DNA from: a virus | Lineage: Duplodnaviria; Heunggongvirae; Uroviricota; Caudoviricetes | Length of the DNA: 64,000 nt | Virus record (IMG/VR): IMGVR_UViG_3300023238_000006 | Span: 1 to 64,000 of that record | Strand: one strand, 5' to 3' | Shown here: one piece after another, positions 1 through 64,000 of the stretch | Layout: the number at the start of each line of letters is the position of its first letter | Position numbering within the stretch: position 1 is the stretch's first letter | Notes under the pieces: generated by a model | Told to the model about the DNA's origin: nothing | Seen by the model: only the letters and a program-made list of their open reading frames with translations | The model's database searches: none | Position numbers and translations under genes: made by a program

Positions 1-2280
1 CAGCACATCTCTATAGTATATTGTAGTATTGTCATCCCCTGTGTATCTAACAACTGTGAGGTTAGAATTGACATCATACTCTGTAGCTATTATATCTAAA
101 GAACCAAGTATCTTATCATACCTCTTAATAGCTCCTGCTGTACCAAGTGCTCTATCTATATCGCCAATATCAGTAGCAGCTGTATTAAGTATTAACTTAT
201 CAGCACCTGTTAACATCCCTGCCGCAATAGTAGTAGCAGCTGGTAATAAGGCATCAGTTCCATCAGAGCTCACCACAGTCACTGTAGTGGCTGTAGTAGT
301 CGTACTAAGGTTAGTGGTGACATTAGTTAGCTTAGCATTATTAAGTGCTGTATCGCTCTCTATAGTATCAAGATTAACTGGTTGTGTAATAGTAATGTTT
401 GCTACTTTAGCTTGCTCAATGTCGTCATACTCATTAGTATTAACATTAGCCTCATAGGCTAACTTAATAGAAGCATTGTCTAAGTTCTTATTTACAATAG
501 TCCAGTCAGCTTCTACAGCTGCTAAGGCTATCTCAGCAATAAGCATATCTCCAACTTCAACAGCTACTGCGAAGAATGTTCCTGCCACTGTTACTGTGTA
601 CATATCACCTTTAGCTATCACTACTGGTGTAGCTGCATCTAGGTTAGGAGTATTAAGTGCTGCATCGTAGCCGCCCTTGTAACTCATCTCACTTACTAGT
701 GCTGCTGCAACTTCTGCATCAACATAAGCTTTCACTGATTGCTGTGTAGGAACCTTAGTAGCTAAGTTTGATGTCATCAAGTCTTCATCTATAACGAACT
801 GCATGAGTGCTGTTGTGGTATCACCCTCTAATACCATAGTATTAATCTCAGCTGCTGTAGCTGTGACCCCTAATGTCACCAAGGCGGCAGCTGCTGACAA
901 GTCATCAACTAGTGAAGCACCAAATACACTTATAGTAGTACTTGCTGGGAGTACTAGTGTCTTGATATCTAAATCAACCTCACTATCCATCAGCGCACCA
1001 GCTGCTGTTACATTAATAGTATCAGTCACATCTGCTAATGCTTCAATACCATCCAGCTTAGTCTTATCTGCTGCTGTCTGTACACCAGCAACTGTAGGCG
1101 TAGCTGCAGATAGTACTGCATCTGTACCATTAGAACTAACTACAGTTACTGCTGTAGCTGTTGTAGTAGTAGTTAGGTCTGTAGGGTTATCAATCCAGTC
1201 TGTGCCATTATAGTGTCTCTGACGTAGTAGTACTGTGTCGAAGTACAAGTCACCTTGAGTCAGTGTAGGATGTGTAGTAATAGTTGGTGCAACACTTAGT
1301 GAGCCGTAGTAAGTATCAGCGAAGTTGTTGACATCAAGGATATTTGCTGCTACCGTGTTTACATTAGCTATTGATGCACCTGTTAAATTAACATTAGCTA
1401 TTGCGCCTGCAACAGTGGCTATGTTAGCAGAGTACGTCCCTAATGTATCAATGTTATTGGCTGTTGCTCCGGTGTTCAATCTATCCAAAGCGGCTGAAGT
1501 AGTAACATCTCCAAGAGCATCTATAGCAGCAGCAGTAGCCCCCGTATTTAATCTATCTATATTAGCTGCAGTAGCTCCAGTATTAAGTCTGTCTAAAGCT
1601 GCTGATGTTTGCGTGTCACCTAGTATATCTATCGCAGTAGAAGTCTGTAGATCACCAAGTCTGTCCATGTTGTCAGCTGTAGCGCCTGTGTTAAGTCTGT
1701 CAATATTATTAACAGTAGCACCTGTGTTCAATCTATCTATATTAGCTATGGATACGTAGATCCTGTCAAGAGTAATCTTATCAGCATAGAGACTGTCCAA
1801 CGTAGCCTTATCTGCTACTAAGCTGTCAAGCTTAGCCTTATCAGTAAACAATGAGTCTAGCTTAGCTTTGTCTGCAAAGATTGAATCCAACTTAGCCTTG
1901 TCAGCTAGTAGTGAGTCTAGAGTCAACTTGTCTGCATACAGTGAATCCAGTATAGCCTTGTCAGTCACTAAGCTATCCAGCTTAATCTTATCAGCGTATA
2001 GGGAGTCTAACTTTAGCTTTCTTACAGCTAAGTCCGTAACTGCTGTAGAGATTGCAGCTACTGTTACAACATCTTGATATATACTTGCTACCACAGCACT
2101 ATCACCAGCCATCAGCTTCATTGAGCCATAGATACCAGCACCAATCCTAGGAGTTAATCCATCATCTTCTGTAGTCTTACCAACTATATCAAAATATATA
2201 CCATCAGTGTAAGGTGCCTCAGGAAGCCCTGTACCACGCACCTCTCTTAAAACCTTGCTAAGTAGATCTGTCGCCATTAT
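1..2280 (-). CDS. Tail fibre / tailspike-like protein, 3' part runs off the left window edge. N-terminus MATDLLSKVLREV... begins at 2280. Contains tandem decapeptide LDSLxADKxK repeats and IDRLNTGAT repeats.
   Basis: Manual reverse-complement translation from the ATG at 2278-2280 gives a continuous ORF to position 1. The plus-strand track ORFs at 29-2077 are low-complexity antisense products of it. Repeat-rich, Thr/Ala/Val-rich fibre-like composition. Sits next to the packaging genes. Confidence 0.55.
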   Translation of the reverse strand, partial: MMATDLLSKVLREVRGTGLPEAPYTDGIYFDIVGKTTEDDGLTPRIGAGIYGSMKLMAGDSAVVASIYQDVVTVAAISTAVTDLAVRKLKLDSLYADKIKLDSLVTDKAILDSLYADKLTLDSLLADKAKLDSIFADKAKLDSLFTDKAKLDSLVADKATLDSLYADKITLDRIYVSIANIDRLNTGATVNNIDRLNTGATADNMDRLGDLQTSTAIDILGDTQTSAALDRLNTGATAANIDRLNTGATAAAIDALGDVTTSAALDRLNTGATANNIDTLGTYSANIATVAGAIANVNLTGASIANVNTVAANILDVNNFADTYYGSLSVAPTITTHPTLTQGDLYFDTVLLRQRHYNGTDWIDNPTDLTTTTTATAVTVVSSNGTDAVLSAATPTVAGVQTAADKTKLDGIEALADVTDTINVTAAGALMDSEVDLDIKTLVLPASTTISVFGASLVDDLSAAAALVTLGVTATAAEINTMVLEGDTTTALMQFVIDEDLMTSNLATKVPTQQSVKAYVDAEVAAALVSEMSYKGGYDAALNTPNLDAATPVVIAKGDMYTVTVAGTFFAVAVEVGDMLIAEIALAAVEADWTIVNKNLDNASIKLAYEANVNTNEYDDIEQAKVANITITQPVNLDTIESDTALNNAKLTNVTTNLSTTTTATTVTVVSSDGTDALLPAATTIAAGMLTGADKLILNTAATDIGDIDRALGTAGAIKRYDKILGSLDIIATEYDVNSNLTVVRYTGDDNTTIYYRDVL
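1380..1750 (-). repeat. Second imperfect tandem repeat family (about 11-residue IDRLNTGATxxN / LDRLNTGATAAN units) in the tail-fibre gene.
   Basis: Translation of the minus strand. The antisense plus ORF 1325..1759 shows the mirrored periodicity (VAPVFNLSI... repeated). Confidence 0.5.
1765..2020 (-). repeat. About nine tandem 30-nt repeats encoding the decapeptide L-D-S-L-x-A-D-K-x-K within the tail-fibre gene.
   Basis: Visible in the translation (LDSLYADKIK LDSLVTDKAI LDSLYADKLT ...) and as periodic cttatc/cttgtc...agcttagc units on the plus strand. Confidence 0.6.
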
Positions 2281-2296
2281 AATTCTCCCTTGTTAA

Positions 2297-2743
2297 TTAA
2301 ATCCATTGTATACCATCTGCAGGTACTTGCTCATAAGTCTTATTCCACTTGTGGGACTCTTCATAATTTCTATTAAGTACAGGATGAGTAACACCTGTTA
2401 ACTCATCAATCAACCACTGGTCAAATGCTGTTAAAGCTATTAGTAGCTCACCAGTCTTGACTATACCTTCTTGAGACTCATTGTACTCTTTCCAGAACAG
2501 CTTCTCACTAGGGCCAAACGTAGAAGCAGCAATACCTTCACCAGCTAGCTGTCTCCTAGCTTCTGTTAAGAAGTGAAGGTTCATATACACAGACATCACA
2601 CCATTACCATCATATTGTTTGCTATAAGGACTACTCTCTTTAGTTAAGTCCTTAGCTAAGAACATAGCTGCAGTATCTAGGGAGATTCTATTCTCTAGAT
2701 CTCCATACCTAGCACTAGACTGTAGTAAACTTCCTAGCCTCAT
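2297..2743 (-). CDS. Hypothetical protein (148 aa) between the tail fibre and terminase genes.
   Basis: ORF track. 4-nt ATGA-type overlap with the upstream gene, same orientation as its neighbours. No recognisable motif. Confidence 0.45.
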   Translation of the reverse strand: MRLGSLLQSSARYGDLENRISLDTAAMFLAKDLTKESSPYSKQYDGNGVMSVYMNLHFLTEARRQLAGEGIAASTFGPSEKLFWKEYNESQEGIVKTGELLIALTAFDQWLIDELTGVTHPVLNRNYEESHKWNKTYEQVPADGIQWI

Positions 2744-3204
2744 AATGTAAACTCACTAGAAGGAGCTACATAGTCTAAATCAACCACACCATTATGGTAA
2801 CTCTCTAACCTCATCTGATCCTGGATCTCATAAGTCTTAGCATTGTAATCCTTAATAATCCTATCAGCAGCATTTACATGGATACCACCCTTCTCTTTGC
2901 TAAGGTAACTAGCTAAGTATCTACTAACAGCAAACACTAGTTCTTCATCAATATCCATAAGGTCAGTATCTAGTGTGGGTGAAACGGGGGTGCGTATAAG
3001 GTAGTCACCTTGTGCAAGGCGTAGGACATCAGCAGTTGTACTGAGTGTCATTAAGTGTAATGAGTCTGCTTGCATAGCAACAGTAGTCAAAGCATACTGA
3101 ACTAGCCCAGACAACACCTCCACATCCTTAGGGATAACGTTATCACCCGTAAGTAGTCCAGTTGTGATGCTCTTAAACATGCTATATGTCATATTATTCT
3201 CCAA
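2740..3204 (-). CDS. Hypothetical protein (154 aa).
   Basis: ORF track, operon context. Confidence 0.45.
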   Translation of the reverse strand: MENNMTYSMFKSITTGLLTGDNVIPKDVEVLSGLVQYALTTVAMQADSLHLMTLSTTADVLRLAQGDYLIRTPVSPTLDTDLMDIDEELVFAVSRYLASYLSKEKGGIHVNAADRIIKDYNAKTYEIQDQMRLESYHNGVVDLDYVAPSSEFTL

Positions 3205-3258
3205 TGGTTTTATTAGGAGAATAATAGTATATTATCGAGGATTTGTCAAGAGGGGTAT

Positions 3259-4968
3259 TTAGGCGTAGCTGGTGTATGCACTGTCTTCTTCAACATCTGA
3301 GGAGGAGTTGCCCCACATAGCCCTATCTCTGCTATTAGTTGGTTTGAAGCTACCGGGTGATATGTTTGGAAACCTAAGCTCCATCATGCCTAGTTGACTA
3401 ATAACATCTGGAAAGTCATCATGACCTGCAAAGTTGCTCCATGTTGTGTACTTCAATTGGCTCATAGCTTCCTTCATATCAGGAGTGTCAACAAGTTCTA
3501 CTGGAAAGTGTATCTTGTGATTCTGAAACTGTGGTAACATAAACCTAAATCTCTCATGTTTACCCTGGCCACTAGACCTACTGTTAATGCCTTCTGCCCC
3601 AAACTTAGCACCCTTCTGTCTAGCAAAGGTAAACCATGTAGTTCTCTTTAACATCATCTCTTTAAGGGAGAACAGGTGGCTACGCTGCTGTCCATCAATT
3701 TCTATCCCAACCTCTACGTTTTTGCCCTTGCTCTGCCACATCTCCACCATGTTAAACAGCTCATTGTACTGCTCACCAATCCCTTGACGACGTAGACACA
3801 GATCTAGGAGGTAGTAGTCCCTGTTACTATTAACAGCCCAGCACGCTATTGCAGAGAAGTCTGACTTAGCTTCTGATGTAGTTGTGAAGTCGGTAGTTAT
3901 ATAGATGTTGTATGCATCGATCTTCTTGATTAAGTCTTTACGGCTGTACATCTCAATCATGTCTGTAGATATCATCCTATCCTCATCGGAACTAATACGC
4001 AACATCCTCTCTTGGTTAAATGACTTAGTGGACTTAGATGCTATTGCCTGTCTGTATTGTCTTATAACAGCCTCGTACGGATGCATAGCTGGCCAAGCAC
4101 CTTTGAACTCCTCAGCTGTCATATCAGCGGATATACTTTCACAAATAGGTAGCAGCACAGGGGTATATCCTCCACCTGTAAGTGTTTCTACCACAGGATC
4201 CCCAAGGTTGAAGGGAGTAGCTACTGAAAATATTCTTCCTCTAAGCCCCCCTACCAAACCATTCTCAAGGTCACTTGCGATTAGTTCTCTTAGAAGGCTC
4301 ATCTGTACCTCTGAGTAAGCTGCCTGTGTATTTAGAATAACGTCATCCATAATAGCATGATCGTAACGTTCACCATAGTTATCTCGGTTACCACGGATAT
4401 TACCACCTATACCGAGGTATCTAATTAGAAAGGCTCTACTCTTCTCTTTACCAATCCCATTTCTAACGAAGCGTGATTCAGTCTCTGTAAAGTCCATAGA
4501 CTCAAACCAGTTATTACAGAATACACTGTCCTCACACAAAGCCTGGACAGCTTTACTCATAACCTTAGCACCACCCATTGCACTTGCACCTAGAAGCAGG
4601 TGAAACCGAGTCTTATCACCATTAGGTACTACCCCTTTAATGGCACAGTAAATAGGGTAGAAGGCAGTAACTACTGTTGACTTAGCTAAGCCACGAGAAG
4701 CAACTATAGCAACCCTGTGAGGGTTAATAGGGATTGAGTCACATACTTCTTTGGAGTATGGAAATTGTTCTTTAGTAACTTGTCCAAACAGTACATCAAC
4801 CATGAAATAATGGGCTAAGGGCGTAGTAAATTCAAAGTCCTCTCCAGCTACCATTCTCATGATAGCAAAGAACTCTAATGCTTCCTCAGATGGGATGTAA
4901 TTGGGGAAGGAGTAATCAATAGTATTGAGAGCTTCCTCCATATCGAATAAGTGTAAATCTATACTCAT
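3259..4968 (-). CDS. terL: Terminase large subunit (ATPase plus nuclease).
   Basis: 569 aa. P-loop-like VASRGLAKST. C-terminal acidic nuclease-type segment KIDAYNIYITTDFTTTSEAKSDFSAIACWAV...YYLLDL, typical of T4/T7-type large terminases. Confidence 0.7.
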   Translation of the reverse strand: MSIDLHLFDMEEALNTIDYSFPNYIPSEEALEFFAIMRMVAGEDFEFTTPLAHYFMVDVLFGQVTKEQFPYSKEVCDSIPINPHRVAIVASRGLAKSTVVTAFYPIYCAIKGVVPNGDKTRFHLLLGASAMGGAKVMSKAVQALCEDSVFCNNWFESMDFTETESRFVRNGIGKEKSRAFLIRYLGIGGNIRGNRDNYGERYDHAIMDDVILNTQAAYSEVQMSLLRELIASDLENGLVGGLRGRIFSVATPFNLGDPVVETLTGGGYTPVLLPICESISADMTAEEFKGAWPAMHPYEAVIRQYRQAIASKSTKSFNQERMLRISSDEDRMISTDMIEMYSRKDLIKKIDAYNIYITTDFTTTSEAKSDFSAIACWAVNSNRDYYLLDLCLRRQGIGEQYNELFNMVEMWQSKGKNVEVGIEIDGQQRSHLFSLKEMMLKRTTWFTFARQKGAKFGAEGINSRSSGQGKHERFRFMLPQFQNHKIHFPVELVDTPDMKEAMSQLKYTTWSNFAGHDDFPDVISQLGMMELRFPNISPGSFKPTNSRDRAMWGNSSSDVEEDSAYTSYA

Positions 4969-5738
4969 AGCATCTCCTCATCTAGTTCTAGAATATCTCT
5001 ATCAAACAACTCAGAGTTGCCATCCCTTAACAGTGCTTGCCCATCCCACTTGTACACCCTGAACTGCTGTTTAATACGGGTTTCACTATCAATAGCGTCT
5101 TGCCCTACAGCAAAGCTCCATTCCTTAATAACTTCTATCTCGCCCTTGTTGTTACCTTTAAATCTTTCAGCAACGCTGCTGTTAGTTATACCAATTTTGT
5201 AAGCTGGGTGTCCCGCGTATGTAACTTTTAAGTAGTACATAATAGCTGGCAGGTATTTCTTAACCCTGCCGTTATACAGTGTCTTGCAATTACAAGAGTT
5301 ATCTCTACCTAATACATTATCAAGTGTTGAATCTATAGTATCCCCACATGTTAGGCACTCAAGCGTAATGGGCTGGTTAGCTGTAATATACGTAGACCGG
5401 GTGTAATCAAACACCTCCCCAAATTTAGATAGTACTCTAGCTTTAAAGTGTTCAAGAGACCCAGTGTGGAACTTAGTAGCTGCCTCAATACCACACTGAC
5501 TGCACCCAAACTTATAGTGGTTACTAGGAGTCTGCCAAAAACTACCATGAGTGCTACATACCAGCTCAACATTTATCTTGGTGCCTAAATTTATAGCCTT
5601 TGAGTAGTCATAGGTATCTCCATGAAATGATTTGGACTTAGCTTCAAAATTACTAGCAGCATTAGCTAGCCTAGCCTCCCACTTCTTACCCACGGTTGAT
5701 ACCCACATCTTCAAAGTTAATACCCATAACCTGCACAT
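4965..5738 (-). CDS. Putative homing-endonuclease-like protein. It has N-terminal tandem zinc-ribbon repeats (HG-F-Q-P--H---GC--CG) and a C-terminal T5orf172/GIY-YIG-like domain (YYLKV...YKIGIT...R).
   Basis: Motifs THGSFWQTPSNHYKFGCSQCG, LECLTCG and AIMYYLKVTYAGHPAYKIGITNSSVAERF. It is a paralogue of 26797..27846 and 55771..56649. Wedged against the terminase gene, a typical homing-endonuclease position. Confidence 0.55.
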   Translation of the reverse strand: MCRLWVLTLKMWVSTVGKKWEARLANAASNFEAKSKSFHGDTYDYSKAINLGTKINVELVCSTHGSFWQTPSNHYKFGCSQCGIEAATKFHTGSLEHFKARVLSKFGEVFDYTRSTYITANQPITLECLTCGDTIDSTLDNVLGRDNSCNCKTLYNGRVKKYLPAIMYYLKVTYAGHPAYKIGITNSSVAERFKGNNKGEIEVIKEWSFAVGQDAIDSETRIKQQFRVYKWDGQALLRDGNSELFDRDILELDEEML

Positions 5739-6474
5739 CTATAATACTCTCACCACCAGTAAGTCTAGCCCGTTGTTGAGTTATTAATTCCTTCAACTGA
5801 GCATTCATCTCTTCTTGAGCACTAAGTGCAGCTGCCCCAGGGCTAACTGTAATACTTAACTTCTGCTCCTCAGGTTGCTTAGTCAACACAGCTAACTCTT
5901 TAGCTGCTAAATGGGCAACCATGGGACTAACTGTCATCTTAGTCCCGTCATGGTTTAAACAAGTACCATTCATAATATCAAACTGCTTCTTAACAGCAGC
6001 ATGGAAGAAGGAGCTATATTGTAGGTAGACAGGTATCATCATCTCCTTATCAATCATCCCTACAAGTTTAGTACCATTATACATACTAATATGATTATCA
6101 GTCTGGCGGTTCTCAGCTACCAGTTTATTATACTTCTCAGGGAATACTATACTCCAAGCTTCTTTATTAGTATGGGAACGTTTAAGGTTACAATACTTAA
6201 TAGCATTAACTAAGTCCTTAATACCAACCCCTCTCATACCTCCCATTAAATGGAGGTAGCTCATGAAGTCTTCTTCCATCAACTCCTGTTCAAGGCCTGT
6301 GTCATCACCCATAGCATTGACTAACCTAACTATCTCCTCAGTAACTATTACATTAGTATTCTTAGGTAGCATTGTTTTAATCTTATCTATAGTTATACCC
6401 TGAAGCTCGTCAGGGACCATCCTTGTAGATCCACTACTTGGTGTGGATAGTAACTCTGTTCTAGTCTTTGCCAT
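5686..6474 (-). CDS. Hypothetical protein (262 aa). Its position upstream of terL makes a terminase small subunit possible.
   Basis: ORF track only. The assignment is by position and is speculative. Confidence 0.3.
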   Translation of the reverse strand: MAKTRTELLSTPSSGSTRMVPDELQGITIDKIKTMLPKNTNVIVTEEIVRLVNAMGDDTGLEQELMEEDFMSYLHLMGGMRGVGIKDLVNAIKYCNLKRSHTNKEAWSIVFPEKYNKLVAENRQTDNHISMYNGTKLVGMIDKEMMIPVYLQYSSFFHAAVKKQFDIMNGTCLNHDGTKMTVSPMVAHLAAKELAVLTKQPEEQKLSITVSPGAAALSAQEEMNAQLKELITQQRARLTGGESIIDVQVMGINFEDVGINRG

Positions 6475-6721
6475 TCTTATCTCCTATTGTATATGCATAT
6501 AAACTCTTCCCCACCTGGTGAGTACCTAGGTAGCCTTTATCCATTAACTCTCTCTTATACTTGCGATGAGTACTCACACCCATGCCTGTATGGTTCATCA
6601 TCTCTTCATCAGTTACATCTATATCACATCTGTCTAGCACATTAAGCAGGTAGAAGCTTCCTATACTAAGGGTAGACAGTGATAGTAGCCAATCAATAGC
6701 TGATAGCTTTATTACCTTCAT
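6461..6721 (-). CDS. Hypothetical small protein (86 aa).
   Basis: ORF track, same-strand operon. Confidence 0.35.
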   Translation of the reverse strand: MKVIKLSAIDWLLSLSTLSIGSFYLLNVLDRCDIDVTDEEMMNHTGMGVSTHRKYKRELMDKGYLGTHQVGKSLYAYTIGDKNGKD

Positions 6722-6966
6722 AGTAATCCTTATATTATTATAGTGGGAAGTATAGCAGGTAGTTGTTAAAAAGTAAAGGGTGTTGTTGTGAATGCCAGAG
6801 TAGGATCTGGCTAGTGTGGCTAGTTAGGCCTTTAGGATAAGGTATCCATCAAATCAAATCATTGGCGTGTCGTGAGTAACGGTTACGATACTAGTAGACA
6901 TAGTTAGGGCTTCTTCGGTACGGTATGGTTGGCCGATGCCTAGGTGGGAGTATACAAGGGCTAACC

Positions 6967-6992
6967 TTAATACACTCTTAATACACTCTTAC
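6967..6992. repeat. Tandem direct repeat taatacactct x2 in a minus-strand intergenic region.
   Basis: cttaatacactcttaatacactcttac read directly. Confidence 0.5.
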
Positions 6993-7040
6993 TTCTTACC
7001 GGGTTTATGAGGTTTCTTCTTACAAGCCATTACTACTCCT

Positions 7041-7478
7041 TTAGAATTTAATATCATTAGCTATATCTTCCATATTAATAGTATCTGGCAGTTTATATAT
7101 GGTATCAGGGATAGCACCTTCCAGCACTAGATCGAAAGTAACCTTAGCATCCTCCATAGGAACTACATAGCACTCAGTAGATCCTACCCATGTAGCCTTT
7201 GAGGTATAGCTATAGTTCCTAAAGAAGGACCTAAACACTAGCTCTAACTCAAATGGGTTATCACATTTCCGGTCTCTGATGATCTTAATAGAAGGGGTTC
7301 TACGCTCTTTAGACTTATCATAGATACTTTCACATATCTCCATCAACCGCCTCTTGCTAGATACCCCTGAGCTCTTACCATACTTCATCACTACCATACC
7401 TGTAGGAAGGGTTATCTCCATTAGGTAGAGCCTAAGCTGAGGCTTAGCTACATCCTGACCAACCTGCAGGAATGCCAT
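7041..7478 (-). CDS. Small T5orf172/GIY-YIG-like domain protein (145 aa).
   Basis: LYLMEITLPTGMVVMKYGKSSGVSSKRRLMEI resembles the YxxxI...KIGxT...RR core of the other three T5orf172-like genes in the window. Confidence 0.4.
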   Translation of the reverse strand: MAFLQVGQDVAKPQLRLYLMEITLPTGMVVMKYGKSSGVSSKRRLMEICESIYDKSKERRTPSIKIIRDRKCDNPFELELVFRSFFRNYSYTSKATWVGSTECYVVPMEDAKVTFDLVLEGAIPDTIYKLPDTINMEDIANDIKF

Positions 7479-7613
7479 AGTTAAAGGGTATACTCATTAG
7501 CAGCTCTATCAGCGATACCTTCTGCTTCCTGAATATCCCACAGCTTGCACCACTCCATCCAGGCATCTAGCCTTTCTGCCAAGGGTGCATCACTATAGAT
7601 GACCTTACTCACC

Positions 7614-7856
7614 TCAGACATCTAACACCTGAGTATGCTGGATGTAGGCATCATAGTTAAACACTTTGTATGTTACCATCATAGTAAAGTCCCCCTCATG
7701 GAGTACATCCATAGATACTTTAATATCCTTCATATGACGTATAGGTTTTGGTATAACACAAGGAGTAAAGAGTGGATGGGAGTTGCACACCATCCCTACT
7801 CTATGATCTCCACTGCAGTACTCACATATAGCTTTGTCTAGTAAAGGCAATATCAT
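7614..7856 (-). CDS. Hypothetical Cys/His-rich small protein (80 aa), possibly zinc-binding.
   Basis: CEYCSGDH...CNSH spacing. Weak. Confidence 0.3.
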   Translation of the reverse strand: MILPLLDKAICEYCSGDHRVGMVCNSHPLFTPCVIPKPIRHMKDIKVSMDVLHEGDFTMMVTYKVFNYDAYIQHTQVLDV

Positions 7857-8002
7857 TAGTTACCCCTCTCCATACTATACTTACCCCCATCAGTAATAGT
7901 AGAACATTTAGGGCATATCATAACCCCAAACATCTTAGGTATAGGTAGAACCTTCTCCCCACACCCAGGGCATTCTACTAGTTTATCTAGTACACTACTC
8001 AT
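7856..8002 (-). CDS. Small zinc-ribbon protein (48 aa, MSSVLDKLVECPGCGEKV...CPKCSTITDG...).
   Basis: Manual reverse-complement translation. Two CxxC pairs. Start and stop are coupled to neighbouring genes (TAATG overlap). Confidence 0.4.
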   Translation of the reverse strand: MSSVLDKLVECPGCGEKVLPIPKMFGVMICPKCSTITDGGKYSMERGN

Positions 8003-8005
8003 TGG

Positions 8006-8593
8006 TTACTTCTTTAGTCCGCAGCCAACACATACGCTGAATCTACCAAGGCGGTTATGTATAGCTGTAACCTCTGTAGAAGTGCTACATTTACATTTAC
8101 CTGTTGCTGGTGTAGGCTCTTTACCATCCTCTGGTAATATATCAAATCCTATATACCCTGTGACAGAATCAACACTATGAACAGTATATGTACTGCCATC
8201 GGGGGTACGGATGTAGGTAACACCCAGTGCTACAGCTTCATTAAGATCTAATGAGAACTGTGTACCATCCCACTCTGGAGTATCTGGAAGGTTACTAGTG
8301 ATGACTCCTATAATCCTGCCATCAGGTAGTGTGTGTAGATTACAATCACCAACTAGTGCAGACTCTAGGCTATCCTCTGTAGGAACCTCTGCCAAAATTA
8401 AGTCTTGTGAAGACTTTGGAGCTACTTCTTCTAGGTCTATAATAGTAACTGGTATCTCTACCTCATCAATAACTACAACCTCCACCTTAGCAGCTTCTAC
8501 CGCTGCTCTTACCACTTCCATCTCTTCATCTGATAATACATTATCTGTAGTATCTATATCTACTAGCTTTACATCATTCTTAGCTCTTGGCAT
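8006..8593 (-). CDS. Hypothetical acidic protein (195 aa), first gene of the leftward operon.
   Basis: ORF track. Begins immediately next to the divergent intergenic region. Confidence 0.45.
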   Translation of the reverse strand: MPRAKNDVKLVDIDTTDNVLSDEEMEVVRAAVEAAKVEVVVIDEVEIPVTIIDLEEVAPKSSQDLILAEVPTEDSLESALVGDCNLHTLPDGRIIGVITSNLPDTPEWDGTQFSLDLNEAVALGVTYIRTPDGSTYTVHSVDSVTGYIGFDILPEDGKEPTPATGKCKCSTSTEVTAIHNRLGRFSVCVGCGLKK

Positions 8594-8965
8594 ATGAATC
8601 CTTTTGTTTGTTTGCGGAAGTATACCATAACTATTCTATCCACTATCCTCTCAGACAACTCTCTGGAGGCTCTTGAGCAAACGTAAGGGTTTAGGTAGCT
8701 AACGGTATGGTTGTGTGAAGCAAATGGCCCAGAGGTGGGTTAGAATTATTCCTAGTGGCCTATGTAGATATTAGCTAGTTGTAACTACTCTTAGCTAGTG
8801 CTATTTCTCTTCTGAGTTATCTGCGCAGCTGATGGTGAAGGGGCCTTATGTGCCTTATAGTAATATTTTTATTTTTCAGGAATTGTAGTTGGTATTTCTG
8901 AATTAATCTAGGTAGTGGTTCCCTTATATAGGGGATTTATGGAAATAGCTATTGGCAGCTAAGGG

Positions 8966-8986
8966 GGAGGAGGAGGAGGAGGAGGA
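8966..8986 (+). repeat. (GGA)7 microsatellite inside the polypurine tract.
   Basis: ggaggaggaggaggaggagga. Confidence 0.8.
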
Positions 8987-9300
8987 TGGAGAAGAGGGAG
9001 AGGTATAGTGTGTGTAGGTGGTAGCTAGGCCTTAGCTAGGAGCGGTAGCGACGGTAGGGAAGGTAGAGGGTGGGTGGTGGGGCAGGTAAGTAGGTGTGGT
9101 TGCCTTGAGAGGGAGGGTCCACAAGAGGGTAGTAGGCAGTGGAGATGGTAGGTTCTCAGCTGTTTGGCTTATGGGGATATTTTGTTATTTTTTGGTAGGG
9201 GGTTAGTATAGCCCACACAAACCCACACTGCACCTCCCACCCCCCGCCTAGCTAACAGAGCAAAGGGACCCAAGAAACTTGCCAGTAGTATTAGTTGTAG

Positions 9301-9315
9301 CTCAGCTTAGCTGAG
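9301..9315. promoter_or_regulatory. Perfect 7-1-7 palindrome CTCAGCTTAGCTGAG, a candidate operator upstream of the first rightward gene.
   Basis: Read directly. Lies about 75 nt upstream of the 9388 start. Confidence 0.35.
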
Positions 9316-9387
9316 TACAGTGTGGTGGTACCAGTAGACTAGCTTGCACTCACCTGAGTCGATGAGCTACTACTCAAGGAGTATCAA

Positions 9388-9546
9388 ATGAAGTACACAA
9401 GCCTTAACTATAACAACTATGATGCTAAGTTTGACTTAGATTCATTCGAGGAAGTAATAGAGATAGCAGAGCCTACATACTACCTCAATGAGTACTGGCT
9501 AGTACTTGGAGTGGCAGTAACCTCCTCTTTGAGGAGTAGAGTGTAG
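9388..9546 (+). CDS. Small early protein (52 aa) with a good RBS (caaggagtatcaaATG).
   Basis: Manual translation. SD-like aagga 8 nt upstream. Confidence 0.4.
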   Translation: MKYTSLNYNNYDAKFDLDSFEEVIEIAEPTYYLNEYWLVLGVAVTSSLRSRV

Positions 9547-9668
9547 TGGAAGAATAGAGAACAGACAACATCGGTATCCTCTAACCGTAAGACCTAGCGA
9601 TACTAGAACTCTTTACAAAGCTTGCCGAATGGCTAATCATATTCATTAAACCGTAGGAGGTTACAACA

Positions 9669-9944
9669 ATGGAAGAACTTATACCCACTTTTACACTTAT
9701 CGCACTAGCAATCATGGCAATGTGGATGTTTCCATCTGCAAGATTCCGCAAAAGCATAGGTAACTCACTCACAAGTACTATAGAAGTACAAGCTAAAGCA
9801 ATGGTCCGTAATGCTCAGATGAATAGCATACAAAGTGAAGTGGAGACGATGAATGAGTTCTTAGACCAAGGTCTAACTGAAGCAAGTATAGCAGAAAGTT
9901 GTCAAGCATTTGACAGACTAATCGCTAGAACACCTAAAGCATAA
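9669..9944 (+). CDS. Hypothetical early protein (91 aa).
   Basis: ORF track. RBS aggaggttacaacaATG. Confidence 0.5.
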   Translation: MEELIPTFTLIALAIMAMWMFPSARFRKSIGNSLTSTIEVQAKAMVRNAQMNSIQSEVETMNEFLDQGLTEASIAESCQAFDRLIARTPKA

Positions 9945-9954
9945 GGAGTTAACA

Positions 9955-10311
9955 ATGGGAAGAAGTATACAGCCACCTGTGGCAGCTGTTAGAGCAACTT
10001 GGGACAATCACGTCCAACTTGCTAGTTACTTACAACATAAAGGGCTTACAGCTGACAAGACTGTAGCCTTCTTGAAGGGTAAGGATTACACCCTCAACAA
10101 CCTCAAGTACGAAGCAACTCGTGTATCAGCTGTAATAGCTGGTATTGAACTAAGTACTCCTGTAGATAAAGTCGAGGCGCTAGTTGCCTCAGTAGATTTA
10201 GTAAACTCTGGTCTAGCATCAGGGTCATTGAAGTATACAAAGGCCAAAGGTATCCAAGTAATGCCAATGGCAAAGCCAATAGAGCCACCTATTAACGAGG
10301 TAGCCTACTAA
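9955..10311 (+). CDS. Hypothetical early protein (118 aa).
   Basis: ORF track. RBS aaggagttaacaATG. Confidence 0.5.
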   Translation: MGRSIQPPVAAVRATWDNHVQLASYLQHKGLTADKTVAFLKGKDYTLNNLKYEATRVSAVIAGIELSTPVDKVEALVASVDLVNSGLASGSLKYTKAKGIQVMPMAKPIEPPINEVAY

Positions 10312-10423
10312 TGGTAATATCATACGATGTGTTGTTTGTTGCAACCCTCTGTTTAATATGTGCAGTAGCTTTGGTCATCCTTGACCATAACACCTCACAT
10401 CATCCGTTCTAAAGGAACATACT

Positions 10424-10516
10424 ATGAACAAGCTAACTAACAAGCTAGCCATATACTTAACTGTGTACCCAAATGGTACTGTTTGTCACTTCGCTAAGTG
10501 GCTAAAGACTGTGTAG
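10424..10516 (+). CDS. Very small ORF (30 aa) with an RBS, directly followed by a terminator.
   Basis: taaaggaacatactATG, then a hairpin at 10523. Confidence 0.25.
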   Translation: MNKLTNKLAIYLTVYPNGTVCHFAKWLKTV

Positions 10517-10522
10517 ACATTA

Positions 10523-10550
10523 GTAACCTTCGGGTTGCTCTTGTTTTTTT
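10523..10550 (+). terminator. Rho-independent terminator (GTAACC-TTCG-GGTTGC stem-loop plus T-run).
   Basis: gtaaccttcgggttgctcttgttttttt. Same hairpin core as the terminator at 15616. Confidence 0.6.
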
Positions 10551-10762
10551 AGGGCAACCCACACATCAGCCACAGCAACTGCTCTGCTAAAGCTACCACA
10601 CCGTTGCTGGAGAGGCCTACGGAGTAGGGCTATCCTTCTACCTAGTGCTACCCAGCTACTTGATAGGCCGGCTATCCTTGCCTCATATCCTCTTCGAGGA
10701 TTCGTGTGTGGCGGTATTTAATGGTTATGGTCATTACTTGCTAATAAACTAATGGAGATAAT

Positions 10763-11005
10763 ATGTTCGAAGTAACAATTGCAATGGTACTTGTACCTAT
10801 ATTCTTAATCCTAGCTTGGAACCTCAGAAGAGGGGTGTTCAGTCAAACTGCTATATGGAGAGAGAAGGTCATACTAACTACTAAGGACTCTGAAGTAGAT
10901 TTACAAGAAGACTATAAAGAGTTAGCTGATAAGGTAGTAGCCTCTAAGGCTAAACACGGAGACAAGTGGTTCAAGATGAGTGACATCGATGAGCTAATGA
11001 AGTAG
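10763..11005 (+). CDS. Hypothetical small membrane-anchored protein (80 aa).
   Basis: ORF track. Hydrophobic N-terminus. RBS ggagataatATG. Confidence 0.45.
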   Translation: MFEVTIAMVLVPIFLILAWNLRRGVFSQTAIWREKVILTTKDSEVDLQEDYKELADKVVASKAKHGDKWFKMSDIDELMK

Positions 11006-11072
11006 AAGGGGTATAACTACCTTTTACAAAATAGCATAAAGGCAAAGCCTTTGTGTATATAAGGAGATAACA

Positions 11073-11204
11073 ATGGAAATAATAACAATGGTCTTGGTGC
11101 TGATGTTCTGGCCTATAATAGTGCCAATAGTAGCACTAGTATACACAACAGTCGTATGGCGCCTAGTAAGCCTAGTAGGGCTTGTGATAGGTGGCAACAA
11201 GTGA
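11073..11204 (+). CDS. Small hydrophobic peptide (43 aa).
   Basis: ataaggagataacaATG. Entirely hydrophobic core. Confidence 0.35.
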   Translation: MEIITMVLVLMFWPIIVPIVALVYTTVVWRLVSLVGLVIGGNK

Positions 11205-11243
11205 AGAAGGTGGTAGACTCTATAGAAGAGGCGCTAGAGCCTT

Positions 11244-11264
11244 GTAAACGACTCACTATATATA
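11244..11264 (+). promoter_or_regulatory. T7-class phage promoter-like sequence gTAAACGACTCACTATAtat. 13 of 13 match the T7 consensus -13..-1 ACGACTCACTATA.
   Basis: Direct comparison with TAATACGACTCACTATAG. Chance occurrence in 64 kb is improbable. The phage encodes a T7-like RNAP. Confidence 0.5.
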
Positions 11265-11536
11265 TTCTAGGAGTAGTTGTGGGAATCCTCACACAAGTAC
11301 TAGCTACTATCTCGTAAGACCTTCTAGGAGACCCGTGACGGGTCGCTACTTCAATAAGGTACTGGAGTAGCCTTTAGGGGAGATCGTGGCGTAGAGAGGC
11401 TCGTAGGTACTGTACACGCCTCTCACAGCCCTAACAAACACTCCACCTACAACAACCACTAAACAACCTCTGTACATACTAAGCTACACTTAAGCCTATG
11501 TACACTACAATACCAAATATGACATAAAGGGTAACT

Positions 11537-12007
11537 ATGAATTACGAACTACTCCAAAGAGATATAGTCGTAGCCACTGATAAGAAGTGGCTTAAACGCC
11601 ACCACTATTACACAACAGCTATCAAGCTATACGGAGTACTAGCTAAATCTCCACCAGACCTATCAGACACTGCTATGGCGTACCTCTGTACTATGGGGCT
11701 AACAACATACCAAGAGGCTAAACGACAACTAGTCCACTCAGGGCTACTAGAAGTACATAAGATTAACTCCACCACAATAGTATTCGTACTAGGAGATAAA
11801 GCTATAAGATACTACGCTAGACGCATAGCCTCTAAAGAGCACCAAAGGGTCCTACGCAAGGCCTTAGAGAGTATTAACTACCCAGACGCACCTGTATCTA
11901 TAGAAGAGGACGAAGTTACCTTAGACTATTCAGAGACAGATTTAGTAGCCTTAGCACAGACTATACCTAAACCTATAGCTATAGATACAAATATAGTAGT
12001 ACTATAG
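11537..12007 (+). CDS. Hypothetical protein (156 aa).
   Basis: ORF track. RBS taaagggtaactATG. Confidence 0.5.
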   Translation: MNYELLQRDIVVATDKKWLKRHHYYTTAIKLYGVLAKSPPDLSDTAMAYLCTMGLTTYQEAKRQLVHSGLLEVHKINSTTIVFVLGDKAIRYYARRIASKEHQRVLRKALESINYPDAPVSIEEDEVTLDYSETDLVALAQTIPKPIAIDTNIVVL

Positions 12008-12423
12008 CACCAGTATACACGTAACGCCGTGTGGACTAGTATCGTCTCTGTCTTACAGAAACTCTAGTAATATAGAAGCCTCGCAAAAACACCACCTAAA
12101 ACCCTTGCAAACATAAGGTACAGCGAGGTTTAGTCGTGTACAATAATAAAAGTGGCATAAAGGCACTTCAGCCCAGCTCTTACTACGAGCCTTCAACAAT
12201 TACATAAATACCATAAAGGCATACTATGAACTACCAACAAGAAGACATTAATAGGAGAAGTCTCAGATAGAGGCTTGCCACTTCTAGCATTAGAACTAGA
12301 GACTAAATATAATCTACCTGCAGAGGTAATTATAGAAAGTGACATAAAGGCCTTCCACCTTTTATTTAAGTATAGAATCAGACCTAATATCCACTACTCT
12401 CCACTAAGCCTAAAGGACTCACA

Positions 12424-12600
12424 ATGACAAGATTAGAATCAGCAATCCAAAGTAGAAAAGAAACAGCAATGGTACAAGCATACCTAAGAACCTCATTCGT
12501 AACGCAATGTAAACCAGTAGGAACTCCTCACCAAGTGGTAAGAGCAACTCCATTCAGCCTCAGACTAGCTACCTTAGAAGTATCAGCGGAGAAGAGATAA
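12424..12600 (+). CDS. Small hypothetical protein (58 aa).
   Basis: Manual translation. RBS taaaggactcacaATG. Confidence 0.35.
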   Translation: MTRLESAIQSRKETAMVQAYLRTSFVTQCKPVGTPHQVVRATPFSLRLATLEVSAEKR

Positions 12601-12731
12601 TGACTACTCGTACTCGTACTAGCCGTAGCTACCGTCCACTTCACTCACCTCGTACACCTAAGCCTCTACATTCTCTTCGAGAATTAATGTGTAATGGTTC
12701 CATAACAATCCTTAGAAACTCAAAAGCATAA
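12600..12731 (+). CDS. Small basic Arg/Thr/Ser/Pro-rich peptide (43 aa, MTTRTRTSRSYRPLHSPRTPKPL...).
   Basis: Manual translation. ATAATG start overlap. It overlaps a nucleotide motif that is also found non-coding at 10690. Confidence 0.25.
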   Translation: MTTRTRTSRSYRPLHSPRTPKPLHSLRELMCNGSITILRNSKA

Positions 12732-12809
12732 TAAATCTATTATAACTAGCCTCAAGCGTACCCTGAAAAGGTGCTAACCAAACTCACCACTAAACCAAGG
12801 AATCAATAA

Positions 12810-13439
12810 ATGAACATCACTAACTTAAGCACAACAGCAACAACTACTCTAGAAGCATTAGTAGCCGGTATCGAAGCAAAAGCATCAGCAAAAGCATTAG
12901 ACCGTAGGATAGCAATCCTTTCCACAGAGAGTGGTGCTAATAAGTTAATGCGTCAGAAAGACGGTAGAACTCTTGGTGCTATCACAACTCGTATTGCAGA
13001 CATCACAGAGAAGCCAGTATTCTCAGGCTTCACATACAATGGTAATGTTGAAACAATAGTAGCCATAGCTTCAGCACTTCAGTATATGAAAGGAGACCTT
13101 AGAGAATCTATCTCTGAAACTATCTGGGCTACATTCGACGGAGATACTCGTACAGACATCATCAATGCATATGGTCGCCTACCGTACTTAGCAGATGAGC
13201 TAGCTATAGAAATCAATGGAGTTGATGTAATCGTAGACCCTAACGCTCGTCCTCTAGCTAAAGCAGGTATTCAGCCTAATGTAGCTGAGTTAGAGATGTT
13301 AGTAAACACTATTGCTATGAACCTAAACCTATTAGGGGAATACAACTGTACTCAAAGAGAAGCGGACAAGAGTTGGGCAGATGCTAATCGCAAGATTAAC
13401 AAAGCAGAAATCCTCGACTCATACAAAGCTTCACTATAG
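12810..13439 (+). CDS. Hypothetical protein (209 aa) immediately upstream of the RNAP gene. Whether it substitutes for the N-terminal domain the RNAP lacks is speculative.
   Basis: ORF track. Adjacency to an RNAP that is truncated at its N-terminus. No detectable motif. Confidence 0.45.
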   Translation: MNITNLSTTATTTLEALVAGIEAKASAKALDRRIAILSTESGANKLMRQKDGRTLGAITTRIADITEKPVFSGFTYNGNVETIVAIASALQYMKGDLRESISETIWATFDGDTRTDIINAYGRLPYLADELAIEINGVDVIVDPNARPLAKAGIQPNVAELEMLVNTIAMNLNLLGEYNCTQREADKSWADANRKINKAEILDSYKASL

Positions 13440-13495
13440 CCATACGGTTAAGACTTAGGTCTTAGCCTCCTACCAAAACCCCAAGGAGATAATAA

Positions 13496-15259
13496 ATGAA
13501 TTTAGAATTAGAACTACCCGAGATAGTAGACTACCTCGACATAAACAACGATACAACAGTTGAGATGTTAACAGCACTCTTCCACCGTATAACTTACAAC
13601 CTAGGGGCTACCAGCCTCACTTACTGGTTAGATAAGTTCACAGACCACAAGCAAGGCAATCGTATGATACTACAGCTATCACTACGAGGAGTAATAGTAA
13701 CTACAGTCAAACACAACTATGCAGAAATAGAAATGTCTAAGCAATGGTTACTACAGAACAACACTCAAGAAGAGTTAGATGCTCTTATCCTTAGCAATAA
13801 GCTTAATAAATATCTACCAATCAGAGCTAACCTTAACAAGCCTCTAGTATCAGACCAAGTTAAGCTATCATCTGGTATCCAAGCTACTGGCCTATCTCGC
13901 CCATCATTCGCTAAAGCTGGCCATAACATATTCACATACGATACAGCTATGATGAGCCTCTACAGAGACGAGATAGTTAAGTTCTCAATCAAAGCTATGG
14001 AGAAGATGGAAGCTAAGCTCCACCGCTCTCTAAGACTACCTGAAGCACACGACTATGGCTCTATCATAGAACAAGCTATAGACCTCATCATAGCTAACTC
14101 TCACCACGAGTATATGCTAGGTAGCCTAGTCCTAGATAGTAGAGGTAGAGCTATATACCAATGCCTTAAAACTATCTTCAATCCAATTTCTAACAAGATG
14201 GCTAGAGCTCTGGTAAAGGCTCCAGGAGAGTTAGTAACAGCAGATAGTGCTAAGGGTGCTTTCCTATTCATAGCTGAAATCTACTCAGGCTTCAACCCTA
14301 ATATCCCAGCTAAGATTGAGCAGGGTATAGACTGCTACGCAGACCGCCTATACCACGAAATAGACGCAGACACTGAAGAAGGCTTAGACTCCTTATTCGA
14401 AAACATATGGTTAGAACGGCTATACGCAGATATGGAAGCTTTCGAAGCCAATCCATACCACCTAGTAACAACTCCACTAGAAGTGGACTTCTCAGCATCA
14501 AACCTAACTATCATAGGACTACTACTAGGGCACACAGACTATGTAGATGACTCTAGATATATGTGGGACATAGATGGCCTTAGCAAGAACCACGTTAAGT
14601 TTGCACAGACTCCATATGTATTTGGTAGCTCAGCCTCAATAAAATCACTATGGGCTAAGAACAAGCTAGACTTCACAGCAACTCAAGTTGACATTATGAG
14701 AACAGCTCAACTAAGAGGTAAGTTTGCTATTGCCAATGAGTTCAAGGACATCATAATCAACCATTGCCATCCAACAGCAGTAATGGAGTTCCATATAGCT
14801 GATGAGAAGTTCAGGGTAGAGTGTAATAAGACTAAGAACATAGGCGAAACTACTAAAAGCTATATAGTCTTAGACTCAATTAGCAACAAGTTCAACCTAA
14901 TCCAGCATACTAACACTCACAAGACACCAGACCTTAAGCAGTTTAGACGCTACCCAGTGACTGGTATCATCCACAATCGCGATAGCTGGTTACTAGACTT
15001 CGTATTCTCAGCACTACCTTGGGGATTACCTATCCACGATGCGGGCATAGTAACTTGGTCAGGGGCAACAACTATGCGAAACAAAGCTGTAGAAGGTATG
15101 ACAATCATACATTCTACTAGACAAGAGACTGTATACAACTACCTTAAATCTATAAACTTAGACACAGCTGGCTTAACAAAGTATGCAAAGCTACTAGGTA
15201 AAGTTGCAGACTTAAACAAAGACAAGACAATGACTATCTCACCGTACTTACTAAAATAG
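13496..15259 (+). CDS. Compact T7-like single-subunit DNA-dependent RNA polymerase (587 aa).
   Basis: Motifs are aligned to T7 RNAP by eye. LVLDSRGRAIY matches DWRGRVY. EVDFSASNLTI matches motif A (AFDGSCSGIQ). TPYVFGSSASI matches motif B (TLAYGS). GLPIHDAGIV matches motif C (HDSFG). The protein is about 200-300 aa shorter at the N-terminus than T7 RNAP. Confidence 0.75.
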   Translation: MNLELELPEIVDYLDINNDTTVEMLTALFHRITYNLGATSLTYWLDKFTDHKQGNRMILQLSLRGVIVTTVKHNYAEIEMSKQWLLQNNTQEELDALILSNKLNKYLPIRANLNKPLVSDQVKLSSGIQATGLSRPSFAKAGHNIFTYDTAMMSLYRDEIVKFSIKAMEKMEAKLHRSLRLPEAHDYGSIIEQAIDLIIANSHHEYMLGSLVLDSRGRAIYQCLKTIFNPISNKMARALVKAPGELVTADSAKGAFLFIAEIYSGFNPNIPAKIEQGIDCYADRLYHEIDADTEEGLDSLFENIWLERLYADMEAFEANPYHLVTTPLEVDFSASNLTIIGLLLGHTDYVDDSRYMWDIDGLSKNHVKFAQTPYVFGSSASIKSLWAKNKLDFTATQVDIMRTAQLRGKFAIANEFKDIIINHCHPTAVMEFHIADEKFRVECNKTKNIGETTKSYIVLDSISNKFNLIQHTNTHKTPDLKQFRRYPVTGIIHNRDSWLLDFVFSALPWGLPIHDAGIVTWSGATTMRNKAVEGMTIIHSTRQETVYNYLKSINLDTAGLTKYAKLLGKVADLNKDKTMTISPYLLK

Positions 15260-15286
15260 TAAGCGGGAGTAACAAAGGATTAAACA

Positions 15287-15619
15287 ATGAATCAAATATT
15301 TATCAACCTAACATCACATACACTAAACGAAGTAACAACAGGGATGGCTCTACCAGTAAGTGGCATAGTAGCTAGAGTTAAAAGTAGTACAACTACTCAT
15401 AGAGTTCACAATGGTATCCCTATCTACATCTCTGATTTCGGAGAAATACAAGGACTACCAGAGCCAATAGAAGGTACTATATATGTAGTAAGTGCATTAG
15501 CACTAAATGCTATACCGCCACACCGTACAGATGTGGTTGCCCCAGGTAATCTACAGCGGGACCAAGATGGTAAGCCTATAGGGTGTGTAGGATTTAGAAC
15601 AAGTGACCGCACTAAGTAA
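15287..15619 (+). CDS. Hypothetical protein (110 aa).
   Basis: ORF track. RBS aaaggattaaacaATG. Confidence 0.5.
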   Translation: MNQIFINLTSHTLNEVTTGMALPVSGIVARVKSSTTTHRVHNGIPIYISDFGEIQGLPEPIEGTIYVVSALALNAIPPHRTDVVAPGNLQRDQDGKPIGCVGFRTSDRTK

Positions 15620-15645
15620 CCTTCGGGTTACCAGTCTTTTTTTTT
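15616..15645 (+). terminator. Rho-independent terminator (GTAACC-TTCG-GGTTAC plus T9).
   Basis: gtaaccttcgggttaccagtcttttttttt. Confidence 0.7.
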
Positions 15646-15681
15646 CAAACAACTATAGTAACAATATAAGGCAAAAGGAGT

Positions 15682-15708
15682 AGGCTTTGGCTACTAAGCC
15701 TTTTTTTT
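15682..15708 (+). terminator. Second tandem terminator (AGGCTT...AAGCCT plus T8).
   Basis: aggctttggctactaagcctttttttt. Confidence 0.6.
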
Positions 15709-15836
15709 CAACCTACAAGCAAGAGAGACCCCAACTAAAAGGAACAACAATGACTATAAAGACAACAACAGTAACAACTACACCAGCACTCAACATACTA
15801 CCCAACGGTGAGATGGATCCTTCCAAATCCCAATAG

Positions 15837-16022
15837 ATGTTTGGGGGAGTAATTTACAACGTAGTAACCCCATTCCATTCTTACTCAATACAACGGGAGG
15901 GGGAGACCTTATGGTACGACCCAAAATATGATATGAGTAACACTGACCTATCCACATTGCTAGATGAAATCCACGCAATGGATTGTGACTACGAACACTA
16001 CTGTGAATCCCTCGGAATTTAA
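15837..16022 (+). CDS. Hypothetical small protein (61 aa).
   Basis: ORF track. Confidence 0.35.
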   Translation: MFGGVIYNVVTPFHSYSIQREGETLWYDPKYDMSNTDLSTLLDEIHAMDCDYEHYCESLGI

Positions 16023-16031
16023 GGAAAACAA

Positions 16032-16271
16032 ATGAACATATACAAAGTATCACAAACAGAAAACAGAGGGTATGATACATATGATAGCTTCATATGCTAC
16101 GCACTAACAGAAGAAGATGCCGCTAACCAGCTACCAACTGGCCGCCACACTTGGAAAGATTCCTACTGCTCATGGTGTACCAACCCGTCCAAAACAACAG
16201 TAGAGTATATAGGTACTTCAACATACCCAGTAATGGCTGGTTTAATACTATCATCCTTCAATGCAGGATAG
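16032..16271 (+). CDS. Hypothetical small protein (79 aa).
   Basis: ORF track. RBS aaggaaaacaaATG. Confidence 0.45.
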   Translation: MNIYKVSQTENRGYDTYDSFICYALTEEDAANQLPTGRHTWKDSYCSWCTNPSKTTVEYIGTSTYPVMAGLILSSFNAG

Positions 16272-16615
16272 AAAGCAATGAAATACCTACTACTAGCTAT
16301 AGCCCTACGACTACGTAGGGAAACACCAAAGATAAGAGGCACATACACACCTAATGCTCTTAGAGCTTCCCACTTCAAACTCATCGAATACGATGAGATG
16401 ATATTTTTAGGAGAATTATAATGACTAAACTAGCATACCAACAAGCTCGTAATGCTTACAACAGAGGGGGAGGTGTTAGTAAACACTAATCCAGGTAGTA
16501 CATACCATCCTAAGATCTTCTCTATATTAGGAACCCACTACTCTACTAATCACAAAAGGGCTAAGAAGCTTCGCCACTACAAACTAGCTTTCGTAACTGA
16601 GCAAAAGGACCACTA

Positions 16616-16849
16616 ATGTTTAACCCATTCAAATGGCTAATCCCAGAAAAGAGTGCCTTCGATAAACTATACGACTTAATCATTGCAGACAACACCGCAG
16701 GAATACCTATAGGGGATATGCGTGAAAGAATTAACTCCTTATACGAAGTAATGCTAACTGTTGGAGATGGTAAGAAAGCTACCTACATAAATGAGCTACT
16801 ACGTAGCGAAGTGTATGCTATTAGACTAAAGAATACAAAGGAAAACTAA
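16616..16849 (+). CDS. Hypothetical small protein (77 aa).
   Basis: ORF track. Confidence 0.45.
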   Translation: MFNPFKWLIPEKSAFDKLYDLIIADNTAGIPIGDMRERINSLYEVMLTVGDGKKATYINELLRSEVYAIRLKNTKEN

Positions 16850-17229
16850 TGTCTCACTCTCACTCACACCCAGAAGACTTATACAAAGTGGTATACAACT
16901 CTTGCTTCGGAGGCTTTAGCTTGAGCAAAGAAGCAGAGGAATGGATATGCACTAAACTACATATAACAGCTCTCCACGCAGGTGTGGGAATGTTTGAGCA
17001 CCTAATCCTGTCAGATGTAGATGCGGTTACCTACGAAGCTAATACTCAACGCCACTCACCACTTCTAGTAGAATGCGTAGAAACGTTAGGTTCAGCTAAA
17101 TCCTCCGGTAGATGCGCCAGCTTACAAATAGGAGTCATACAAGGTAACCAGTACTTCATAGAGGAGTATGATGGTAGCGAATCAGTAATCACTCCCGCAG
17201 ATGATATAGGCAAGTGGACAACAATTTAA
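16849..17229 (+). CDS. Hypothetical protein (126 aa).
   Basis: ORF track. ATG overlaps the upstream stop. Confidence 0.5.
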   Translation: MSHSHSHPEDLYKVVYNSCFGGFSLSKEAEEWICTKLHITALHAGVGMFEHLILSDVDAVTYEANTQRHSPLLVECVETLGSAKSSGRCASLQIGVIQGNQYFIEEYDGSESVITPADDIGKWTTI

Positions 17230-17487
17230 TGTTCATACTAGTAAACAAAGACGGAGCTATGCTAGTACGTCAATCAGCCTATGCCTTATTCTTCGCAGAT
17301 AAAGGTTACACTATTGAAGCCCTAGGTAGTTGGCTAACTTGTATGGAATGTATGGCAATCATAAAAGGCTACCATACAAACATACAGCTATAGTCCTCAG
17401 AGTAATTCTAAGGTACCAACAAGGCCTTAACTACCTTAACCCAACCCTAAGTATACCTAGCTATACTTTAGCCCTTCAGGAGGAGCT

Positions 17488-17952
17488 ATGGAACTACCAA
17501 GAGGCGCTGAAGCCTTATTGCTAGCTGCTGCCCAGCATCTAACAGAAGAAGACTTCAAGACTAAGGACCTAGGCCGCTACCTCCTAGCCAAGAAGAAGCG
17601 GCTACTAAAGATAGCCTTCCCAGTAGTTAAGGTAGAAGTAACAACCCTCCATGGTATCTACTTCCTCTACAACCACAACAGGATTGTCTACATAGACCAT
17701 AGCCTAGATTGTGAAAATGACATAAAGGCCTTTGCACTAGCTAAGGATATGACATTCAACAACTACAAGATCTTTCCTATGCATAGCTCATCCGACATCA
17801 TAGTCCTAGCTGTCTACTTAGCTAACAAGTTTAAACCGCAGTACAACCTTAACATTGGCATCACCACTTTGTCATTTAAAATCACCAACTACCCAACTCT
17901 CCTCGGCGAAGCAATACGAGGAACAGTTGCAGATCTCATAGCTACTTTATAA
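17488..17952 (+). CDS. Hypothetical protein (154 aa).
   Basis: ORF track. RBS aggaggagctATG. Confidence 0.5.
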   Translation: MELPRGAEALLLAAAQHLTEEDFKTKDLGRYLLAKKKRLLKIAFPVVKVEVTTLHGIYFLYNHNRIVYIDHSLDCENDIKAFALAKDMTFNNYKIFPMHSSSDIIVLAVYLANKFKPQYNLNIGITTLSFKITNYPTLLGEAIRGTVADLIATL

Positions 17953-17970
17953 GTAGCTTAACAAAACAAA

Positions 17971-18042
17971 CTAATACTCTCAATGAAGCTAATCTTAAGA
18001 TCCCTATCCTCCTACGGTAGGTTAGTTTCATTGAGAGTAATA
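17971..18042. promoter_or_regulatory. Long imperfect inverted repeat (19/21, 13-bp perfect core TACTCTCAATGAA / TTCATTGAGAGTA) enclosing a nested CCTACGGTAGG palindrome. It lies upstream of gene 18055.
   Basis: Direct reading. Confidence 0.45.
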
Positions 18043-18054
18043 TAAGGAATTATA

Positions 18055-18297
18055 ATGAAAGTAAAGATACTACGCAATACAGATGAAGATGAAATAAACG
18101 AGTTTATATCAGATAAAGATATTGTTACCATTACGTATCACACCCAAACTACTGGATACTATGATGTTTGCTTCATAACTTACAACGATAAGGAGGAAGG
18201 TAATGAACCTAACAATACTTCTAGTAACCTCATCGCTTATTGTGAGCGCGATAGTCACAGCATTAGCAATCTATCAAATAGATATCTATTCGAATAA
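18055..18297 (+). CDS. Hypothetical small protein (80 aa).
   Basis: ORF track. RBS tataaggaattataATG. Confidence 0.4.
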   Translation: MKVKILRNTDEDEINEFISDKDIVTITYHTQTTGYYDVCFITYNDKEEGNEPNNTSSNLIAYCERDSHSISNLSNRYLFE

Positions 18298-18394
18298 CCT
18301 CCACAAATGTGAAGCCACTCGTGACTCCATCATCCGTACAACTAAGGCTACATATGCCTTTAAACTTAAACAAATACAAGCATTAAGGAACTAA
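18203..18394 (+). CDS. Small membrane protein (63 aa) with a strong SD (ggaggaaggtaATG). It overlaps the previous ORF out of frame.
   Basis: ORF track. Hydrophobic N-terminus. Confidence 0.4.
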   Translation: MNLTILLVTSSLIVSAIVTALAIYQIDIYSNNLHKCEATRDSIIRTTKATYAFKLKQIQALRN

Positions 18395-18395
18395 G

Positions 18396-18878
18396 ATGGG
18401 ACTAATCGTAATAGCAATAATTGTAGCAGGGGTATATTACTGGATTACTAGTAGTACTAACCACATATCTCAGCAACAAGATAACAGTATACTAGAGGAA
18501 TGGGAGGATGAACTCCTCAGACGTAACACAGATGCCTCACAGCCTCCAATTCCCTCTACACCACCTAGGCCCTACCCAAGGTGGGAAGTTGGCTCTAAGG
18601 TACCTACGATTGATTATGACAGCTATATACGGTCAGACGCCTGGCTTAAAGGCCCTGCTAGAAGCTTAGCTTTAGTTAGGGATAGCTTTAGCTGTACTAT
18701 GTGCGGCTCTGGTAACCACATAGAAGTTCATCATATTAACTACTTAACAATGGGGGATGAAGACATAGACTACCTAGCAACACTTTGCAAGTGCTGCCAC
18801 GGCTATACACACAAAGTAGCAGGGAGAGGGGCTGGTAACTACCCACCGCTCCTAAAACCAAAGGACACTACATGTTAA
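18396..18878 (+). CDS. HNH endonuclease with an N-terminal transmembrane segment (160 aa).
   Basis: CTMCGSGNHIEVHHINYL...LCKCCHGYTHK is a canonical HNH/His-Me finger. Confidence 0.65.
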   Translation: MGLIVIAIIVAGVYYWITSSTNHISQQQDNSILEEWEDELLRRNTDASQPPIPSTPPRPYPRWEVGSKVPTIDYDSYIRSDAWLKGPARSLALVRDSFSCTMCGSGNHIEVHHINYLTMGDEDIDYLATLCKCCHGYTHKVAGRGAGNYPPLLKPKDTTC

Positions 18879-19123
18879 CTAAACTAACAACACTACTGAT
18901 AGCAGCAGCTATCACCACAACAACACTACCCGCAGGGATGTGGTCAGTAATGACTGCACCCAGCAAAACAGTACAAGCTACAGCCGCTTATACTATAGAG
19001 ACTCCAGGGTATAACCCTAGAGTCTATGAATGGACAACTGCACAAGGTGATACTTGTATCGCCTTGATGGCATCATCAGACAAATCATCAGCTCCAGCTA
19101 TGAGCTGTTTTAAGAAGAAATAA
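18872..19123 (+). CDS. Small secreted or signal-peptide protein (83 aa).
   Basis: ORF track. N-terminal hydrophobic signal-like segment. Confidence 0.4.
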   Translation: MLTKLTTLLIAAAITTTTLPAGMWSVMTAPSKTVQATAAYTIETPGYNPRVYEWTTAQGDTCIALMASSDKSSAPAMSCFKKK

Positions 19124-19131
19124 GGATACTT

Positions 19132-19944
19132 ATGTATAAATACGGAAATATAGAAGAAGCTAAAGCGGGAGATCTTGTAGAGTATACACGCAGTCATAGC
19201 TCAATGTACATTAGAGGGCAACTGTATATAGTAAAGTCTTTTGATATATATAGCATACACCAACATATCTATACTGAAAATGGTGACAATACTCACAGGA
19301 ACTTCAGATTAGTACTAACAGCTCCTGGCTCAACAGCTAAGGTTGGTGATAGTGTGATTATGATTGAGGATATGGGAGGAGTACTGAAGCGTAATACAAT
19401 ACATACTTTAGAAAGTTTATCTAATGGTTCGTTTGTAGGGCATTCTTGTGTATCTTCTAACCCAGATACCTACCTAGTCCTGCTTAAAGAAGAAGAGTAT
19501 GGTGAGGGGCCTGCTTACCGTAGGTGGTTTCAAGCCCAATATGGTAAAAAAGTATATAAGTTCACATCTTTAAACAGCAATCACAATGTTGACGGGAGTG
19601 GTCGTTATACAACATTAAAGCATACAGCCTCAACTCAAGACAACAAAAAGGAAACTAAAATGAACGAAAACATCACAGTAACAATGGCAGCAAAAGAATT
19701 TGCTAAACACCAATCGATGCCTACACCTAAGGTTAAGACAGACTTTGAGGCTAGATTTAATTTCTCAGTAACTTACTATAATGAAGATGGGAGTATATTC
19801 AACCACCAAGAATATAAGACTGCTAAGCTACGTAACGAAGCGGCACTAGATTACTTAGCTGATGCTAAAGCTGGGGCCAGAGCTGTACCTCACAATGCTG
19901 GGGCTGCTATCAAGCGTAAAGCTATAACGGTAGTGGAGGCTTAG
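19132..19944 (+). CDS. Hypothetical protein (270 aa).
   Basis: ORF track. Confidence 0.5.
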   Translation: MYKYGNIEEAKAGDLVEYTRSHSSMYIRGQLYIVKSFDIYSIHQHIYTENGDNTHRNFRLVLTAPGSTAKVGDSVIMIEDMGGVLKRNTIHTLESLSNGSFVGHSCVSSNPDTYLVLLKEEEYGEGPAYRRWFQAQYGKKVYKFTSLNSNHNVDGSGRYTTLKHTASTQDNKKETKMNENITVTMAAKEFAKHQSMPTPKVKTDFEARFNFSVTYYNEDGSIFNHQEYKTAKLRNEAALDYLADAKAGARAVPHNAGAAIKRKAITVVEA

Positions 19945-20064
19945 TATGTTTAGTTCCGTATCAACTCAAACATTCGTACCAGCTGGCCTAATGGCAGCGG
20001 TAATACTATGTGTAGCAGGAATCATGCTATATAGCAACTACATAAACACACCAGAGGCAGCATA

Positions 20065-20892
20065 ATGAACAAAATCAAACTAACACTACTTACAGCACTA
20101 CTAGCTCTTACATTCACTGGATGTATATCACCCTCGTCAGTAGACGAAGGCATGGAAGCAACACTTGTAAAGAAGCCTTTCATCTTTGGCCACGGTGGTG
20201 TAGACCATGACCCGGTAGCAACAGGGTTAGTATGGACTGCATTCAGTACATCAGTTGTTAGAAAGAGCATAAAGCCTTTCAACGTTGACGAAATATTCGA
20301 CGACCTGGTAACATCTGACAACAACCCTGTGGACTTTAAACTACACCTCAAGCTACAACACATTGAAGGCAAGACTCCAATCCTAGTAGAGAACTTTGGT
20401 GAAGGCTGGTACATTAACAACGTTAGAGAACCACTGCGTAACATCGTAAGAAACTTCACTAAGTCTCACAAGATGTTTGATATGACAACTAACAAAGGTG
20501 TAACTGATGAACTACAACTCCTAGTAATGACTGAGGTATCGGCATTACTAAAAAGCATTGGTATGCCTACAGTACTACTACAAGCCTCTGTAGGTAAAGT
20601 ATTACCTCCTGAAGCAGTCATCGCAGCAACTATCAAAACAGCTGTACAAAAGCAAAATGTTAAAACTCAGAACGAAAGAGTATCTGCAGAGAATGCTAGA
20701 GCTGAGGCTGAGAAAGCATCAGCTAGGGCAGACAAAGCCTATATGCTTGCAATAGGTATGGATGCTAATCAATACCTACAGATGAAGAAACTAGACATCC
20801 AGAAGTTAGCCGTACAAAGTGCGGCTGACGGTAAGATTGCTCTAAGCCTAATTATGGGTGGAGATGTACAACCTATGTACAATATAAAGTAG
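20065..20892 (+). CDS. Putative lipoprotein (275 aa) with a C-terminal coiled, AEAE-rich segment that resembles the SPFH/band-7 family.
   Basis: Signal peptide plus LTFTGC lipobox-like. ERVSAENARAEAEKASARADKA coiled segment. The family assignment is weak. Confidence 0.4.
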   Translation: MNKIKLTLLTALLALTFTGCISPSSVDEGMEATLVKKPFIFGHGGVDHDPVATGLVWTAFSTSVVRKSIKPFNVDEIFDDLVTSDNNPVDFKLHLKLQHIEGKTPILVENFGEGWYINNVREPLRNIVRNFTKSHKMFDMTTNKGVTDELQLLVMTEVSALLKSIGMPTVLLQASVGKVLPPEAVIAATIKTAVQKQNVKTQNERVSAENARAEAEKASARADKAYMLAIGMDANQYLQMKKLDIQKLAVQSAADGKIALSLIMGGDVQPMYNIK

Positions 20893-20899
20893 TAGCTTA

Positions 20900-21825
20900 A
20901 TCTACTACCACTGGGCACTTAGGTGCCTACTATAGTAAATTAAAAGGAAACCTATGGAATATCTAGTAACCCTACATGGAGAAACTCTATGTACACTAAC
21001 AGCAAACAGTTTAGAGCAGGCAGAGGCTATTGCCTTTAGAATGTATGGTTTAGAAGTTGACATAAAGGAAAAGTAATGAAGAGTCTATCAAGACTTAAGT
21101 GTGATGCTTGGTTCTATAGGAATTAGGGTAGTATATTTATAGCTATAGTTGTGTTTGGTGGAGCATTGATTGGTTACCTATTTGGTAACTGTAGATGAGC
21201 TTATTACTCGTAGTTCTATGAGTAGTTGCATTATGTATATTATTAAAAGGATAAGTGATGAAGTATTTTGTAATAGTAACAGAGGAAAATGAAGAGCCTT
21301 GTGAAACTAGAAGTGATGCTGGTATGTTCTCGTATCTTGAACCTTACTTTGTAAATACTACTCATTAGAAGAGGCTTTATTGCCCGTGAATACATCTTAT
21401 TGGAGGGACAATTATACCCCTCTTATGATAGTAACAGTATATGATTACAACTAAAGGAAAAGAGATGAAAGTATATTACATAGGTAAAATGATTGGTGAA
21501 TGCGATGAAAATGACTCTAAATGGTCAATAGAAGGTATCTTTGATTCTAAACAATTAGCATTTTCAAAACATGGTAGAAGATGAATTTTGTATTGAGTTA
21601 GAAATGAATGTTAAATTGCCTTCAGAATTAATAAAACCTCCTGAAGGAACATACTGGTGAAAAATTTATAACAAAATTATAAACTATGATGGTGTAGAAG
21701 TAAAGGATTAAATTAGAACTTAAGTATTAGTATAAACTTATATATAAAGGTTTATTCTTAAGCTTTTTTTATTTGTTACCTAGTATATAATACTATATAA
21801 CAAATAAAAAAAACGGAGAACAAAG
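20900..21825. other. AT-rich (about 30% GC) segment poor in ORFs. It contains a palindromic AT stretch (TTATTTGTTAC...ATAACAAATAA) just upstream of 21826.
   Basis: Composition by eye. Only tiny ORFs. The inverted repeat was read directly. Confidence 0.4.
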
Positions 21826-22365
21826 ATGAATAAAGTAGAATTACAAGAAGCACTAAGACTTCATAAGTTATGGTTAAATGATAAACCTGGTGGAATTAGA
21901 GCTGGTTTAAGTAAGGCTAATTTAAGTAATGCTAATTTAAGTTATACTGTTTTAAGAGGTGCTGATTTAAGAGGTACTAATTTAAGTAATGTTGATTTAA
22001 GTTATACTGATTTAAGAGGTGCTGATTTAAGTAAGGCTAATTTAAGAGGTACTAATTTAAGTTCTACTGATTTAAGAGGTGCTAATTTAAGTTATACTGA
22101 TTTAAGAGGTACTAATTTAAGTAATGTTGATTTAAGATGTGCCGTAGGAAACAACAAAGAAATAAAATCGCTTCAAATAGGTACTTATTTAATCTCTTAT
22201 ACAGCAGTTGTTTTAAATATTGGTTGTGAGTCTCACTCTATCAAAAAGTGGGCTTGTTTCAGTGATGAAAGAATAGCTAGTATGGATGAAGAGGCTTTAG
22301 AGTTTTGGAACTTAAACAAACATATAATTTTAGAGTTATGTAACAGAGGAGAAGGAAATGACTAA
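21826..22365 (+). CDS. Pentapeptide-repeat protein (179 aa) with A(D/N)LSx repeats and a C-terminal domain of about 70 aa. Very AT-rich codon usage.
   Basis: ANLSNANLSYTVLRGADLRGTNLSNVDLSYTDLRGADLSKANLRGTNLSSTDLRGANLSYTDLRGTNLSNVDL. Nucleotide-level internal repeats. Confidence 0.7.
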   Translation: MNKVELQEALRLHKLWLNDKPGGIRAGLSKANLSNANLSYTVLRGADLRGTNLSNVDLSYTDLRGADLSKANLRGTNLSSTDLRGANLSYTDLRGTNLSNVDLRCAVGNNKEIKSLQIGTYLISYTAVVLNIGCESHSIKKWACFSDERIASMDEEALEFWNLNKHIILELCNRGEGND

Positions 22366-23020
22366 TAAAGAAAGATATGAAGCTAACCCTGAGAAGTATG
22401 TAGTTTACTGTAGCTACGATGTTACGTGGTTTAAACATGCCAACCAGGACAATGTAACATTCACAAACTCAGGAACAAAGTATAAGCTAATCCTAGCTTC
22501 TCATTCTCACATTGCTGATTCCATTATAGCTGATGGGAGTGTTGAGGTTGAGCAATACTCCACATTATACAATAAAGAAGGTGATAGTAAAATACTAGAT
22601 TTCACTCTAAAAGCTAAAGACTTCTTTAGTGTATATCAATTAGTATATGACTACAGACTAGCAGATAAGCTAGAGATAGATATACCTGATGGTGTTGATG
22701 TACTAGCAGAACCTAAAGAGGAGAAAGAAGTAGCTATAACAAGAGTTGAAGTAATTGGTTTAGAGGGCAGAGAGTTTGTTAGCCATCTTAAAGGTGGTAC
22801 TTATACCACATCCCTACAAGATGATGGTAGAACTCTAAAGATATTTGAAGAACCAATCCAAAAACCGTGGCACGAATATGAGAATAATTTTCCAGCACTT
22901 ATGTATGATGTATTCCATGAACTATTTGAGATAGTAAACAGTAAAATGGGTATTAATAGCGACCACAGACTAGCTACTAAAGAAGAGGTTATGGCACTAT
23001 ATTATGAAGGTAAGAAGTAA
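22358..23020 (+). CDS. Hypothetical protein (220 aa).
   Basis: ORF track. ATGA overlap with the upstream gene. Confidence 0.5.
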   Translation: MTNKERYEANPEKYVVYCSYDVTWFKHANQDNVTFTNSGTKYKLILASHSHIADSIIADGSVEVEQYSTLYNKEGDSKILDFTLKAKDFFSVYQLVYDYRLADKLEIDIPDGVDVLAEPKEEKEVAITRVEVIGLEGREFVSHLKGGTYTTSLQDDGRTLKIFEEPIQKPWHEYENNFPALMYDVFHELFEIVNSKMGINSDHRLATKEEVMALYYEGKK

Positions 23021-23054
23021 TGACACAAGAACAAGCAAGACTAAAGGGTGAATA

Positions 23055-23264
23055 ATGAAATACTTTATAGTAAGTTACTCATTCCCTGACGGAAATGGGA
23101 GTGTAAATGTAGAAGACCCTATATACCCTAACTACGAAGAGTTGTTAGAGCGAGTCAAAGCTACAAATGTACATGTCGATAGCATCTCTATTATAAGTAT
23201 AATGAAATTAACAGCAGCAGAATATTATAGATTCTACTCAAAAAAAAGGGTAAGTAATGGCTGA
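23055..23264 (+). CDS. Hypothetical small protein (69 aa).
   Basis: ORF track. Confidence 0.4.
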   Translation: MKYFIVSYSFPDGNGSVNVEDPIYPNYEELLERVKATNVHVDSISIISIMKLTAAEYYRFYSKKRVSNG

Positions 23265-23445
23265 ATCACATGAACTACGCTGCAGGAAGTATAAGCAGCA
23301 GATAGAAAACCTCAAACTAGACTTAGCAGATGCCGACAAAATGATAGCAGAGCTATCAGCTATCATCGTTAAACGTGATGCTGTCATAAAAGCTACATCT
23401 AATACAATTGCTGATGGTACTGTACGAAGGCTTAAAGGTAAATAG
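23257..23445 (+). CDS. Hypothetical small coiled-coil protein (62 aa).
   Basis: ORF track. Confidence 0.4.
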   Translation: MAESHELRCRKYKQQIENLKLDLADADKMIAELSAIIVKRDAVIKATSNTIADGTVRRLKGK

Positions 23446-23992
23446 CCAAGAAGTTATCAGCCCTTGCAGGTAGGTTAACAGAAGTCAGATATGCAAGTAT
23501 CGTGGACTTTAAGCAGTGCAAACGAAGAGACGCTGCAAGGCTAGTTTGGAGTCTTAGGTAGCTATGGTAATATGTTTGTTATCATGGCTATTACCATCCG
23601 CTGTGGAGCGAGGTTACGACCAGTACATATTTATATGTTACCCCCTAGGAGGTTTCAGCTGCTATCGTATTGCTCCCAATTATGTTGCGGTCGTCTAATA
23701 GTAGGGCCCAATCTAGTGTAATTGTGCTTCAAAACCACACTAAGAAACTCTTAGTCGTCTAATTGGCAGGGCACACTCAACAGGCAATGCAGGTGCAAAT
23801 CCTGCCCACAACTAAATACGTTGTATATATAACTTTACTGAGTGACTTCCTAGACAAAACTTTGCATCTAGGTGCAACTTGCAGCATAGGTAAGGTTACA
23901 TATACAACTAAATAATTCTAAAAAGATTAAGAAGCCTACTTACTGAATAGTATTTAGGTCTAGGATGGATAAAGTGGGCCTTACGAGCACAT

Positions 23993-24020
23993 AAAGTGGT
24001 TCGAGTCCACTTAATCTTTT
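23993..24020 (+). terminator. Hairpin AAGTGG-TTCGAGT-CCACTT followed by AATCTTTTT. It is either a rho-independent terminator or the T-arm of a tRNA-like element. A 7-bp acceptor-like complement AAGATTA lies at 23923.
   Basis: Direct reading. The loop TTCGAGT is a canonical tRNA T-loop, but no anticodon arm could be folded by hand. Confidence 0.35.
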
Positions 24021-24064
24021 TAGAGTTATTTGCAGTAATTACATATACAACTAAAAGGATAACT

Positions 24065-24238
24065 ATGAGTACACCAGTAATAACAGAAGAAGAAGCATTA
24101 ATACTAATAAATGATGCAGCACTAATAGTAGAAGGCAACTACATGGTAATGGAAAGTGATGCCTTATATATTATACAAAGAATATTTGGTACTTATACAC
24201 ATCCTTTCAACTCAACTCAAGAGGAGTTAACCCTATGA
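24065..24238 (+). CDS. Small acidic protein (57 aa).
   Basis: aaaaggataactATG. The in-frame GTG-started track ORF 23996 is probably an artefact. Confidence 0.4.
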   Translation: MSTPVITEEEALILINDAALIVEGNYMVMESDALYIIQRIFGTYTHPFNSTQEELTL

Positions 24239-24444
24239 CAAGACTAGAAATACATCAACAACTAAACACTACTGGTAGCACAGAAGTTATGGCGCTAATA
24301 GAACAGGTCTTACACCTCTCACAAGTTTCTTGTGAAGGCTGTATCTTCCTACCTGAACCAGACGACACATATCCAGAGTACTGCGGTATGTGTAGCCGTT
24401 TCTACGGGGACCACCATACTACCGAAGCTCACCGTAACGACTAA
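24235..24444 (+). CDS. Small Cys-rich protein (69 aa).
   Basis: ORF track. CEGC...CGMC. Confidence 0.4.
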   Translation: MTRLEIHQQLNTTGSTEVMALIEQVLHLSQVSCEGCIFLPEPDDTYPEYCGMCSRFYGDHHTTEAHRND

Positions 24445-24463
24445 CATAACCTAAAGGATTAAT

Positions 24464-25099
24464 ATGAATACAGTAACGCTAACACTAGAACTAACTTACA
24501 CTCAAGCTACTAAGGTCTTAGCAGCTGTAGAACGTATATGCTCACCAGACTCGCACACAGGGGCTACAAGCCCTAAAGTCTGCCCAGGGGATACACTTAT
24601 CACGGTAGCCAATACTATGCTATTTGGAGACCCTATAGAGTCTCCTAGAGCTGAACAGCTATCCCAAACTGTTAATAACCCCATGGCAGCTAAATCCAAT
24701 AAATCTATAAACATCAACGAACTTGATGTTATTTACGGTAAGACAGACAGACCATCAGCAGGAGACGTCACTACCACTAGCTACGGAGCTCACCACACCC
24801 TTAAGTCTATACCAGTAGTAACTAAGCCTACAGGACGGTCTAAGACATCTATGCCTAGCTTTGGGCGTTCACAAGCACAAGTTGATGCCTATGCAGCCTC
24901 AGAGGCATCTCGTATAGAGATAGCTGACGAAGAAGCTATGTTAAAGCAGGAGCGTAAAGAAGCTAAAGAAATGGAAAAAGCTGAGATAGCCAAAGATAAG
25001 GCTAGAGCTCAAAAAGAAATAGATGACATTAAGTCAGCGGTAATTGAAGAGCCTCTACCAGGAGTTGCTGCACCTCTTAAGAAGCCTTGGGAATTATAA
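24464..25099 (+). CDS. Hypothetical protein (211 aa) with a Lys/Glu-rich C-terminus.
   Basis: ORF track. RBS aaaggattaatATG. Confidence 0.5.
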   Translation: MNTVTLTLELTYTQATKVLAAVERICSPDSHTGATSPKVCPGDTLITVANTMLFGDPIESPRAEQLSQTVNNPMAAKSNKSININELDVIYGKTDRPSAGDVTTTSYGAHHTLKSIPVVTKPTGRSKTSMPSFGRSQAQVDAYAASEASRIEIADEEAMLKQERKEAKEMEKAEIAKDKARAQKEIDDIKSAVIEEPLPGVAAPLKKPWEL

Positions 25100-25344
25100 T
25101 GTATCTGCCTGCAATGAAGCCAATAATTCTAAAGGCTATGAGTTACACTCTTATTCAAATCAAAACTGATAAAGGGTATAAAGGCGATGACTTACTACGC
25201 TTAGTAATGAAGCATCTGGACGAAGCTGAAGCTATCAGAATATTAGTACAATCCCTAGGATTTGAGGTTAAGATATTGCATAACCCACTAGAAGTTGTTT
25301 GTGCATTCCTACCTCCAACAGATATATATCAACTAAAGGATTAG
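25087..25344 (+). CDS. Hypothetical small protein (85 aa).
   Basis: ORF track. Confidence 0.4.
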   Translation: MGIIMYLPAMKPIILKAMSYTLIQIKTDKGYKGDDLLRLVMKHLDEAEAIRILVQSLGFEVKILHNPLEVVCAFLPPTDIYQLKD

Positions 25345-25346
25345 CT

Positions 25347-25526
25347 ATGTTAACTAAATTAATAAACTGGTACTATTGTACTGACCTATACCATCGGCAA
25401 CGTCGTGGGCAAATATCCACTCAGGAAGCCTTAGAACGTACACTTAACCGGCTGATAGTTATACACACTATAATGATACTAGTGGCAACACTAGTTCTAT
25501 ACATAATATTAAAGGTAACTGCATGA
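25347..25526 (+). CDS. Small membrane protein (59 aa).
   Basis: aaggattagctATG. Hydrophobic C-terminus. Confidence 0.4.
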   Translation: MLTKLINWYYCTDLYHRQRRGQISTQEALERTLNRLIVIHTIMILVATLVLYIILKVTA

Positions 25527-26086
25527 CAGCAACAGATCTAGCACTAATGGCTTTCTACGAAAGCATTCCAAATAGGCCTAAGATTAAATACGACGACACT
25601 ATAACTAGGTTCGATCGTGATTTATGGTTCTATGACCGTGATGATATAAACCGTCAATCATCCACAACTAAGAAAGTAACTTACGAAGCTCACATAAAAG
25701 TTATCCAAACAGCAGTAACTATGCTTAAGGTTGATACTCAACACGATATAGCTATGATGATACTAACTCATAGGTTCTTCAAATCATACCGTGATGATAT
25801 CTTCTCTGGCACAGGGAACTTCTATAGTGACTACTCCTTCTTAGTAAAGAAGATAGCTATGGTTCACAACACTGATACTAACAGAGTAATTACTCATAGT
25901 ATTGGTAATAAACTACAGGAGTTTAAAGTGCCAACATTGGTACAGATTAACTACATTGCAGGAACTGTAACTAAAGTTAAAACACCAGATACTGGAGAGA
26001 CTCTAAATGAGTGGGCTGTTAAGTTCAACCTAGCCTGTAATAGTACTATAAGCTACCAAGTAGCTGGGCTATCTATAGGAGCCTAA
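25523..26086 (+). CDS. Hypothetical protein (187 aa).
   Basis: ORF track. Confidence 0.5.
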   Translation: MTATDLALMAFYESIPNRPKIKYDDTITRFDRDLWFYDRDDINRQSSTTKKVTYEAHIKVIQTAVTMLKVDTQHDIAMMILTHRFFKSYRDDIFSGTGNFYSDYSFLVKKIAMVHNTDTNRVITHSIGNKLQEFKVPTLVQINYIAGTVTKVKTPDTGETLNEWAVKFNLACNSTISYQVAGLSIGA

Positions 26087-26087
26087 C

Positions 26088-26351
26088 ATGAGTGAGACCA
26101 GTAAAAAGGCTCCATGGTATCCTAATAGGGAACTAACATACGGAATGGTATATTTCTATATCAAGAATAAGACTCACTCCCTCAACGCATTTGACACTGA
26201 GTCAATACGTGAGGCTAAGCGATCAATACTAGAAGAAGCACGTGATGCTTCGCCTTCACACCAAATGTTCCTCAAAGCTGCTAAATTAGCCACAGGGATC
26301 TCACACAGAACTATAAAACGCCTGTTATATCAGGATAAAGAAGTTGTGTGA
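26088..26351 (+). CDS. Hypothetical small protein (87 aa).
   Basis: ORF track. Confidence 0.45.
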   Translation: MSETSKKAPWYPNRELTYGMVYFYIKNKTHSLNAFDTESIREAKRSILEEARDASPSHQMFLKAAKLATGISHRTIKRLLYQDKEVV

Positions 26352-26468
26352 ACCATTTGGCCCAGAACTCTACTACGTAAAGCCCTAAAAATAGGGCTTC
26401 TGTAGCCAGACAGTTCTCTGAAGGCATACTTTCTATGGTAGTTTACACCTGTACTTTCATACTTATAC

Positions 26469-26497
26469 TTGACTTCAGTAGTTAAACATAGTATACT
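26469..26497 (+). promoter_or_regulatory. Host sigma70-like promoter TTGACT-17 nt-TATACT.
   Basis: ttgacttcagtagttaaacatagtatact. About 25 nt upstream of the 26522 ATG with an intervening RBS. Confidence 0.5.
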
Positions 26498-26521
26498 TCA
26501 CTATTAAATTAAAGGATACAT

Positions 26522-26812
26522 ATGGAAACATGTAAAGACTTCATCTTAAAGATGACACAAATGGATAAAGCGGAGCAATTCGTAATAGCAGGTATAGTAC
26601 ATAGCTGGACACCAGAGTCCTCAATAGGTTCAGTAGTTATTAAGACTACTGATATGAGCAGTGCAGATGCTAATAAGTTTATTAAAGGCATTAAGACCCT
26701 AACAGCTAAAGGCTTAGTACGTAGAATTAAGAGGTCTCATTATATGATGCACCCTAAAACTTTAGTACCTAGAGATAAAGAACTCGCTATGGAGACATGG
26801 GAGGGGCTGTAA
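26522..26812 (+). CDS. Hypothetical small protein (96 aa), possibly DNA-binding.
   Basis: ORF track. Basic C-terminal half. Confidence 0.45.
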   Translation: METCKDFILKMTQMDKAEQFVIAGIVHSWTPESSIGSVVIKTTDMSSADANKFIKGIKTLTAKGLVRRIKRSHYMMHPKTLVPRDKELAMETWEGL

Positions 26813-27846
26813 TGGCTAGAAAATTGCTACCAGCGGATATCTTACAAAGATTCATAACCACACATGGGCAAACCTATGACTACACTAACAGTGATATAAC
26901 TACTAGAACAACAAAAATCTCAATAAGATGCAGGGTTCACGGGCCTTTTACACAGATGCCTAAAGAGCATATGCTGGGACAAGGATGCCCTAAGTGTGGG
27001 CATTTAGCCACAGCGGCTGCTTTAAGGCACTCTCAAGAAGAATTTGTACTAAAGGTGCAGGTAATCCACAATAACAGGTATGACTACTCATTAGTGAAGT
27101 ATACGTCTGATGCTGATAGCATTGATATAATTTGCAACACTCACGGTGTATTCTCACAAATAGCCTCATCCCATGTCCAAGGAAGTGGGTGCCCTAGGTG
27201 TGCAATTGAGAAAACACATAGTGAGGCTACGTATACAACTGCTGAATTCATCGAAAAAGCTAGTGTAAAACATAGTAATTATTACACATACCCAGAGACT
27301 AACTATGTTAAAGGTACTGTTAAAGTGGTGATAACATGCCCTGTTCATGGGACTTTTCAACAAACACCAGTGGCACACCTAACAGGCCAGGGGTGCAAAG
27401 TGTGTGTCACTGCAGAAAGAGGGCTAAAAACCAGAAACTCAACAGCTAACTTTATAGAGCAGGCAGGTAAAGTGCATGGTAATAAATACTGTTATGCGAA
27501 TACCTCTTATGTACTATCTGTTGAAAAAGTTACTATTACATGCCCTATACACGGGGACTTCACGCAGACTCCTACTAATCATCTGTATGGTTATGGATGT
27601 AGTAGATGTGGTGTGGTAAAATCAAATAAAAGGTTTCACCACATACCCACAACGCTTTACTACTTTAAAATAAAAGATTGTTGGAAAGTGGGCATAACAG
27701 TATTTGATGTAAAAACACGTTACAACACTGTGGATCACTCCAATATTAGTGATTTGACAACATGGAAATTCTCATCAGGCAAAGAAGCTTATGAGTATGA
27801 GCAGAATATCATATCACTTAACAAAGAACATGCCTATACGGGTTAA
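26797..27846 (+). CDS. Putative homing-endonuclease-like protein with four tandem zinc-ribbon repeats (HG-F-Q-P--H--G-GCP-C) and a C-terminal T5orf172/GIY-YIG-like domain.
   Basis: VHGPFTQMPKEHMLGQGCPKCG, THGVFSQIASSHVQGSGCPRCA, VHGTFQQTPVAHLTGQGCKVCV, IHGDFTQTPTNHLYGYGCSRCG, then LYYFKIKDCWKVGIT. Confidence 0.55.
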   Translation: MGGAVMARKLLPADILQRFITTHGQTYDYTNSDITTRTTKISIRCRVHGPFTQMPKEHMLGQGCPKCGHLATAAALRHSQEEFVLKVQVIHNNRYDYSLVKYTSDADSIDIICNTHGVFSQIASSHVQGSGCPRCAIEKTHSEATYTTAEFIEKASVKHSNYYTYPETNYVKGTVKVVITCPVHGTFQQTPVAHLTGQGCKVCVTAERGLKTRNSTANFIEQAGKVHGNKYCYANTSYVLSVEKVTITCPIHGDFTQTPTNHLYGYGCSRCGVVKSNKRFHHIPTTLYYFKIKDCWKVGITVFDVKTRYNTVDHSNISDLTTWKFSSGKEAYEYEQNIISLNKEHAYTG

Positions 27847-27912
27847 ACACCATTTACTGATGGTACAGGCATAACTGAATGCTTTAAAATAGATATAAAC
27901 AAGGATTAACAT

Positions 27913-28731
27913 ATGAATGAATCAGCTACGGGGGTAATTTTACCTGAGGATAATTTGATAAATACTGCATGGGCAAAGGAACAACTTGGAAGAGTAGACT
28001 TATTCTCTCAAGAACTCCTTAACTACGGTAAAGGTGAAATCTTCTTCATGCTACAGACAAACCTATCAACAGGTGGCTTTGAGCAATCAATCAACGACTT
28101 AGATTACACTGTAGAGACTGCTGTTAAATACATCAGCTACTTACAAAAGCGCTCAGTGCTAGATGCCATAAAGGCTAAGTACTACGTAGCTCTATCTCTA
28201 TCAGCAGCTGAATACATCCCAGACTCTGTTGAAGACGCTATTGCACTAGCAGACGTATGTCTAGCTAAATTCGGCAAATTAACTGCTGACAACCTTAAGA
28301 AGGCTGCTGAGACAACTGGTGTACTTCCTAAGAAGATGTCAGATGCTGCAATCTCTGTAGAGGCTATGAAGAAGAAAGCCCTCAACGAGTGGTTACTAAG
28401 CGAACACAGCCTATCAGACGATGATGTGTTACAAGCATCAACTATCAATACCACAGGGCGTGCAGAATACTTAGAGAAGATGCTACAAGCCTACAGCCTC
28501 CTAGAAGGCTGGAAAGCCTTCTACAACATCATTGCTAAATCTGTCCACGACTCAGGAAACTCTAAAGCCCTTCGCTTCTTATCAGATGTATCAGATGCCT
28601 CTAAGTCAATCGAAGAGTTTCTAGCATCAGAAGCTGCTAACACTAACTTAATGTCTCTCAAGGAAACCTTCGTAAATGAGGTCTACCCATCTATCAGCTA
28701 CAATGCTGAGATGGCTAAAGAGAGTAAGTAA
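27913..28731 (+). CDS. Hypothetical protein (272 aa).
   Basis: ORF track. RBS aaggattaacatATG. Confidence 0.5.
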   Translation: MNESATGVILPEDNLINTAWAKEQLGRVDLFSQELLNYGKGEIFFMLQTNLSTGGFEQSINDLDYTVETAVKYISYLQKRSVLDAIKAKYYVALSLSAAEYIPDSVEDAIALADVCLAKFGKLTADNLKKAAETTGVLPKKMSDAAISVEAMKKKALNEWLLSEHSLSDDDVLQASTINTTGRAEYLEKMLQAYSLLEGWKAFYNIIAKSVHDSGNSKALRFLSDVSDASKSIEEFLASEAANTNLMSLKETFVNEVYPSISYNAEMAKESK

Positions 28732-29276
28732 TGTTGCCTAAACTAGGTGATGTACTTGTAGCTATTGCTAGTAGTATAGTTGACGACCTTCCAATACTAA
28801 CTATAGGGTTAGGATACGAAGTGCACAAGTACTCCAGCGAGTATTCGGAAGGTGGGGTATTAAACTACCTACACATTATTGACGATCAAAACGAGCATTA
28901 TATGTTAGAAGAAGATTGGCACCAAACATTCAAACTAATGGATGACCAACCGGTGGAGAGTAACGAGCCGGTAGGTACTAACGACGCTGGCGAAGCACTA
29001 CAGTCTATTGAGGAAACTCTCATTCAACGCGGTAAACGCTATGGCGAATACTCTAAGGTTTCTGGTGTATCTCAAAGGCTTAAGGCAGTCCTCCAAAAGG
29101 GCATAAATGAGTCAGGTAAAAGCTACACAGAGTTACCTCCTTACATACGAGAATCTCTAGAGCTAATCTGTAACAAACTATCTCGTATAGTAAATGGTGA
29201 CCCTCTATACGATGACAACTGGCGTGACATAGCTGGGTATTCCCAGCTAGTAGTAGACGAACTTAATAAGGATTAA
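28731..29276 (+). CDS. Hypothetical protein (181 aa).
   Basis: ORF track. ATG overlaps the upstream stop. Confidence 0.5.
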   Translation: MLPKLGDVLVAIASSIVDDLPILTIGLGYEVHKYSSEYSEGGVLNYLHIIDDQNEHYMLEEDWHQTFKLMDDQPVESNEPVGTNDAGEALQSIEETLIQRGKRYGEYSKVSGVSQRLKAVLQKGINESGKSYTELPPYIRESLELICNKLSRIVNGDPLYDDNWRDIAGYSQLVVDELNKD

Positions 29277-29277
29277 T

Positions 29278-29418
29278 ATGTTTTACACCCTATCAGCAAT
29301 TGTATGGCTATCACTAGCACTAATGCAGTACCACTTCGGAGACATGACCGATACTAAAGATGTAGTAGGGGTTTGTACCGCTGTAATAGTAGCCCATATA
29401 TATGGCGTAAGGAATTAA
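29278..29418 (+). CDS. Small membrane peptide (46 aa).
   Basis: Manual translation. TAATATG coupling. Confidence 0.3.
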   Translation: MFYTLSAIVWLSLALMQYHFGDMTDTKDVVGVCTAVIVAHIYGVRN

Positions 29419-29419
29419 T

Positions 29420-29587
29420 ATGAAGCACATACCATTAGCAATAGGATGGCTATTCTTAATTATAGCCTTAACAGTTGCATTCTTCGGACTAGAAGAAACA
29501 AATAGTTTAATAACATACCACAGTAATATCATATGTGCAAACATATGGTTTGCCGTTAGTGCTGTTATATATAAACTAGAGGACTAA
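29420..29587 (+). CDS. Small membrane protein (55 aa).
   Basis: Manual translation. Hydrophobic. Confidence 0.3.
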   Translation: MKHIPLAIGWLFLIIALTVAFFGLEETNSLITYHSNIICANIWFAVSAVIYKLED

Positions 29588-29589
29588 CT

Positions 29590-29745
29590 ATGGATATTCC
29601 TCGCTGCAACTCTTGTATGTACTGGAAGGTCTCAACTAAGTCTCCAGCACTCATGGTGTGTGAGGCTGATACTAATCATATAGGCCTTATAGGCCCTACA
29701 TTCTACTGTGCTAACCACACTGTGGGTAAACATAAAGGAAAGTAA
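29590..29745 (+). CDS. Small Cys-rich, zinc-binding-like protein (51 aa).
   Basis: CNSCMYW...CEAD...FYCANH. Manual translation. Confidence 0.3.
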   Translation: MDIPRCNSCMYWKVSTKSPALMVCEADTNHIGLIGPTFYCANHTVGKHKGK

Positions 29746-30345
29746 ATGAAAGTAACAATACACTTAGCAACCCCACAAATACAAGTAGGTGAAATGGCTA
29801 AGATATGTTATGCTACTAAAGCGCTTGAGGCTGGTGGTAAAGATATAACAAATCAACTAGTATTTGGACACGGGCACTTAGCTGCCTTAAGGTTTGCATA
29901 TGTAACATTATCACTAGAAGGTATCTCAGTTGCCTGCCAAAACCAAATAGTAAGAAGTAAGCACTTAGACTTTATGGTACAGTCAAAACGCTATGTAAGT
30001 GCTGATAAGGGAGAGTTCAAATTCATCATGCCTGAAGGGTTAGATGAAGTTACTCAAACTTATATGCAAGGGCATTGGGATACAGCTTTAAGCTGCTACA
30101 CATCGCTATTAAAAAGTGGTGTAAAGAAAGAAGACGCAAGAGCAGTACTGCCAGCTAACACATCCACAAAGATGAACATTACAGGTAATCTACAAGCTTG
30201 GTGGAGTTTCTTTGTCCTCAGAATGACTCCGCATGCTCAAACTGAAGTACGTATGGTAGCTCATGCTATATTTGATAGACTTAAGGATCCATACCCAGAA
30301 GTATTTAATGATAAGTCATTAGCTATATTTACTAAGGCTAAGTAA
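29746..30345 (+). CDS. thyX: Flavin-dependent thymidylate synthase ThyX-like (199 aa).
   Basis: GHGHLAALRFAYVT, RSKHLDFMVQSKRY (a divergent RHR-x7-S-x-RY ThyX motif), and NITGNLQAWWSFFVLRMTPHAQTEVR, which matches the NLRAW.HF..LR...AQ.EIR block of ThyX. Confidence 0.6.
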   Translation: MKVTIHLATPQIQVGEMAKICYATKALEAGGKDITNQLVFGHGHLAALRFAYVTLSLEGISVACQNQIVRSKHLDFMVQSKRYVSADKGEFKFIMPEGLDEVTQTYMQGHWDTALSCYTSLLKSGVKKEDARAVLPANTSTKMNITGNLQAWWSFFVLRMTPHAQTEVRMVAHAIFDRLKDPYPEVFNDKSLAIFTKAK

Positions 30346-30555
30346 TGAACTCTCAAGAGTTTCAGCAACTAGTTGCCTTCATACGCAAATCACTAACCTA
30401 CTCCGCTATTGGGTTATCAACCCAAGAGCTACAAGCTCTATCACAACGGCTGGACTCAGATGCCTTTAAGGCAGCAGTAGCAGTAGATGAGTTTTTTGAG
30501 CTTAAGCGCCAAGAGGTAGCTTAATCTCTGACAACTTATTAATCAAAGGAAACAA

Positions 30556-30756
30556 ATGTTTACAACTAAATACAGAATCGTAAGAGACGCCTACAACGGA
30601 TACGAAGTACAGTATAGAAAGTGGTGGATGCCTCTATTTATGATGGCAGCCAGCAATGGCGCTGGTAGAGGTATAAATACATTTGGTAAACTAGATGAAG
30701 CTAAAGACCATATCCGTAAGCATAGAATTACGCATAAAATAGTGTACGAAGAATAA
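30556..30756 (+). CDS. Hypothetical small protein (66 aa).
   Basis: ORF track. RBS aaggaaacaaATG. Confidence 0.45.
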   Translation: MFTTKYRIVRDAYNGYEVQYRKWWMPLFMMAASNGAGRGINTFGKLDEAKDHIRKHRITHKIVYEE

Positions 30757-30758
30757 CT

Positions 30759-30947
30759 ATGGAAGAACAAATACAAGAAGTCTACGAAGAACTATTGAAC
30801 TACCTAGACAACTCACCACTGAACATATCTACAGCTATCTACTACGACGTACTATGGCAACTAGCAGAAGACGAGATTAACAACCGTCTACAAGACAAAG
30901 CAGACTATGAAAGAGATGCTATTAAAAATGGAGATTACGATGACTAA
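30759..30947 (+). CDS. Hypothetical small acidic protein (62 aa).
   Basis: ORF track. Confidence 0.4.
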   Translation: MEEQIQEVYEELLNYLDNSPLNISTAIYYDVLWQLAEDEINNRLQDKADYERDAIKNGDYDD

Positions 30948-31281
30948 ACTACAAGAACTACAAGGTAAGATCCTAGAGGCAGAAGATGCTGCAGGACTGG
31001 TAAACCCAGAAGAGTATGAAACACTATATAAGATATTAGTTAAAGCCTACTACTATGCGAAAGATATTATAGCCTTGCAAGACCCTATTAATGTAATGTT
31101 AGAGGATGTTAATACTGATATCCTCCAGGATGAGCTAGATACAGCTAAGGCTGAACTTGTTCAACGGGATAAGACTATCATTAGTCTTAATGAAGAGGTT
31201 GATGTATTAATAACGTCAATAGCTTCATTCTCCTCAAAGATGGAAGCTATTACTAAACTATCAGCCTATGCCTCAGAGTAA
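30907..31281 (+). CDS. Hypothetical coiled-coil protein (124 aa).
   Basis: ORF track. Confidence 0.45.
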   Translation: MKEMLLKMEITMTKLQELQGKILEAEDAAGLVNPEEYETLYKILVKAYYYAKDIIALQDPINVMLEDVNTDILQDELDTAKAELVQRDKTIISLNEEVDVLITSIASFSSKMEAITKLSAYASE

Positions 31282-31480
31282 ACGCCACTCAACAATAGAA
31301 GCATTCGTCAACACGGTTAGCGGTATACTACTAGCAGTATATGTAGCTCAGCCAATCATCTTTAGTTTCTATGGAATACATATGAGCACCTACGACAACT
31401 TTGGTATAGCTATAAGCTTCACAGCATTTAGCTTCACCAGAGCCTATCTACTACGTAGGATATTTAATAAACTGACATAA
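31268..31480 (+). CDS. Small membrane protein (70 aa).
   Basis: ORF track. Confidence 0.4.
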   Translation: MPQSKRHSTIEAFVNTVSGILLAVYVAQPIIFSFYGIHMSTYDNFGIAISFTAFSFTRAYLLRRIFNKLT

Positions 31481-31489
31481 AGGACTTTA

Positions 31490-32323
31490 ATGTTTAAAGA
31501 CAAAACAATTGCCATATACGACATTGAAAGTCCTTGGATAACTGATGCAGGAATCTCTGCCTTAACCCAAATATATTGTATAGGGGTGGTAACACTACTA
31601 AATGGCAATATCATAGATAAGAAGATGTATACCGAACACTGGACTACCTACTCAGATGGTTCATTAGTAGAATGTATGACTGCATTAAACTCTGCAGACA
31701 TTCGTGTAGCATTCAACAACATTGGATTCGATGACGTTGTAATGTCTAACGTTATAGGTGTAGGGATGCCTATAATATCTAGCACTCTGGACTTCAACTC
31801 CTTAGACTTAATCATATGCGCTAAGCTATGCTACAGCAAAGATGAACTAATGGCTATAGATATAGAGCTAAACCTAGATAAAGCCTTATGGGGTTCTTAC
31901 TCCTTACGAGCCTTTGGAGCTCGTCTAGGCAACGCTAAGATGCACTTCGATGAATTCGATGGTGGACTTACAGAAGACCTCTGTACGTACTGTATACAGG
32001 ATTGTGTGGTAACTGCAGACCTGTTTATACACCTGACTCAAAAAGAAAACTTTCCGATAGCTGCTGTACTAACAATAGAACATAAAGCTAGCACAATCAT
32101 CCAAGAGCAGACATTCCACGGATTTTATATTGATATAACTAAGACCAGAGCCCTTAACACTAAACTTCTCAAAGAGAAGCTAGAGATAGCTACTGAACTA
32201 AGCAAGACCTTTATGCCCAAATGGCTACCAGACGGTAAGGTACTTACCTATAAAAAGAAAAGTATAACTAGGAAGTTTCTTCCTAACAACAGTTACATTC
32301 CCCTACTGGGCACAAAGGTTTAA
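31490..32323 (+). CDS. Family A (T7-like) DNA polymerase, N-terminal fragment: 3'-5' proofreading exonuclease domain plus the start of the thumb (277 aa).
   Basis: Exo I IAIYDIES. Exo II FNNIGFDD (T7 FHNGHKYD). Exo III YCIQDCVVTADLF (T7 YNVQDVVVTKALL). Collinear with T7 gp5 residues about 1-300. Confidence 0.8.
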   Translation: MFKDKTIAIYDIESPWITDAGISALTQIYCIGVVTLLNGNIIDKKMYTEHWTTYSDGSLVECMTALNSADIRVAFNNIGFDDVVMSNVIGVGMPIISSTLDFNSLDLIICAKLCYSKDELMAIDIELNLDKALWGSYSLRAFGARLGNAKMHFDEFDGGLTEDLCTYCIQDCVVTADLFIHLTQKENFPIAAVLTIEHKASTIIQEQTFHGFYIDITKTRALNTKLLKEKLEIATELSKTFMPKWLPDGKVLTYKKKSITRKFLPNNSYIPLLGTKV

Positions 32324-32324
32324 A

Positions 32325-32489
32325 ATGAAATACTCTCAAATGATAGCAATACACACCACAGCACTACTACTGTTAGGGGTAGCACTGGCTATATACCCAA
32401 TACTATTACCTATAGTCCTACTAGCTATGTGTGTAGTCCTAGTTGTACAAGCTGGAGTTGAGCTATACCACTGGCTGACTAATGTCTAG
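32325..32489 (+). CDS. Small membrane protein (54 aa).
   Basis: Manual translation. TAAAATG follows the DNAP-exo stop. Confidence 0.35.
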   Translation: MKYSQMIAIHTTALLLLGVALAIYPILLPIVLLAMCVVLVVQAGVELYHWLTNV

Positions 32490-32589
32490 CATAGGTGTAG
32501 CTGAGGCTATACTAACTATGGGGATATTAATAATATTAATAACGTTCATAGGCACATACTGTGCTGTTGAACACTCTAAGAAAAACTAA
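32482..32589 (+). CDS. Small membrane peptide (35 aa).
   Basis: Manual translation. Confidence 0.25.
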   Translation: MSSIGVAEAILTMGILIILITFIGTYCAVEHSKKN

Positions 32590-32864
32590 ACTACCTTCCT
32601 CCTGGCATTGCTAATACCATATAAGCCCAATGGCGTCTATTGGTCTTCCGCTGACGTACACTCGCTAAGACTAACTCCATTCATCTTCATTGGAGTATAA
32701 CATTAAGATGACCGAGAAGGGCACTATCATACTAACATCCGCAGCTCGGTATATAAAAATAAGAGCAAGGGATGTATGGCGGGACTAATACACCTTGCTT
32801 AATACAAACGTAATACAGAAAGATACTGTATAACAGACCCAGAGGCCGTTGAGGTAACGCTGCG

Positions 32865-32954
32865 GTAGGTGTAAAGTAGTCCGGTAACACTTGGTGTATC
32901 ATTTACCTGCAGAGGTATGCATCTAGATCGCTGGTTCAAATACAGCCACCTACC
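32865..32954 (+). tRNA. tRNA-like element with a 7-bp acceptor GTAGGTG/CACCTAC, a D-arm AAGT..ACTT and a T-arm GCTGG-TTCAAAT-ACAGC. The 37-nt middle region (anticodon/variable) could not be folded by hand.
   Basis: Manual base-pair check. Class II or intron-containing tRNA, or a tRNA-like decoy. Confidence 0.25.
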
Positions 32955-34348
32955 ATGAGAGAAGACTCAAACAACATTCCCGAACTTACAGTTCTAATCT
33001 ACCTTCATCGCGGATAGAAATTAGATAACCCTACAGGCTCCCGGCGGGCTGTGTAGGTTGAAACAAGCCATACTACTTAGGCTAAACTAGTAGCAGAGCA
33101 TAACTGCAATATCCGTCTGGTCCCCGTAAGGGACTCTATAAACTCCTAGTGAGCATACACACTAAGACAGGAATACAAGAGACTGCCTGACTACGCAGTG
33201 TATTGCGTAATACACCCAGTCAGTTGTGTGTTCTCTAGGGTTTTATACCCAAAGTTTCTATCAGCTTGATGATGGCGTATATCCTACGACACAAGGATCA
33301 ACACCGTGCCTCTTATCAAGGCTAGTACGCTGGTTGTATACGTATGAAGAAGTAGCTTGATACCTACATTTGAACCAAAACCGGTAACTGCTCCCGTTAA
33401 GGGCTCTGAGACGAGAAGGCTCTCGCCTTCTCTCCACAGCCTAGCAGCTAAGTTCCTAAGAGCATATAGATAACTGTTCCATAGATGTAAGCTGATGCCC
33501 AACGCTATGACTAAGTAACCCTAGAGCCCAACGAGATTAATTATCTCACCACACATTTGGATAGCACGTCGAGAGTCACTATGCCGGTCCATTGTAGATA
33601 CTCAATGCTATATGTTCTTAGGAGCTTATCCCTCCTGAAAAAAGCTAGTAACTTAATTACTCTTCTTAAACGTCAATGCACTATTATGCCCCAGATGTGA
33701 ACAGGGAATGCCTGGCAACGTATATAGGGAATGTTGTGAAGTGTCTTGCGTATTAGCACCATAGGTAGCACTTGGAGTATAGGTACCTAGCGACCTGCAC
33801 TCGAAAATTATATCAATGCGCTAAGCCCTTGTTGATACCTTGGGAGATGTCTACACTCGATGTGAGGGGACGCTAAATACAAGATCATCAGACCACTAGT
33901 TACCCATCACTAGTATAAATAAGATGGGCAATATGTAAACGTATAAAGTAGGGTTGCCTACAAATGTGGCTGTCCTCGAGGCTTGTAGACCACATCCTAT
34001 TAAGGTGCAGTTCAACTCTGATTCGTTTACACCAAAAATAAGTACCAGTCATCTAACTAGTCAAGAAGCTCCATTAAAGGAGCTAATGTGAGTGCAACTC
34101 TCACCTGGTACACCAGCTCCGTATAGAGTATAAACGATTCAGTCAAGAGTAAAGACTATAACTTATCCCCTCGGGATTGAAGCTTCAAAAAGTACGTCAC
34201 TGTGGAACAGGACTTAAAAGAAACAGTAGGTTCCTCACGTACCTTAAACGTGGGTGCATATGCTGCAGCCTGGTTGGCACGAGAGGTTCGATTCCTTTAA
34301 CAGCACTAGATATATCGAAAGATCCTCATATCTTAAATGGGGACGTAA

Positions 34349-34424
34349 GTACCATTAGCTTAATCGGTAAAAAGCGTCGACTATTAAAACATAAGATACT
34401 GGTTTGAATCCAGTATGGTACACA
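34349..34424 (+). tRNA. tRNA-like element with acceptor GTACCAT/ATGGTAC, U8, a D-arm GCTT-AATCGGTAAA-AAGC containing GG, and a T-arm ACTGG-TTTGAAT-CCAGT. The anticodon stem does not pair.
   Basis: Manual folding. Probable degenerate or pseudo-tRNA. Confidence 0.2.
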
Positions 34425-35190
34425 AAACAATGGGGCGAGCATTACAGAGGCAGGATGAATTTGCAACTTCATCAGTGAGTTTGACTCTCACCGCTCCACC
34501 ATGATACCACCTATGAGCATAAGTTATAAGCCAGGAATAAAACCGCCTGCAGTACCGAACAGTAAGGTACAGTGTTACCGGTCCACTTATGTTCTTAGGT
34601 GTTATCACCAGTCCCCAGCTAAGACTTAAAATAAATGCACTCCAAGCCATTATGAGTATAAACCATTGGCAGTACCCGCCGATAGCAGGGGCAGTTTAAG
34701 TGCTAACCAAGTCTCCGGAAGCTCATCTAGGTCAAGACTTTAAACTGACCCTAAACGAAGCAGGTTTTACCGTTGTACCTTAAACAATGGCTACGACTAT
34801 CCCTGTGGGTACATACAGGAAGACAGGATAAGTATACACTGCCTGAAGCGTGTAGTTAGTTGCGCACATCTAACCCAGTGCTGTATGTATCCTCAGGGGT
34901 CGTCTAGCTAAAGAATGACCGCTAATCATAAACTATAGCAGCGTGGCAAACAGAGCTGAAAGACTCAATACCAACCAGAGGTACCGGACGCTATAAAAAT
35001 TCGGGGTAGACGGAGTTAACCATAGGTGTACAACTACTGGTGCAAAAGCAATAAACTTATGAAGGTTATATACTCTCCTTTGGAGATCAAGTATGTAGCC
35101 TTTAGTAAGTTTATACAATACGTAACATAGTACAGATTAAAGCCATAAAAGGTACTTAATCTGTATTATAATAAACATTAAAGGAACCAG

Positions 35191-35529
35191 ATGGAAACAA
35201 CTCTACTAACAATAGCCCTAATACTAATCACCCACTTCGTGGCTGATTTCGTACTCCAATCAGACTACGTAGCTAAGAACAAATCTAAATCTAACTGGGT
35301 ACTACTACAACACGGCACTATCTATATGATACCCTTCATCATCATAATAAGCCCACTCTACGGCCTAGTTAACGCTATCCTGCACATTGCTGTGGATTAC
35401 TTCACATCACGTGCTACAGGTAAGCTATGGGCTGCTGGTAAGACTCATGACTTCTTTTTAGTTATAGGATTTGATCAGTTATTACATTCACTAACGCTAA
35501 TAGGTACTTACTACTTATTAGTATTATAA
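35191..35529 (+). CDS. Small polytopic membrane protein (112 aa), first gene of the NAD-salvage operon.
   Basis: ORF track. Three hydrophobic segments. RBS aaaggaaccagATG. Confidence 0.5.
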   Translation: METTLLTIALILITHFVADFVLQSDYVAKNKSKSNWVLLQHGTIYMIPFIIIISPLYGLVNAILHIAVDYFTSRATGKLWAAGKTHDFFLVIGFDQLLHSLTLIGTYYLLVL

Positions 35530-35537
35530 GGACTTCT

Positions 35538-36062
35538 ATGCTTAAATACGGAATAATACTTGGGAGATGTCAGCCCATGCATTTAGGCCACCAACACATT
35601 ATCAACAAAATAATATCGGATGGACTAACACCTGTAGTAGTACTAGGCTCTTCACAAGAAGCTGGTACTACTAAGAACCCATATCATCCACTACAACGTA
35701 TACACATGCTTCGCCTAGTATACCCAGATATCAAATGCTTCGCATTAGATGATGCTGACTGCTGGGACGAATGGTACAACAAGCTTATAAACTCAATAGA
35801 GTTAGTAATAACTGATGACTTATCAGAAGTAACTATCTACCTCCACGACAAACTTGAAGACTTACAAGACTTCACCTTTAGAGGTATAGACTATTTCAAT
35901 GAGTCATACAGCAAAGTCTACGAAGTAGACGGTATGCATACAACTAAGCTAGCTATATCTGATATTCAGATTAGAGCTAAATCAATACGTGAAGACTTAG
36001 AAGGTAATAAACACTTCTTAGATACTAACGTGTATAACTATATAAAGGGACTTAATGACTGA
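35538..36062 (+). CDS. Nicotinamide/nicotinate mononucleotide adenylyltransferase (NadM/archaeal-type NMNAT, 174 aa).
   Basis: GIILGRCQPMHLGHQHII is the G-R-F-Q-P-F-H-x-G-H nucleotidyltransferase signature of NadM-type NMNAT. Confidence 0.7.
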   Translation: MLKYGIILGRCQPMHLGHQHIINKIISDGLTPVVVLGSSQEAGTTKNPYHPLQRIHMLRLVYPDIKCFALDDADCWDEWYNKLINSIELVITDDLSEVTIYLHDKLEDLQDFTFRGIDYFNESYSKVYEVDGMHTTKLAISDIQIRAKSIREDLEGNKHFLDTNVYNYIKGLND

Positions 36063-36603
36063 TACAACAATAGAATGGCAATCCCCTGAGACAACACCAG
36101 CAGGTGATCCGTTCCTAACAGTAAAGAAAGCTAGAGGTTACTACTACTACGCAGAGCGTGGGGGAGTAGACTCTATAGCCTTCGTACTGCTGGATAAAAC
36201 AGCTAACAAGATTGGTCTTATACTAGAGAGTAAACCTCCTATGGATGAAATGGCTTCAATTGAAGTTGACTACATCACTGCATTTGGGGGGTCTATAGAC
36301 TCACCAGACTCTAAGACTGATATAGTTATAACTGAGGTATTAGAGGAAGCTGGTTACGTAGTAACAGCTGATAATGTAACTGAAGTTGGATCAACTGTGG
36401 TATCGACCCAAATGAGTCAAACACTTTACGCCTACACAGTAGACGTTACAGGTATACCTAAGACTGCAGAGACTGAGTACGAGTCTCAAGGTAAAGGTGA
36501 TAGAACACAGTGGATGACATTCACTGAAGCATTAGCAAACTCTGACTGGAAGTCTATATTTATTATGACTATGTTAGGGCACAAGCTAGATGGAGCTAAA
36601 TAA
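36055..36603 (+). CDS. Nudix hydrolase (ADP-ribose pyrophosphatase-like, 182 aa).
   Basis: Nudix-box-like GGSIDSPDSKTDIVITEVLEEAGY. 8-nt overlap with the NMNAT gene. In other phages NMNAT and Nudix are fused as NatV. Confidence 0.6.
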   Translation: MTDTTIEWQSPETTPAGDPFLTVKKARGYYYYAERGGVDSIAFVLLDKTANKIGLILESKPPMDEMASIEVDYITAFGGSIDSPDSKTDIVITEVLEEAGYVVTADNVTEVGSTVVSTQMSQTLYAYTVDVTGIPKTAETEYESQGKGDRTQWMTFTEALANSDWKSIFIMTMLGHKLDGAK

Positions 36604-37997
36604 TGCAATCAATACTAAACCTAGCTGATTCCTACAAATTCTCACATTCAAGCCAGTACCCAAAGAATATGGTAAGTCAATATGACTACATGGAATCACG
36701 TGGGGGCACTTACCCTGCAACAGTATTCGTAGGACTTCAGTACTACTTATTCAAGTACCTAACAGTACCTGTGACTGAGTTAGAAGTAAAACTAACAGCG
36801 GCTAAAGCTGCTCGTCACGGAGTACCTTTCGATCTAAATGGTTGGATGCATATTGTAAACAACTGTGATGGCTTAATTCCCGTAGAAATTAAAGCAGTAC
36901 CAGAAGGCAGCCTAATACCTACCAAGATGGTACTAGTAACTATAGAATCAACAGACACAGCTGTTCCATGGATAGCAGGATTCTTAGAGACTATCTTAAT
37001 GAAGATCTGGTACCCAACTACAATAGCTACTAAATCTTACTACACTCGTAAGATGCTAGAGAAGTACGGAGATCCTGAATGGGCTAAGTTCGCTTACCAC
37101 AACTTCGGAGACCGTGGCGCTACCTCAGTAGAATCTGCAGCTATAGGAGGCTTTGCCCACTACACCCAATTCATGGGAACTGATAACTTCAACTCCCTAG
37201 ACATTGCAGAGAACTACTACGCTACAACAGCCATGCCAGCATACTCAGTATACGCTACCGAGCACTCTAGCACTACCTCACACGGTCGTGAAGGAGAAGA
37301 AGAGTTTGTCTATACTCAGCTATTAGAAAACCCTGGTAAGGCCATCATGAGCTTCGTAGCTGATTCATACGACGTGTATGAGTTTACTAAGTTCTGTACA
37401 GCCCCTAACTCTCGTATTAGAGAACTAATTGAGTCTAGACCTAGCCAAAAGTTAGTCCTCCGCCCTGACTCTGGTAACCCTATTGAAGTGATGACACAGA
37501 TGTTAGCTATAGTTAAAGCCAATAATTGGGGCTATACTGAGACTCCTACAGGATTACTATTCAATCAACTAGGTATCTTATGGGGTGATGGAATCACTCC
37601 TGAAGTAATAGAAGAAATCTTAGCTATGGTACCACGTGTGGGCTATGCAGCTGGGAACTTCATATTTGGAAGTGGTGGTGATCTCATGCAGAACATCACT
37701 AGAGACACTCAGAGGTTTGCTATTAAATGTAGTAGTATCACTGTAGCACATGATGAGTTTATAGGTAATACCTCGTACGAAGAGGTAGATGTCTACAAAG
37801 ACCCTATTACTGACCCTGGTAAAGCCTCTAAACGTGGTAAGGTAACTACTTACATTAGAGAAGATGGTACTTACTTCGTAGACCTGGTAACAAATAAAAC
37901 ACCTGATGCTAAGAATGCTTTAACAACTGTATTCTTAAATGGTACGGTAACTAAAGAGTATACACTAGAAGAGATACGTAACAACTCAAAGGACTAA
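36603..37997 (+). CDS. nadV: Nicotinamide phosphoribosyltransferase (NAMPT/NadV, 464 aa).
   Basis: N-terminal LNLADSYKFSHSSQYP (the DSYK motif of NAMPT/NAPRT). Length is typical. Co-operonic with NMNAT. Confidence 0.75.
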   Translation: MQSILNLADSYKFSHSSQYPKNMVSQYDYMESRGGTYPATVFVGLQYYLFKYLTVPVTELEVKLTAAKAARHGVPFDLNGWMHIVNNCDGLIPVEIKAVPEGSLIPTKMVLVTIESTDTAVPWIAGFLETILMKIWYPTTIATKSYYTRKMLEKYGDPEWAKFAYHNFGDRGATSVESAAIGGFAHYTQFMGTDNFNSLDIAENYYATTAMPAYSVYATEHSSTTSHGREGEEEFVYTQLLENPGKAIMSFVADSYDVYEFTKFCTAPNSRIRELIESRPSQKLVLRPDSGNPIEVMTQMLAIVKANNWGYTETPTGLLFNQLGILWGDGITPEVIEEILAMVPRVGYAAGNFIFGSGGDLMQNITRDTQRFAIKCSSITVAHDEFIGNTSYEEVDVYKDPITDPGKASKRGKVTTYIREDGTYFVDLVTNKTPDAKNALTTVFLNGTVTKEYTLEEIRNNSKD

Positions 37998-37999
37998 CT

Positions 38000-38665
38000 A
38001 TGGCTAAACTATCAATCTGCTGCGTCTCGGACACACATGGTAAACACAGCCAACTAACCCTCTCTAAATACCCGGCTGATGTACTTGTACATGCTGGGGA
38101 TTGGACCGGAGGTAAGGACATAGCCCTAACTGAGACTATAGCCTTCCTAGACTGGTTCTCTGAGCAACCATTTGAACACAAGCTATTCATAGCCGGTAAC
38201 CACGAGAGAACTGTAGAGGCTAACCCCCAAGACTTTCAAGACTTACTAAAGCACTACCCAACTATAGAGTACATTCACCATAAAGCGGTAACTATTTCCG
38301 GTATTAACTTCTACGGCAGTAACTACTCTAACGAGTTCTGTGACTGGGCATTTATGGAAGAAGAGCCTGAACTATCTAAAGTCTGGGACCTAATCCCTAA
38401 TGATACTGATGTCCTTGTGACTCATGGGCCAGCCTATGGCTGTCACGATCAAGTTAAGCATGCTTACGGACGTGATCCCCATGTAGGGAGTAGATCTCTT
38501 CATCATAAGAAACTATCCCTCCAGGATACATTAAAACTCCACATAAGTGGGCACATCCACGAAAGTTATGGCACATCCTCAGATCTATGTATAAATGTAT
38601 GTGCCTCGGTACTAAATGAGAAATATCAATTAGTAAATGAACCAGTAGTAATAACACTACACTAG
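38000..38665 (+). CDS. Calcineurin-like metallophosphoesterase (221 aa).
   Basis: CVSDTHG, GDWTGG, IAGNHE and the later GHIHE are the MPP family motif series. Confidence 0.65.
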   Translation: MAKLSICCVSDTHGKHSQLTLSKYPADVLVHAGDWTGGKDIALTETIAFLDWFSEQPFEHKLFIAGNHERTVEANPQDFQDLLKHYPTIEYIHHKAVTISGINFYGSNYSNEFCDWAFMEEEPELSKVWDLIPNDTDVLVTHGPAYGCHDQVKHAYGRDPHVGSRSLHHKKLSLQDTLKLHISGHIHESYGTSSDLCINVCASVLNEKYQLVNEPVVITLH

Positions 38666-38738
38666 CTAGAAGCCCAGCAACAGGGGGCGAAACACTGTCA
38701 GTCAGCAAAGGCATAAAGCCTTCACAAAAGGAAATACA

Positions 38739-39023
38739 ATGATCAAGACTATCAAAAACAGAAGAGCATACCCAGCAGCACTTAAGATGGCTGCACTAAA
38801 GGCATCTAAAGGCAAGAAGGCTAAATCAAATGCAGCAATTGCAGATGACTTCAACATCCACAAGTCAACTCTAGGGAATTGGAGACGTGCTGCAGGTATT
38901 CAACGCCCCCAGCCTACAGGCTTAGCTAGACACAACTCTGATCAAAAGGCTGAGAAAGCTCACAACACTCCTACTATGCAAACAAACGGTACAATCATGT
39001 ACCGTGGTGTAGAGTACAAGTAA
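38739..39023 (+). CDS. Small basic protein (94 aa) with a putative helix-turn-helix (IADDFNIHKSTLGNWRR).
   Basis: ORF track. The HTH resembles the transposase/sigma-region-4 type. Confidence 0.45.
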   Translation: MIKTIKNRRAYPAALKMAALKASKGKKAKSNAAIADDFNIHKSTLGNWRRAAGIQRPQPTGLARHNSDQKAEKAHNTPTMQTNGTIMYRGVEYK

Positions 39024-39255
39024 TTAGTTGGTTGAGGTGAAAGGCCTCTTATAAATAGCGTAGAGCTTACCACATAGTCTACCTAGACTCTAAACTTGCT
39101 GGCAACCAACCAGAGTGTTGATGGCTACACAGGTTTAACCATCTGCGAATGAGGCTCAGCCTAGCATAAGGCTAGTAGAGGCATGGTACCTCTACGATCA
39201 TTTATACTACTTATGAGTATAACGGTACCAATAATTAATATAAATAGGAATAACT

Positions 39256-40239
39256 ATGGCAACAGCACTACAAGACTTAATAAATATAATTAAAACAGAA
39301 GACAGTACATTGTTGCAATCAATAATAAAAGATATTGATGCATCAGACTACTCATGGGGTATGCCTGAGTTTTTAACCCACTTAACAACTTCACAGGTAG
39401 CTAGATTAACTACTAGCCAAATAACTCTACTAAAGAATATGAGGTTTAAAAGGGGGCAAACCTTAAGGCTGTATAGAGAAAGATGTATATTTGCAACAAC
39501 AATATCAGGAGCGCACTCTAAACAATGGGCCTTCATGCATGCCTCGGCGTTGTTTGCTAAGGAAGACCTTATCTACCTCAGCAAGTATGAAACTACTAAA
39601 TGGAAGGAAGCTAACCCATCAGGTGGTAGCACTAAAAAAGGTACTGAGCTTAACTTCGCTATGGACGACTTCTCTCTAGCACTATTCAAAGCCTCTATAA
39701 CTAAAGGCTTTCTCCGTACTGAAGCTAAGAACTACATCTTAGCAGTGAACAAAGCCTACTCTAGTGTGACTGCTACTGACCCTGTTAAGAAGCTAGCAGC
39801 AACTAAAATTCGTAACAAGTTCTACGCAGTTATACTAAACAACACCGAGGTACATACTAACGCTATGTTAAAGGAGCTACAATGGACAGACTTAGAGCCT
39901 GCAAAAGGTGGATACTACCAAGCCTCTGAAGACGAGGCACTATCCTTCTCATTCGGCGGTCACAGACATTTACTAAGCTACACAACTACTAACGCTATGG
40001 AGACGTACTCAACTGATATTGAAATAACTACCCACAACAACGGTACTGACAACGAACGTCATGCTGATCGTTTAGCCAGTGCTACCAGTATACTACTAAC
40101 TATTCACGCAGCAACTGGCAATACAGCTTACTTAGCACTAGCTACTCGTATGCTAAAAAACATCACATCTGATAGTAAGATTAAAGTACTTAACACAACC
40201 TCTGCCGTAGCTATGCTACGAGCTATACTAACTAAATAA
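39256..40239 (+). CDS. Hypothetical protein (327 aa) immediately upstream of the AAA/VWA pair.
   Basis: ORF track. No motif recognised. Confidence 0.55.
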   Translation: MATALQDLINIIKTEDSTLLQSIIKDIDASDYSWGMPEFLTHLTTSQVARLTTSQITLLKNMRFKRGQTLRLYRERCIFATTISGAHSKQWAFMHASALFAKEDLIYLSKYETTKWKEANPSGGSTKKGTELNFAMDDFSLALFKASITKGFLRTEAKNYILAVNKAYSSVTATDPVKKLAATKIRNKFYAVILNNTEVHTNAMLKELQWTDLEPAKGGYYQASEDEALSFSFGGHRHLLSYTTTNAMETYSTDIEITTHNNGTDNERHADRLASATSILLTIHAATGNTAYLALATRMLKNITSDSKIKVLNTTSAVAMLRAILTK

Positions 40240-40247
40240 GGATTACA

Positions 40248-41444
40248 ATGAAAGATACTAAACAACAAACAAGAATTAAGACTAACCTAAAAGCACAGCT
40301 AGACGGGGTAGCAATACTACCACTATGTTTATTTGGAGGACCAGGGTTAGGTAAAAGCTCTATTATCTCCCAAGCAGCTAGAGACTTAGGTGCCTCAGAA
40401 AATGTAGTATCAATTTCATCAGTAAACTTCGAGTACTTCTCAGGTATACCTGCCTTTAGTACTGATAGCTCTCTTGATCAATACTCAGTATCAGGGGCTA
40501 AAGGTGTGCAAGCAACAATATGGTCTATAGCAGAACTTATTATGGCTACTAACCGTGTTGCAGAAAAGAACCCTAACGGTGCTGTACTACACCTAGAAGA
40601 TATGCATACAGCAGATAAAACTACTGAAAATGTTATGTACCAGCTATTATTAGACAGAAAGCTTGGTGACTACAAGCTACATCCTAAAGTGGCTATCATA
40701 TGCTCTATGAACCACTCTAAGGAATCTGGAGGGGGGCACTTCAACTCAGCAGCAGTAAAGTCAAGACTATCTCTAATGGAGTATGTATTTAACTTCGACG
40801 ACTGGTACACTAACTTTGGACTATCTCTCCACCCTTGGTTATCTTCATTCTTAAAGGCTAACCAACAGTACATCATAGAGACTGAGAGCAAGACTTTAGA
40901 GCCTTCAGGGTCAGCTAGATCATACAGTAAACTATCACTAGAGTTTAACCTCTACAATGATGTGGACTTAAATGAGATGTACAAAGACTTAGCATCTGGA
41001 GTATTATCAATCAACGCTGTCAACTCTTTAGAGAAACACGTAATTTACTACCAGAAGATTGACTTCACAGGTATTGTCAAGCATAGAACAATACCTACCC
41101 TATCATCTCTCCCAGACCTTGATAAAGTATTATGGGGATATGTATTCCATAGTGTTGTAACTCCAGAAGATGGTGTCTACATCATCGACCTTATCAATGC
41201 TATAACCACTCAGCCTCATTACCAAAGCCTACTAGGCTTTCTATCAGCTGAGATTCACTCTAAGTACAAGATTCAACTATCTGGTGAGACAATCACACCA
41301 GGGCAAAACCTTGTACTAAGTAAGATCATGGGTTCATTCGATCCATCTCTATACAAGGTTACAGCACCAGTCGCTAAGAAGCTTGCAGAAGCTGAGCTAG
41401 CCAACAAAACAGAGGTCATGAGTCTCATGGCTAAATACATGTAA
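40248..41444 (+). CDS. AAA+ ATPase of the MoxR/CobS-like type (398 aa).
   Basis: Walker A LFGGPGLGKSS. Walker-B-like AVLHLEDMH. Size and architecture are those of CobS/MoxR-like ATPases commonly found paired with VWA proteins. Confidence 0.65.
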   Translation: MKDTKQQTRIKTNLKAQLDGVAILPLCLFGGPGLGKSSIISQAARDLGASENVVSISSVNFEYFSGIPAFSTDSSLDQYSVSGAKGVQATIWSIAELIMATNRVAEKNPNGAVLHLEDMHTADKTTENVMYQLLLDRKLGDYKLHPKVAIICSMNHSKESGGGHFNSAAVKSRLSLMEYVFNFDDWYTNFGLSLHPWLSSFLKANQQYIIETESKTLEPSGSARSYSKLSLEFNLYNDVDLNEMYKDLASGVLSINAVNSLEKHVIYYQKIDFTGIVKHRTIPTLSSLPDLDKVLWGYVFHSVVTPEDGVYIIDLINAITTQPHYQSLLGFLSAEIHSKYKIQLSGETITPGQNLVLSKIMGSFDPSLYKVTAPVAKKLAEAELANKTEVMSLMAKYM

Positions 41445-41453
41445 GGAACTACA

Positions 41454-42899
41454 ATGACAAAACAAGAATTCTTAATTGAACTAAAAGCAATCGTGATAAC
41501 AGGCATGGTTAAAGAGGTTAACATTATGTTAGGGGCTAGCAAGGCTGCTTTCCTATCAACATCACTCCTCCTTAAACTTCAACCAACATTTGTAGCTATA
41601 GAATCTCCCTACGCTAGACTACCTAAAGCTTCAACTATCGAAGACTTAGATGAAATCTTCAAAGCTTACATACCTATTGATGATCCTTCATTACTAGTAT
41701 TCGAAATTGCATACGATAGTAAGAAGACTATTAAACGTGCACTGAAACTTGCTGAAAAACACACAGCTTACTTCGCATTCCACTACATCAAACATCTACA
41801 TGCAACTCTTGCACAAGTTAACACTACTGCATACGTTCAAGCTATGATAAAACAAGTAGCTGGTAAAGAGCACCCATTCCTCCTAGCATCTGCAGTAATT
41901 GACAGATCTATGAGTGATATGGCTCTTAAAACACTAGCAGCAGCTGGTGTTAACACTAGGCCATACGAGAATGTTATTGAGCATATGGAGACTACTAATA
42001 TCGCTGAAGAGTTAGAGCTACTAGCTTCAGCTATGGAGTCTAAAGTTATCACTAAGATCCCTGGCTATATTCGTAAATTACGCATAAAGCCAATTGATAA
42101 CATCGCAGAGCTATTAGAAGTAGTGGCTAACCACGGCCAAGGTCAAGGCGAGTTCGGGTACCAGCAAGGTCAAAGAACTGCTAGTGTAATAGTAGACCTG
42201 TCACAAGCTCTTAACCACACCCTCTCATCATCTTGTAAAGGTACTGCAGTTGGTGACCTTATGGCTACTAGCTTTGAAGCTAATCACATCGATGCCTTAT
42301 GGTTCGATGACTTAACTAAAACTGTATTATCATCAGTAATTGAAAAGTCTAACGAAGGTTATGCGTCATGGGGTAATCTGTCTAAGACTAAACGCCACTT
42401 ATACCATAGCCCAGTTAGAATCAATACTGACCACAAGTTACAACTATATGTAACAATAGACCAAAGTGGGTCTGTATCTACTGGAGACCTTCAGAAGATA
42501 CTATCAGTATTTGAACAATACTCACACCTAATATCTCAAGCAGTAGTTATGCATCACACAGCTAGCGTTATACAGCAGTATGAGCTAGATGATAGCTATG
42601 GAGAGTTAATAGATCACCCAGAGTTTAAAGCGGCCTTTGCTTGTCGCCACGGTGATGGTGGGACATCTCACGGAGATTGTGTTAAGCGTATAGCTAAACA
42701 TATCACTAAGAACAACATCGACCCTGAGAGAGCTATTTGGCTCAGCTTCAGCGATGGCTATAGCGACTTAGAAGACGTATGCATGACTGAACATAGTATT
42801 ATGGACAAGTTAGAAAAGTTCTTCATCAGAGATAGTAGAGGTAGAAATATTATCCTACATACAATCCCTGGTAAGAACCACAATATAGTAACGCCTTAG
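41454..42899 (+). CDS. von Willebrand factor A (VWA) domain protein, CobT-like (481 aa).
   Basis: MIDAS motif YVTIDQSGSVS (DxSxS) in the C-terminal half. Immediately downstream of the AAA+ gene. Confidence 0.6.
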   Translation: MTKQEFLIELKAIVITGMVKEVNIMLGASKAAFLSTSLLLKLQPTFVAIESPYARLPKASTIEDLDEIFKAYIPIDDPSLLVFEIAYDSKKTIKRALKLAEKHTAYFAFHYIKHLHATLAQVNTTAYVQAMIKQVAGKEHPFLLASAVIDRSMSDMALKTLAAAGVNTRPYENVIEHMETTNIAEELELLASAMESKVITKIPGYIRKLRIKPIDNIAELLEVVANHGQGQGEFGYQQGQRTASVIVDLSQALNHTLSSSCKGTAVGDLMATSFEANHIDALWFDDLTKTVLSSVIEKSNEGYASWGNLSKTKRHLYHSPVRINTDHKLQLYVTIDQSGSVSTGDLQKILSVFEQYSHLISQAVVMHHTASVIQQYELDDSYGELIDHPEFKAAFACRHGDGGTSHGDCVKRIAKHITKNNIDPERAIWLSFSDGYSDLEDVCMTEHSIMDKLEKFFIRDSRGRNIILHTIPGKNHNIVTP

Positions 42900-42907
42900 G
42901 AGATGCA

Positions 42908-43600
42908 ATGGATAACTTCGAATACTTAGTTAGAGTTGCAGAAATGGACACACTAACTACCCTTAAAGCTAAGGAGCAGTTCATTAGAGAGCAGGTAGCT
43001 GCTATCTATGAAATAGATGGGATGGATAGCTGGAGCCATTATGTTAATGACTCAAATGTTGCCGCAGTTATACCTAGATATAAACTACTTACTAAAGCGT
43101 TAAATCTCTATGATGGGGCTAATGACTTACCAGATAAACTTCTTAAAGTTAAACGTAGGTTATGTGCTAGTTTACTAACTAGGTTTGTAGAGCAAAAGCA
43201 TAACTACCCAGACTTCGTAAATTTCTTTGAGTTTGATGCAGAGTTAAACTTTCGTGGAATGTATGGGGGGGACGCTATATCTGTAATACTTATGATAGGC
43301 ACAGAGGTGCCTATACAAAAGGTAGAGTTGACGCTACATGCACCATACAGACTGCAGTATGTGTTTAACGACATACTAACAGACAGTGATAATTATAGCC
43401 TTAGAAATATACTAGCAGCAGAAGACTTAAAAGCTGCACTACATAACCGTGAGGATCTTACAATGCTTAATCAACTAATAGATAAGGCTTACAGTGACCT
43501 TAATAAAAGATCCTTACCAGCTGACCTATCTAAAGTACCTATAAACCTAGAACGCCTAAACACTATCTCAGCCACTATGATGGCAAAGTTATGCCCTTAG
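42908..43600 (+). CDS. Hypothetical protein (230 aa). It overlaps the DNAP polymerase ORF by 10 nt in another frame.
   Basis: ORF track. Not similar to DNAP thumb sequences by eye. Confidence 0.5.
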   Translation: MDNFEYLVRVAEMDTLTTLKAKEQFIREQVAAIYEIDGMDSWSHYVNDSNVAAVIPRYKLLTKALNLYDGANDLPDKLLKVKRRLCASLLTRFVEQKHNYPDFVNFFEFDAELNFRGMYGGDAISVILMIGTEVPIQKVELTLHAPYRLQYVFNDILTDSDNYSLRNILAAEDLKAALHNREDLTMLNQLIDKAYSDLNKRSLPADLSKVPINLERLNTISATMMAKLCP

Positions 43601-44958
43601 CCCCTTACAAAATCCCAAGTGGGAGGTACTTGAAAAATGGTAGTTGGAAACCTCCAGGTAAAAAAACGTTCAAATGGTTCTCAACTCCTCATAGGACGAT
43701 AAACGTAACTAGGGAAGGGGAGTACCAACCTATTAAGTATGAGCCGTTTAATCCTGGGTCACGTTCACATATAAAGAAGTGGATGGAAGAGGACTATGGC
43801 TACACGTTTCCTTATTATACAGAGAAAGGATCTCCTAAAGTTGACCCCGAGTCGTTAGACAATATGAACCACCCAGCAGGAAAGATGCTTAAAAGGTTTT
43901 TAAAGGTTGGAAAGGACCAGTCGCAAATAGGCAATGGGGCAGGATCTCTTATAAGTCACTACAATGAAAACACAAAAGGTATACACTGTAGAGTTGACAC
44001 TAATGGCACTATTACAGGCAGATTCTCGGTAAATTCTCCAAATATGGCACAGATACCATCTCAAGAGGAATTCAGGGAGCTGTTCTCTGCACCAGAGGGC
44101 TGGACCTTTGTAGGTGTGGATTTTTCTCAGCAGGAGCTAGTAAATCTAGCGCATTTCCTGTACCCTTATGATGGCGGAGCATATGCTAAAACTGTTGCTG
44201 ATGGTAATAAAGAAGATGAAACAGATCCACATAATGTACATAAAAGGCTGGCTGGGCTAGATACTAGAGGGCAGGCTAAAGTGTTTGGATTCCAGTACCT
44301 GTATGGTGCAGGTGAAGTTGTTCTAGGAGCAGCTGTAAGGTCAGAGCTGTTAGCCGATTACACAGATAAAGAATATGCAACAGCTAAGAAGAAAATAGAC
44401 AGACGTATAGTAATTATAGACGATATGCCTCTATTCCCTATAAAGAAGGATAAGTATATACAAGTCACAGAACTTCTAATACATCAAGCTATATACGGCA
44501 ACCGCATAGTTACCAAATTCGAAAAGAACTTTCCTGGTTTATCAGAGCTAATCAAAGCACTCCAGAAAGAAGCTAAGGACTACGGCACTATCACTATACC
44601 TGGCGGGAGGGTTATGCCTTGCAGATCCTCCAGGAACGCGCTGAACACTGCTATGCAATCCCTAGGAGGCACCGCAATGAAGTACTATTTGGTAGCTATA
44701 CATAGAGAATTAGCTAAAGAAGGTATTATACATGGAAAGCACTTCATACAGCAAGCAACAATATATGATGAGGTTGATATGATAGTAAAAACTGAGTACG
44801 CAGAAGCAGTTGGCAAAACTCTAGAACGCTGCTTCTCAATTATATCAGAGGAACTATCCCTAAACACGCACTACAAAGGCGAAGCCCTTCTTGGGGGAAT
44901 AAGTATAGATACTGACACAAAGTTGCCTATAGCAAATTCTTGGTGGGGTTGTCATTAA
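43591..44958 (+). CDS. Family A (T7-like) DNA polymerase, C-terminal fragment: thumb, palm and fingers (455 aa).
   Basis: EPFNPGSRSHIKK matches T7 VVFNPSSRDHIQKK. TGRFSVNSPNMAQIPS matches TGRxSSxxPNLQNIP. Motif A VGVDFSQQEL. Motif B GQAKVFGFQYLYGAG. Motif C IYDEVDMIV. The C-terminus ...NSWWGCH matches T7 ...NWAICH. Confidence 0.85.
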   Translation: MPLAPYKIPSGRYLKNGSWKPPGKKTFKWFSTPHRTINVTREGEYQPIKYEPFNPGSRSHIKKWMEEDYGYTFPYYTEKGSPKVDPESLDNMNHPAGKMLKRFLKVGKDQSQIGNGAGSLISHYNENTKGIHCRVDTNGTITGRFSVNSPNMAQIPSQEEFRELFSAPEGWTFVGVDFSQQELVNLAHFLYPYDGGAYAKTVADGNKEDETDPHNVHKRLAGLDTRGQAKVFGFQYLYGAGEVVLGAAVRSELLADYTDKEYATAKKKIDRRIVIIDDMPLFPIKKDKYIQVTELLIHQAIYGNRIVTKFEKNFPGLSELIKALQKEAKDYGTITIPGGRVMPCRSSRNALNTAMQSLGGTAMKYYLVAIHRELAKEGIIHGKHFIQQATIYDEVDMIVKTEYAEAVGKTLERCFSIISEELSLNTHYKGEALLGGISIDTDTKLPIANSWWGCH

Positions 44959-45105
44959 TATTACTGTAAGGAACAACAATGCAATCAAGACTACATAATA
45001 TAAGACTAGCTAGCCAATTACTGCAAGCTAGAGTAATACCAACAACTACAATGCTATCATCAGTACCTCTACTAGAGGCGTATATTAAGCGTCAGAAGGA
45101 TAACT

Positions 45106-45333
45106 ATGAGATCACTAATATCAACACTAATAGAACGATGTAAGTACCTAAGCATAGAGTTAGAGCTCCATGGCAACTACCCATGGATCTATCTCCACTC
45201 AGTTAATGGTAACATAGTTAAAGAAAGGTTTCAAGCTAATCATGGATTTACAGCCTTTACATTAGGTATGGGCAATACGACCAGATGGTCCGACCGTAGG
45301 GAAGTATTTAAAATTATAAGGAAATATAGATGA
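45106..45333 (+). CDS. Hypothetical small protein (75 aa).
   Basis: ORF track. Confidence 0.4.
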   Translation: MRSLISTLIERCKYLSIELELHGNYPWIYLHSVNGNIVKERFQANHGFTAFTLGMGNTTRWSDRREVFKIIRKYR

Positions 45334-45638
45334 CTAATGAAGACTACAGCTACCTTCGCAAGAAGTTCTTAATGTACCAGTATGACACACCGCAGTACCC
45401 TGCTAGTGTAGCTAGGGTAATGGCAGATACTAAGGTAATTGATATGTACCTACTTGCAGCTAATCAGAGTGCAGCTACTAACATAAAGCTTTATGTTAGG
45501 TGGTTACGTAAGCTACGTGATACTAAACTATTCCCTGGTAATAGTCATACTTCTAAACCTAGTAAGTTTGTTGGTATCTTCGGTATAACTAAGTCTATGG
45601 TTATCTATGATTTAATTGTAGCTATAAGGCCTTACTGA
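45330..45638 (+). CDS. Hypothetical protein (102 aa).
   Basis: ORF track. ATGA coupling. Confidence 0.45.
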   Translation: MTNEDYSYLRKKFLMYQYDTPQYPASVARVMADTKVIDMYLLAANQSAATNIKLYVRWLRKLRDTKLFPGNSHTSKPSKFVGIFGITKSMVIYDLIVAIRPY

Positions 45639-46015
45639 TGATAAGTAAAGAACTACTAAGTGCAGTACTGGATGTACCAATAGGCAGCTTTGTTAATGGT
45701 ATAGATACACACCAATACATGGTAGAGTATCAACACTTGAAAGGCGATGAAATACTAGACTGTTGTATTAACATTTACCATCTTGCACACAAGTGCAAGG
45801 AGTGGGCTGTAACTATTAAGACTGACAAGTTAACTATGTATGCTATAAACAACTACTTATCTAATGCTGGAAGCACTGTATGTGACATAAGTTGTAGCTA
45901 TGAGAATGAACTGCTTGATATAGATGATACAGATTACACCAAATGGTTTTCTGCAGCATCTGAACCAGAAGCAATCTTCGCAGCATGTGAGTGGATACTA
46001 AAGGAAACTAAATGA
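45638..46015 (+). CDS. Hypothetical protein (125 aa).
   Basis: ORF track. ATGA coupling. Confidence 0.45.
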   Translation: MISKELLSAVLDVPIGSFVNGIDTHQYMVEYQHLKGDEILDCCINIYHLAHKCKEWAVTIKTDKLTMYAINNYLSNAGSTVCDISCSYENELLDIDDTDYTKWFSAASEPEAIFAACEWILKETK

Positions 46016-46296
46016 CTAAGACAACTAGAACTAAACAAGTAACTGAGGAGCTATTCACAGCAAACGACGGTACTGAGTTTAACGAGGCTTACCATTGTAA
46101 ACTACACGAGTGGAAATCAACAGCTACTAAGGTGTATACTGTATATGCGAGGGGTAAACGCGCTAACTTTAGTGAAATCTACTCTACTCTAGAGCTAGCA
46201 AAAGAAGCTTTAGCCAGCTCTTCTGCTCACAATATAGTAACTTCATACCTTAACGAACGCTTCTGGCTACGTGAATGGGAAGCATCAAATGGATGA
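46012..46296 (+). CDS. Hypothetical protein (94 aa).
   Basis: ORF track. Confidence 0.45.
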   Translation: MTKTTRTKQVTEELFTANDGTEFNEAYHCKLHEWKSTATKVYTVYARGKRANFSEIYSTLELAKEALASSSAHNIVTSYLNERFWLREWEASNG

Positions 46297-46642
46297 ATTT
46301 CAATACAAGATGAAACTTGCAGAACTTGACAGCCTTACCACTAATAAGAGTAAATCTGAGTTTATCTCAGCCAACAGGGTTAATTGGACTTATGACCTTA
46401 TAACCGCTTATGATATACTACTCATGCAAACCATATCTGATAGTGTACCAATGGCTGGGGCTGTAGGCCAGGCTTCTCTTCGTACCTCTATAAATGAGTA
46501 CATTATTAGGGTAGTAGGTGATCTAGCACCTTTAGAAGGATTACCACACTCACCGCCAACAGCACCTAAAGCATACAATACTTTTATGCAGAGTCCTGGT
46601 ATACCAGCCTATATGAAGCTAGCTATTCTAAAAACTAAGTAA
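46289..46642 (+). CDS. Hypothetical protein (about 117 aa). An ATG start at 46289 is preferred over the track's GTG at 46271.
   Basis: ATGA-type overlap with the upstream stop. Confidence 0.45.
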   Translation: MDEFQYKMKLAELDSLTTNKSKSEFISANRVNWTYDLITAYDILLMQTISDSVPMAGAVGQASLRTSINEYIIRVVGDLAPLEGLPHSPPTAPKAYNTFMQSPGIPAYMKLAILKTK

Positions 46643-46736
46643 CAACTTCTACTACTCCTGCCTGTAGACGTTAGAGCCTTAAACCTCTACCGACTATAAG
46701 GCACTAAGGCTATCCGTAGCCGAACAAGGAGCTGTA

Positions 46737-47690
46737 ATGGCTAAAAACAAACTCACGAAGAAGGTTCTCAATGAAAATTGGGAAGAGATACTACGTCTAA
46801 AAGCCAAGGGTGAATCTACTACAGATATCGCTATGCTATTTGGGGTACCAAGGGGGTCACTGGTTGCCAGGTTGAAGAAGAAAGTAATTTCTAACACACC
46901 TGCTAACCCCACATCACGGACTTTAATCATTGATATAGAGAATGCACCCATGTTAAGTTACCACTGGGGAATTTACCAGCAAGACATAGGCAAACCGATG
47001 CGTGTAGAAGGCAACCGCTCATACATGATGAGCTGTGCAATGGGGTGGTTAGATGAAGACAAGGTACATTACTTTGAAACTCGTACTGAGGATGACTCAA
47101 CACTAACAGCTAAGATACTAGAATTTCTAGACGAAGCTGACTTTGTAATAGGTCACAATGCTAAACGCTTTGATATGAAAAAGATCAATGCCTATGCTAT
47201 CCTTAACAACCTCTCACCTCCTAGCCCCTACAAAGTTATAGACACTATGTTGATGGCTAAGCAGCAGTTCTCATTCGAACGTAACACCCTCGAATACCTC
47301 TCAAACGCACTATGTACTCAGACTAAATCTGCCCATGGAAAGTTCAAAGGCTTTGAACTGTGGAGTGAATGTATGAAAGGCAATGAAGAAGCTTGGGCAG
47401 AGATGAAGCACTACAACATCCAAGATGTTGTTGCTACTAAAGAACTCTACCTGAAGCTACGTCCTTGGGTTAAAGGTCACCCCAATATGGTTGCTAAATC
47501 TGGCTCTGAAAAGAACAGATGTACTACATGTGGCTCATCAGATATTAGTCCTCATGGTTACCATGTGTCTAATTCTGGCAAGTTCCAGCAATACAAGTGT
47601 AATGACTGCGGGGGATTCTCTAAGGCTCGTAAGAACCTTCTACCAAAAGAAGCTAAGGCATCACTGCTAACAGCTATACCTAACGGTTAA
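46737..47690 (+). CDS. Stand-alone DnaQ/DNAP-type 3'-5' exonuclease (317 aa) with an N-terminal HTH-like segment and a C-terminal CxxC...CxxC zinc ribbon.
   Basis: Exo I LIIDIENAP. Exo II VIGHNAKRFDMKKI. Exo III YNIQDVVATKELYLKL. These are close to T7 gp5 motifs and to the 31490 ORF. C-terminal CTTCGSS...CNDCGG. Confidence 0.6.
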   Translation: MAKNKLTKKVLNENWEEILRLKAKGESTTDIAMLFGVPRGSLVARLKKKVISNTPANPTSRTLIIDIENAPMLSYHWGIYQQDIGKPMRVEGNRSYMMSCAMGWLDEDKVHYFETRTEDDSTLTAKILEFLDEADFVIGHNAKRFDMKKINAYAILNNLSPPSPYKVIDTMLMAKQQFSFERNTLEYLSNALCTQTKSAHGKFKGFELWSECMKGNEEAWAEMKHYNIQDVVATKELYLKLRPWVKGHPNMVAKSGSEKNRCTTCGSSDISPHGYHVSNSGKFQQYKCNDCGGFSKARKNLLPKEAKASLLTAIPNG

Positions 47691-47709
47691 CAATTAAAGG
47701 AGCAGTACA

Positions 47710-49110
47710 ATGCTGGAACTATACCGCGAAAGCTTAGCTAAAGATGGCTGCTTCGTACAAGAATACCCTCAAGTGTTTAAGGCAGCAGCAGCAACAATCC
47801 CATCACACATACCATCTAAGATGGCTATACTAATGGCAGCTGCAGAGCTTACAGTATTTGCAGGGCACTTACGTAAACCAATCATGTGGCACGGATCTAA
47901 AATCCCAGTAAATATGATAGCCTTCCTAATAGGAGGGAGTGGCTCAGGTAAGGGGTTGTCAATTAAATGTATCTCCAAGATACTTGAAAATGGTAATACT
48001 CAGATAGATAAAAGCCGTGAGGCTTATGCCAAAGTCCTAGCAGTGGAAGCTGCTGAGGCTGATGGCAAGAAGCCAACTGACTGGCGCAAGTACTACGCTA
48101 AGCCTAAAAGCCTAAAGTCTACTGTATCAACTCTACCAGGTACTATGAAGCATTTAGCCTCCCTTGAAAAAGGTAAGCTAGGTTCTGGCTATATGTATGT
48201 AGATGAGATAGGTAGTGAATTAGTTAGCAACAAAGACTTATCCGAGAATATCATAGCCCTAGCAATAGGGTATGATCTTGGAGAAATAGCCCCTAAACTA
48301 CTTAAGGATGACACCAACCAAGTTGAGGCCATCCACAACCTGCCTTACTCAGCACTGATGTTTGGCTCACCAGCTAACATCATCTACGACGAGGTAGTAA
48401 AGAAGAAGTTCAAGGACGAGTTCTCTACTAAACTATCCAGAAGGGTTCACTTCGCTTTCATCACTGAGAAAGAAGAGAAGCCTGTATTTGATTCTATAGC
48501 GGAGTCTAGACTCCATGCTAAAACTGAACGCGATAGAGTAGCTGAAGCCACTGCTGGCCTTGCACCTTGGTTCACTTCACTAGTCACAACAACAACTCAC
48601 ATACCACTAGCGGTTACAGAAGAGGTTGAAGACTTATTTAGTGATTACCAGGGGTACAATGACTGGTATGCTGAAACTATCTCTAAACAGTACCCTATGA
48701 CAATCCTGCATAGACTCCACCTACAATGGAAGAGTCTAAAGATAGCAGGGGCTCTAGCTATACTTAGCGGAGATACTGTGATAACTAAACAACATATGGT
48801 AGAAGCTATACGCTTCTCTGAGATATTTGCTAATGACCTTATGGCCTTTGAAACAGAACTCAGTAAAGAACCATATGAGTTATTAGTATCGTATATGCAT
48901 AGTATTGCGGTAGGAGGGACAGCTACCGTAAGTATACACCAACTACGTAAACTAGGCTTTATAACTGGACAAGGTTCCGACCGTAAAGCTATAGAGCTTG
49001 TGGACTTGGCTAACAACCTTGATACCAGCAAATACGAAGTTATAGGTAAATATATCCATTTCTTTCAAGATGTTGGAGACACAAGTTACGACCGTGATAC
49101 TTTAGCTTAG
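47710..49110 (+). CDS. P-loop NTPase (466 aa), possibly a replicative helicase or primase-associated ATPase.
   Basis: Walker A FLIGGSGSGKGLS. Walker B-like GYMYVDEIG. The family is not resolvable by eye. Confidence 0.45.
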   Translation: MLELYRESLAKDGCFVQEYPQVFKAAAATIPSHIPSKMAILMAAAELTVFAGHLRKPIMWHGSKIPVNMIAFLIGGSGSGKGLSIKCISKILENGNTQIDKSREAYAKVLAVEAAEADGKKPTDWRKYYAKPKSLKSTVSTLPGTMKHLASLEKGKLGSGYMYVDEIGSELVSNKDLSENIIALAIGYDLGEIAPKLLKDDTNQVEAIHNLPYSALMFGSPANIIYDEVVKKKFKDEFSTKLSRRVHFAFITEKEEKPVFDSIAESRLHAKTERDRVAEATAGLAPWFTSLVTTTTHIPLAVTEEVEDLFSDYQGYNDWYAETISKQYPMTILHRLHLQWKSLKIAGALAILSGDTVITKQHMVEAIRFSEIFANDLMAFETELSKEPYELLVSYMHSIAVGGTATVSIHQLRKLGFITGQGSDRKAIELVDLANNLDTSKYEVIGKYIHFFQDVGDTSYDRDTLA

Positions 49111-49199
49111 TTTTAGGTAACTATAGTATAATTGTACTAATTTAACTAAGGAACCTTATGAGGACTAAAGAAGCTAGATCAATTGTGTTTATAGGTAAA

Positions 49200-49445
49200 G
49201 CCAGTACATAATGGCAAGTACAACTACATAAATGTAGTGTACCTAAACAACAGTACAAAAGTTGAAATTATATGTCCTATTCATGGTGTGTTTTGACAAA
49301 GACCTCAAGACCACGTAAAAGAAAGAGGCTGTAGTGTATGTGGCGGTACAGAATTCAGAATTATGACTACTGAAGATATTAATACTGCTTGCAGTATAGC
49401 CTATTCAATGGCGTATGCTGTTGAGGACAACGAACGAGAAGAGTT
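49200..49445 (+). pseudogene. Decayed remnant of the zinc-ribbon-repeat endonuclease family. ICPIHGVF*QRPQDHVKERGCSVCGG is interrupted by an in-frame TGA.
   Basis: Manual translation of an intergenic AT-rich segment. The repeat signature HG-F-Q-P--H---GC--CG is retained with a stop inside. Confidence 0.5.
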
Positions 49446-49531
49446 AGCATAAGCTAGCTCTACCCATCTGATACTATAATAGACTTAACTATTATTAATC
49501 CCATTATATTATCTAAGCCAAGGAGGCAATC

Positions 49532-50437
49532 ATGCTACACGGTGTTTCACTCAAACATGTTTCTAATATTGCTATCCAAGAGGCTATAGCTGCAAAAGCT
49601 CATCCAGATGTTATCACTCGCCTTAAGGCCAATGTAGCGTACTCCTGTGTTGTGGGGTTTGAATATCACGAAGTGTCCTTTGAAGACTTAGCAAACCTTT
49701 TATCCCACGATATAGGGTTCAACAACTTTAAATTCAAGGACTTCACAACAGCTACCTACGACAAAATAAAACACCCGGAAGCTTACGGTAGAATACGAGG
49801 AGCTAATAACATAGAATCTGGCTGTAGCTGGGTATGGTTTGACATAGACGTAACTACAATCTCAGACACTGAGATGCACGATATACTATCTAAGTTCAAC
49901 CACCACATAGCTAGAACCTCTGACCCATCTAAAGCCTATAAATATCGAATACTTATAGAGCTGTCAACACCTATAGAAATTCTAAGAGACGAGTGGAAAC
50001 CTTTCATACAGTCAATAGCTAATATGTTAGGACTAGGTAAGGTTGACAAACTGCCACTCTCACAAGTGATCTTCGGGTACTTAGGCAGACCAGTACTATC
50101 CCAGCTAAACGGGGAGAAACTTAACCCCGCCTCTCACCTCGCTATAGCTCGTGCTGAAGTGGCTAAACGTGCAGAAGAGGAACTACTATGGGACTACGAT
50201 AAAGATGCCGCTACGGCAGCCCTAGCTACCCCCTACTCGACGTTTGAGTATGCATACAATGCTCAAGTTGGTGACAGATGGAAGACATCTATGGCAGCCA
50301 TATCACACGCTAAGAAGCTAGGTGCTAGTAAAGCATACATCCAAGATTTGATGTATGCAATCAATGACTTCTTAGATGTCCCTAAGGCAAAAAGTATTGT
50401 AAGAACATCACTATTCTCAGCAATAGAAGGAAATTAA
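49532..50437 (+). CDS. Hypothetical protein (301 aa), possibly a primase of the primase-polymerase type.
   Basis: WFDIDV (hhhDhD-like) and a downstream HHIARTS...KAYKYRILIEL. Weak. RBS aaggaggcaatcATG. Confidence 0.35.
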   Translation: MLHGVSLKHVSNIAIQEAIAAKAHPDVITRLKANVAYSCVVGFEYHEVSFEDLANLLSHDIGFNNFKFKDFTTATYDKIKHPEAYGRIRGANNIESGCSWVWFDIDVTTISDTEMHDILSKFNHHIARTSDPSKAYKYRILIELSTPIEILRDEWKPFIQSIANMLGLGKVDKLPLSQVIFGYLGRPVLSQLNGEKLNPASHLAIARAEVAKRAEEELLWDYDKDAATAALATPYSTFEYAYNAQVGDRWKTSMAAISHAKKLGASKAYIQDLMYAINDFLDVPKAKSIVRTSLFSAIEGN

Positions 50438-50659
50438 ATGAAACCAGTAACACTAAAAGCAATTGACTGCTATATGTCAGACCCGGGTGAGTACACACTA
50501 CTACTAACACCTACTCAAGTAGAGGATGCTATAGACTCTTTAGAAGATCTATATGTATCTATACGTAACAAGGACCTAGTCCCTTACCGCATCAAGTTTC
50601 ACGATGAGGAAGGCTATATGGGCTCAGACATTCAAATTATAGCAAAGTATAAGCTATGA
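50438..50659 (+). CDS. Hypothetical small protein (73 aa).
   Basis: ORF track. Confidence 0.4.
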   Translation: MKPVTLKAIDCYMSDPGEYTLLLTPTQVEDAIDSLEDLYVSIRNKDLVPYRIKFHDEEGYMGSDIQIIAKYKL

Positions 50660-50856
50660 AGTTTGAAGTAGGAGATATCGTAATAGGGATGGCTAAGTCC
50701 ATCCATGCAGGGCATAAAGGAACAGTAGTAGCTGACTACGGCAACTACTTAATGATCCTCGCTGAGGATCAGAAGTACACTAACGCCCATAAGAATAGTG
50801 CGTTTGAAGGCAAAGTCTTTCAAGTAGATAGCTTGTTATGTAAGAAGGTAAAGTAA
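50656..50856 (+). CDS. Hypothetical small protein (66 aa).
   Basis: ORF track. Confidence 0.4.
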   Translation: MKFEVGDIVIGMAKSIHAGHKGTVVADYGNYLMILAEDQKYTNAHKNSAFEGKVFQVDSLLCKKVK

Positions 50857-50927
50857 TGGTTAAAGCATTAAAGCTTAATTTAAGGTAGGCCTACTATAAT
50901 TTTAATAATAAAATTATAAGGTATTTA

Positions 50928-51176
50928 ATGCAATTACATAAATTAGCCCCAGGTAAATCAAAGTCAACATTCAAAACACTAGAGGCAGAGCTCCACAAGG
51001 TACACGGTAACAAGTACTCTTACTTCTTTGCAGAATACTTAACACCTAAAGGGCAAGCTAAGTACTATAGTGATGATATACTAATAGGAGGAAACTCTGA
51101 ATTATTTAAAACTAATATACTAAAGGATTACGATGATAAAATTGAGCAATACCTCCAAGATGAAAGTAACAGGTAA
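50928..51176 (+). CDS. Hypothetical small protein (82 aa).
   Basis: ORF track. Confidence 0.4.
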   Translation: MQLHKLAPGKSKSTFKTLEAELHKVHGNKYSYFFAEYLTPKGQAKYYSDDILIGGNSELFKTNILKDYDDKIEQYLQDESNR

Positions 51177-51747
51177 AAAAGTCCGTTCATGGAGCTTAGA
51201 AGCAGGAGTAACCTGCCCTATGTCAAAAGATGTAGAGGTGTGTAAAGGGTGCTATGCCTTAAAAGGTATGTATCGGTTTCCTGTAGTTAAGGCTGTAAGG
51301 CAACATAACAGAGAAGACTACAGAACCGCCGACTGGGTTACTAGGATGGTAGCTGAGTGTACTAAACTAGATATGGTACGACTGTTTGACTCCGGAGACT
51401 GTGAGACTGTAGAATTGGCTGAGAAGCTAGAGCAGGTCATAACAGCCTCACCAAAAGTAATTTGGTGGTTCCCTTCAAGAATGGACAAGTCTAAGAATGT
51501 AGGTAAAGTACTTAAACGCATAGCAGCTCTTCCTAACGTAGCTATGAGGCTCTCAGCAGACAACATTGGATTCAAGAAGGAACGAGCAGGAGTTAACTCC
51601 TATGTAATACGGCCCTCAGACATCCCAGAAGCTCAGGCTAAAGGTATCCACCTTTGCCCAGTAACTCTGCCAGGAAGTACTCAGAAGTCTTGTGACAGCT
51701 GTACTGCCTGCTACACAGATACTCCTGTAGCCTACATGGTCCACTAG
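51133..51747 (+). CDS. Cys-rich hypothetical protein (204 aa).
   Basis: ORF track. CPMSKDVEVCKGCY...C...CDSCTAC. Confidence 0.45.
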   Translation: MIKLSNTSKMKVTGKKVRSWSLEAGVTCPMSKDVEVCKGCYALKGMYRFPVVKAVRQHNREDYRTADWVTRMVAECTKLDMVRLFDSGDCETVELAEKLEQVITASPKVIWWFPSRMDKSKNVGKVLKRIAALPNVAMRLSADNIGFKKERAGVNSYVIRPSDIPEAQAKGIHLCPVTLPGSTQKSCDSCTACYTDTPVAYMVH

Positions 51748-51754
51748 GATTGCC

Positions 51755-52405
51755 ATGGGACTAAAACCGCTAAACCAAGCAGACTACATACTAACTATAA
51801 TAAAAGACCTAGGATCTATCCATATAAACGATAGCAAAGGTAAACGTCGTTCAGCACTTTTCAATTGTAAAGTCTGCAACACAGATATTAAGTTAGCAGT
51901 AATTGATGCTAAGAAAGCTACATGTGTAAACTGTCACACCATAGCCAAAGCTAAAGAGGATGAAGCCTATAAGGACTCATCCCTTACCTACGTCTCTGGT
52001 GTTTACTATACACAAAGCTATAAAAACAAAAAGCCTAGGACATTCCTAGTCTCTATGAATGAACTACGATCAGCCCACTACTTTATGCAAAACAACATAA
52101 AGCGTTGGTTCACTGATTACTTCATGGGTATATTCCTAGCAACCCCTCCAGTACCTATAGTAGGACCTTACGAGGTAGCTTATGTATACCACTACAAGAA
52201 TGAAGCTAGTGACCTGGGTAATGTATGTAGCCTCACAGATAAATACTTCTGTGATGCTATACAACTAGCCGGGATAGTACCTGAGGATAATGTTAACTTC
52301 TGTAAGAAGATAACATTTCTAGTAGGTGAGAAAGATGTACTACACCCTAGGGTAGAAGTGCATTTGAGGCCTTATAAGGGCGAAACAAAGGACAACAATG
52401 ATTGA
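51755..52405 (+). CDS. rusA: RusA-like Holliday-junction resolvase with an N-terminal zinc-ribbon extension (216 aa).
   Basis: DLGNVCSLTDKYFCDAIQLAGIVPEDN matches the RusA core DLDNLxKxxLDALTGAGVWxDD. N-terminal CKVCN...CVNCH. Confidence 0.6.
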   Translation: MGLKPLNQADYILTIIKDLGSIHINDSKGKRRSALFNCKVCNTDIKLAVIDAKKATCVNCHTIAKAKEDEAYKDSSLTYVSGVYYTQSYKNKKPRTFLVSMNELRSAHYFMQNNIKRWFTDYFMGIFLATPPVPIVGPYEVAYVYHYKNEASDLGNVCSLTDKYFCDAIQLAGIVPEDNVNFCKKITFLVGEKDVLHPRVEVHLRPYKGETKDNND

Positions 52406-52571
52406 CAGAGAAGCATTAAAGATATCTATAGCAGATACTTTGATTAATAGTTATGAGTACTCAGAGGCTGAAGATATGCTGTTCACTGAGGAAATACTTG
52501 ATGAAGTACTATACCAAATGCACGAAGCTATAGATGAAGAAATAAGCTACGCAATTGAGAGAAGAACATAA
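52398..52571 (+). CDS. Small acidic protein (57 aa).
   Basis: Manual translation. ATGATTGA overlap with the rusA stop. Confidence 0.35.
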   Translation: MIDREALKISIADTLINSYEYSEAEDMLFTEEILDEVLYQMHEAIDEEISYAIERRT

Positions 52572-52646
52572 TGAATAACTTACTAGCACTTTATGAATAC
52601 ATAAAGCTAAAAATAGAGGTAACACTCTACAACATATTTCAAGACG

Positions 52647-53732
52647 ATGGGGGGAGATGTTATGGAGAATTTGAAGATAAACTCTGAGTACCTATTAAAC
52701 TTTCTACACCTCCATTACCAAGAAGTATATGATGCACTGGGAACTACTGAGCATGGGTATTTAGGCAAAGAGCCTAACTCCCACCACTTAGAAGGAACAA
52801 TCCTAACCCATACTAAAATGGTTATGGAAGTTGCTGAAACTACTTACCCTGGTAACATAAATATCCTAGTGACAGCAATGTTACATGATATAGGCAAACC
52901 TTATGTATATGAAGACATCGAGAAGTCTCACCGCAGACGCTTTGCATGTCATGAAGCGCTCAGCACATTTATGGCTAAGCCTATACTACAATATCTAGCT
53001 AACGTTATAGATATTGACCAAGAGTTAATACTAAAGGTAATAGCTCTTCATGGAAGTCTTTACAACTACTTTGAAGATAGCAGGATACCTGCTAATAATC
53101 ATCAGAAGATTGCTGATAAGTTTGGTAATGATCTAACTCTTTTAGAAGCAGTTGCTAACTTTTACTACTGTGACCACACAGGCCGTACTCAAGAGAGCCC
53201 TGGAGACATATCCGGTATCATGAAGGACTTTAAAGCTATAGCTACTTTATTAGTAGAGCCTAACGAACCTATATCTCCAGCTATTACAGTCCTCGTAGGG
53301 CCTCCTAGAGTCGGTAAAAGCACTTGGGTAACCAATCATGCCTTTGATACTACGATTGTCTCTAGAGACGCTCTGGTGGACTCTCACGGGGTAGGTTCTA
53401 CCTACTCTGAAAGATGGAAGTCTTTAAGAAGGGATACTCAAACGTTAATAGACAAAGAGCTGCTAAGCATATTCAACTCGGCTATTAAGGCCAAGAGGGA
53501 TGTAGTAGTAGATATGACTAACATGAGTAAAAAGAGCCGTAAAAAGTGGCTAACAAATGCTAGGGGCTATTACAAGAAAGCTATAGTTTTCATAGAGCCT
53601 AGGGAAGTGTTACTCGCTAGGAACACTCCTGATAAGTACATACCTGAGTACGTAATAGACAACATGATTAAAAGCTTTGTAATGCCTATGTACGACGAAG
53701 TGGACTACATAGAATTATATAAAGGACGGTAA
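52647..53732 (+). CDS. HD-Pnk-type RNA/DNA end-healing enzyme (361 aa) with an N-terminal HD phosphoesterase and a C-terminal P-loop 5'-OH polynucleotide kinase. An alternative start at 52662 has a better SD.
   Basis: HD signature NSHHLEG...LHDIGK. Walker A VLVGPPRVGKST. Adjacent to an Rnl1-type RNA ligase. Confidence 0.65.
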   Translation: MGGDVMENLKINSEYLLNFLHLHYQEVYDALGTTEHGYLGKEPNSHHLEGTILTHTKMVMEVAETTYPGNINILVTAMLHDIGKPYVYEDIEKSHRRRFACHEALSTFMAKPILQYLANVIDIDQELILKVIALHGSLYNYFEDSRIPANNHQKIADKFGNDLTLLEAVANFYYCDHTGRTQESPGDISGIMKDFKAIATLLVEPNEPISPAITVLVGPPRVGKSTWVTNHAFDTTIVSRDALVDSHGVGSTYSERWKSLRRDTQTLIDKELLSIFNSAIKAKRDVVVDMTNMSKKSRKKWLTNARGYYKKAIVFIEPREVLLARNTPDKYIPEYVIDNMIKSFVMPMYDEVDYIELYKGR

Positions 53733-54913
53733 TGAAATTTGACTTACTAACAAGAGATGAGTGCCAAGCAATAACTAAATCATCAGAAGCTTTCTTCTGT
53801 ATGACTAAGCATATTGAAGGACAAGTAGTTGAGCTATACGATTATCGTCTAGCCTCAATCAGTGACTTTGTTGACAACAAGGCCTTTGAACTAAGAGGCT
53901 TATGCTTTGTGCAAGACCCTGCTACTTTAGAATGGACTCGTAACTTACTACTTAATAAGTTCTTCAACATCAACCAAACTATTGGCTGGATGTATGAGGA
54001 GGTTAAGGGTAAGAAAGTTACTAGAGTTCAGAATAAAGAGGATGGATCTGTGGTGTCATTCGTAAAGTTTAAGAATGGTAACATTCGTGCTAAGTCTAAA
54101 ATGTCATTTGAATCTGATCAGGCTGTAATGGCTCAAGAAGTTTATACTACCAACTGTACCATACGTATGATTGTGGGTAGAGGACTAAGAACAGGGTTCA
54201 CTCCCATCTTTGAGCTAGTATCACCAGATAACCAGATTGTTCTTGAATATCAAGACACGGAATTAGTGTTGTTACAAATTAGAAATAACGAAACAGGTGA
54301 GTACCTAAACCCCAAGTTTTTATTTAGTGAAATAGAGTACTATGCTATTAAAACTACGCAGAATTTTCGGATAGAACATCCGCAGGTTGTATTAGACGTC
54401 TTACTAGATGCTAAAACATCCAACCAAGAACCTATAGAAGGCTGGGTAGTAACATTCGAAGATGGTCAAATGGCTAAGATCAAAACTGACCACTACTTAT
54501 CCCTCCACGGACTTATAGGTCCTGATGCCTTTAGAGAAAACTTGCTAGTTAAAACAATCCTAGATGGCAACATTGACGATGTAATATCAGCACTAGTACC
54601 CGGTATCAAACGTGATAAGCTTATAGAGATGAGCAACTTAGTAGAAGCCAACTTCAACCACTTAGTTGTTGAATTCAAAGAGCTACGTCGTAAATACTTT
54701 CAAGACTTCAAAGAAGATCGTAAAAGCTTTGCTATTGCACACAGGACTAAAGTAGCATTCGGTGGTGTGATGAAGACTATTAATAGCTCATTTAGAGATG
54801 TGGAGCAAGTAGCTGAGGAACAAGTGTCTCACTATATCCTTAAGCAATGTAAATCACTTGGTGATGCACAGAACTACCTTAACAAACTAAAGGAATCCAA
54901 TAATGGAATTTAA
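53732..54913 (+). CDS. rnlA: RNA ligase 1 (T4 Rnl1/gp63-like, 393 aa).
   Basis: FELRGLCFV matches T4 LECRGIMFE. KEDGSVVSF has the catalytic Lys as in TKEDGSLVS. LLQIRNNETGEYL matches LLNVRENETGEYI. EGWVVTFEDGQMAKIKTDHYLSLHG matches [25 protein letters not shown]. Confidence 0.8.
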   Translation: MKFDLLTRDECQAITKSSEAFFCMTKHIEGQVVELYDYRLASISDFVDNKAFELRGLCFVQDPATLEWTRNLLLNKFFNINQTIGWMYEEVKGKKVTRVQNKEDGSVVSFVKFKNGNIRAKSKMSFESDQAVMAQEVYTTNCTIRMIVGRGLRTGFTPIFELVSPDNQIVLEYQDTELVLLQIRNNETGEYLNPKFLFSEIEYYAIKTTQNFRIEHPQVVLDVLLDAKTSNQEPIEGWVVTFEDGQMAKIKTDHYLSLHGLIGPDAFRENLLVKTILDGNIDDVISALVPGIKRDKLIEMSNLVEANFNHLVVEFKELRRKYFQDFKEDRKSFAIAHRTKVAFGGVMKTINSSFRDVEQVAEEQVSHYILKQCKSLGDAQNYLNKLKESNNGI

Positions 54914-55724
54914 TTACGAAGCTATGCTTCAATACAACGACGGAATGGCTACATTGCCAGAAGGTGCTTTCAAGATATCCCCTAGTGGGGTCGAGAAGTT
55001 CTTCTCTGACAAAACCACTTGGTATCGTGAGAACCTAATGGGAGCTGATAAGAAGTTCACTGGCTCAACATCAACAGTACTAGGTACTTGTGTACATTTA
55101 TGTGCAGAAGTAGTGGCTAACTCTATTATGGCTAAGGAGGATCACGATAGTGATGCCTTAGCAGCAGCTATAGAAGCTCACATAGACACCTACGAAGGTA
55201 ACGAAGAGTATGATACTGGTAAGATTAGAGGGCTATGGCGTACTATGTCTACTCCTCTAATCCAGGACTATGTGTTGCAGGCTAACACTATTGCAACTGA
55301 AGACTTCATCTCTCATGAGCTACTGCCAGGTATATTCGTAGCTGGAAGCTACGATGCTATTACGTCATCGGCCCCAGGTGATGACTTAATGAATCCTGTT
55401 GGGCAGTTAACTGTAAGGGATTACAAGACTGCTAGCACTAAGCCAGCAAGCTTTAGTTGGGCGTACACACTACAAGCCTACACGTATGCTTATATACTAC
55501 ATCAAAAAGGTATTAAAGTATCGCAAGTAGAACTCTGTTATGCGGTTCAACCAACCAAGACGTTACCTGTCCGCACATTTAGCTTTGTAAAGCCTTTTGA
55601 TGATTCTGCTTATACTATGATAGAAGGTATCCTGCTACTAGTTGCAGACTCTGTGCAGGCCTGGAAAGAATGGCCACAAGGGAGATACCTTTTGGCAAAT
55701 GACTACAGGCTTAAGATTACTTAA
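54903..55724 (+). CDS. PD-(D/E)xK-family nuclease (273 aa), a putative recombination or repair exonuclease.
   Basis: AGSYDAI ... LTVRDYKT is a D...(D/E)xK arrangement. Context only for function. Confidence 0.4.
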   Translation: MEFNYEAMLQYNDGMATLPEGAFKISPSGVEKFFSDKTTWYRENLMGADKKFTGSTSTVLGTCVHLCAEVVANSIMAKEDHDSDALAAAIEAHIDTYEGNEEYDTGKIRGLWRTMSTPLIQDYVLQANTIATEDFISHELLPGIFVAGSYDAITSSAPGDDLMNPVGQLTVRDYKTASTKPASFSWAYTLQAYTYAYILHQKGIKVSQVELCYAVQPTKTLPVRTFSFVKPFDDSAYTMIEGILLLVADSVQAWKEWPQGRYLLANDYRLKIT

Positions 55725-55770
55725 AGGTGTTTGTAGCCATAATACACTTAGATTTAAATAGGAGTTTATA

Positions 55771-56649
55771 ATGGCTAGAAAACTAACACTTAAAGAGTTC
55801 ATAGACAGGGCGACCGCTGTACATGATGCTATGTACGGATACGGCAATGCTGTCTACACCAATAGTAGTACTAAGATAACAATAGTATGTAAGGTACATG
55901 GGTGCTTTACCCAGCAGCCATCTGCACATCTTAACGGGCAAGGATGCCCTACCTGTTCTGGAAGAGGTAACTACAAATTACCAACTTTCAGAAAATTAGT
56001 AGGCATTAAACATAAAGGTAAATACCTATATACCTTTCCTAATGAGTTACATGCAGATACTGTATTAAAGATTGCATGCCCATACCATGGAGAGTTTAAG
56101 CAACGAGCTTCAAGTCACCTAGAGGGTTATGGGTGTAAAGAATGTGCCTATGACACTAAGGCTAATAGCTACGAAGAATTTGTAGCTAGAGCTACTGCAA
56201 AGCATGGCAATGAGTATGGATATACTAAAAACTTATTTAACAAGAGAGATCCGGGTATCTATGCTAATTGTAGCAAGCATGGGCCTTTCACGCAGAATAA
56301 GGGTAACCATTTACAAGGGCATGGGTGCCCTCAATGTTACACTCCTGGGTTCGATAAGAATAAGCCTGGTACTTTGTATTACTTAGAAGTGGTCACTGTT
56401 AGTGGAACCCTGTGGAAAATAGGGATTACTAACAGAACCATAGATGAACGATTCACAGCTAAAGACCTACTGAGTATTACTGTTGTGTACCAACATACTT
56501 TTAAATCTGGCAAAGATGCTAGTGACCTTGAGAAACTGCTGCTTAAGGAGTATAAGCATCTGCAGTACGACGGCGCTAAAGTGCTTAGAGATGGCAACAC
56601 AGAATTATTCACTAGTGATATAACACTCAATGACCCAATGAAGTCTTAA
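55771..56649 (+). CDS. Putative homing-endonuclease-like protein with three zinc-ribbon repeats plus a T5orf172/GIY-YIG-like domain (292 aa).
   Basis: VHGCFTQQPSAHLNGQGCPTCSG, YHGEFKQRASSHLEGYGCKECA, KHGPFTQNKGNHLQGHGCPQCY, then TLYYLEVVTVSGTLWKIGITNRTIDERF. Confidence 0.55.
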   Translation: MARKLTLKEFIDRATAVHDAMYGYGNAVYTNSSTKITIVCKVHGCFTQQPSAHLNGQGCPTCSGRGNYKLPTFRKLVGIKHKGKYLYTFPNELHADTVLKIACPYHGEFKQRASSHLEGYGCKECAYDTKANSYEEFVARATAKHGNEYGYTKNLFNKRDPGIYANCSKHGPFTQNKGNHLQGHGCPQCYTPGFDKNKPGTLYYLEVVTVSGTLWKIGITNRTIDERFTAKDLLSITVVYQHTFKSGKDASDLEKLLLKEYKHLQYDGAKVLRDGNTELFTSDITLNDPMKS

Positions 56650-56699
56650 AACTCATCAAATCAATCATCGGCTAGTTACCGAACAAACAAAGGACACAA

Positions 56700-57365
56700 A
56701 TGTCAGCAATAAAGCTGCTAATATCCGGATTTGAAAATACCGGAAAATCGACGACAGCGTCTCAAATACAAGATGCGCTAGTGATCAACTACGATAGAAA
56801 GACTTATGGTTTCCCAGTCCCTCATATGAATGTGACAGGGTACACCGGCATTGACGACCTGGTAGGCACCATCAACGACAAACTATCAGTATACCAAGAA
56901 CGCTTTGGTAAACTGCCTGCGACAGTTGTTATGGACACTGTTACTCAGTTTTACACGACCATGATGGGCTTTAATGATAACAACTATAAGGGATTTGATG
57001 TTCATAAGAACAACAACCGTGACACACTTAATCTAAATGCATATATAGAAGATGTATTAATAGCTAATGGTGTAAATGTAGTAATTGTGGCACACACAAT
57101 ATTTGATGCAGACACAGCTAGGCATATAATCCCAGCTACTGGGCAATTTGGAAAAGCTGGAAGTTGGCTTAGTGTAGTCAACGATGCTATCTTCATAGAA
57201 AAGAAAAGTGGTAAGTTTGTAATTCACCAAAAGTCTATGAAGTTCCCGTGCCGTACTACCCTCCCAGATGTGCTAGAATCTGTAGACAGCTCTGTTTATG
57301 ATATCAACGCACACATAGCACAACTTACAGCAGCAAAGCTTGAGGCCGCAGAATTTATTCTGTGA
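56700..57365 (+). CDS. RecA-fold P-loop ATPase (221 aa), possibly a Sak4-like recombination ATPase.
   Basis: Walker A LLISGFENTGKST near the N-terminus. Size about 220 aa. The family call is tentative. Confidence 0.4.
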   Translation: MSAIKLLISGFENTGKSTTASQIQDALVINYDRKTYGFPVPHMNVTGYTGIDDLVGTINDKLSVYQERFGKLPATVVMDTVTQFYTTMMGFNDNNYKGFDVHKNNNRDTLNLNAYIEDVLIANGVNVVIVAHTIFDADTARHIIPATGQFGKAGSWLSVVNDAIFIEKKSGKFVIHQKSMKFPCRTTLPDVLESVDSSVYDINAHIAQLTAAKLEAAEFIL

Positions 57366-57411
57366 ACCTTTCACCACTAACAAATTTAAATAAAATAAAC
57401 AAGGACCATTA

Positions 57412-58071
57412 ATGGCATTTTTAATAGTAAAAGAAGAATCAGTTGCAGCAGAAGGCGGCAGCGGTTATATCACAAAATCAGGTATCTACGGCCTAACACT
57501 GAAACACGCAGAAGTATCTACCACACCAAACGGCGCTACACAAATTAATTACTTCTTCGACAAAGCTATGTCATATGGTAACACTATTCTAGGTGTTAAC
57601 GGGCAACCAACATTTGGCTACAAGATCTTGGAAGCACTAGCTTCAGTTCTAGGGCAAGAAGAGTTATCAGATCCTGAGATGACTACAGTAACATTTAAGA
57701 AAGGCCCTAAAGAGTTATCTTGTATCCCAGAATTAAATGATGTGCAAGTTAAAGCTTGGATCCAAATCTCTTACCGTATGTACAAAGGTGAGATTAGAGA
57801 AGATGTAGCTGTACGTCGTTTCTACCGTTCAGCTGACAATGCTTCTGGTTCAGAAGTGCTTTCTGGTACAGACATTGGAGATCGTTACTCTAAAGACGAA
57901 GCAGTAGCTTCTGAAATTAAGTACGACGAAGGTGTGACAGCAGAGAGTGTGGCAGCTTGGAAGAAGAGTCAGCAAACTGGTAGTGGTTCAACACCATCTG
58001 TAGCCGCTGCTTCAGGATTTCCTATGGGTGGAGCCGTTAAGAAACCTTCAGGGTTTCCTGGGGCTCAGTAA
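57412..58071 (+). CDS. Hypothetical protein (219 aa) with a Gly/Ser-rich C-terminal tail. It might be a single-stranded DNA-binding protein.
   Basis: ORF track. Position next to a recombination ATPase. No diagnostic motif. Confidence 0.3.
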   Translation: MAFLIVKEESVAAEGGSGYITKSGIYGLTLKHAEVSTTPNGATQINYFFDKAMSYGNTILGVNGQPTFGYKILEALASVLGQEELSDPEMTTVTFKKGPKELSCIPELNDVQVKAWIQISYRMYKGEIREDVAVRRFYRSADNASGSEVLSGTDIGDRYSKDEAVASEIKYDEGVTAESVAAWKKSQQTGSGSTPSVAAASGFPMGGAVKKPSGFPGAQ

Positions 58072-58364
58072 TGGGTCAAACATTCATTGAAGCACTAACG
58101 GAAGCTATCGCTGGTAACGGCGGTAAGCTCCCATTCCACTTCATACAATCACAAGTAGCACAAGGTACAGTAACTCACACACACCTTACTCCCAATATGA
58201 GAGTATGTGTAATAAGACTTCTTACTGGTCACGAAGTTATTGGTATTGCACAAGTACTTGATGCAGCTAACGACGTAGAAGCACTAGGGCAAGAAGTTGC
58301 CTTAACTAATGCTACTAACGAACTCTGGAAAGTATTTGGTGCAGTTGCACTAGCTGCTAGATAG
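58071..58364 (+). CDS. Hypothetical small protein (97 aa).
   Basis: ORF track. ATG overlaps the upstream stop. Confidence 0.45.
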   Translation: MGQTFIEALTEAIAGNGGKLPFHFIQSQVAQGTVTHTHLTPNMRVCVIRLLTGHEVIGIAQVLDAANDVEALGQEVALTNATNELWKVFGAVALAAR

Positions 58365-58378
58365 CATAAAGGATAACT

Positions 58379-59464
58379 ATGTCAGTAAGAAGACACTTAG
58401 GCTTCGGATCAACCCTAGCCTTTCGCAATCTCTACCCACAAGTAGCCAGACTTACTGACAACGCTGGTAGACTAGCATACGCAAACTACGACCCTTCTCT
58501 AGGGGAGCCTCCAAACGAGGTTCAGCTAGAACTACTTCAAAACTACAAGTGTGACATGCCAACCATTACCTTCACTGGCTCTGAAAAGCTCCACGGTGAG
58601 AATATGGCTGTATGCTACAGTCAGGGGGAACTCTGGGTACAAGGTCGTAACCATATTAGAACTCTACTAGGAGATCAAAACGGTATGGCACAATTCGTTG
58701 AGTCAACTAAAGACCAGTGGTTGGGACTATTTATGGAAATAGGGCATCGAGAAGAACTTGATGACCAGGACCACACTATAGTAATCGACTGTGAATGGGC
58801 TGGCGGCAATATCCAAAAGGGTAATGCCGCTTGCTCAGGAACTGATAAAGGTGCTTACATCTTTGACTACTGTAGAGTTGTTAACAACGATACCAATGAG
58901 AGTGAGTATAAGAGCACTGAAGGGCTTTTCATCCCAACAGATAGCTCAATATACCTTATGAGCTCTTTTGCCTCCTACAGTGCTGTACTGGACTTTAACG
59001 AGCCATCTCAATGTGAGAAGGACTTAGAAAGGATGGCAACAGCTATAGAAGACTCGTCTCCTATAGCAGCTTACTTCGACAAACCTAATAACGTTGGTGA
59101 AGGGGCCTACCTCTGGGCTACCTACAACGGCAATGTCCTACGTCTTAAAGCCAAAGGCTTAAAGCACGGTGGTAAGCCTAAAGTACCTAGAGAGAACTCT
59201 AAAGTACTATCATCTGAAGATGCTAAAGAAATAAATGCCTTTGCTGAAGCTGTAACTCCTGTATGGAGAATCACACAAGCAATAGCTGAATCTGGTGCTA
59301 CTGAACATAAACATATTGGTATGGTTATTAAGTGGGTGCTGACTGACATTGCTAAAGAGGAAGGTCCTCTTATAGCAGCCATAACTGTCGAGTATAAGAA
59401 GACTCACTCTACTATTATTAGTATTGTGAAAGCTTACTATTTAGATAGCCTTAAAGAGTACTAA
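58379..59464 (+). CDS. Rnl2-family RNA ligase (361 aa).
   Basis: Motif I TGSEKLHGENMAV (T4 Rnl2 REKIHGTNFSL). DCEWAGGNIQKGNA matches FGEFAGPGIQKNVD. AYIFDY matches FYVFDI. Confidence 0.65.
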   Translation: MSVRRHLGFGSTLAFRNLYPQVARLTDNAGRLAYANYDPSLGEPPNEVQLELLQNYKCDMPTITFTGSEKLHGENMAVCYSQGELWVQGRNHIRTLLGDQNGMAQFVESTKDQWLGLFMEIGHREELDDQDHTIVIDCEWAGGNIQKGNAACSGTDKGAYIFDYCRVVNNDTNESEYKSTEGLFIPTDSSIYLMSSFASYSAVLDFNEPSQCEKDLERMATAIEDSSPIAAYFDKPNNVGEGAYLWATYNGNVLRLKAKGLKHGGKPKVPRENSKVLSSEDAKEINAFAEAVTPVWRITQAIAESGATEHKHIGMVIKWVLTDIAKEEGPLIAAITVEYKKTHSTIISIVKAYYLDSLKEY

Positions 59465-60003
59465 CCGCTGGCATTCCTGTACTAGGTTTTAAGACCAGCA
59501 ATCTGCTTGAAGTGGCAATCGCAGTGCAACTGCCGTAACAACAGCACAGATGAGTGCAGAGATAACTCCTTCAGCTCACAGAGGTGAATCCTCCAACAAA
59601 AGGCAGTACACAGTCTTCCAGCGTAGCAAACCAAAAGTGAATCCTGGCCGGTATGCGTATACAAACCGTAAGTCCATAGACCCAGCCATTAAGTCTTTAA
59701 AAGAGTTGGCGTTACCATAAAAAATTACCTAGCTAGTGGTACGGCTAGGGGTATAAAACCATCGGAGTTCGTTTAGGACGTGCAGCAAAGCAAGTGGCGT
59801 CTGACATTAAAACGCTTGAACTCTTGACTAGCTAACACCCGTAACAACTATGGTAGTTTTTGGTCTACTTAGGGTAGCACCCGAGCTTGTACTTCATTAT
59901 GGCTAATAGCCTCAGAGTACATTACACACTGGCCCTCTGCCTCAAGTTATCACAACTAAAGTGCACGGTCTTTTATTAAACTAAATTAAAACAAAGGGTC
60001 AAT
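59465..60003. other. ORF-poor region of about 540 nt upstream of nrdA with several hairpins and a repeated GTGAATCCT motif. It is a possible regulatory or ncRNA region.
   Basis: Only one short antisense ORF in the track. Repeats and hairpins read directly (GAGGTGAATCCTCC, AGTGAATCCTGGCC, GCAGTGCAACTGC). Confidence 0.3.
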
Positions 60004-60177
60004 ATGACTGAATTAAACAACATTAAAACACAACTAGAAACAGCATTAGCTTCAATTGAAGCTTACACAACTAAGCCTACTAAAGCAGAGTCTGCACGTA
60101 TACGTAAAGTACTTGGAGAAATTAAGAAACAAGTAACAGGCGTTAGAGCTGCACTAGTAGCTGCTGACAAAGCGTAA
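60004..60177 (+). CDS. Small Lys/Ala-rich protein (57 aa).
   Basis: Manual translation. RBS aaagggtcaatATG. Confidence 0.35.
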   Translation: MTELNNIKTQLETALASIEAYTTKPTKAESARIRKVLGEIKKQVTGVRAALVAADKA

Positions 60178-60348
60178 TAAGCTTCGATACTAAAGACGTT
60201 ACCAATAGTGTAACTAGTGGCGGAGCTAGAGTTATAGGTGGTATATCCCTTCTAATTCTAATGACACTTAATGGCCCGTCTGGTATTGACTTACTAGATG
60301 CTCTAATTATATACGTATCAGCGTTAGCTGGTTAATTAAAGGAACTTA

Positions 60349-62559
60349 ATGGTATACGTAAGAAAACATTCAGGCAACTTGGAGCCTCTAGATATATCCA
60401 AGGGTACAGATAGCCTTGAGTGGGCTATAGGAGATTTAAAAGGGGTGTCAGCATCAGAGATTGAAATTCAATCTAAACTACACTTCTTTGACGGTATCGA
60501 GACTAGCTACATTACGGACGTCTACATAAAGACCTGTGACGACTTAGCTGATCTACGCAACATCAACTACGACGATGTAGCTAGAAATCTTAAACTACAG
60601 AAACTGTATAAAAGAGTATTTGGAGGGATTACACCCACCAACTTGCTAGGCTTCTTAACTGAGCGTGTCGAAGACGGGCACTATTCTAGTAATTTATTAG
60701 ATAACGATAGGCTAAACTACGATGTGCTTAATGCTGAAATAGCTCACAATAGTGACTTCACATTCACATCATCCGGTCTTGACGCTTTAATCAACGGTTA
60801 CGGTGTATGTAAGATGGAGACTCCTCAATTTATGTTCATGGCTATAGCTATCGACATATTTAGAGACTACCATCTAGATCCTATGCCTTACGTTATTAAC
60901 TTCTACCATGCACTTCGTACATTTGAAGTAACACTGCCATCTCCTGAGATGAAAGCCCTTCGTACAAACAGTACTGACTACGCTTCGTGTATTACCTTTA
61001 GAATGGGTGATACCATAGACTCATGGGACGAGTGTGACTCGGCACTACTAAAACACACTGTAGCGTCAGCTGGAGTAGGTATTGATATTGCAGATGTAGC
61101 ATCCCTTGGAGATTCTGTAAAGAATGGTAAGATACGCCATTCTGGTAAGCTACCTATCCTAAAGTCTATAGATACTCATATCCAAAAAGCATCTCAAGAA
61201 GGCAGAAGAGGCTCTGCTACAGGTTATGTAGCTTTCTTTGATCCAGAGATTGAAACTATCTTTGCGTTAAAGTCGCCACGTATGCCTGTAGAAGATCGTA
61301 TCAACGACCTATCCTACGGTATAAAGCTTAATCAACTAGCTTACGACAGAGCAACAGAGGGAGGAGTAATATCCCTATTCTCAGTTAGAAAAGCTCCTAA
61401 AGAACTGTTTGAGGCTTTCTACTCTGGTAACAATGATCTATTCAAGTCTATCTACGAGAAGTGTGAATGTGAAGAACTATACACATCTCAGATAGATGCT
61501 AAAGTGTTCTGGGAAAGGATGATAGCTATTGAGTCCACTGAGACATCTTCGTACTACATCCTAAATATTGACGAAGTAAATCAGAACTCTCATATCACAA
61601 GACCTATACACAACTACAACATCTGTATGGAGTATGGTACAGGCACAGAGCCTTTAAGTTCTGAAAGGCCTGACAGCCCTGATATAGGTGTATGTGTACT
61701 TGGTAATGTAAACCAAGGTAAGGTACCTATAGCTAGGATACCAGCTACCATGGACTTACTGGTGAGAGCACAGTCCCATATCATGACTAGACAAGTACAC
61801 CCTAAGCCTCAGGCTAATGCGTATGTTAATACATATCATGATATTGGGCTAGGGCTATCTAATCACGCATTCTGGCTGGCTGATAATAACCTACGTTATG
61901 GTACCCCCGAGGCTTTAGACAGACATAACGAATGGATGGAACATTTCTCTTTCAATGCTCACGTAGCTTCTGTGCAACTAGCTGAAGAGTTAGGAGCTGC
62001 TAAAGGTTTCGAGTATCATGATAAAGTACTACCTATTGATAGATATAACAGAAACTGCGATGAGTTAGTATCCCCAGACCTTCACTGTGACTGGGAATCA
62101 TTACGTGCTCGTATTAAACAGGTAGGGATGTACAACGTAGGATTAATGATGATACCTCCAGCTGAAACCAGCGCAGGACCATCTAACCAGACAACGTCGC
62201 TAGAGCCTGTACGGAGTTTAATGACTATCAAGGATAAAGCTGGTGTTAACTACAAGCAGTTCGTACCTGATGCCCTTAGACTTGCAGATAAGTATGACTT
62301 CGCGTTTGATAGAGATATCAACATTCCTTTCATTAAGAATGTAGTAGTCAGCCAGAAGTGGCTAGACAAAGGTATCTCTGCTAACACATTCTATAATCCT
62401 GAATGGAAGAACACTAAGATCAGTGCATCCGATGTAATTAAACATTTGTTTATCCTAAAGTACTTCGGTGGCAAGGGTAGGTATTACCAAAACACAAAAC
62501 TGCCTGATGAGGTTGACTCATTAACAGAACAATGCTCAGGAGGTGGATGTAGTGTCTAA
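60349..62559 (+). CDS. nrdA: Ribonucleotide reductase class I large subunit NrdA (736 aa) with an N-terminal ATP-cone.
   Basis: ATP-cone YVRKHSGNLEPLDISKG (cf. VxKRDGxxExFDxxKI). Catalytic HNYNICMEY (N-C-x-E). C-terminal redox pair CSGGGC. Confidence 0.8.
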   Translation: MVYVRKHSGNLEPLDISKGTDSLEWAIGDLKGVSASEIEIQSKLHFFDGIETSYITDVYIKTCDDLADLRNINYDDVARNLKLQKLYKRVFGGITPTNLLGFLTERVEDGHYSSNLLDNDRLNYDVLNAEIAHNSDFTFTSSGLDALINGYGVCKMETPQFMFMAIAIDIFRDYHLDPMPYVINFYHALRTFEVTLPSPEMKALRTNSTDYASCITFRMGDTIDSWDECDSALLKHTVASAGVGIDIADVASLGDSVKNGKIRHSGKLPILKSIDTHIQKASQEGRRGSATGYVAFFDPEIETIFALKSPRMPVEDRINDLSYGIKLNQLAYDRATEGGVISLFSVRKAPKELFEAFYSGNNDLFKSIYEKCECEELYTSQIDAKVFWERMIAIESTETSSYYILNIDEVNQNSHITRPIHNYNICMEYGTGTEPLSSERPDSPDIGVCVLGNVNQGKVPIARIPATMDLLVRAQSHIMTRQVHPKPQANAYVNTYHDIGLGLSNHAFWLADNNLRYGTPEALDRHNEWMEHFSFNAHVASVQLAEELGAAKGFEYHDKVLPIDRYNRNCDELVSPDLHCDWESLRARIKQVGMYNVGLMMIPPAETSAGPSNQTTSLEPVRSLMTIKDKAGVNYKQFVPDALRLADKYDFAFDRDINIPFIKNVVVSQKWLDKGISANTFYNPEWKNTKISASDVIKHLFILKYFGGKGRYYQNTKLPDEVDSLTEQCSGGGCSV

Positions 62560-63673
62560 CCATTTATTTAACACAAGTCCTATTGACTTTACACAGCAAC
62601 CCCTATTCCTTGGAGAGGGCCGTAACATATCTAGACTAGACTTACCTATGGAAACTCAGATAAGTTCAGCTACAGCAGCAGCCATAGGTAAACTATGGTT
62701 CTCTGGAGACTTCAGCCCCTCTAAAGATGCTAAAGACTACATTTCTTGTAGTAAAGGTCTTAACACTTTATTTATGAAGAACTTAAAGTTCCAAACACTG
62801 CTTGACTCTCTAGCTGCTAGATCAGTAGCTGAGGTATTCTTGCCAATCACTACCAACCCTCAACTAGAGAGTTGGTGGTACCAGCATGCATTCTTTGAGA
62901 ATAATATACATTCACTGTCTTACGCTGATATTCTAAAAGGCCTTCCTGTAAATGCTTCAGCTATCTTTGATGATATTATGGTTAACCCTGATATCCTTGC
63001 TAGAGCTGACTCTGTTATTAAGTGCTTTGAAGACACTGTACAGCACAACGCTAAAATGGTGCTAAAGAATAGTGGGCTGCCTGTAGGATATAACCTTAAA
63101 GACCATAAAAAGTCTATAGTTATGTCCTTGTTTGCACTTAACATTCTTGAAGCAGTTCTATTCAAGTCATCATTCTTAACATCCTTTGCATTCAAAGAAA
63201 ATGGGCTATACTCAGTAGCTGCAGATATTATCAGTAAAATTGCACAGGATGAGTCAGGGCACTATGCCATGACTATTAACTTAATCAATAGACTACGCGT
63301 AGATCCGGATTGGGCTTACATCTTCCATGAGCACTCAGATGAAATTGACTCTCTATACAGGGATGCTATTGAAGCTGACTACAAGTGGATTGAAGTATTG
63401 TTTGAAGATGATGTAAAGCTAATGGGCATAAATGAAGCTATATTAAAGCAATACGTAACTTCTAACTTACACTCAGTTATGACATCAGTAAAACAGGCTC
63501 CAATTGTAGATAAGCTTGATAACCCATGTAAATGGGCAAACAAGTATAGTAGGCCGTCTAACATACAAACTGCACAGAAAGAGAAGACTTCAGGTAACTA
63601 CCTACTTGGTATTGTAACTGTGGATACTGATGCTGAGTTCTGGGAGAGTTTAAAGACTCCTGGTACATTGTAA
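62543..63673 (+). CDS. nrdB: Ribonucleotide reductase class I small subunit NrdB (376 aa).
   Basis: Di-iron ligand helices QDESGHYAMTINLINRL (ExxH) and earlier E/H-containing helices. Immediately downstream of nrdA. Confidence 0.7.
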   Translation: MDVVSNHLFNTSPIDFTQQPLFLGEGRNISRLDLPMETQISSATAAAIGKLWFSGDFSPSKDAKDYISCSKGLNTLFMKNLKFQTLLDSLAARSVAEVFLPITTNPQLESWWYQHAFFENNIHSLSYADILKGLPVNASAIFDDIMVNPDILARADSVIKCFEDTVQHNAKMVLKNSGLPVGYNLKDHKKSIVMSLFALNILEAVLFKSSFLTSFAFKENGLYSVAADIISKIAQDESGHYAMTINLINRLRVDPDWAYIFHEHSDEIDSLYRDAIEADYKWIEVLFEDDVKLMGINEAILKQYVTSNLHSVMTSVKQAPIVDKLDNPCKWANKYSRPSNIQTAQKEKTSGNYLLGIVTVDTDAEFWESLKTPGTL

Positions 63674-63753
63674 TGCCCTCTGTATGTAAAAGCTGCGGAG
63701 CTAGTAACCACTACCCAAACATTGTGTGCTTTGTATGCCACAAACAACTATAA
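63673..63753 (+). CDS. Tiny zinc-ribbon peptide (26 aa, CKSCG...CFVCH).
   Basis: Manual translation. TAATG coupling to nrdB. Confidence 0.25.
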   Translation: MPSVCKSCGASNHYPNIVCFVCHKQL

Positions 63754-63762
63754 AGGCCGCTA

Positions 63763-64000
63763 ATGAAACTAGAAACACTATATAAACTATCCACTAAAGG
63801 TGCTACACAGGTCCTTGATATGACTATCAATGGAGCTGTCTACACTCGTATCTGGGGGCAAGTAGGAGGTAAGATGCAGTACAAGGCTACTACAGCTATC
63901 GGCAAGAACATAGGCAGAGCCAATGAGACTTCTCCAGAAGCTCAAGCTATCCTAGAAGCCGAAGCTGTATGGACTAAGAAGCAGAAAGATAACTACTCTA
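63763..64000 (+). CDS. WGR-domain-like protein, N-terminal fragment that runs off the right window edge.
   Basis: LYKLSTKGATQVLDMTINGAVYTRIWGQVGGKMQYKATTAIGKN...EAQAILEAEAVWTKKQKDNY resembles the WGR consensus (LYKLE...RWGRIGT.GQ.K...F.S.EEA...F.K....K...GY). Confidence 0.4.
   Translation, partial: MKLETLYKLSTKGATQVLDMTINGAVYTRIWGQVGGKMQYKATTAIGKNIGRANETSPEAQAILEAEAVWTKKQKDNYS

Follow-up and report, generated by a model that had tools for sequence, protein, structure and literature searches.

A probable three-gene NARP2-type NAD+ reconstitution module with a separate Nudix gene in an uncultured large phage

Depletion of NAD+ is among the commonest bacterial anti-phage strategies, and the known phage answers are NARP1, NARP2, and NARP3. 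In a 64,000-nucleotide stretch of DNA from an uncultured large phage (IMGVR_UViG_3300023238_000006:1-64000, hereafter the window), five closely packed genes include relatives of NAD+ salvage enzymes, which raises the question of which of them form an NAD+ pathway and what that pathway would do. We propose, with a probability of about 0.8, that the three genes at 35538-37997 constitute a NARP2-type (NadV/NatV) NAD+ reconstitution module, in which the Nudix protein most likely splits ADP-ribose (ADPR). The two-enzyme route from nicotinamide to NAD+ carried by this phage is already known; what is new here is a separate Nudix gene from an unstudied family with a YffH/AdpP/NUDT14-like fold.

Layout of the locus

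The five open reading frames, all on the + strand, lie where the first-pass annotation had placed them and carry every motif that it had listed. Together with the RNA structures upstream, the features are as follows.

35050-35113 and 35126-35169, + strand: two long hairpins (RNA fold)
35191-35529, + strand: DUF3307 small integral membrane protein, 112 aa (Pfam and PHROG matches)
35538-36062, + strand: stand-alone NadM/archaeal-type NMN adenylyltransferase (NMNAT), 174 aa (motif, PDB profile matches)
36055-36603, + strand: stand-alone Nudix-fold protein (type 1), 182 aa (homolog HMM matches, AF2 fold)
36603-37997, + strand: Nampt/NadV-clade nicotinamide phosphoribosyltransferase (NAMPT), 464 aa (domains, NF006629, tree)
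38000-38665, + strand: MPPED2/239FB-like binuclear metallophosphodiesterase (MPE), 221 aa (Metallophos, MPPED2 match)

The first two genes are separated by 8 nt, the second and third overlap by 8 nt, the third and fourth share 1 nt, and 2 nt lie between the fourth and fifth; no terminator-like site was found on the + strand inside 35191-38665. The coordinates establish the tight packing; the translational coupling that had also been claimed is something we infer from them as possible. Because the locus is 100% identical across four independent assemblies, misassembly does not account for the split between NMNAT and Nudix. The cassette has its place between ThyX and DNA polymerase/replication genes, and neither the operon nor a 2.9-kb gap has DNA similarity to GenBank phages.

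The core enzymes and their predicted pathway

The enzyme families named in the first-pass annotation were recovered by Pfam searches with support far beyond chance (NAPRTase at 2e-31, Metallophos at 3e-11, CTP_transf_like at 1e-5 and 25.9 bits), except that NUDIX was reached through relatives: direct Pfam and PHROG scans of the window protein gave no match, whereas 26 of 36 homologs match PF00293. The NadM-type NMNAT is borne out by its motif GRCQPMHLGH (GRxQPxHxGH type, with HxGH) and by a PDB profile search in which every match is an NMNAT (E-values 8e-14 to 3e-6), the best being 2qjo (8e-14) and 1f9a (2e-12), with 2qjt aligned over positions 3-170. NCBIfam returned only NMNAT families, each below its cut-off, equivalog cut-offs included, and in single-sequence searches the confident NMNAT alignment was limited to the first ~60 residues. 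The best PDB matches include the NadM-Nudix enzymes of Synechocystis (2qjo) and Francisella (2qjt), bacterial proteins that follow the same logic of pairing an NMNAT with an ADPR-type Nudix. The window NMNAT, in contrast, has no C-terminal Nudix domain, and fused relatives, such as P0229, bear a Nudix of the window family (type 1) rather than of NadM type.

The same phage encodes a NAMPT with the DSYK motif, both Pfam domains (NAMPT_N at 9e-22 in addition to NAPRTase), a PHROG match to phrog_448 at 7e-118, and 447.9 bits against NCBIfam NF006629, for which the cut-off is 405. In an NJ tree it groups with the Nampt enzymes of LucasX and of nt-1, a KVP40-like Vibrio phage, to which it is 37-41% identical, and not with Namat. 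The domains, the NF006629 score, and the tree position together confirm its identity as a Nampt-clade enzyme distinct from the Adps-associated Namat; its identity to any GenBank phage NAMPT is 42% at most.

From these family assignments, NAMPT would join nicotinamide and PRPP into NMN, and the stand-alone NMNAT would convert NMN and ATP into NAD+. The Nudix protein would most likely act on ADPR, which NADase defence effectors release as their second product, yielding AMP and ribose-5-phosphate. Such cleavage would remove ADPR and send ribose phosphate back to the host PRPP pool used by NAMPT, with PRPP regeneration relying on host Prs. The NMNAT-fused Nudix domain of KVP40 NatV and of bacterial NadM would here be replaced by the type-1 family.

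This arrangement agrees with NARP2, the NadV and NatV of KVP40 (Lee et al. 2017; Osterman et al. 2024); what is said of KVP40 in this text is drawn from papers citing the primary KVP40 study. Both combine a Nampt-clade NAMPT with a HIGH-superfamily NMNAT without Adps, the predicted chemistry is the same, and a Nudix activity accompanies NMNAT in both. They differ in that the window has NMNAT and Nudix as two genes. The earlier reading of NAMPT plus NMNAT as a NadV/NatV-type salvage module is upheld by HMM, tree, and linkage evidence.

The benefit of such a module can be approached through the KVP40 experiments, in which Nampt and Nmnat are reported to overcome the Thoeris, DSR, SIR2-HerA, and aRES defences; by analogy, the window module may counter NAD-depleting immunity. 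One may ask instead whether the same biochemistry was selected for another reason, namely to boost metabolism in general by providing phage replication with more NAD+. NARP2 is reported to raise NAD+ in defence-free hosts too, NadV occurs widely among medium-sized and jumbo phages, and the position of the cassette beside replication genes would suit a booster. We consider this somewhat unlikely, since the KVP40 pair overcomes several NAD-depleting systems experimentally, and the constant ADPR-type Nudix, joined by NADAR in some relatives, fits the handling of NADase products. The booster and counter-defence roles are not mutually exclusive.

An unstudied Nudix family beside NMNAT and NAMPT

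The earlier call of an ADP-ribose pyrophosphatase-type Nudix is supported by the PF00293 matches of the homologs and by the predicted structure. The AlphaFold (AF2) model (pLDDT 93.9) has the Nudix alpha/beta/alpha fold, and Foldseek aligned it to more than 200 PDB Nudix chains at E <= 1e-3, with NudK, the NudF ADPRase, the Thermus thermophilus ADPRase, and NUDT14 at about 1e-8. A phage ADPRase is also among the fold neighbours, and TIGR00052 (YffH/AdpP family) is weakly matched; phmmer against the PDB gave only a spurious weak APRT match (E = 0.15). The likeness to the YffH/AdpP/NUDT14 group (E. coli NudF ADPRase and NudK, human NUDT14, T. thermophilus Ndx4) spans the overall fold, including the N-terminal beta extension (TM 0.6-0.7). 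However, sequence identity to this group is 11-16%, and the window protein falls short of Pfam NUDIX. Because the best fold matches span both ADPRases and enzymes that hydrolyse GDP-mannose or UDP-glucose, the fold does not settle the substrate; together with gene context, it predicts an ADP-ribose or NDP-sugar pyrophosphatase.

The Nudix box departs from the canonical GX5EX7REUXEEXGU, reading G79 x5 D85 x7 T93 E94 V L E97 E98 A G100 Y. G79, E94, E97, E98, and G100 are invariant in the family alignment, and the three metal-binding glutamates are retained, as in the YffH/AdpP/NUDT14 group. In contrast to that group, the Arg position (Thr in the window) is variable and the first Glu position (Asp in the window) is not conserved. 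Since the canonical Arg and first Glu are missing from the box, the protein may be less active or active in a different way, or may only bind. The type-1 family is small and metagenome-only: it comprises 355 cluster representatives, with none in cultured phages and no homolog among 50,697 GenBank phage records.

The three core genes are genomically linked. NAMPT lies within 10 kb, downstream and on the same strand, in 11 of 18 close type-1 Nudix loci compared with 2/81 control loci (Fisher p = 1.7e-8). Seen from the other side, the 21 loci with a NAMPT at least 43% identical to that of the window contain NMNAT in 18 cases, a type-1 Nudix in 9, and a second, NUDT14-like Nudix in 6. This second type fills the place of the type-1 Nudix in relatives, and the two were never found together in one locus (0/21). 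Many divergent phage contigs have a type-1 Nudix beside NAMPT and NMNAT, and the trio is preserved in at least four different gene orders; in some loci (L017, L023) the type-1 Nudix has no NAMPT nearby. Moreover, in P0229 and others, an NMNAT 37% identical to that of the window is fused to a type-1 Nudix (40% identical), and these fusion genes directly adjoin NAMPT. The fusions found elsewhere therefore confirm that the pair works together.

As first annotated, NMNAT and Nudix in the window are separate genes and not a fused NatV: where NatV is one polypeptide with a NadM-type Nudix, the window has two ORFs in different frames, with an overlap identical in the four assemblies. Two other origins for this arrangement were rejected. 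A split-off NadM Nudix domain is contradicted by hhalign against the LucasX NadM Nudix, which aligned 35 columns around the Nudix box at 22% probability, and which also places the window Nudix in another family than that of KVP40 NatV. A frameshifted fusion gene is contradicted by the complete ends of both ORFs, which match stand-alone homologs, by the recurrence of the split in L014, L019, and L178, and by the agreement of the assemblies.

It could also be that the Nudix, instead of recycling ADPR, degrades NAD-capped RNA or immune signals that contain pyrophosphate, or limits NAD(H) by cleaving it. Nudix enzymes are broad in substrate range, the NadM Nudix has been proposed by others as an NAD+ regulator, phage Nudix proteins have been proposed elsewhere to counter ADPR-derived signals, and the non-canonical box suggests an unusual specificity. 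We regard such a function as unlikely: the nearest folds, N-terminal beta extension included, are those of ADPRase, NudK, and NUDT14 NDP-sugar hydrolases, and the partners in the strict linkage and the fusion are NMNAT and NAMPT rather than other anti-signalling genes. ADPR cleavage within the salvage module thus remains our preferred reading, and an uncharacterised family now has a specific functional hypothesis.

The locus reveals NARP2 as a modular system in uncultured phages, with NMNAT and an ADPR-type Nudix either fused or separate. At least three Nudix lineages, unrelated or distantly related to one another, can occupy the Nudix slot, namely the NadM type, the type-1 family, and the NUDT14-like type. 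That the slot has been filled repeatedly suggests selection for Nudix activity as a third element of the pathway, rather than the incidental presence of a domain.

Neighbouring genes and other NAD+ routes

The two outer genes had been suspected of extending the pathway. The downstream gene does encode the calcineurin-like phosphoesterase first annotated, with the motifs DTHG, GDW, and GNHE in addition to the Metallophos match. It is similar to MPPED2 (PDB 3rl4, 3e-29 over nearly its full length) and has the DxH, GD, GNH(D/E), H, and GHxH signature of the MPPED/239FB family, with all metal-binding motif residues invariant (D11, H13, D34, N67, H68, H142, H185, and H187). All metal-ligand motifs are thus common to it and to the class III-like MPPED1/MPPED2 (239FB), including the GHIHE His borne by the G252H variant 3rl4. 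It differs from the eukaryotic MPPED proteins in its phage origin, in its length of 221 aa with their N-terminal extension lacking, and in its linkage to cREC and RNA ligase genes, not NAD genes.

The upstream gene encodes a DUF3307 protein (Pfam PF11750 at 1e-10, 42.1 bits against a gathering threshold of 23; phrog_2470 at 5e-20), and all but one of 88 listed DUF3307 homologs bear PF11750. Residues H15, D19, H41, H65, D69, D95, and H99 are invariant, and the AF2 model (pLDDT 96.9) is a helical bundle. Pfam gave DUF3307 as the sole match, with no PnuC or other transporter family, and a Foldseek search of the model against the PDB returned nothing below E = 1; half-PnuC or SemiSWEET-like importers were rejected for want of a fold match.

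If all five genes formed one extended pathway, MPE would process ADPR-derived or cyclic-ADPR-type molecules, as Adpp does, and the membrane protein would import a precursor. Tight packing without an internal terminator-like site fits this idea, and NARP1-AP is a precedent for a phosphatase added to an NAD pathway. Two relatives (L019 and L051) carry MPE at 1-3 kb from the module, and DUF3307 adjoins NARP2 genes in the window and in L051/L185, L129/L202, and L192 only, its position differing among L051, L129, and L192. NAMPT is found within 10 kb in 6/42 DUF3307 loci against 2/81 control loci (p = 0.019). However, the distribution of MPE points elsewhere. The order MPE-HTH-p327-AAA is kept in L047 and L049 with no NAD genes within 10 kb, NAMPT occurs in only 2 of 81 MPE homolog loci and MPE in only 2 of 21 NAMPT-clade loci, and the recurrent neighbours of MPE are cREC (26 of the 81) and, in L051, an RNA ligase. 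In published work, NARP2 overcomes the ADPR-1P-producing aRES defence without any phosphatase. The suggested import role fares no better, as DUF3307 has no transporter match by family or fold and homologs 57-67% identical sit in unrelated contexts. We therefore find the five-gene pathway quite improbable. A more elaborate version, in which Nudix and MPE would dismantle ADPR-1''-phosphate, cyclic ADPR isomers, and 2',3'-cyclic phosphates and supply NAMPT with the resulting ribose phosphates, with DUF3307 as a small membrane metalloenzyme or precursor channel, has a slimmer chance still; if true, it would be an extended NARP2 analogous to NARP1-AP.

Because MPE occupies the same position in relatives without the cassette and so seldom accompanies NAMPT, it is probably a conserved backbone gene with the cassette lying directly upstream by chance, and not a component of the module, even though it is probably co-transcribed with it. 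Its distribution likewise argues against a part in NAD salvage as an analogue of ADPRibase-Mn or Adpp, a role that would be expected to come with recurrent linkage to NAD genes across phages. DUF3307 is weakly linked to NAD genes and would be at most an occasional accessory. The locus thus cautions that tightly packed neighbours are not automatically pathway members, and the three-gene module remains the reading we favour.

NARP1, NARP1-AP (Adps and Namat, without or with the Macro phosphatase Adpp), and NARP3 (PnuC and NadR) serve the same goal of rebuilding NAD+ during infection, and the accessory phosphatase of NARP1-AP shows that such operons can be extended. Pfam, NCBIfam, and tblastn searches of the 64-kb window found no Adps, Macro domain, PnuC, or NadR kinase domain, and the window phosphoesterase has another fold than Adpp and shows no linkage to the module elsewhere among phages. 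That the NAMPT homolog is a Namat joining nicotinamide to ADPR-PP, as in NARP1, is extremely improbable: Namat and Nampt are homologous, and KVP40 Nampt is reported to be weakly active on ADPR-PP, but the window protein shares 37-42% identity with Nampt and 28-30% with the Namat enzymes that accompany Adps in phages EC6 and 812, it falls on the Nampt side of the tree, an NMNAT gene adjoins it, and no Adps partner was found in the window (tblastn with EC6 and 812 Adps gave noise only, E > 4) or in any of the 21 related NAMPT loci.

Finally, a sigma-70 promoter scan gave 12 sites, fewer than the 17 expected by chance, and is therefore uninformative, and Rfam yielded no family match for the hairpin leader and a single tRNA-like match across the leader and the 2.9-kb gap, so known riboswitches and other RNA families were set aside. 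The hairpin pair sits directly upstream of the DUF3307 gene and may serve as a leader or in processing or regulation. The region 34990-35195 folds with an MFE of -60 kcal/mol (z-score -6.5), a stability equalled by 0 of 200 shuffles.

An operon of five overlapping or closely spaced genes

Five ORFs lie on the + strand exactly where the first-pass annotation had placed an NAD+ salvage operon, and every sequence motif that it cited was found in them.

ORFs of the operon
35191-35529, +, DUF3307 membrane protein, 112 aa
35538-36062, +, NMNAT, 174 aa
36055-36603, +, Nudix protein, 182 aa
36603-37997, +, NAMPT, 464 aa
38000-38665, +, phosphoesterase (MPE), 221 aa

A spacer of 8 nt separates the first two ORFs, the next two pairs overlap by 8 nt and by 1 nt, and 2 nt separate the last two; no terminator-like site was found on the + strand inside the block, the first one being at 39175-39195. 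The locus is 100% identical across four independent metagenome assemblies, so that NMNAT and the Nudix protein are, as had been proposed, two overlapping genes and not a fused NatV. No nucleotide match to the operon was found in 50,697 GenBank phage records. The operon belongs to an uncultured large phage; around it are genes for ThyX, a family A DNA polymerase and an AAA ATPase.

NAMPT and NMNAT as a NARP2-type pair

Judged by its sequence, the family assignment of NAMPT as a nicotinamide phosphoribosyltransferase is unambiguous: it matches NAMPT_N (9e-22), NAPRTase (2e-31) and phrog_448 (7e-118), and scores 447.9 bits with NCBIfam NF006629, above the cut-off of 405. The identification of NMNAT as an NMN adenylyltransferase also held. 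It matches CTP_transf_like with 25.9 bits, and a profile made from seven orthologs matched exclusively NMN adenylyltransferases in the PDB, namely Synechocystis NadM-Nudix (2qjo, 8e-14), the M. jannaschii (1f9a) and M. thermautotrophicum (1ej2) enzymes, NadR (6gye) and Francisella NadM (2qjt), which aligns with the profile over positions 3-170. The NCBIfam NMNAT models all scored below their own cut-offs and mostly covered the first 60 residues; the protein is a divergent member of its family.

Two kinds of phage NAMPT homolog have been described: Nampt, which produces NMN and is partnered by Nmnat (NARP2), and Namat, which uses the ADPR-PP made by Adps (NARP1). In a small tree, the window NAMPT and its metagenomic relatives cluster with the Nampt of Vibrio phage nt-1 (KVP40-like) and of LucasX, the latter adjoining a NadM gene, and stand apart from the Namat that phages EC6 and 812 encode next to Adps; identity is 37-41% to the former two versus 28-30% to the latter. 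Adps queries found nothing in the 64-kb window, and Adps was absent from all 21 related NAMPT loci. A NARP2-type module is the best-supported reading, the window sharing with this pathway its two defining enzymes and, over 64 kb, the absence of Adps.

At two other viral loci (L215 and L221), where NAMPT is 36-41% identical to that of the window, tblastn matches to NMNAT and to an Adps/Prs-like protein lie less than 8 kb away. No phage reported in the NARP paper combines NARP1 with NARP2, and the Adps/Prs-like match may be an ordinary Prs supplying PRPP.

The pathway itself is known: it is the NadV/NatV of KVP40, which received the name NARP2 in 2024. The window departs from it in two respects: its NMNAT, unlike in the NatV architecture, is unfused, and the NadM Nudix is replaced by an uncharacterised family that has no GenBank phage members.

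The Nudix protein as a third partner

The Nudix protein is a real third partner of NAMPT and NMNAT. On viral contigs, 18 loci have a Nudix with 43% or more identity to that of the window; within 10 kb of it, NAMPT was found at 11 of these 18, and NMNAT likewise at 11/18. Where present, NAMPT always follows the Nudix gene on the same strand, at a distance of 2 to 4288 nt, whereas it occurs near only 2/81 control loci centred on the phosphoesterase (Fisher p = 1.7e-8). Seen from the other side, 21 loci with a NAMPT of 43% or higher identity to that of the window include NMNAT in 18, this type-1 Nudix in nine and a second Nudix type, which matches NUDT14 at 8e-9, in six; the two types never occur together among the 21. 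At three loci (L051, L129 and L192) the second type takes the place of type 1 between NMNAT and NAMPT, an interchangeability that would be useful to the specialist rather than startling. The three genes remain clustered across at least four gene orders. Finally, in several longer proteins of the type-1 family a cytidylyltransferase-like domain at the N-terminus is fused to a C-terminal type-1 Nudix. One of these (P0229) shows 37% identity with the window NMNAT across 143 residues and 40% with the window Nudix across 174, and a NAMPT gene directly adjoins it, as it does a second such protein (P0236).

The module seems to have decayed at 7979-12186 of L023 (and in L022), where the following were seen: a lambda-phosphatase-like gene, an NMNAT cut to 158 aa with its HxGH N-terminus missing, an intact type-1 Nudix and, at the expected NAMPT position, a reverse-transcriptase-like ORF with a YADD motif. 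Another RT-like ORF occurs at 2067-3086 of L019, a locus with the module.

The annotation of the protein as an ADP-ribose pyrophosphatase-like Nudix enzyme was supported. Although a direct scan of the 182-aa protein gave no Pfam or PHROG match of its own, 26 of 36 aligned homologs match PF00293 (best 4e-7), and its AlphaFold model (pLDDT 93.9) has structural matches at ~1e-8 and TM 0.6-0.7 to E. coli NudK, the Klebsiella/E. coli ADPRase NudF, the Thermus thermophilus ADPRase and human NUDT14. Among viral proteins, it best matches one from a Lactobacillus phage that carries the annotation ADP-ribose pyrophosphatase. Its Nudix box departs from the canonical GX5EX7REUXEEXGU, of which the Arg and first Glu are not conserved, but G79, E94, E97, E98 and G100 are invariant. 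Descent from a detached NadM Nudix domain was rejected, a profile comparison with LucasX NadM aligning just 35 columns around the Nudix box. The family is small, with 355 cluster representatives at E <= 1e-3 out of 1.84 billion, and tblastn against GenBank phage records gave none at that threshold. Among genomes of 185,579 species it occurs on five contigs, all from MAGs (L178-L182), four of which fall into bins assigned to Campylobacterota (Epsilonproteobacteria, Campylobacteraceae, Sulfurovaceae, Campylobacterales). These bins possibly hint at the host of this phage group, mis-binning being another possibility.

From the family memberships and genomic linkage demonstrated here, we infer the enzyme activities, the ADP-ribose substrate and a PRPP loop. 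NAMPT would convert nicotinamide and PRPP into NMN, from which NMNAT would make NAD+ with ATP, while the Nudix protein would cleave ADP-ribose into AMP and ribose-5-phosphate. This cleavage would remove the second NADase product, and the ribose phosphate could return to the PRPP pool via the host Prs. The published work on KVP40 reports that its genes overcome Thoeris, DSR, SIR2-HerA and aRES, and a counter-defence benefit of the window module is suggested by analogy with that work. A general NAD-boosting role is compatible with counter-defence, and the two are indistinguishable here.

Flanking genes and the upstream non-coding stretch

The first-pass annotation had also considered the two flanking genes as possible extensions of the pathway. 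The phosphoesterase is calcineurin-like as proposed, matching mammalian MPPED2 at 3e-29 with all metal-ligand motifs kept, but it is a neighbour of the module and not a component.

Features at homologous loci
L052-L127, loci of phosphoesterase homologs
L051, 8865-9995, RNA ligase
L013, 8762-9130, cREC domain gene
L129, 7948-8615, tmRNA and tRNA genes upstream of DUF3307
L129, 12883-13386, NADAR-domain gene after NAMPT
L196, 9513-9968, NADAR-domain gene

In relatives with a 57-61% identical phosphoesterase, its gene immediately precedes the same HTH, p327 and AAA genes, and L047 and L049 keep this order with NAD genes absent within reach; ThyX is upstream in L049, as in the window. Between the phosphoesterase and the module, L051 has a homing endonuclease, a small gene and an RNA ligase; in L019 the phosphoesterase precedes the module and adjoins a lambda-phosphatase-like gene. 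These arrangements are most simply explained if the cassette and a 2.9-kb non-coding stretch were inserted together in front of a backbone gene. Homologs are encoded in 185 viral stretches, and in the best 81 loci NAMPT was found twice, both times in relatives of the window. In published work, moreover, NARP2 overcomes aRES without any phosphatase. The commonest recognisable neighbour within 4 kb is a cREC domain protein (PF20274, cyclic-phosphate processing receiver), at 26 of these 81 loci, and the L051 RNA ligase (PHA02142 OB domain plus RNA_ligase) is directly upstream; both neighbours hint at RNA-end or cyclic-phosphate chemistry. Our guess is that the protein may act as a phosphodiesterase on cyclic nucleotides or cyclic-phosphate ends. 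Its GenBank homologs are mostly from Flavobacterium phages, including podoviruses of ~60 kb. A cREC gene also follows NMNAT in L013/L203 and L199.

The suggestion that the membrane protein imports a precursor was not borne out, as this DUF3307 member has no link to PnuC and its model, a helical bundle (pLDDT 96.9), has no structural neighbour in the PDB. Four invariant His and three invariant Asp form helix-embedded HxxxD-like pairs in the family alignment; the invariant residues (H15, D19, Q23, K31, H41, Y45, H65, D69, T72, S73, D95, Q96, H99) sit inside a four- to five-helix membrane bundle. This pattern would resemble a metal site more than a pore, and suggests that the family, which is without known function, has a metal centre within the membrane. 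Both in the window and in L051, L129 and L192 the gene adjoins the module, in varying positions, and NAMPT is modestly enriched near DUF3307 genes (6/42 loci, p = 0.019). Homologs 57-67% identical are found among unrelated genes, and a loose accessory role is possible.

The 2.87 kb that immediately precede the operon (32324-35190) contain stops in each of the six frames, and no run between stops is longer than 103 codons; a non-coding stretch of this length is unusual for a phage. This stretch is identical in other assemblies of the same phage. It contains no repeats of note, gave nothing by blastn against GenBank phages and yielded one tRNA-like Rfam match; L051 shares two 33-35 nt matches of 91% identity at 32674-32708 and 32780-32812. 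The Rfam tRNA model matches 34349-34422 (+) with 46.7 bits, and ARAGORN called no tRNA over the window. Pairing is good in its acceptor, D and T arms, and its anticodon arm (UCGAC UAUUAAA ACAUA) has no possible stem. The element resembles a tRNA that has decayed, or one that is merely tRNA-like. Two long hairpins with stems of ~28 bp and ~14 bp (35050-35169, +; z-score -6.5) finish 20 nt upstream of the DUF3307 start codon and match no known riboswitch or other RNA family. In L129, a tmRNA gene and three tRNAs lie immediately upstream of DUF3307, and a NADAR-domain gene (PF08719, 3e-48) immediately follows NAMPT, as NADAR also does in L196.

Follow-up and report, generated by a model that had tools for sequence, protein, structure and literature searches.

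A divergent N4 gp24/gp25-type ATPase-VWA gene pair and its two conserved partner genes in an uncultured phage clade

In the cellular MoxR-VWA pairs RavA-ViaA, CbbQ-CbbO, NorQ-NorD and CoxD-CoxE, as in Rea1/Midasin, a MIDAS adaptor docks the client through an acidic residue, and these proteins serve as the mechanistic template for interpreting similar pairs. Among phages, the closest described counterparts of the genes studied here are N4 gp24, an AAA+ ATPase (phrog_1297), and N4 gp25, a vWFA protein with a zincin-like DUF2201_N domain and a DUF2201 VWA domain (phrog_1314), Schitoviridae core genes of unknown function that are expressed as middle transcripts and count among the approximately 14 core genes of N4-like phages (PMC7650795, PMC4193335, PMC2784036). 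A MoxR-class ATPase together with a vWA protein carrying an N-terminal metallopeptidase domain has also been described in group 2.2 jumbo phages (PMC7824862), and a MoxR-vWA core with conserved, faster-evolving partners characterizes the VMAP/iSTAND systems (PMC7159879). An AAA_5-type ATPase adjoining a VWA protein is also the arrangement of CobS/CobT, the name under which such pairs are habitually annotated in marine phages.

The pair examined here lies in a 64-kb stretch of DNA, referred to below as the window, whose phage setting is evident from its TerL, PolA, primase and RNR genes. The best match of its TerL is to N4-like phages (32%), and a megablast search of the region found no near-identical phage in INPHARED. 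The five co-directional ORFs called in an initial annotation are all present on the plus strand (Table 1), and because independent metagenomic contigs hold homologues of all five proteins, these are real genes rather than chance ORFs. The tight coupling ascribed to them holds for four: the genes for a 327-aa protein (U327), the ATPase, the VWA protein (VWA481) and a 230-aa protein (U230) are separated by gaps of 8, 9 and 8 nt, are each preceded by an AGGA-type ribosome-binding site, and end in a 10-nt overlap with the polymerase gene. The coupling does not extend to the HTH gene, which is set apart from the U327 gene by a 232-nt spacer. We consider it probable that positions 39256-43600 form one four-protein operon, in the window running straight into the DNA polymerase gene. 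The placement of the module by a split polymerase and an NAD module was likewise correct, with PolA fragments and NAMPT located nearby, and its neighbours are genes of replication and nucleotide metabolism (NAMPT, PolA, exonuclease, primase, RNR and RNA ligases).

Table 1. Positions of the module, its domains and selected context genes in the window
Feature	Position	Strand	Basis or remark
HTH protein gene, 94 aa	38739-39023	+	Weak HTH profile matches
Conserved intergenic element GGTTGAGGTGAAAGGCCTCTTATAAATAG	39028-39058	+	Alignable across five lineages
U327 gene, 327-aa partner, orphan, predicted mostly helical	39256-40239	+	Homologues in metagenomic contigs
AAA+ ATPase gene, 398 aa, probable AAA_5/MoxR class, N4 gp24 homologue	40248-41444	+	phrog_1297
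VWA protein gene, 481 aa, N4 gp25 homologue	41454-42899	+	phrog_1314, DUF2201
Probable degenerate zincin-like (DUF2201_N-type) domain of VWA481	41454-42263 (end approximate)	+	Seen via relatives
C-terminal VWA-like (DUF2201) domain, complete MIDAS	42270-42839	+	hhalign, invariant residues
U230 gene, 230-aa partner, predicted helical orphan fold	42908-43600	+	Confident model, homologues
Short U230 N-terminal paralogue, 123 aa, outside operon	46271-46642	+	U230 profile matches
PolA exonuclease-like fragment	31490-32323		Context gene
NAMPT	36603-37997		Context gene
Metallophosphoesterase	38000-38665		Context gene
PolA C-terminal half	43591-44958		Context gene

That the locus pairs an ATPase, probably of the AAA_5/MoxR class, with a MIDAS-bearing VWA protein had already been recognized, and both the Walker motifs and the DQSGS MIDAS proved to be real and invariant across relatives. 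Judged by sequence comparison, the pair is a divergent homologue of N4 gp24 and gp25. It has in common with them the adjacent, co-directional ATPase and VWA genes, the PHROG families, a DUF2201 domain with a DxSGS MIDAS and, probably, a zincin-like N-terminal domain, and a position among middle-phase replication genes. The ATPase matches phrog_1297 at 3e-30 over residues 24-282. In tblastn searches it matched 244 phage records, the best among the matches listed all being N4-like (Enquatrovirinae, Gamaleyavirus and others), with an identity of approximately 24% to Schitoviridae ATPases; relative to gp24, it also has an extra C-terminal region of approximately 115 aa. The family HMM finds the ATPase of the Klebsiella N4-like phage VLCpiP4b at 2.4e-25, and this phage contains an adjoining pair of ATPase and DUF2201_N/DUF2201 genes.

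The Pfam matches of the window proteins fall under the curated cut-offs; for the ATPase, AAA_5 is reached at 3.9e-4 and 20.9 bits, just under the cut-off of 22, and the related ATPase of lineage L018 passes it at 27.3 bits. The MoxR-proper model AAA_3 in Pfam gave no match. Against PDB sequences, where the top matches were Midasin, little of the ATPase profile aligned outside the N-terminal P-loop region, and a scan of IMG/VR with the single AAA protein as query did not find relatives. The Walker A motif GGPGLGKSS occupies residues 30-38 and VLHLED residues 113-118, and a 22-sequence alignment shows as invariant G30, G33, G35 and K36 of Walker A, D118, N155 at the sensor 1 position, R173 at that of the Arg finger and R224 at that of sensor 2. 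In four relatives, group I introns lie inside the ATPase gene at the invariant SG|IP motif. Group I introns in phages usually occupy conserved, important genes, and their recurrence at one invariant motif is in keeping with an important role for the ATPase gene.

VWA481 carries its MIDAS motif DQSGS at residues 336-340, and 9 homologues share D336, S338, S340, T404 and D434 without exception, making the MIDAS complete. The protein matches phrog_1314 at 4.5e-4, and its residues 273-462 align with DUF2201 of phage proteins with 94% probability (E 1e-7, hhalign); sub-threshold DUF2201 matches occur in 10 of the 11 other VWA family members scanned. The VWA domain stops no more than approximately 20 residues short of the C-terminus; the additional domain precedes it at the N-terminal end. 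In lineages L015, L038 and L039 this domain retains the motifs HEVQH...AEDHAIN and gives sub-threshold DUF2201_N matches at the same position (E 0.006-0.1), and it is only through these three that a DUF2201_N-type domain is recognizable in VWA481, where it is probably present as well. The zincin motif HExxH has been lost in the window subclade, with KHLHA in its place in VWA481, whereas N4-like homologues retain HELWH or HENMH. A dead HExxH beside an intact MIDAS points to VWA481 being a non-proteolytic adaptor. The initial annotation had missed both the N4 gp24/gp25 homology and the degenerate zincin-like domain.

The window also carries U327 and U230, which were undetected in the one N4-like locus searched and, by tblastn, in cultured phage records; VWA481 likewise gave no tblastn match to cultured phages. 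U327 matches nothing in Pfam, PHROGs, NCBIfam, PADLOC, PDB sequences or INPHARED phages. Its family is held together by a conserved core that includes FxMDxFSLxxFKxSIxKxFLRTEAKN and RNKFY, and its gene sits either upstream of the ATPase gene or between the VWA and U230 genes. A direct hhalign comparison of U327 with the 348-359-aa proteins of L007-9 reached 47% probability, a relationship settled later via intermediates: the near and far groups align with 92% probability (controls at most 0.2%), and three intermediate sequences, each used to start an iterative search, all lead to a single U327 family. The AF2 model of U327, built from 6 sequences, is poor (pLDDT 54.6) and suggests at low confidence a mostly helical protein. 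The U230 model is confident (pLDDT 92) and almost all-helical, with 9 helices and a 2-strand hairpin, and has no specific structural match.

How often these proteins accompany the pair was scored in the 27 lineages of the uncultured clade whose locus is fully covered. Both U327 and U230 stand beside the AAA/VWA pair in 17, in two gene orders: U327-AAA-VWA-U230 (10 lineages) and AAA-VWA-(x)-U327-U230 (7 lineages). Four lineages have the pair with U230 only, one has it with U327 only, and five deeper ones (L043, L056-L059) have the pair without a detectable U327 or U230. The initial annotation had reasoned that a pair persisting alone in related phages would indicate a generic two-gene unit; within this clade that refutation does not succeed, both partners being retained in the majority of lineages. 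Its five-gene system survives in part, in that the U327 and U230 families go with the pair. Homologues of the HTH protein are encoded directly upstream of the U327 gene in no more than six lineages (window, L002-4/27, L015, L046, L047 and L048). What is conserved is thus a unit of four genes instead of five, and the HTH gene is an accessory upstream gene outside the conserved core.

Co-location by itself says little about a physical complex, because related phages keep synteny by descent, and it is the two alternative gene orders and one rearrangement that alone argue beyond shared ancestry. These bear directly on the possibility, which we regard as somewhat doubtful, that the locus is a generic two-gene unit of the N4 gp24/gp25 type and that U327 and U230 are mere co-inherited syntenic neighbours. 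Such a reading would fit the occurrence of the pair without detectable partners in N4-like phages, in the L018-25 group and in the five deeper lineages, and the far faster evolution of the partners: between the window and L004, identity is 25-37% for U327 and U230 against 59-63% for the ATPase and VWA protein. Lineage L015 is mosaic, its U327 being 43% identical to that of the window, its ATPase 34% and its VWA protein 31%, and because its U327 is thus the closer, U327, ATPase and VWA protein are not strictly co-evolving. The U230 profiles also match the short paralogue outside the operon at 1.3e-5 to 5.3e-9; comparable short paralogues occur in L002, L015, L034, L038, L046 and L047, and the U230 N-terminal domain recurs in other small proteins scattered elsewhere in these genomes. 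Against mere co-inheritance, however, the 17 lineages that keep both partners next to the pair through the change of order span 38-64% ATPase identity, and in L005 U230 has been relocated upstream but still adjoins the pair. In most lineages nothing separates the VWA gene from the U230 gene, the second gene order has U327 and U230 overlapping, and in the reverse test, starting from members of the U230 family, a VWA gene lay directly upstream in 3 of 3 informative contigs.

The reading that we consider probable is an ATP-driven remodelling or assembly chaperone made of four proteins, U327, the AAA+ ATPase, the pseudo-zincin VWA protein and U230. By analogy with MoxR-VWA pairs, the ATPase would assemble as a ring and the VWA adaptor would dock a client, its MIDAS metal ion binding an acidic side chain, while the inactivated zincin cleft might grip a polypeptide segment without cleaving it. 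ATP hydrolysis would then remodel, assemble or release the client, and U327 and U230 may be clade-specific subunits, co-adaptors or clients themselves. The analogy has its bounds: the window pair shares with the cellular pairs and Rea1/Midasin the probable AAA_5-class ATPase and the MIDAS adaptor, but lacks AAA_3 or family matches, differs in the domain make-up of the adaptor, and has no evident metalloenzyme client. As target, a non-virion assembly produced in the middle phase, that of replication, would be likelier than a substrate for metal chelation. More tentatively, and at odds that we would call unfavourable, the four proteins could be one physical, ATP-driven machine peculiar to a widespread clade, wholly uncultured, of large phages related to N4, in which the two orphan folds supply the MIDAS ligand and the client adaptor and work on the replication or transcription apparatus.

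A chaperone of the same kind could instead serve virion assembly or maturation, as proposed by Iyer et al. 2021 for the same domain architecture in group 2.2 jumbo phages (PMC7824862) and as in tail assembly of the Acidianus two-tailed virus, where a MoxR-vWA system is reported to be required; in roseophage RPP1, moreover, the gp24/gp25 homologues have four genes for virion proteins in their vicinity (PMC4193335). We find this unlikely for the window. The likeness to the jumbo phage proteins is one of architecture, and the proposal needs structural proteins to be processed by an active peptidase, whereas the peptidase motif of VWA481 is dead. The module stands amid replication and nucleotide-metabolism genes with the terminase gene 35 kb away on the opposite strand, and N4 gp24 and gp25, as middle transcripts, fall outside the N4 virion proteins named (PMC4193335). 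Much less probable still is the idea, raised in the initial annotation, of a ternary system that depends on NTP and serves conflict or counter-defence, the variable sensor or effector being U327 or U230. A MoxR-vWA core with fast-evolving partners would suit it, as would one relative whose contig, from a Campylobacterota MAG, places it next to a Fic-like gene and an IS200-like transposase. Yet the VWA protein lacks the C-terminal effector domain of the VMAP/iSTAND systems, no protein of the locus has a PADLOC match, and U230, almost all-helical in its model, and U327, mostly helical in its low-confidence one, are unlike VMAP-C, which is described as an alpha+beta domain of about 7 strands (PMC7159879). 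The genes are inherited vertically and in synteny within a phage lineage and belong to the Schitoviridae core, whereas conflict systems tend to be patchy and mobile, and the VMAP/iSTAND systems occur patchily in multicellular bacteria. A metal chelatase of the CobS/CobT or BchI/BchD type, finally, has for its sole support the general juxtaposition of an AAA_5 ATPase and a VWA protein and the marine-phage annotation habit, and is hardly credible; the initial annotation had already doubted cobalt chelation, with good reason. Pfam and NCBIfam gave no CobS_N, CobT or Mg-chelatase family matches, the zincin-like N-terminus of the VWA protein has neither CobT nor BchD architecture, and the longest ORF in the window, at 736 aa, is the RNR large subunit, so that the window has no gene of the size of CobN or BchH; a CobS/CobT identity is rejected on these grounds.

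Should the four proteins prove to be one physical machine, the clade would for the first time give access to the function of the N4 gp24/gp25 core genes. The two conserved extra partners suggest binding targets of a gp24/gp25-type pair, and a peptidase motif lost in nature while the MIDAS is kept would separate adaptor function from proteolysis. The clade thus provides a concrete putative four-protein complex and residues to probe in it (K36 of the ATPase, D336 and S338 of VWA481, and E172 of U230), and the payoff would be to learn how a widespread phage chaperone works rather than to gain a new class of system.

Upstream of the core, the HTH protein has weak matches to HTH_Tnp_1 (2.7e-4) and to the transcriptional repressor family phrog_5301 (4.7e-4). 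The spacer that follows it, 39024-39255, was considered as a possible RNA and rejected, since it folds no better than shuffled sequences (z = -1.19) and has no Rfam match; scans for sigma-70 promoters and terminators were at or below chance level. Its sole alignable part is GGTTGAGGTGAAAGGCCTCTTATAAATAG, which five lineages conserve immediately past the stop codon of the HTH gene and which is a candidate promoter or operator of the downstream operon. This element can form a 4-bp stem that shows a compensatory change, GAGG/CCTC in the window and ACGG/CCGT in L004. The sequence TATAAATAG is present twice in the window, and both copies lie in the spacer between the HTH and U327 genes.

All five open reading frames lie on the plus strand at exactly the positions proposed in the initial annotation, which had joined them into one tightly coupled unit. 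The close packing holds for four of them, encoding a 327-aa protein (U327), the ATPase (398 aa), the VWA protein (481 aa), and a 230-aa protein (U230). These genes are separated by gaps of 8, 9, and 8 nt, each is preceded by an AGGA-type ribosome-binding site, and the end of the U230 gene shares 10 nt with the polymerase gene within a block of replication and nucleotide-metabolism genes. The small HTH gene is set apart by a 232-nt spacer before the U327 gene, and only six lineages have it upstream of U327; the form present here is a four-gene module rather than a five-gene one.

The AAA+ and MIDAS motifs recognized from the sequence were borne out, with key residues invariant across homologues. 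In the ATPase, GGPGLGKSS occupies residues 30-38 and VLHLED residues 113-118, and 22 aligned homologues (37-67% identity) share without exception the Walker A glycines and lysine, D118, and N155, R173, and R224, the last three at the expected positions of sensor 1, the arginine finger, and sensor 2. In the VWA protein, DQSGS lies at 336-340, and D336, S338, S340, T404, and D434, a full MIDAS site, are invariant in nine homologues. Runs of small ORFs separate the ATPase and VWA genes in several relatives, and both genes are always kept.

For the ATPase the PHROGs match is phrog_1297 (3e-30), and for the VWA protein it is phrog_1314 (4.5e-4), a family that carries the PHROGs label "HNH endonuclease"; Pfam matches of the window's proteins all fall under curated cut-offs. 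By tblastn the ATPase found 244 phage records at ~24% identity, with the best hits among the matches listed all in N4-like phages, as are the best matches of the window's large terminase (32% identity). The Klebsiella phage VLCpiP4b (Schitoviridae) encodes, directly after its matching ATPase, a 383-aa protein consisting of DUF2201_N (putative metallopeptidase, 2e-55) and DUF2201 (VWA-like, 3e-36). Residues 273-462 of the window's VWA protein align with this VWA-like domain at 94% probability, and other members of its family give sub-threshold DUF2201 matches. N4 gp24 (AAA+ ATPase) and gp25 (vWFA) are core genes of N4-like phages, carried on middle transcripts and of unknown function in the literature (PMC7650795, PMC2784036, PMC4193335). 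These family matches, the VLCpiP4b synteny, the terminase affinity, and the N4 literature identify the pair as a divergent member of a known, uncharacterized phage gene pair. What is already known is this functionally unsolved pair; what is new here is its four-gene, pseudo-peptidase form. A CobS/CobT identity was rejected, and the earlier doubt about cobalt chelation was justified, since matches to such families are absent and the window has no ORF the size of CobN.

The zincin motif is intact in N4-like proteins as HELWH and in a second phage group as HENMH. Within the window's own clade, three lineages (L015, L038, and L039) retain HEVQH followed by AEDHAIN, with sub-threshold DUF2201_N matches exactly at the HEVQH position. 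At this position the window and its closest relatives read KHLHA, and other lineages of the clade read KELQH, KHIY, or KYML. The MIDAS site is intact in all lineages compared, whatever the state of the zincin motif, which argues that proteolysis would be dispensable in much of the clade and metal-dependent docking would not.

A relative of the pair also occurs on a Campylobacterota MAG contig (L037). Here a Fic-like protein is followed by the ATPase (392 aa), an unrelated 368-aa protein, and the VWA protein (497 aa, KELQH); an IS200-like transposase and a DUF1566-like gene lie close by, and U230 is absent. The copy may be cellular, may belong to a prophage, or may reflect a binning artefact.

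Loci were collected around homologues of the ATPase, VWA, and 230-aa proteins and searched with locus-derived profiles. Among the 27 lineages with enough DNA on both flanks, U327 and U230 both accompany the pair in 17, in two orders: U327-AAA-VWA-U230 (10 lineages) and AAA-VWA-(x)-U327-U230 (7). Four have the pair with U230 only, one has it with U327 only, and in five the pair stands alone. In L005 U230 has shifted upstream and still adjoins the pair, and the VWA gene is directly upstream of U230 family members in 3/3 informative contigs. By the same profile searches, no partners were detected with the pair in N4-like phages, in the GC-rich phage group L018-25, or in five deeper lineages. Because related phages inherit a shared gene order, lying side by side is by itself weak evidence of a complex; the argument for linkage rests instead on its having survived a change of order. 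Divergence is much faster in the partners (25-37% identity between the window and L004) than in the pair (59-63%), and L015 is a mosaic, with 43% identity to the window in U327, 34% in the ATPase, and 31% in the VWA protein.

Neither U327 nor U230 has a match in Pfam, PHROGs, NCBIfam, PADLOC, PDB sequences, or cultured phages. Structure prediction, suggested at the outset for both, succeeded for U230 (pLDDT 92.1, pTM 0.85; nine helices and one hairpin) and gave a poor model for U327 (pLDDT 54.6), whose central core is strongly conserved. Searches iterated from each of three different intermediates converged on one 327-aa superfamily and recruited nothing else from the loci; profile-profile comparison of its near and far groups gave 92%, with controls at ≤0.2%. 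The U230 family comprises 34 clusters (50% identity), 217-247 aa in length except for two. Its N-terminal part (start MDxFEY) recurs in shorter proteins elsewhere in these genomes and L047 carries a second full-length copy, so the family is expanded and reaches beyond the ATPase-VWA neighborhood.

The best-supported reading, by analogy with characterized MoxR-VWA pairs, is that the ATPase would form a MoxR-type ring working with the VWA protein as MIDAS adaptor. The inactive zincin cleft of the adaptor may serve as a binding module, with U327 and U230 as clade-specific subunits or clients. For the group 2.2 jumbo phages, where the same pair architecture was noted, a virion-assembly chaperone role has been proposed (PMC7824862). 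The position of the genes beside the polymerase in the replication and nucleotide-metabolism block, together with middle-phase expression of the N4 homologues, favors a putative non-virion client instead. The initial annotation had suggested a ternary conflict or chaperone-like system with the flanking proteins as candidates for the variable component. Their linkage to the pair stands, as do the observation itself and the doubt on cobalt chelation, but the conflict model is not supported: a C-terminal effector is missing from the VWA protein, the partners are unlike the VMAP-C domain as described (PMC7159879; compared by description), PADLOC gives no matches, and the genes are conserved vertically in one virus lineage.

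Immediately downstream of the HTH stop codon is a 31-nt element, GGTTGAGGTGAAAGGCCTCTTATAAATAG, which ends in TATAAATAG; a second copy of TATAAATAG precedes the U327 gene. The element is conserved in five diverged lineages, with a 4-bp stem showing two compensatory pair changes, and a similar element occurs in L045 without the HTH gene. It is a candidate operon promoter or HTH operator.

Coordinates of the module and of associated features
Feature	Record	Position	Remark
HTH gene	window	38739-39023 (+)	94 aa
31-nt element	window	39028-39058	
Second TATAAATAG copy	window	39239-39247	
U327 gene	window	39256-40239 (+)	
ATPase gene	window	40248-41444 (+)	uninterrupted
VWA gene	window	41454-42899 (+)	
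U230 gene	window	42908-43600 (+)	
Short U230 paralogue	window	46271-46642	
Short U230 paralogue	L002	6681-7139	
Short U230 paralogue	L015	7624-7956	
Short U230 paralogue	L015	10515-10898	
Second full-length U230	L047	12245-12919	
Small-ORF run	L005	9196-10496	
Small-ORF run	L015	3467-5155	includes DUF723 protein
Small-ORF run	L038	661-2493	
Small-ORF run	L039	7689-8540	
Group I intron	L048	3506-3878	RF00028
Group I intron	L053	4310-4603	RF00028
Group I intron	L046	4920-5208	RF00028
Group I intron	L047	4497-4835	RF00028
Split ATPase gene	L039	5606-6684	HNH_3 endonuclease gene in insert
Split ATPase gene	L057	2814-4486	
Apyc1-type gene	L039	1460-2203	
Relative of pair	L037 (JAYELQ010000244.1)	2392-6980	
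Exonuclease-like polymerase piece	window	31490-32323	
Polymerase half	window	43591-44958	
RNase_H_2-type exonuclease subunit	window	46737-47690	separate
Rfam tRNA match	window	34349-34422 (+)	
Endonuclease gene	window	4965-5738 (-)	
Endonuclease gene	window	26797-27846 (+)	
Endonuclease gene	window	55771-56649 (+)	

The window's family A DNA polymerase is fragmented, with the exonuclease-like piece and the polymerase half 11 kb apart and an exonuclease subunit separate from them. Relatives L008, L009, and L016 encode the polymerase intact (709-930 aa), so its fragmentation has no tie to the ATPase-VWA module. Rfam gives a tRNA match (46.7 bits; gathering score 29) in a region without ORFs ≥90 aa (32.3-35.2 kb), and ARAGORN finds no tRNA anywhere in the window. 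Upstream of the module in L039 is an Anti-Pycsar Apyc1-type metallo-beta-lactamase gene, beside metallophosphoesterase and RtcB genes, and two AP2-domain proteins that share 61% identity flank the module in L005. Group I introns (50-91 bits) interrupt the ATPase gene of four relatives at one site, which follows residue 66 (window numbering) and falls exactly within the invariant SG|IP motif. Two further relatives have the gene split at the same place, and Rfam detects no intron in the L039 insert. The 64-kb window carries three paralogous HNH-type endonuclease genes (phrog_681 / phrog_559), probably homing endonucleases, which fits its intron- and insertion-rich relatives.

Follow-up and report, generated by a model that had tools for sequence, protein, structure and literature searches.

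In bacteriophage T4, the reversal of anticodon-nuclease damage by Pnkp and Rnl1 is well established (restated in PMC7824862 and PMC12445682). A second type of end-healing enzyme, HD-Pnk, is known from bacteria; those bacterial HD-Pnks that have been characterised accept DNA and RNA ends alike, and in Deinococcus the enzyme helps to confer resistance to DNA damage (PMC6300522). As defence systems that cut tRNA are now widely found, the repair toolkit of phages is of current interest. Here we analyse a stretch of phage DNA of 64,000 nucleotides (64 kb; hereafter, the window) in which genes for an HD-Pnk and an Rnl1 stand side by side. We interpret the pair as a two-gene cassette for the repair of RNA breaks, inserted in the recombination block of a large uncultured phage and probably operating a T4-like pathway, most likely against anticodon nucleases; we give this reading a probability of roughly 65%.

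Gene content and arrangement of the locus

A first-pass annotation had placed four open reading frames (ORFs) in this region, for HD-Pnk, Rnl1, a nuclease and an Rnl2-type ligase. We recovered all four where it had placed them, on the plus strand (Table 1), and each scores above the Pfam gathering score for its own family. The HD-Pnk stop codon and the Rnl1 start codon have one base in common (TAATG), so that Rnl1 directly follows HD-Pnk as annotated, and the last 11 nt of the Rnl1 gene, stop codon included, are also the start of the nuclease gene (ATGN8TAA). These overlaps indicate one translationally coupled unit. A promoter scan of positions 51000-60400 gave 16 sites against 21 expected from shuffled sequence, and a terminator scan of the same interval gave eight against 5.8; neither is an excess, and thus no signals specific to the cassette can be claimed. 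PADLOC returned only weak echoes of Cas3-HD and Cas4 domains, which do not support the identity of any defence system.

Table 1. Coordinates of the features discussed, as positions in the window.
Feature	Position	Strand	Remarks
38-aa small backbone ORF, left junction marker	52571..52687	+	tblastn against L016
HD-Pnk, end-healing enzyme	52662..53732	+	other upstream ATG at 52647
Rnl1-family ATP-dependent RNA ligase, sealing enzyme	53732..54913	+	393 aa
PD-(D/E)xK exonuclease (RecB / lambda-Exo / Cas4-like), right neighbour of insert	54903..55724	+	273 aa
DUF723/T5orf172 homing-endonuclease-like gene	55771..56649	+	between exonuclease and Sak4
Rnl2-family ATP-dependent RNA ligase, second sealing enzyme	58379..59464	+	361 aa

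Proteins identical to those of this phage were found on contigs of 97 and 111 kb, and the phage is thus not T7-sized. The sole basis on which it had been placed in the T7 supergroup, a family-A DNA polymerase, is 29% identical to T7-like polymerases, and that placement is weak. A megablast search with positions 52000-60000 gave no match among 50,697 phage records, indicating that the phage has no close cultured relative. The tRNA-like elements previously reported from the window were reduced to one: ARAGORN found no tRNA in the whole window, and Rfam gave a single tRNA-like match above threshold (34349-34422), which is degenerate and has an unpaired anticodon stem.

The end-healing enzyme

In HD-Pnk, an N-terminal HD domain (PF01966, residues 53-140, 24.6 bits, cutoff 22) is followed by a C-terminal kinase domain of the AAA_33 family (PF13671, residues 214-327, E = 3.5e-15). 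In the numbering of the 361-aa form, the predicted HD phosphoesterase extends over residues ~36-180 and the predicted P-loop 5'-OH polynucleotide kinase over residues ~210-357. This is the architecture that had been proposed for it, as opposed to the kinase-HAD architecture of T4. Membership of the T4-type Pnkp family was considered and rejected, as there is no HAD match and what accompanies the kinase is an N-terminal HD domain; HD-Pnk resembles Pnkp in its predicted working but belongs outside that family. The ATG at 52662 is the likelier start than that at 52647, which gives the 361-aa form; a Shine-Dalgarno sequence, GGGGGAG, lies 5 nt ahead of the 52662 ATG, and this start agrees with the 356-aa product (P0001) of the gene caller.

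We found the HD residues H47, H80-D81, H102, H135 and D176 to be invariant in alignments of 31 and of 43 homologues. The kinase residues K224-S225 of the P-loop, D241 and R298 are likewise present and kept across homologues, K224 being invariant and S225 and D241 kept in at least 90% of sequences. Careful alignment thus left in place the HD histidines and aspartates, as well as the ligase lysines of KEDG and KLHG (see below). When the family profile was compared by hhalign with D. radiodurans HD-Pnk DR_B0098, both domains aligned co-linearly (probability 99.2%, E = 8.4e-20; residues 40-359 against 41-404). DR_B0098 was identified from PMC6300522 and its place in the MP1 operon, and was fetched by accession; D. 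radiodurans MP1 was not among the matches when plasmids were searched by tblastn.

The HD domain groups with that of class II tRNA nucleotidyltransferases. A dNTPase-type HD protein (SAMHD1/Dgt), the alternative that the first-pass annotation had itself named, was rejected because the domain does not group with dNTPases. The kinase domain groups with kinases of polynucleotides and tRNA, namely CthPnkp, T4 Pnk, Pnkp1, PSTK and mammalian PNKP; given that this clade also holds PSTK, sequence alone does not fix the kinase substrate. We regard the ORF as confirmed to encode a two-domain HD-Pnk with predicted end-healing activities.

Two predicted RNA ligases

The Rnl1 ORF matches RNA_lig_T4_1 (PF09511, E = 2.2e-20) and the T4 Rnl1 structures 2c5u and 5tt6 (E = 5e-33), and is aligned nearly end to end by TIGR02308 (profile positions 12-364 of 373) and phrog_562 (17-368 of 377). 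Motif I contains K102 in NKEDGS; in the alignment with T4 Rnl1, K102-D104-G105 are invariant, as are R55, K76, K123, E161, E236-G237, K249 and K251, and all positions essential in the T4 enzyme are kept. The alignment reaches the C-terminus, with D282-D283 and K331 invariant, and thus includes the C-terminal domain specific to Rnl1; in T4 Rnl1 this all-helical domain confers specificity for tRNA repair. The ORF is a genuine member of the Rnl1 family with predicted ligase activity. Its score against the NCBIfam T4 RnlA equivalog model is 151.9 bits, under the cutoff of 242.25, so strict functional or substrate equivalence to T4 Rnl1 is not assured.

The second ligase is of the Rnl2 type, as had been proposed (PF09414 RNA_ligase, E = 3.5e-8, 34.2 bits, cutoff 27; phrog_548, E = 1e-29). 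Motifs I, III, IV and V are represented by K70 (EKLHGEN), E139-W140, E241-G242 and K257/K259, which vary little or not at all among 29 homologues. The family profile matches T4 Rnl2 (2hvq, E = 3.9e-8) with the C-terminal domain included, profile positions 248-330 aligning with T4 residues 218-301, and the best fold match of an AF2 model (pLDDT 88.7) is full-length T4 Rnl2 (E = 2e-10, 319 columns). We consider this protein to be a second sealing enzyme, separately encoded and with predicted sealing activity.

Its gene starts 3.47 kb past the end of Rnl1 (not 3.6 kb, as first given) and belongs to the replication and recombination backbone, where SSB and a gp49-like gene precede it. In L018 and L019 it directly follows SSB; L019 is a near-identical fragment of L018 that begins inside the nuclease gene, the insert site lying outside it. 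We therefore rejected the Rnl2-type ligase as the partner of HD-Pnk at this locus, as it is a backbone gene present in L018 without the cassette, and its earlier association with the pair falls away.

Insertion of the pair into a recombination module

The nuclease (PDDEXK_1, E = 4e-13) matches phrog_69 and phrog_1218, both named 'exonuclease'. In four related phages (L015, L016, L017 and L018) the gene order is RusA-like, nuclease, Sak4, SSB, with 65-81% identity across the module and 66-74% for the nuclease homologues, and with HD-Pnk and Rnl1 absent. As these relatives keep the module without the pair, the nuclease belongs to the recombination module; on this synteny we rejected it as a component of RNA repair and removed it from the RNA-repair cluster to which it had been assigned.

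HD-Pnk and Rnl1 form a clean two-gene insert of 2.2 kb (~52658-54902). A fifth relative, L116, shares it with the window, at an identical site, which in the other four relatives has no cassette; such a presence/absence pattern is expected for an accessory gene set. The left junction was set from the 38-aa ORF common to L016, L017 and L116, DNA-level alignments of the junction against L015 and L018 being too diverged to be used. In the cassette-free L016, the first ~29 codons of this ORF are kept (66% identity over 32 aa against positions 5735-5830, by tblastn) and the similarity ends at ~52657, just upstream of the HD-Pnk ATG; in L116 the same ORF stands ahead of HD-Pnk. A repeat search around the insert gave only short two-copy matches, as occur by chance, and no direct or inverted repeats flanking the junctions. 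The cassette genes of the window and L116 are 75-76% identical and the adjoining RusA-like gene 92%, which is compatible with either faster evolution or exchange of the cassette. The locus offers a clean natural comparison between close phage relatives with and without the 2.2-kb insert at one site.

The DUF723/T5orf172 gene (T5orf172, E = 8e-6; phrog_681, E = 1e-50), separated from the cassette by a single gene, may bear on local gene mobility. It has no homologue between nuclease and Sak4 in L015, L016, L017, L018 or L019, and in L116 an HNH endonuclease gene lies directly 3' of Rnl1. The cassette homologues in T4 and Campylobacter phages are also flanked by homing endonuclease genes.

Linkage of HD-Pnk to RNA ligases in other viruses

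With HD-Pnk as bait we retrieved 23 distinct viral loci, and an RNA ligase was found near HD-Pnk in 15 of them (Rnl1 in 12, Rnl2-type in three), always on the same strand and at most 4.6 kb away; the remaining eight have no ligase inside the available flank. Among the loci fetched with Rnl1 as bait, four of five have a full-length HD-Pnk within 3 kb. The pairing of HD-Pnk with an Rnl2-type ligase does occur in other phages (L003, L030/L031 and L105), and the HD-type healing enzyme is thus paired with Rnl1 or Rnl2-type ligases across many uncultured phages. A search of genome contigs with the family alignment and one peptide pattern returned one MAG contig, a result which is not a measure of bacterial distribution.

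Proposed function and alternative explanations

From these data we infer the enzyme activities, tRNA substrate and counter-defence role of the cassette as follows. Cleavage of RNA by a host ribonuclease would leave one end with a 5'-OH and the other with a 2',3'-cyclic phosphate (or a 3'-phosphate). HD-Pnk would heal both, its HD domain taking off the 3'-terminal phosphate to give a 2'-OH and 3'-OH and its P-loop domain adding a phosphate to the 5'-OH; Rnl1, adenylylated on K102, would then join the 3'-OH and 5'-PO4 ends, most likely at a break in the anticodon loop of a tRNA, like its T4 counterpart. The likeliest role of the cassette would be to reverse tRNA cuts made by host anticodon nucleases, and a link to immunity of the PrrC, RloC, retron or VapC type, as the first-pass annotation proposed, is a reasonable inference from T4. 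The HD phosphoesterase may, unlike the HAD phosphatase of T4, make RNA ends of more kinds repairable, 2'-phosphate ends among them. Whether the pair is also a self-contained, horizontally mobile counter-defence cassette that crosses unrelated phage lineages, possibly with neighbouring homing endonucleases, is a suggestion we make only tentatively.

Counting against RNA repair is the position of the cassette inside a DNA recombination block, between the RusA-like and exonuclease genes, and its translational coupling to that block through the exonuclease start. HD-Pnk might instead prepare DNA for RusA, exonuclease, Sak4 and SSB by cleaning 3'-phosphate and 5'-OH ends left by host nucleases or by damage, with one of the two ligases sealing nicks in DNA or in RNA-DNA hybrids. 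To judge by the title of Munir and Shuman 2017 (cited in PMC6097658), bacterial HD-Pnk is an end-healing enzyme for RNA as well as DNA, and radiation resistance of D. radiodurans needs DR_B0098 (PMC6300522); moreover, the 64-kb window showed no gene for a DNA ligase. Nevertheless, the coupled partner is an Rnl1 with its own C-terminal domain and not a DNA ligase, the linkage of HD-Pnk and Rnl1 recurs in phages that have no recombination genes nearby, and the same recombination module serves relatives that lack the cassette, all of which make DNA end-healing quite improbable. General repair or processing of RNA, for example to restore phage or host mRNA, rRNA or tRNA-like RNAs after attack by toxin-type endoribonucleases or to mature a phage RNA, would use the same enzyme chemistry as anticodon-loop repair, and the predicted nick-sealing Rnl2-type ligase and a 2.9-kb gene-free stretch holding a degenerate tRNA-like element would fit it. 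We consider it unlikely, however, as the natural substrate of Rnl1, on the T4 precedent, is a broken tRNA anticodon loop, our analysis identified no processing target, and the presence/absence pattern fits accessory counter-defence better than essential processing.

Attachment of tail fibres is a second activity of T4 gp63, and PHROG 562 is named 'RNA ligase and tail fiber protein attachment catalyst'. That Rnl1 serves here mainly as such a catalyst, with HD-Pnk engaged in unrelated nucleotide metabolism, is nonetheless very hard to credit, given that every ligase catalytic residue is kept and that the gene, coupled to that of an end-healing enzyme, stands with early replication and recombination genes rather than tail genes; the recurrent linkage would also be left unexplained.

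Comparison with known systems

Repair of anticodon-loop breaks by HD-Pnk and Rnl1 would be the same pathway, functionally, as that of T4 Pnkp (pseT) and Rnl1 (gp63), with an HD domain in place of the T4 HAD (DxDxT) phosphatase. In T4 Pnkp the phosphatase is C-terminal to the kinase, whereas in the window the putative metal-dependent HD phosphoesterase is N-terminal, and the window genes differ from those of T4 in being adjacent and overlapping. Phage HD-Pnk is a worthwhile target for biochemistry, as a putative alternative to the classic T4 Pnkp.

The bacterial HD-Pnks of Runella slithyformis and Deinococcus radiodurans (DR_B0098), reportedly the subjects of Munir and Shuman 2017 and of Schmier and Shuman 2018, respectively, share the domain composition, order and approximate size of the window protein, whose HD and P-loop motifs match those of DraHD-Pnk, and are likewise operon-linked to an ATP-dependent ligase. 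Identity to the phage protein is, however, ~23%, the Deinococcus enzyme has a ~50-aa insert between the domains which the phage protein lacks, and the partner is 'LIG' in bacteria and Rnl1 (or an Rnl2-type ligase) in phages. The Runella 'LIG' protein did not seal standard substrates (PMC6097658), and the role so far documented for bacterial HD-Pnk is resistance to DNA damage.

The Pnkp/Hen1 system of Clostridium thermocellum and Pnkp1/Rnl/Hen1 of Capnocytophaga, the closest solved kinase relatives (4gp7 and 4xrp), share heal-and-seal logic with the window pair, but they use a binuclear metallophosphoesterase for 3' healing, a ligase domain of their own and the 2'-O-methyltransferase Hen1, none of which is present in the window system. 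Compared with class II tRNA nucleotidyltransferases (the CCA-adding family), HD-Pnk lacks the nucleotidyltransferase head and has its HD domain fused to a kinase.

Among phages, the Campylobacter phages F360 and CP30A (Fletchervirus) and CPt10 and CP220 (Firehammervirus) encode full-length HD-Pnk homologues with 31% identity; we found no biochemical characterisation of any of these in the literature searched. In GenBank, the F360 homologue is annotated as a 'putative polynucleotide 5' kinase and 3' phosphatase' and a 'putative RNA ligase' resembling Rnl1 is encoded 0.9 kb downstream of it, whereas in Firehammervirus the Rnl1 homologue is far off in the genome. These phages are distant myoviruses in which the two genes do not overlap. 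Given that the HD-Pnk family has been described and that phage copies beside RNA ligases are in GenBank, the architecture is less novel than the first-pass annotation implied; the locus reveals no new kind of system, and the window pair adds one more case to an enzyme pairing known from bacteria and from other phages.

Genes of the 50–61 kb region

Between 50 and 61 kb the window carries a single long series of ORFs, all on the plus strand (see table). The first-pass annotation had treated four of these, coding for an HD phosphoesterase–polynucleotide kinase (HD-Pnk), an Rnl1-type RNA ligase, a PD-(D/E)xK nuclease and a second, Rnl2-family ligase, as one RNA-repair cluster. All four genes exist, and their family matches all exceed curated thresholds. 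The PHROGs assignments are concordant: HD-Pnk corresponds over its entire length to phrog_6931 (E = 2e-54), the Rnl1 ORF to phrog_562, the T4 gp63 family (E = 1.5e-62), and the second ligase to phrog_548, 'RNA ligase' (E = 1.4e-29).

Features of the window considered in this section, ordered by position
Feature	Coordinates	Strand	Remarks
DUF723/T5orf172 homing-endonuclease-like paralogue	4965-5738	-	
DUF723/T5orf172 homing-endonuclease-like paralogue	26797-27846	+	
Stretch without called gene	32324-35190		~2.9 kb
47-nt repeat family	33144, 34508, 34800		three copies
Tymo_tRNA-like match	34049-34115		sub-threshold
T-arm-like hairpins	34088, 34475		GTGAG(N7)CTCAC
Rfam tRNA match	34349-34422	+	46.7 bits
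CTP_transf_like (NMNAT-like) gene	35538-36062		
NAMPT/NAPRTase gene	36603-37997		
Calcineurin-like metallophosphoesterase	38000-38665		
DUF723-like short remnant	~49204-49347		intergenic
GP88-family gene		+	upstream of HD-Pnk
RusA-like resolvase	51755-52405	+	upstream of HD-Pnk
57-aa ORF	52398-52571		strongly acidic
38-aa junction ORF	52571-52687		
HD + AAA_33 protein (HD-Pnk)	52647-53732	+	PF01966, residues 53-140; AAA_33, residues 214-327, E = 3.5e-15
RNA_lig_T4_1 protein (Rnl1)	53732-54913	+	E = 2.2e-20
PDDEXK_1 nuclease	54903-55724	+	E = 4e-13
DUF723/T5orf172 homing-endonuclease-like gene	55771-56649	+	third of three paralogues
Sak4-like annealase	56700-57365	+	
SSB	57412-58071	+	
N4 gp49-like gene	58071-58364	+	
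PF09414 RNA_ligase protein (second ligase)	58379-59464	+	E = 3.5e-8

The healing enzyme and the two ligases

A database search yielded 83 homologues of HD-Pnk, nearly all of them 340–400 aa long and with the same HD + AAA_33 pair. In alignments of 31 and 43 homologues, the HD metal-site residues H47, H80-D81, H102, H135 and D176 and the kinase residues K224, D289, T291 and R298 are invariant, and the kinase residues S225 and D241 are kept in at least 90% (numbering from the 361-aa form). When the family profile was compared with PDB sequences, the C-terminal half was placed among polynucleotide and tRNA kinases (PSTK, Pnkp1, C. thermocellum Pnkp, T4 Pnk and mammalian PNKP); the best match of the N-terminal half was the HD domain of a class II tRNA nucleotidyltransferase (3wfo, E = 5e-7), followed by Cas3 HD domains. 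Comparison figures were 15.1 for C. thermocellum Pnk, 14.9 for T4 Pnk, 14.5 for PSTK and 14.4 for the tRNA nucleotidyltransferase HD domain, against only 8.6 for a SAMHD1 orthologue, the lowest; therefore the HD domain is not of the dNTPase type, a possibility raised at first pass.

As a test of family membership we fetched the D. radiodurans MP1 operon, with DR_B0098 identified from PMC6300522. The family profile matched this protein with a probability of 99.2% (E = 8.4e-20), both domains being co-linear and the HD and P-loop motifs aligned. Together with the retained metal-site and P-loop residues, this confirms the architecture first proposed and identifies the window protein, as judged from its sequence, as a genuine HD-Pnk. 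The family has many members: when 1.84 billion cluster representatives were scanned in full, 1,045 matched at E ≤ 1e-30; the best 150 of these all have E ≤ 1e-90 and are nearly all single full-length matches across both domains. The ATG at 52662, with GGGGGAG upstream, is the likelier start; the alternative ATG at 52647 lies inside sequence that relatives keep as part of another small ORF.

The next ORF encodes a protein of 393 aa that matches T4 Rnl1 structures (E = 5e-33), the alignment with T4 Rnl1 running through the Rnl1-specific C-terminal domain. When T4 Rnl1 and seven homologues from phages are aligned, there is no variation at the motif I lysine, K102 (NKEDGS), or at the positions corresponding to the other essential T4 residues, so that the earlier reading of a genuine Rnl1 directly after HD-Pnk holds. 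Because its score (151.9 bits) falls below the NCBIfam T4 RnlA equivalog cutoff (242 bits), we assign it by sequence to the Rnl1 family of ligases and claim no identity of substrate specificity. For the second ligase, a single-sequence PDB search gave no match; a profile of 29 homologues matched T4 Rnl2 (E = 3.9e-8) over the nucleotidyltransferase and Rnl2 C-terminal domains, and by fold its model came closest to full-length T4 Rnl2 (E = 2e-10), then to a trypanosome editing ligase. Profile and fold thus agree on the Rnl2-family identity assigned at first pass, and cultured phages carry homologues under the name 'RNA ligase 2'. In one homologue (P0098; 511 aa, 62% identical) the ligase is joined to a PF18765 Pol-beta-type nucleotidyltransferase domain, a fusion reminiscent of the RNA-ligase-associated NTases in PMC7824862.

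HD-Pnk and Rnl1 form a two-gene insert

We fetched viral-contig loci using the nuclease as bait and mapped all window genes onto each. In these loci the nuclease homologues are 66–74% and the Sak4 homologues 74–81% identical to those of the window. Four related loci (L015, L016, L017 and L018) share the order (GP88,) RusA-like, PD-(D/E)xK nuclease, Sak4, SSB; neither HD-Pnk nor Rnl1 was found in this gene run, and the gap between the RusA-like gene and the nuclease is just 95–275 bp. An Rnl2-type ligase directly follows SSB in L018 and in the near-identical fragment L019. Because of this gene content and order, the nuclease belongs to a conserved recombination module and the Rnl2-type ligase, in part of the lineage, to the backbone, and HD-Pnk with Rnl1 is an insert; attaching the nuclease to the RNA-repair set was wrong.

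The left edge of the insert lies at a 38-aa ORF common to L016, L017 and a fifth relative, L116; likeness to L016 stops at ~52657, five bases ahead of the HD-Pnk ATG. On the right, the Rnl1 stop and the nuclease start overlap by 11 nt, and HD-Pnk and Rnl1 themselves overlap in TAATG. Thus, the insert is ~2.2 kb long and comprises exactly two genes. L116 has the same arrangement, with a RusA-like gene (92% identical over its full length), the 38-aa ORF, HD-Pnk (76%) and Rnl1 (75%), then an HNH endonuclease gene. As L116 carries the cassette at the same site and L015–L018 do not carry it there, the cassette is polymorphic among close relatives and its site is fixed.

The RusA-like resolvase of the window is longer (216 aa) than those of L016 and L018 (157–169 aa), with an additional N-terminal segment of ~80 aa bearing a CxxC...CxxC zinc-ribbon-like motif. 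For the acidic 57-aa ORF between this gene and the junction ORF, no homologue was found in any fetched relative, L116 included. Homing endonuclease genes also flank T4 rnlA and, likewise, HD-Pnk in Campylobacter phages.

Recurrence of the pairing

Viral loci obtained with HD-Pnk as bait, 23 of them distinct at the 95% identity level, were scanned with custom profiles. An Rnl1 gene lies on the same strand 0–4.6 kb away in 12 of the 23, and an Rnl2-type ligase on the same strand 0–2.9 kb away in three (overlapping HD-Pnk in L030/L031 and 214 bp upstream in L003); neither ligase was found in eight, within the 3.7–6 kb available. Conversely, in four of five Rnl1-bait loci a full-length HD-Pnk lies no more than 3 kb away. 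Campylobacter phage F360 also pairs the two, 0.9 kb apart, under the GenBank names 'putative polynucleotide 5' kinase and 3' phosphatase' and 'putative RNA ligase'; phage CPt10 has both genes, but far apart.

In five further loci (L051, L053, L078, L094 and L100), kinase-only proteins of 155–175 aa, homologous to the Pnk half, adjoin Rnl1 genes, suggesting that healing domains are combined with Rnl1 in a modular way. The HD-Pnk homologues P0013 and P0021 (L110–L112), with no ligase nearby, are near genes of the 7-deazaguanine (queuosine-type) modification type, namely GTP cyclohydrolase I, PTPS, a radical-SAM Fer4_12 protein and PAPS_reduct, with a PhoH/PIN gene in the same vicinity.

Phage context and other elements of the window

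A search of phage records found no close cultured relative. The family-A DNA polymerase shares 29% identity with those of the T7 type, but proteins identical to those of this phage are encoded on contigs of 66, 97 and 111 kb, so 'T7-supergroup', as first applied, is not a useful label. The tRNA-like elements reported elsewhere in the window stand in part: Rfam gives one tRNA match in which the acceptor, D and T arms are well formed but the anticodon stem is unpaired, and ARAGORN found no tRNA in the whole window. The gene-free stretch around it could hold several degenerate tRNA-like elements, or other non-coding RNAs, in an array. The genes at 35538–38665 look like an NAD+ salvage cluster resembling phage NAD+ reconstitution pathways against NAD-depleting defences; if true, this would be a second counter-defence module within the window.

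Role of the cassette

HD-Pnk and Rnl1 together make up a well-defined RNA-repair cassette of two genes. Phage ATP-dependent RNA ligases are known from comparative genomics to accompany polynucleotide kinases and phosphoesterases, the phosphatase being 'calcineurin-like and HD-like' in some jumbo phages (PMC7824862). The main rival, a role in healing DNA ends, draws on the recombination genes around the cassette and on the Deinococcus phenotype (PMC6300522); we consider it less likely, since HD-Pnk is coupled to an Rnl1 and the recombination module persists in relatives that have no cassette at this site. By analogy with T4, and given the accessory distribution, the likeliest purpose of the cassette would be the repair of tRNAs cut by the host's anticodon nucleases; some tRNases are not reparable by heal-and-seal (PMC12445682).

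The gene anatomy supports a heal-and-seal pathway, in which the HD domain would turn 2',3'-cyclic or 3'-phosphate ends into 3'-OH, the P-loop domain would phosphorylate 5'-OH ends, and Rnl1 would seal the healed ends. The cassette is a new phage member of an enzyme family and a pathway logic that are both already known: T4 Pnkp-Rnl1 has the same working logic, its HAD phosphatase being replaced here by a non-orthologous HD module.
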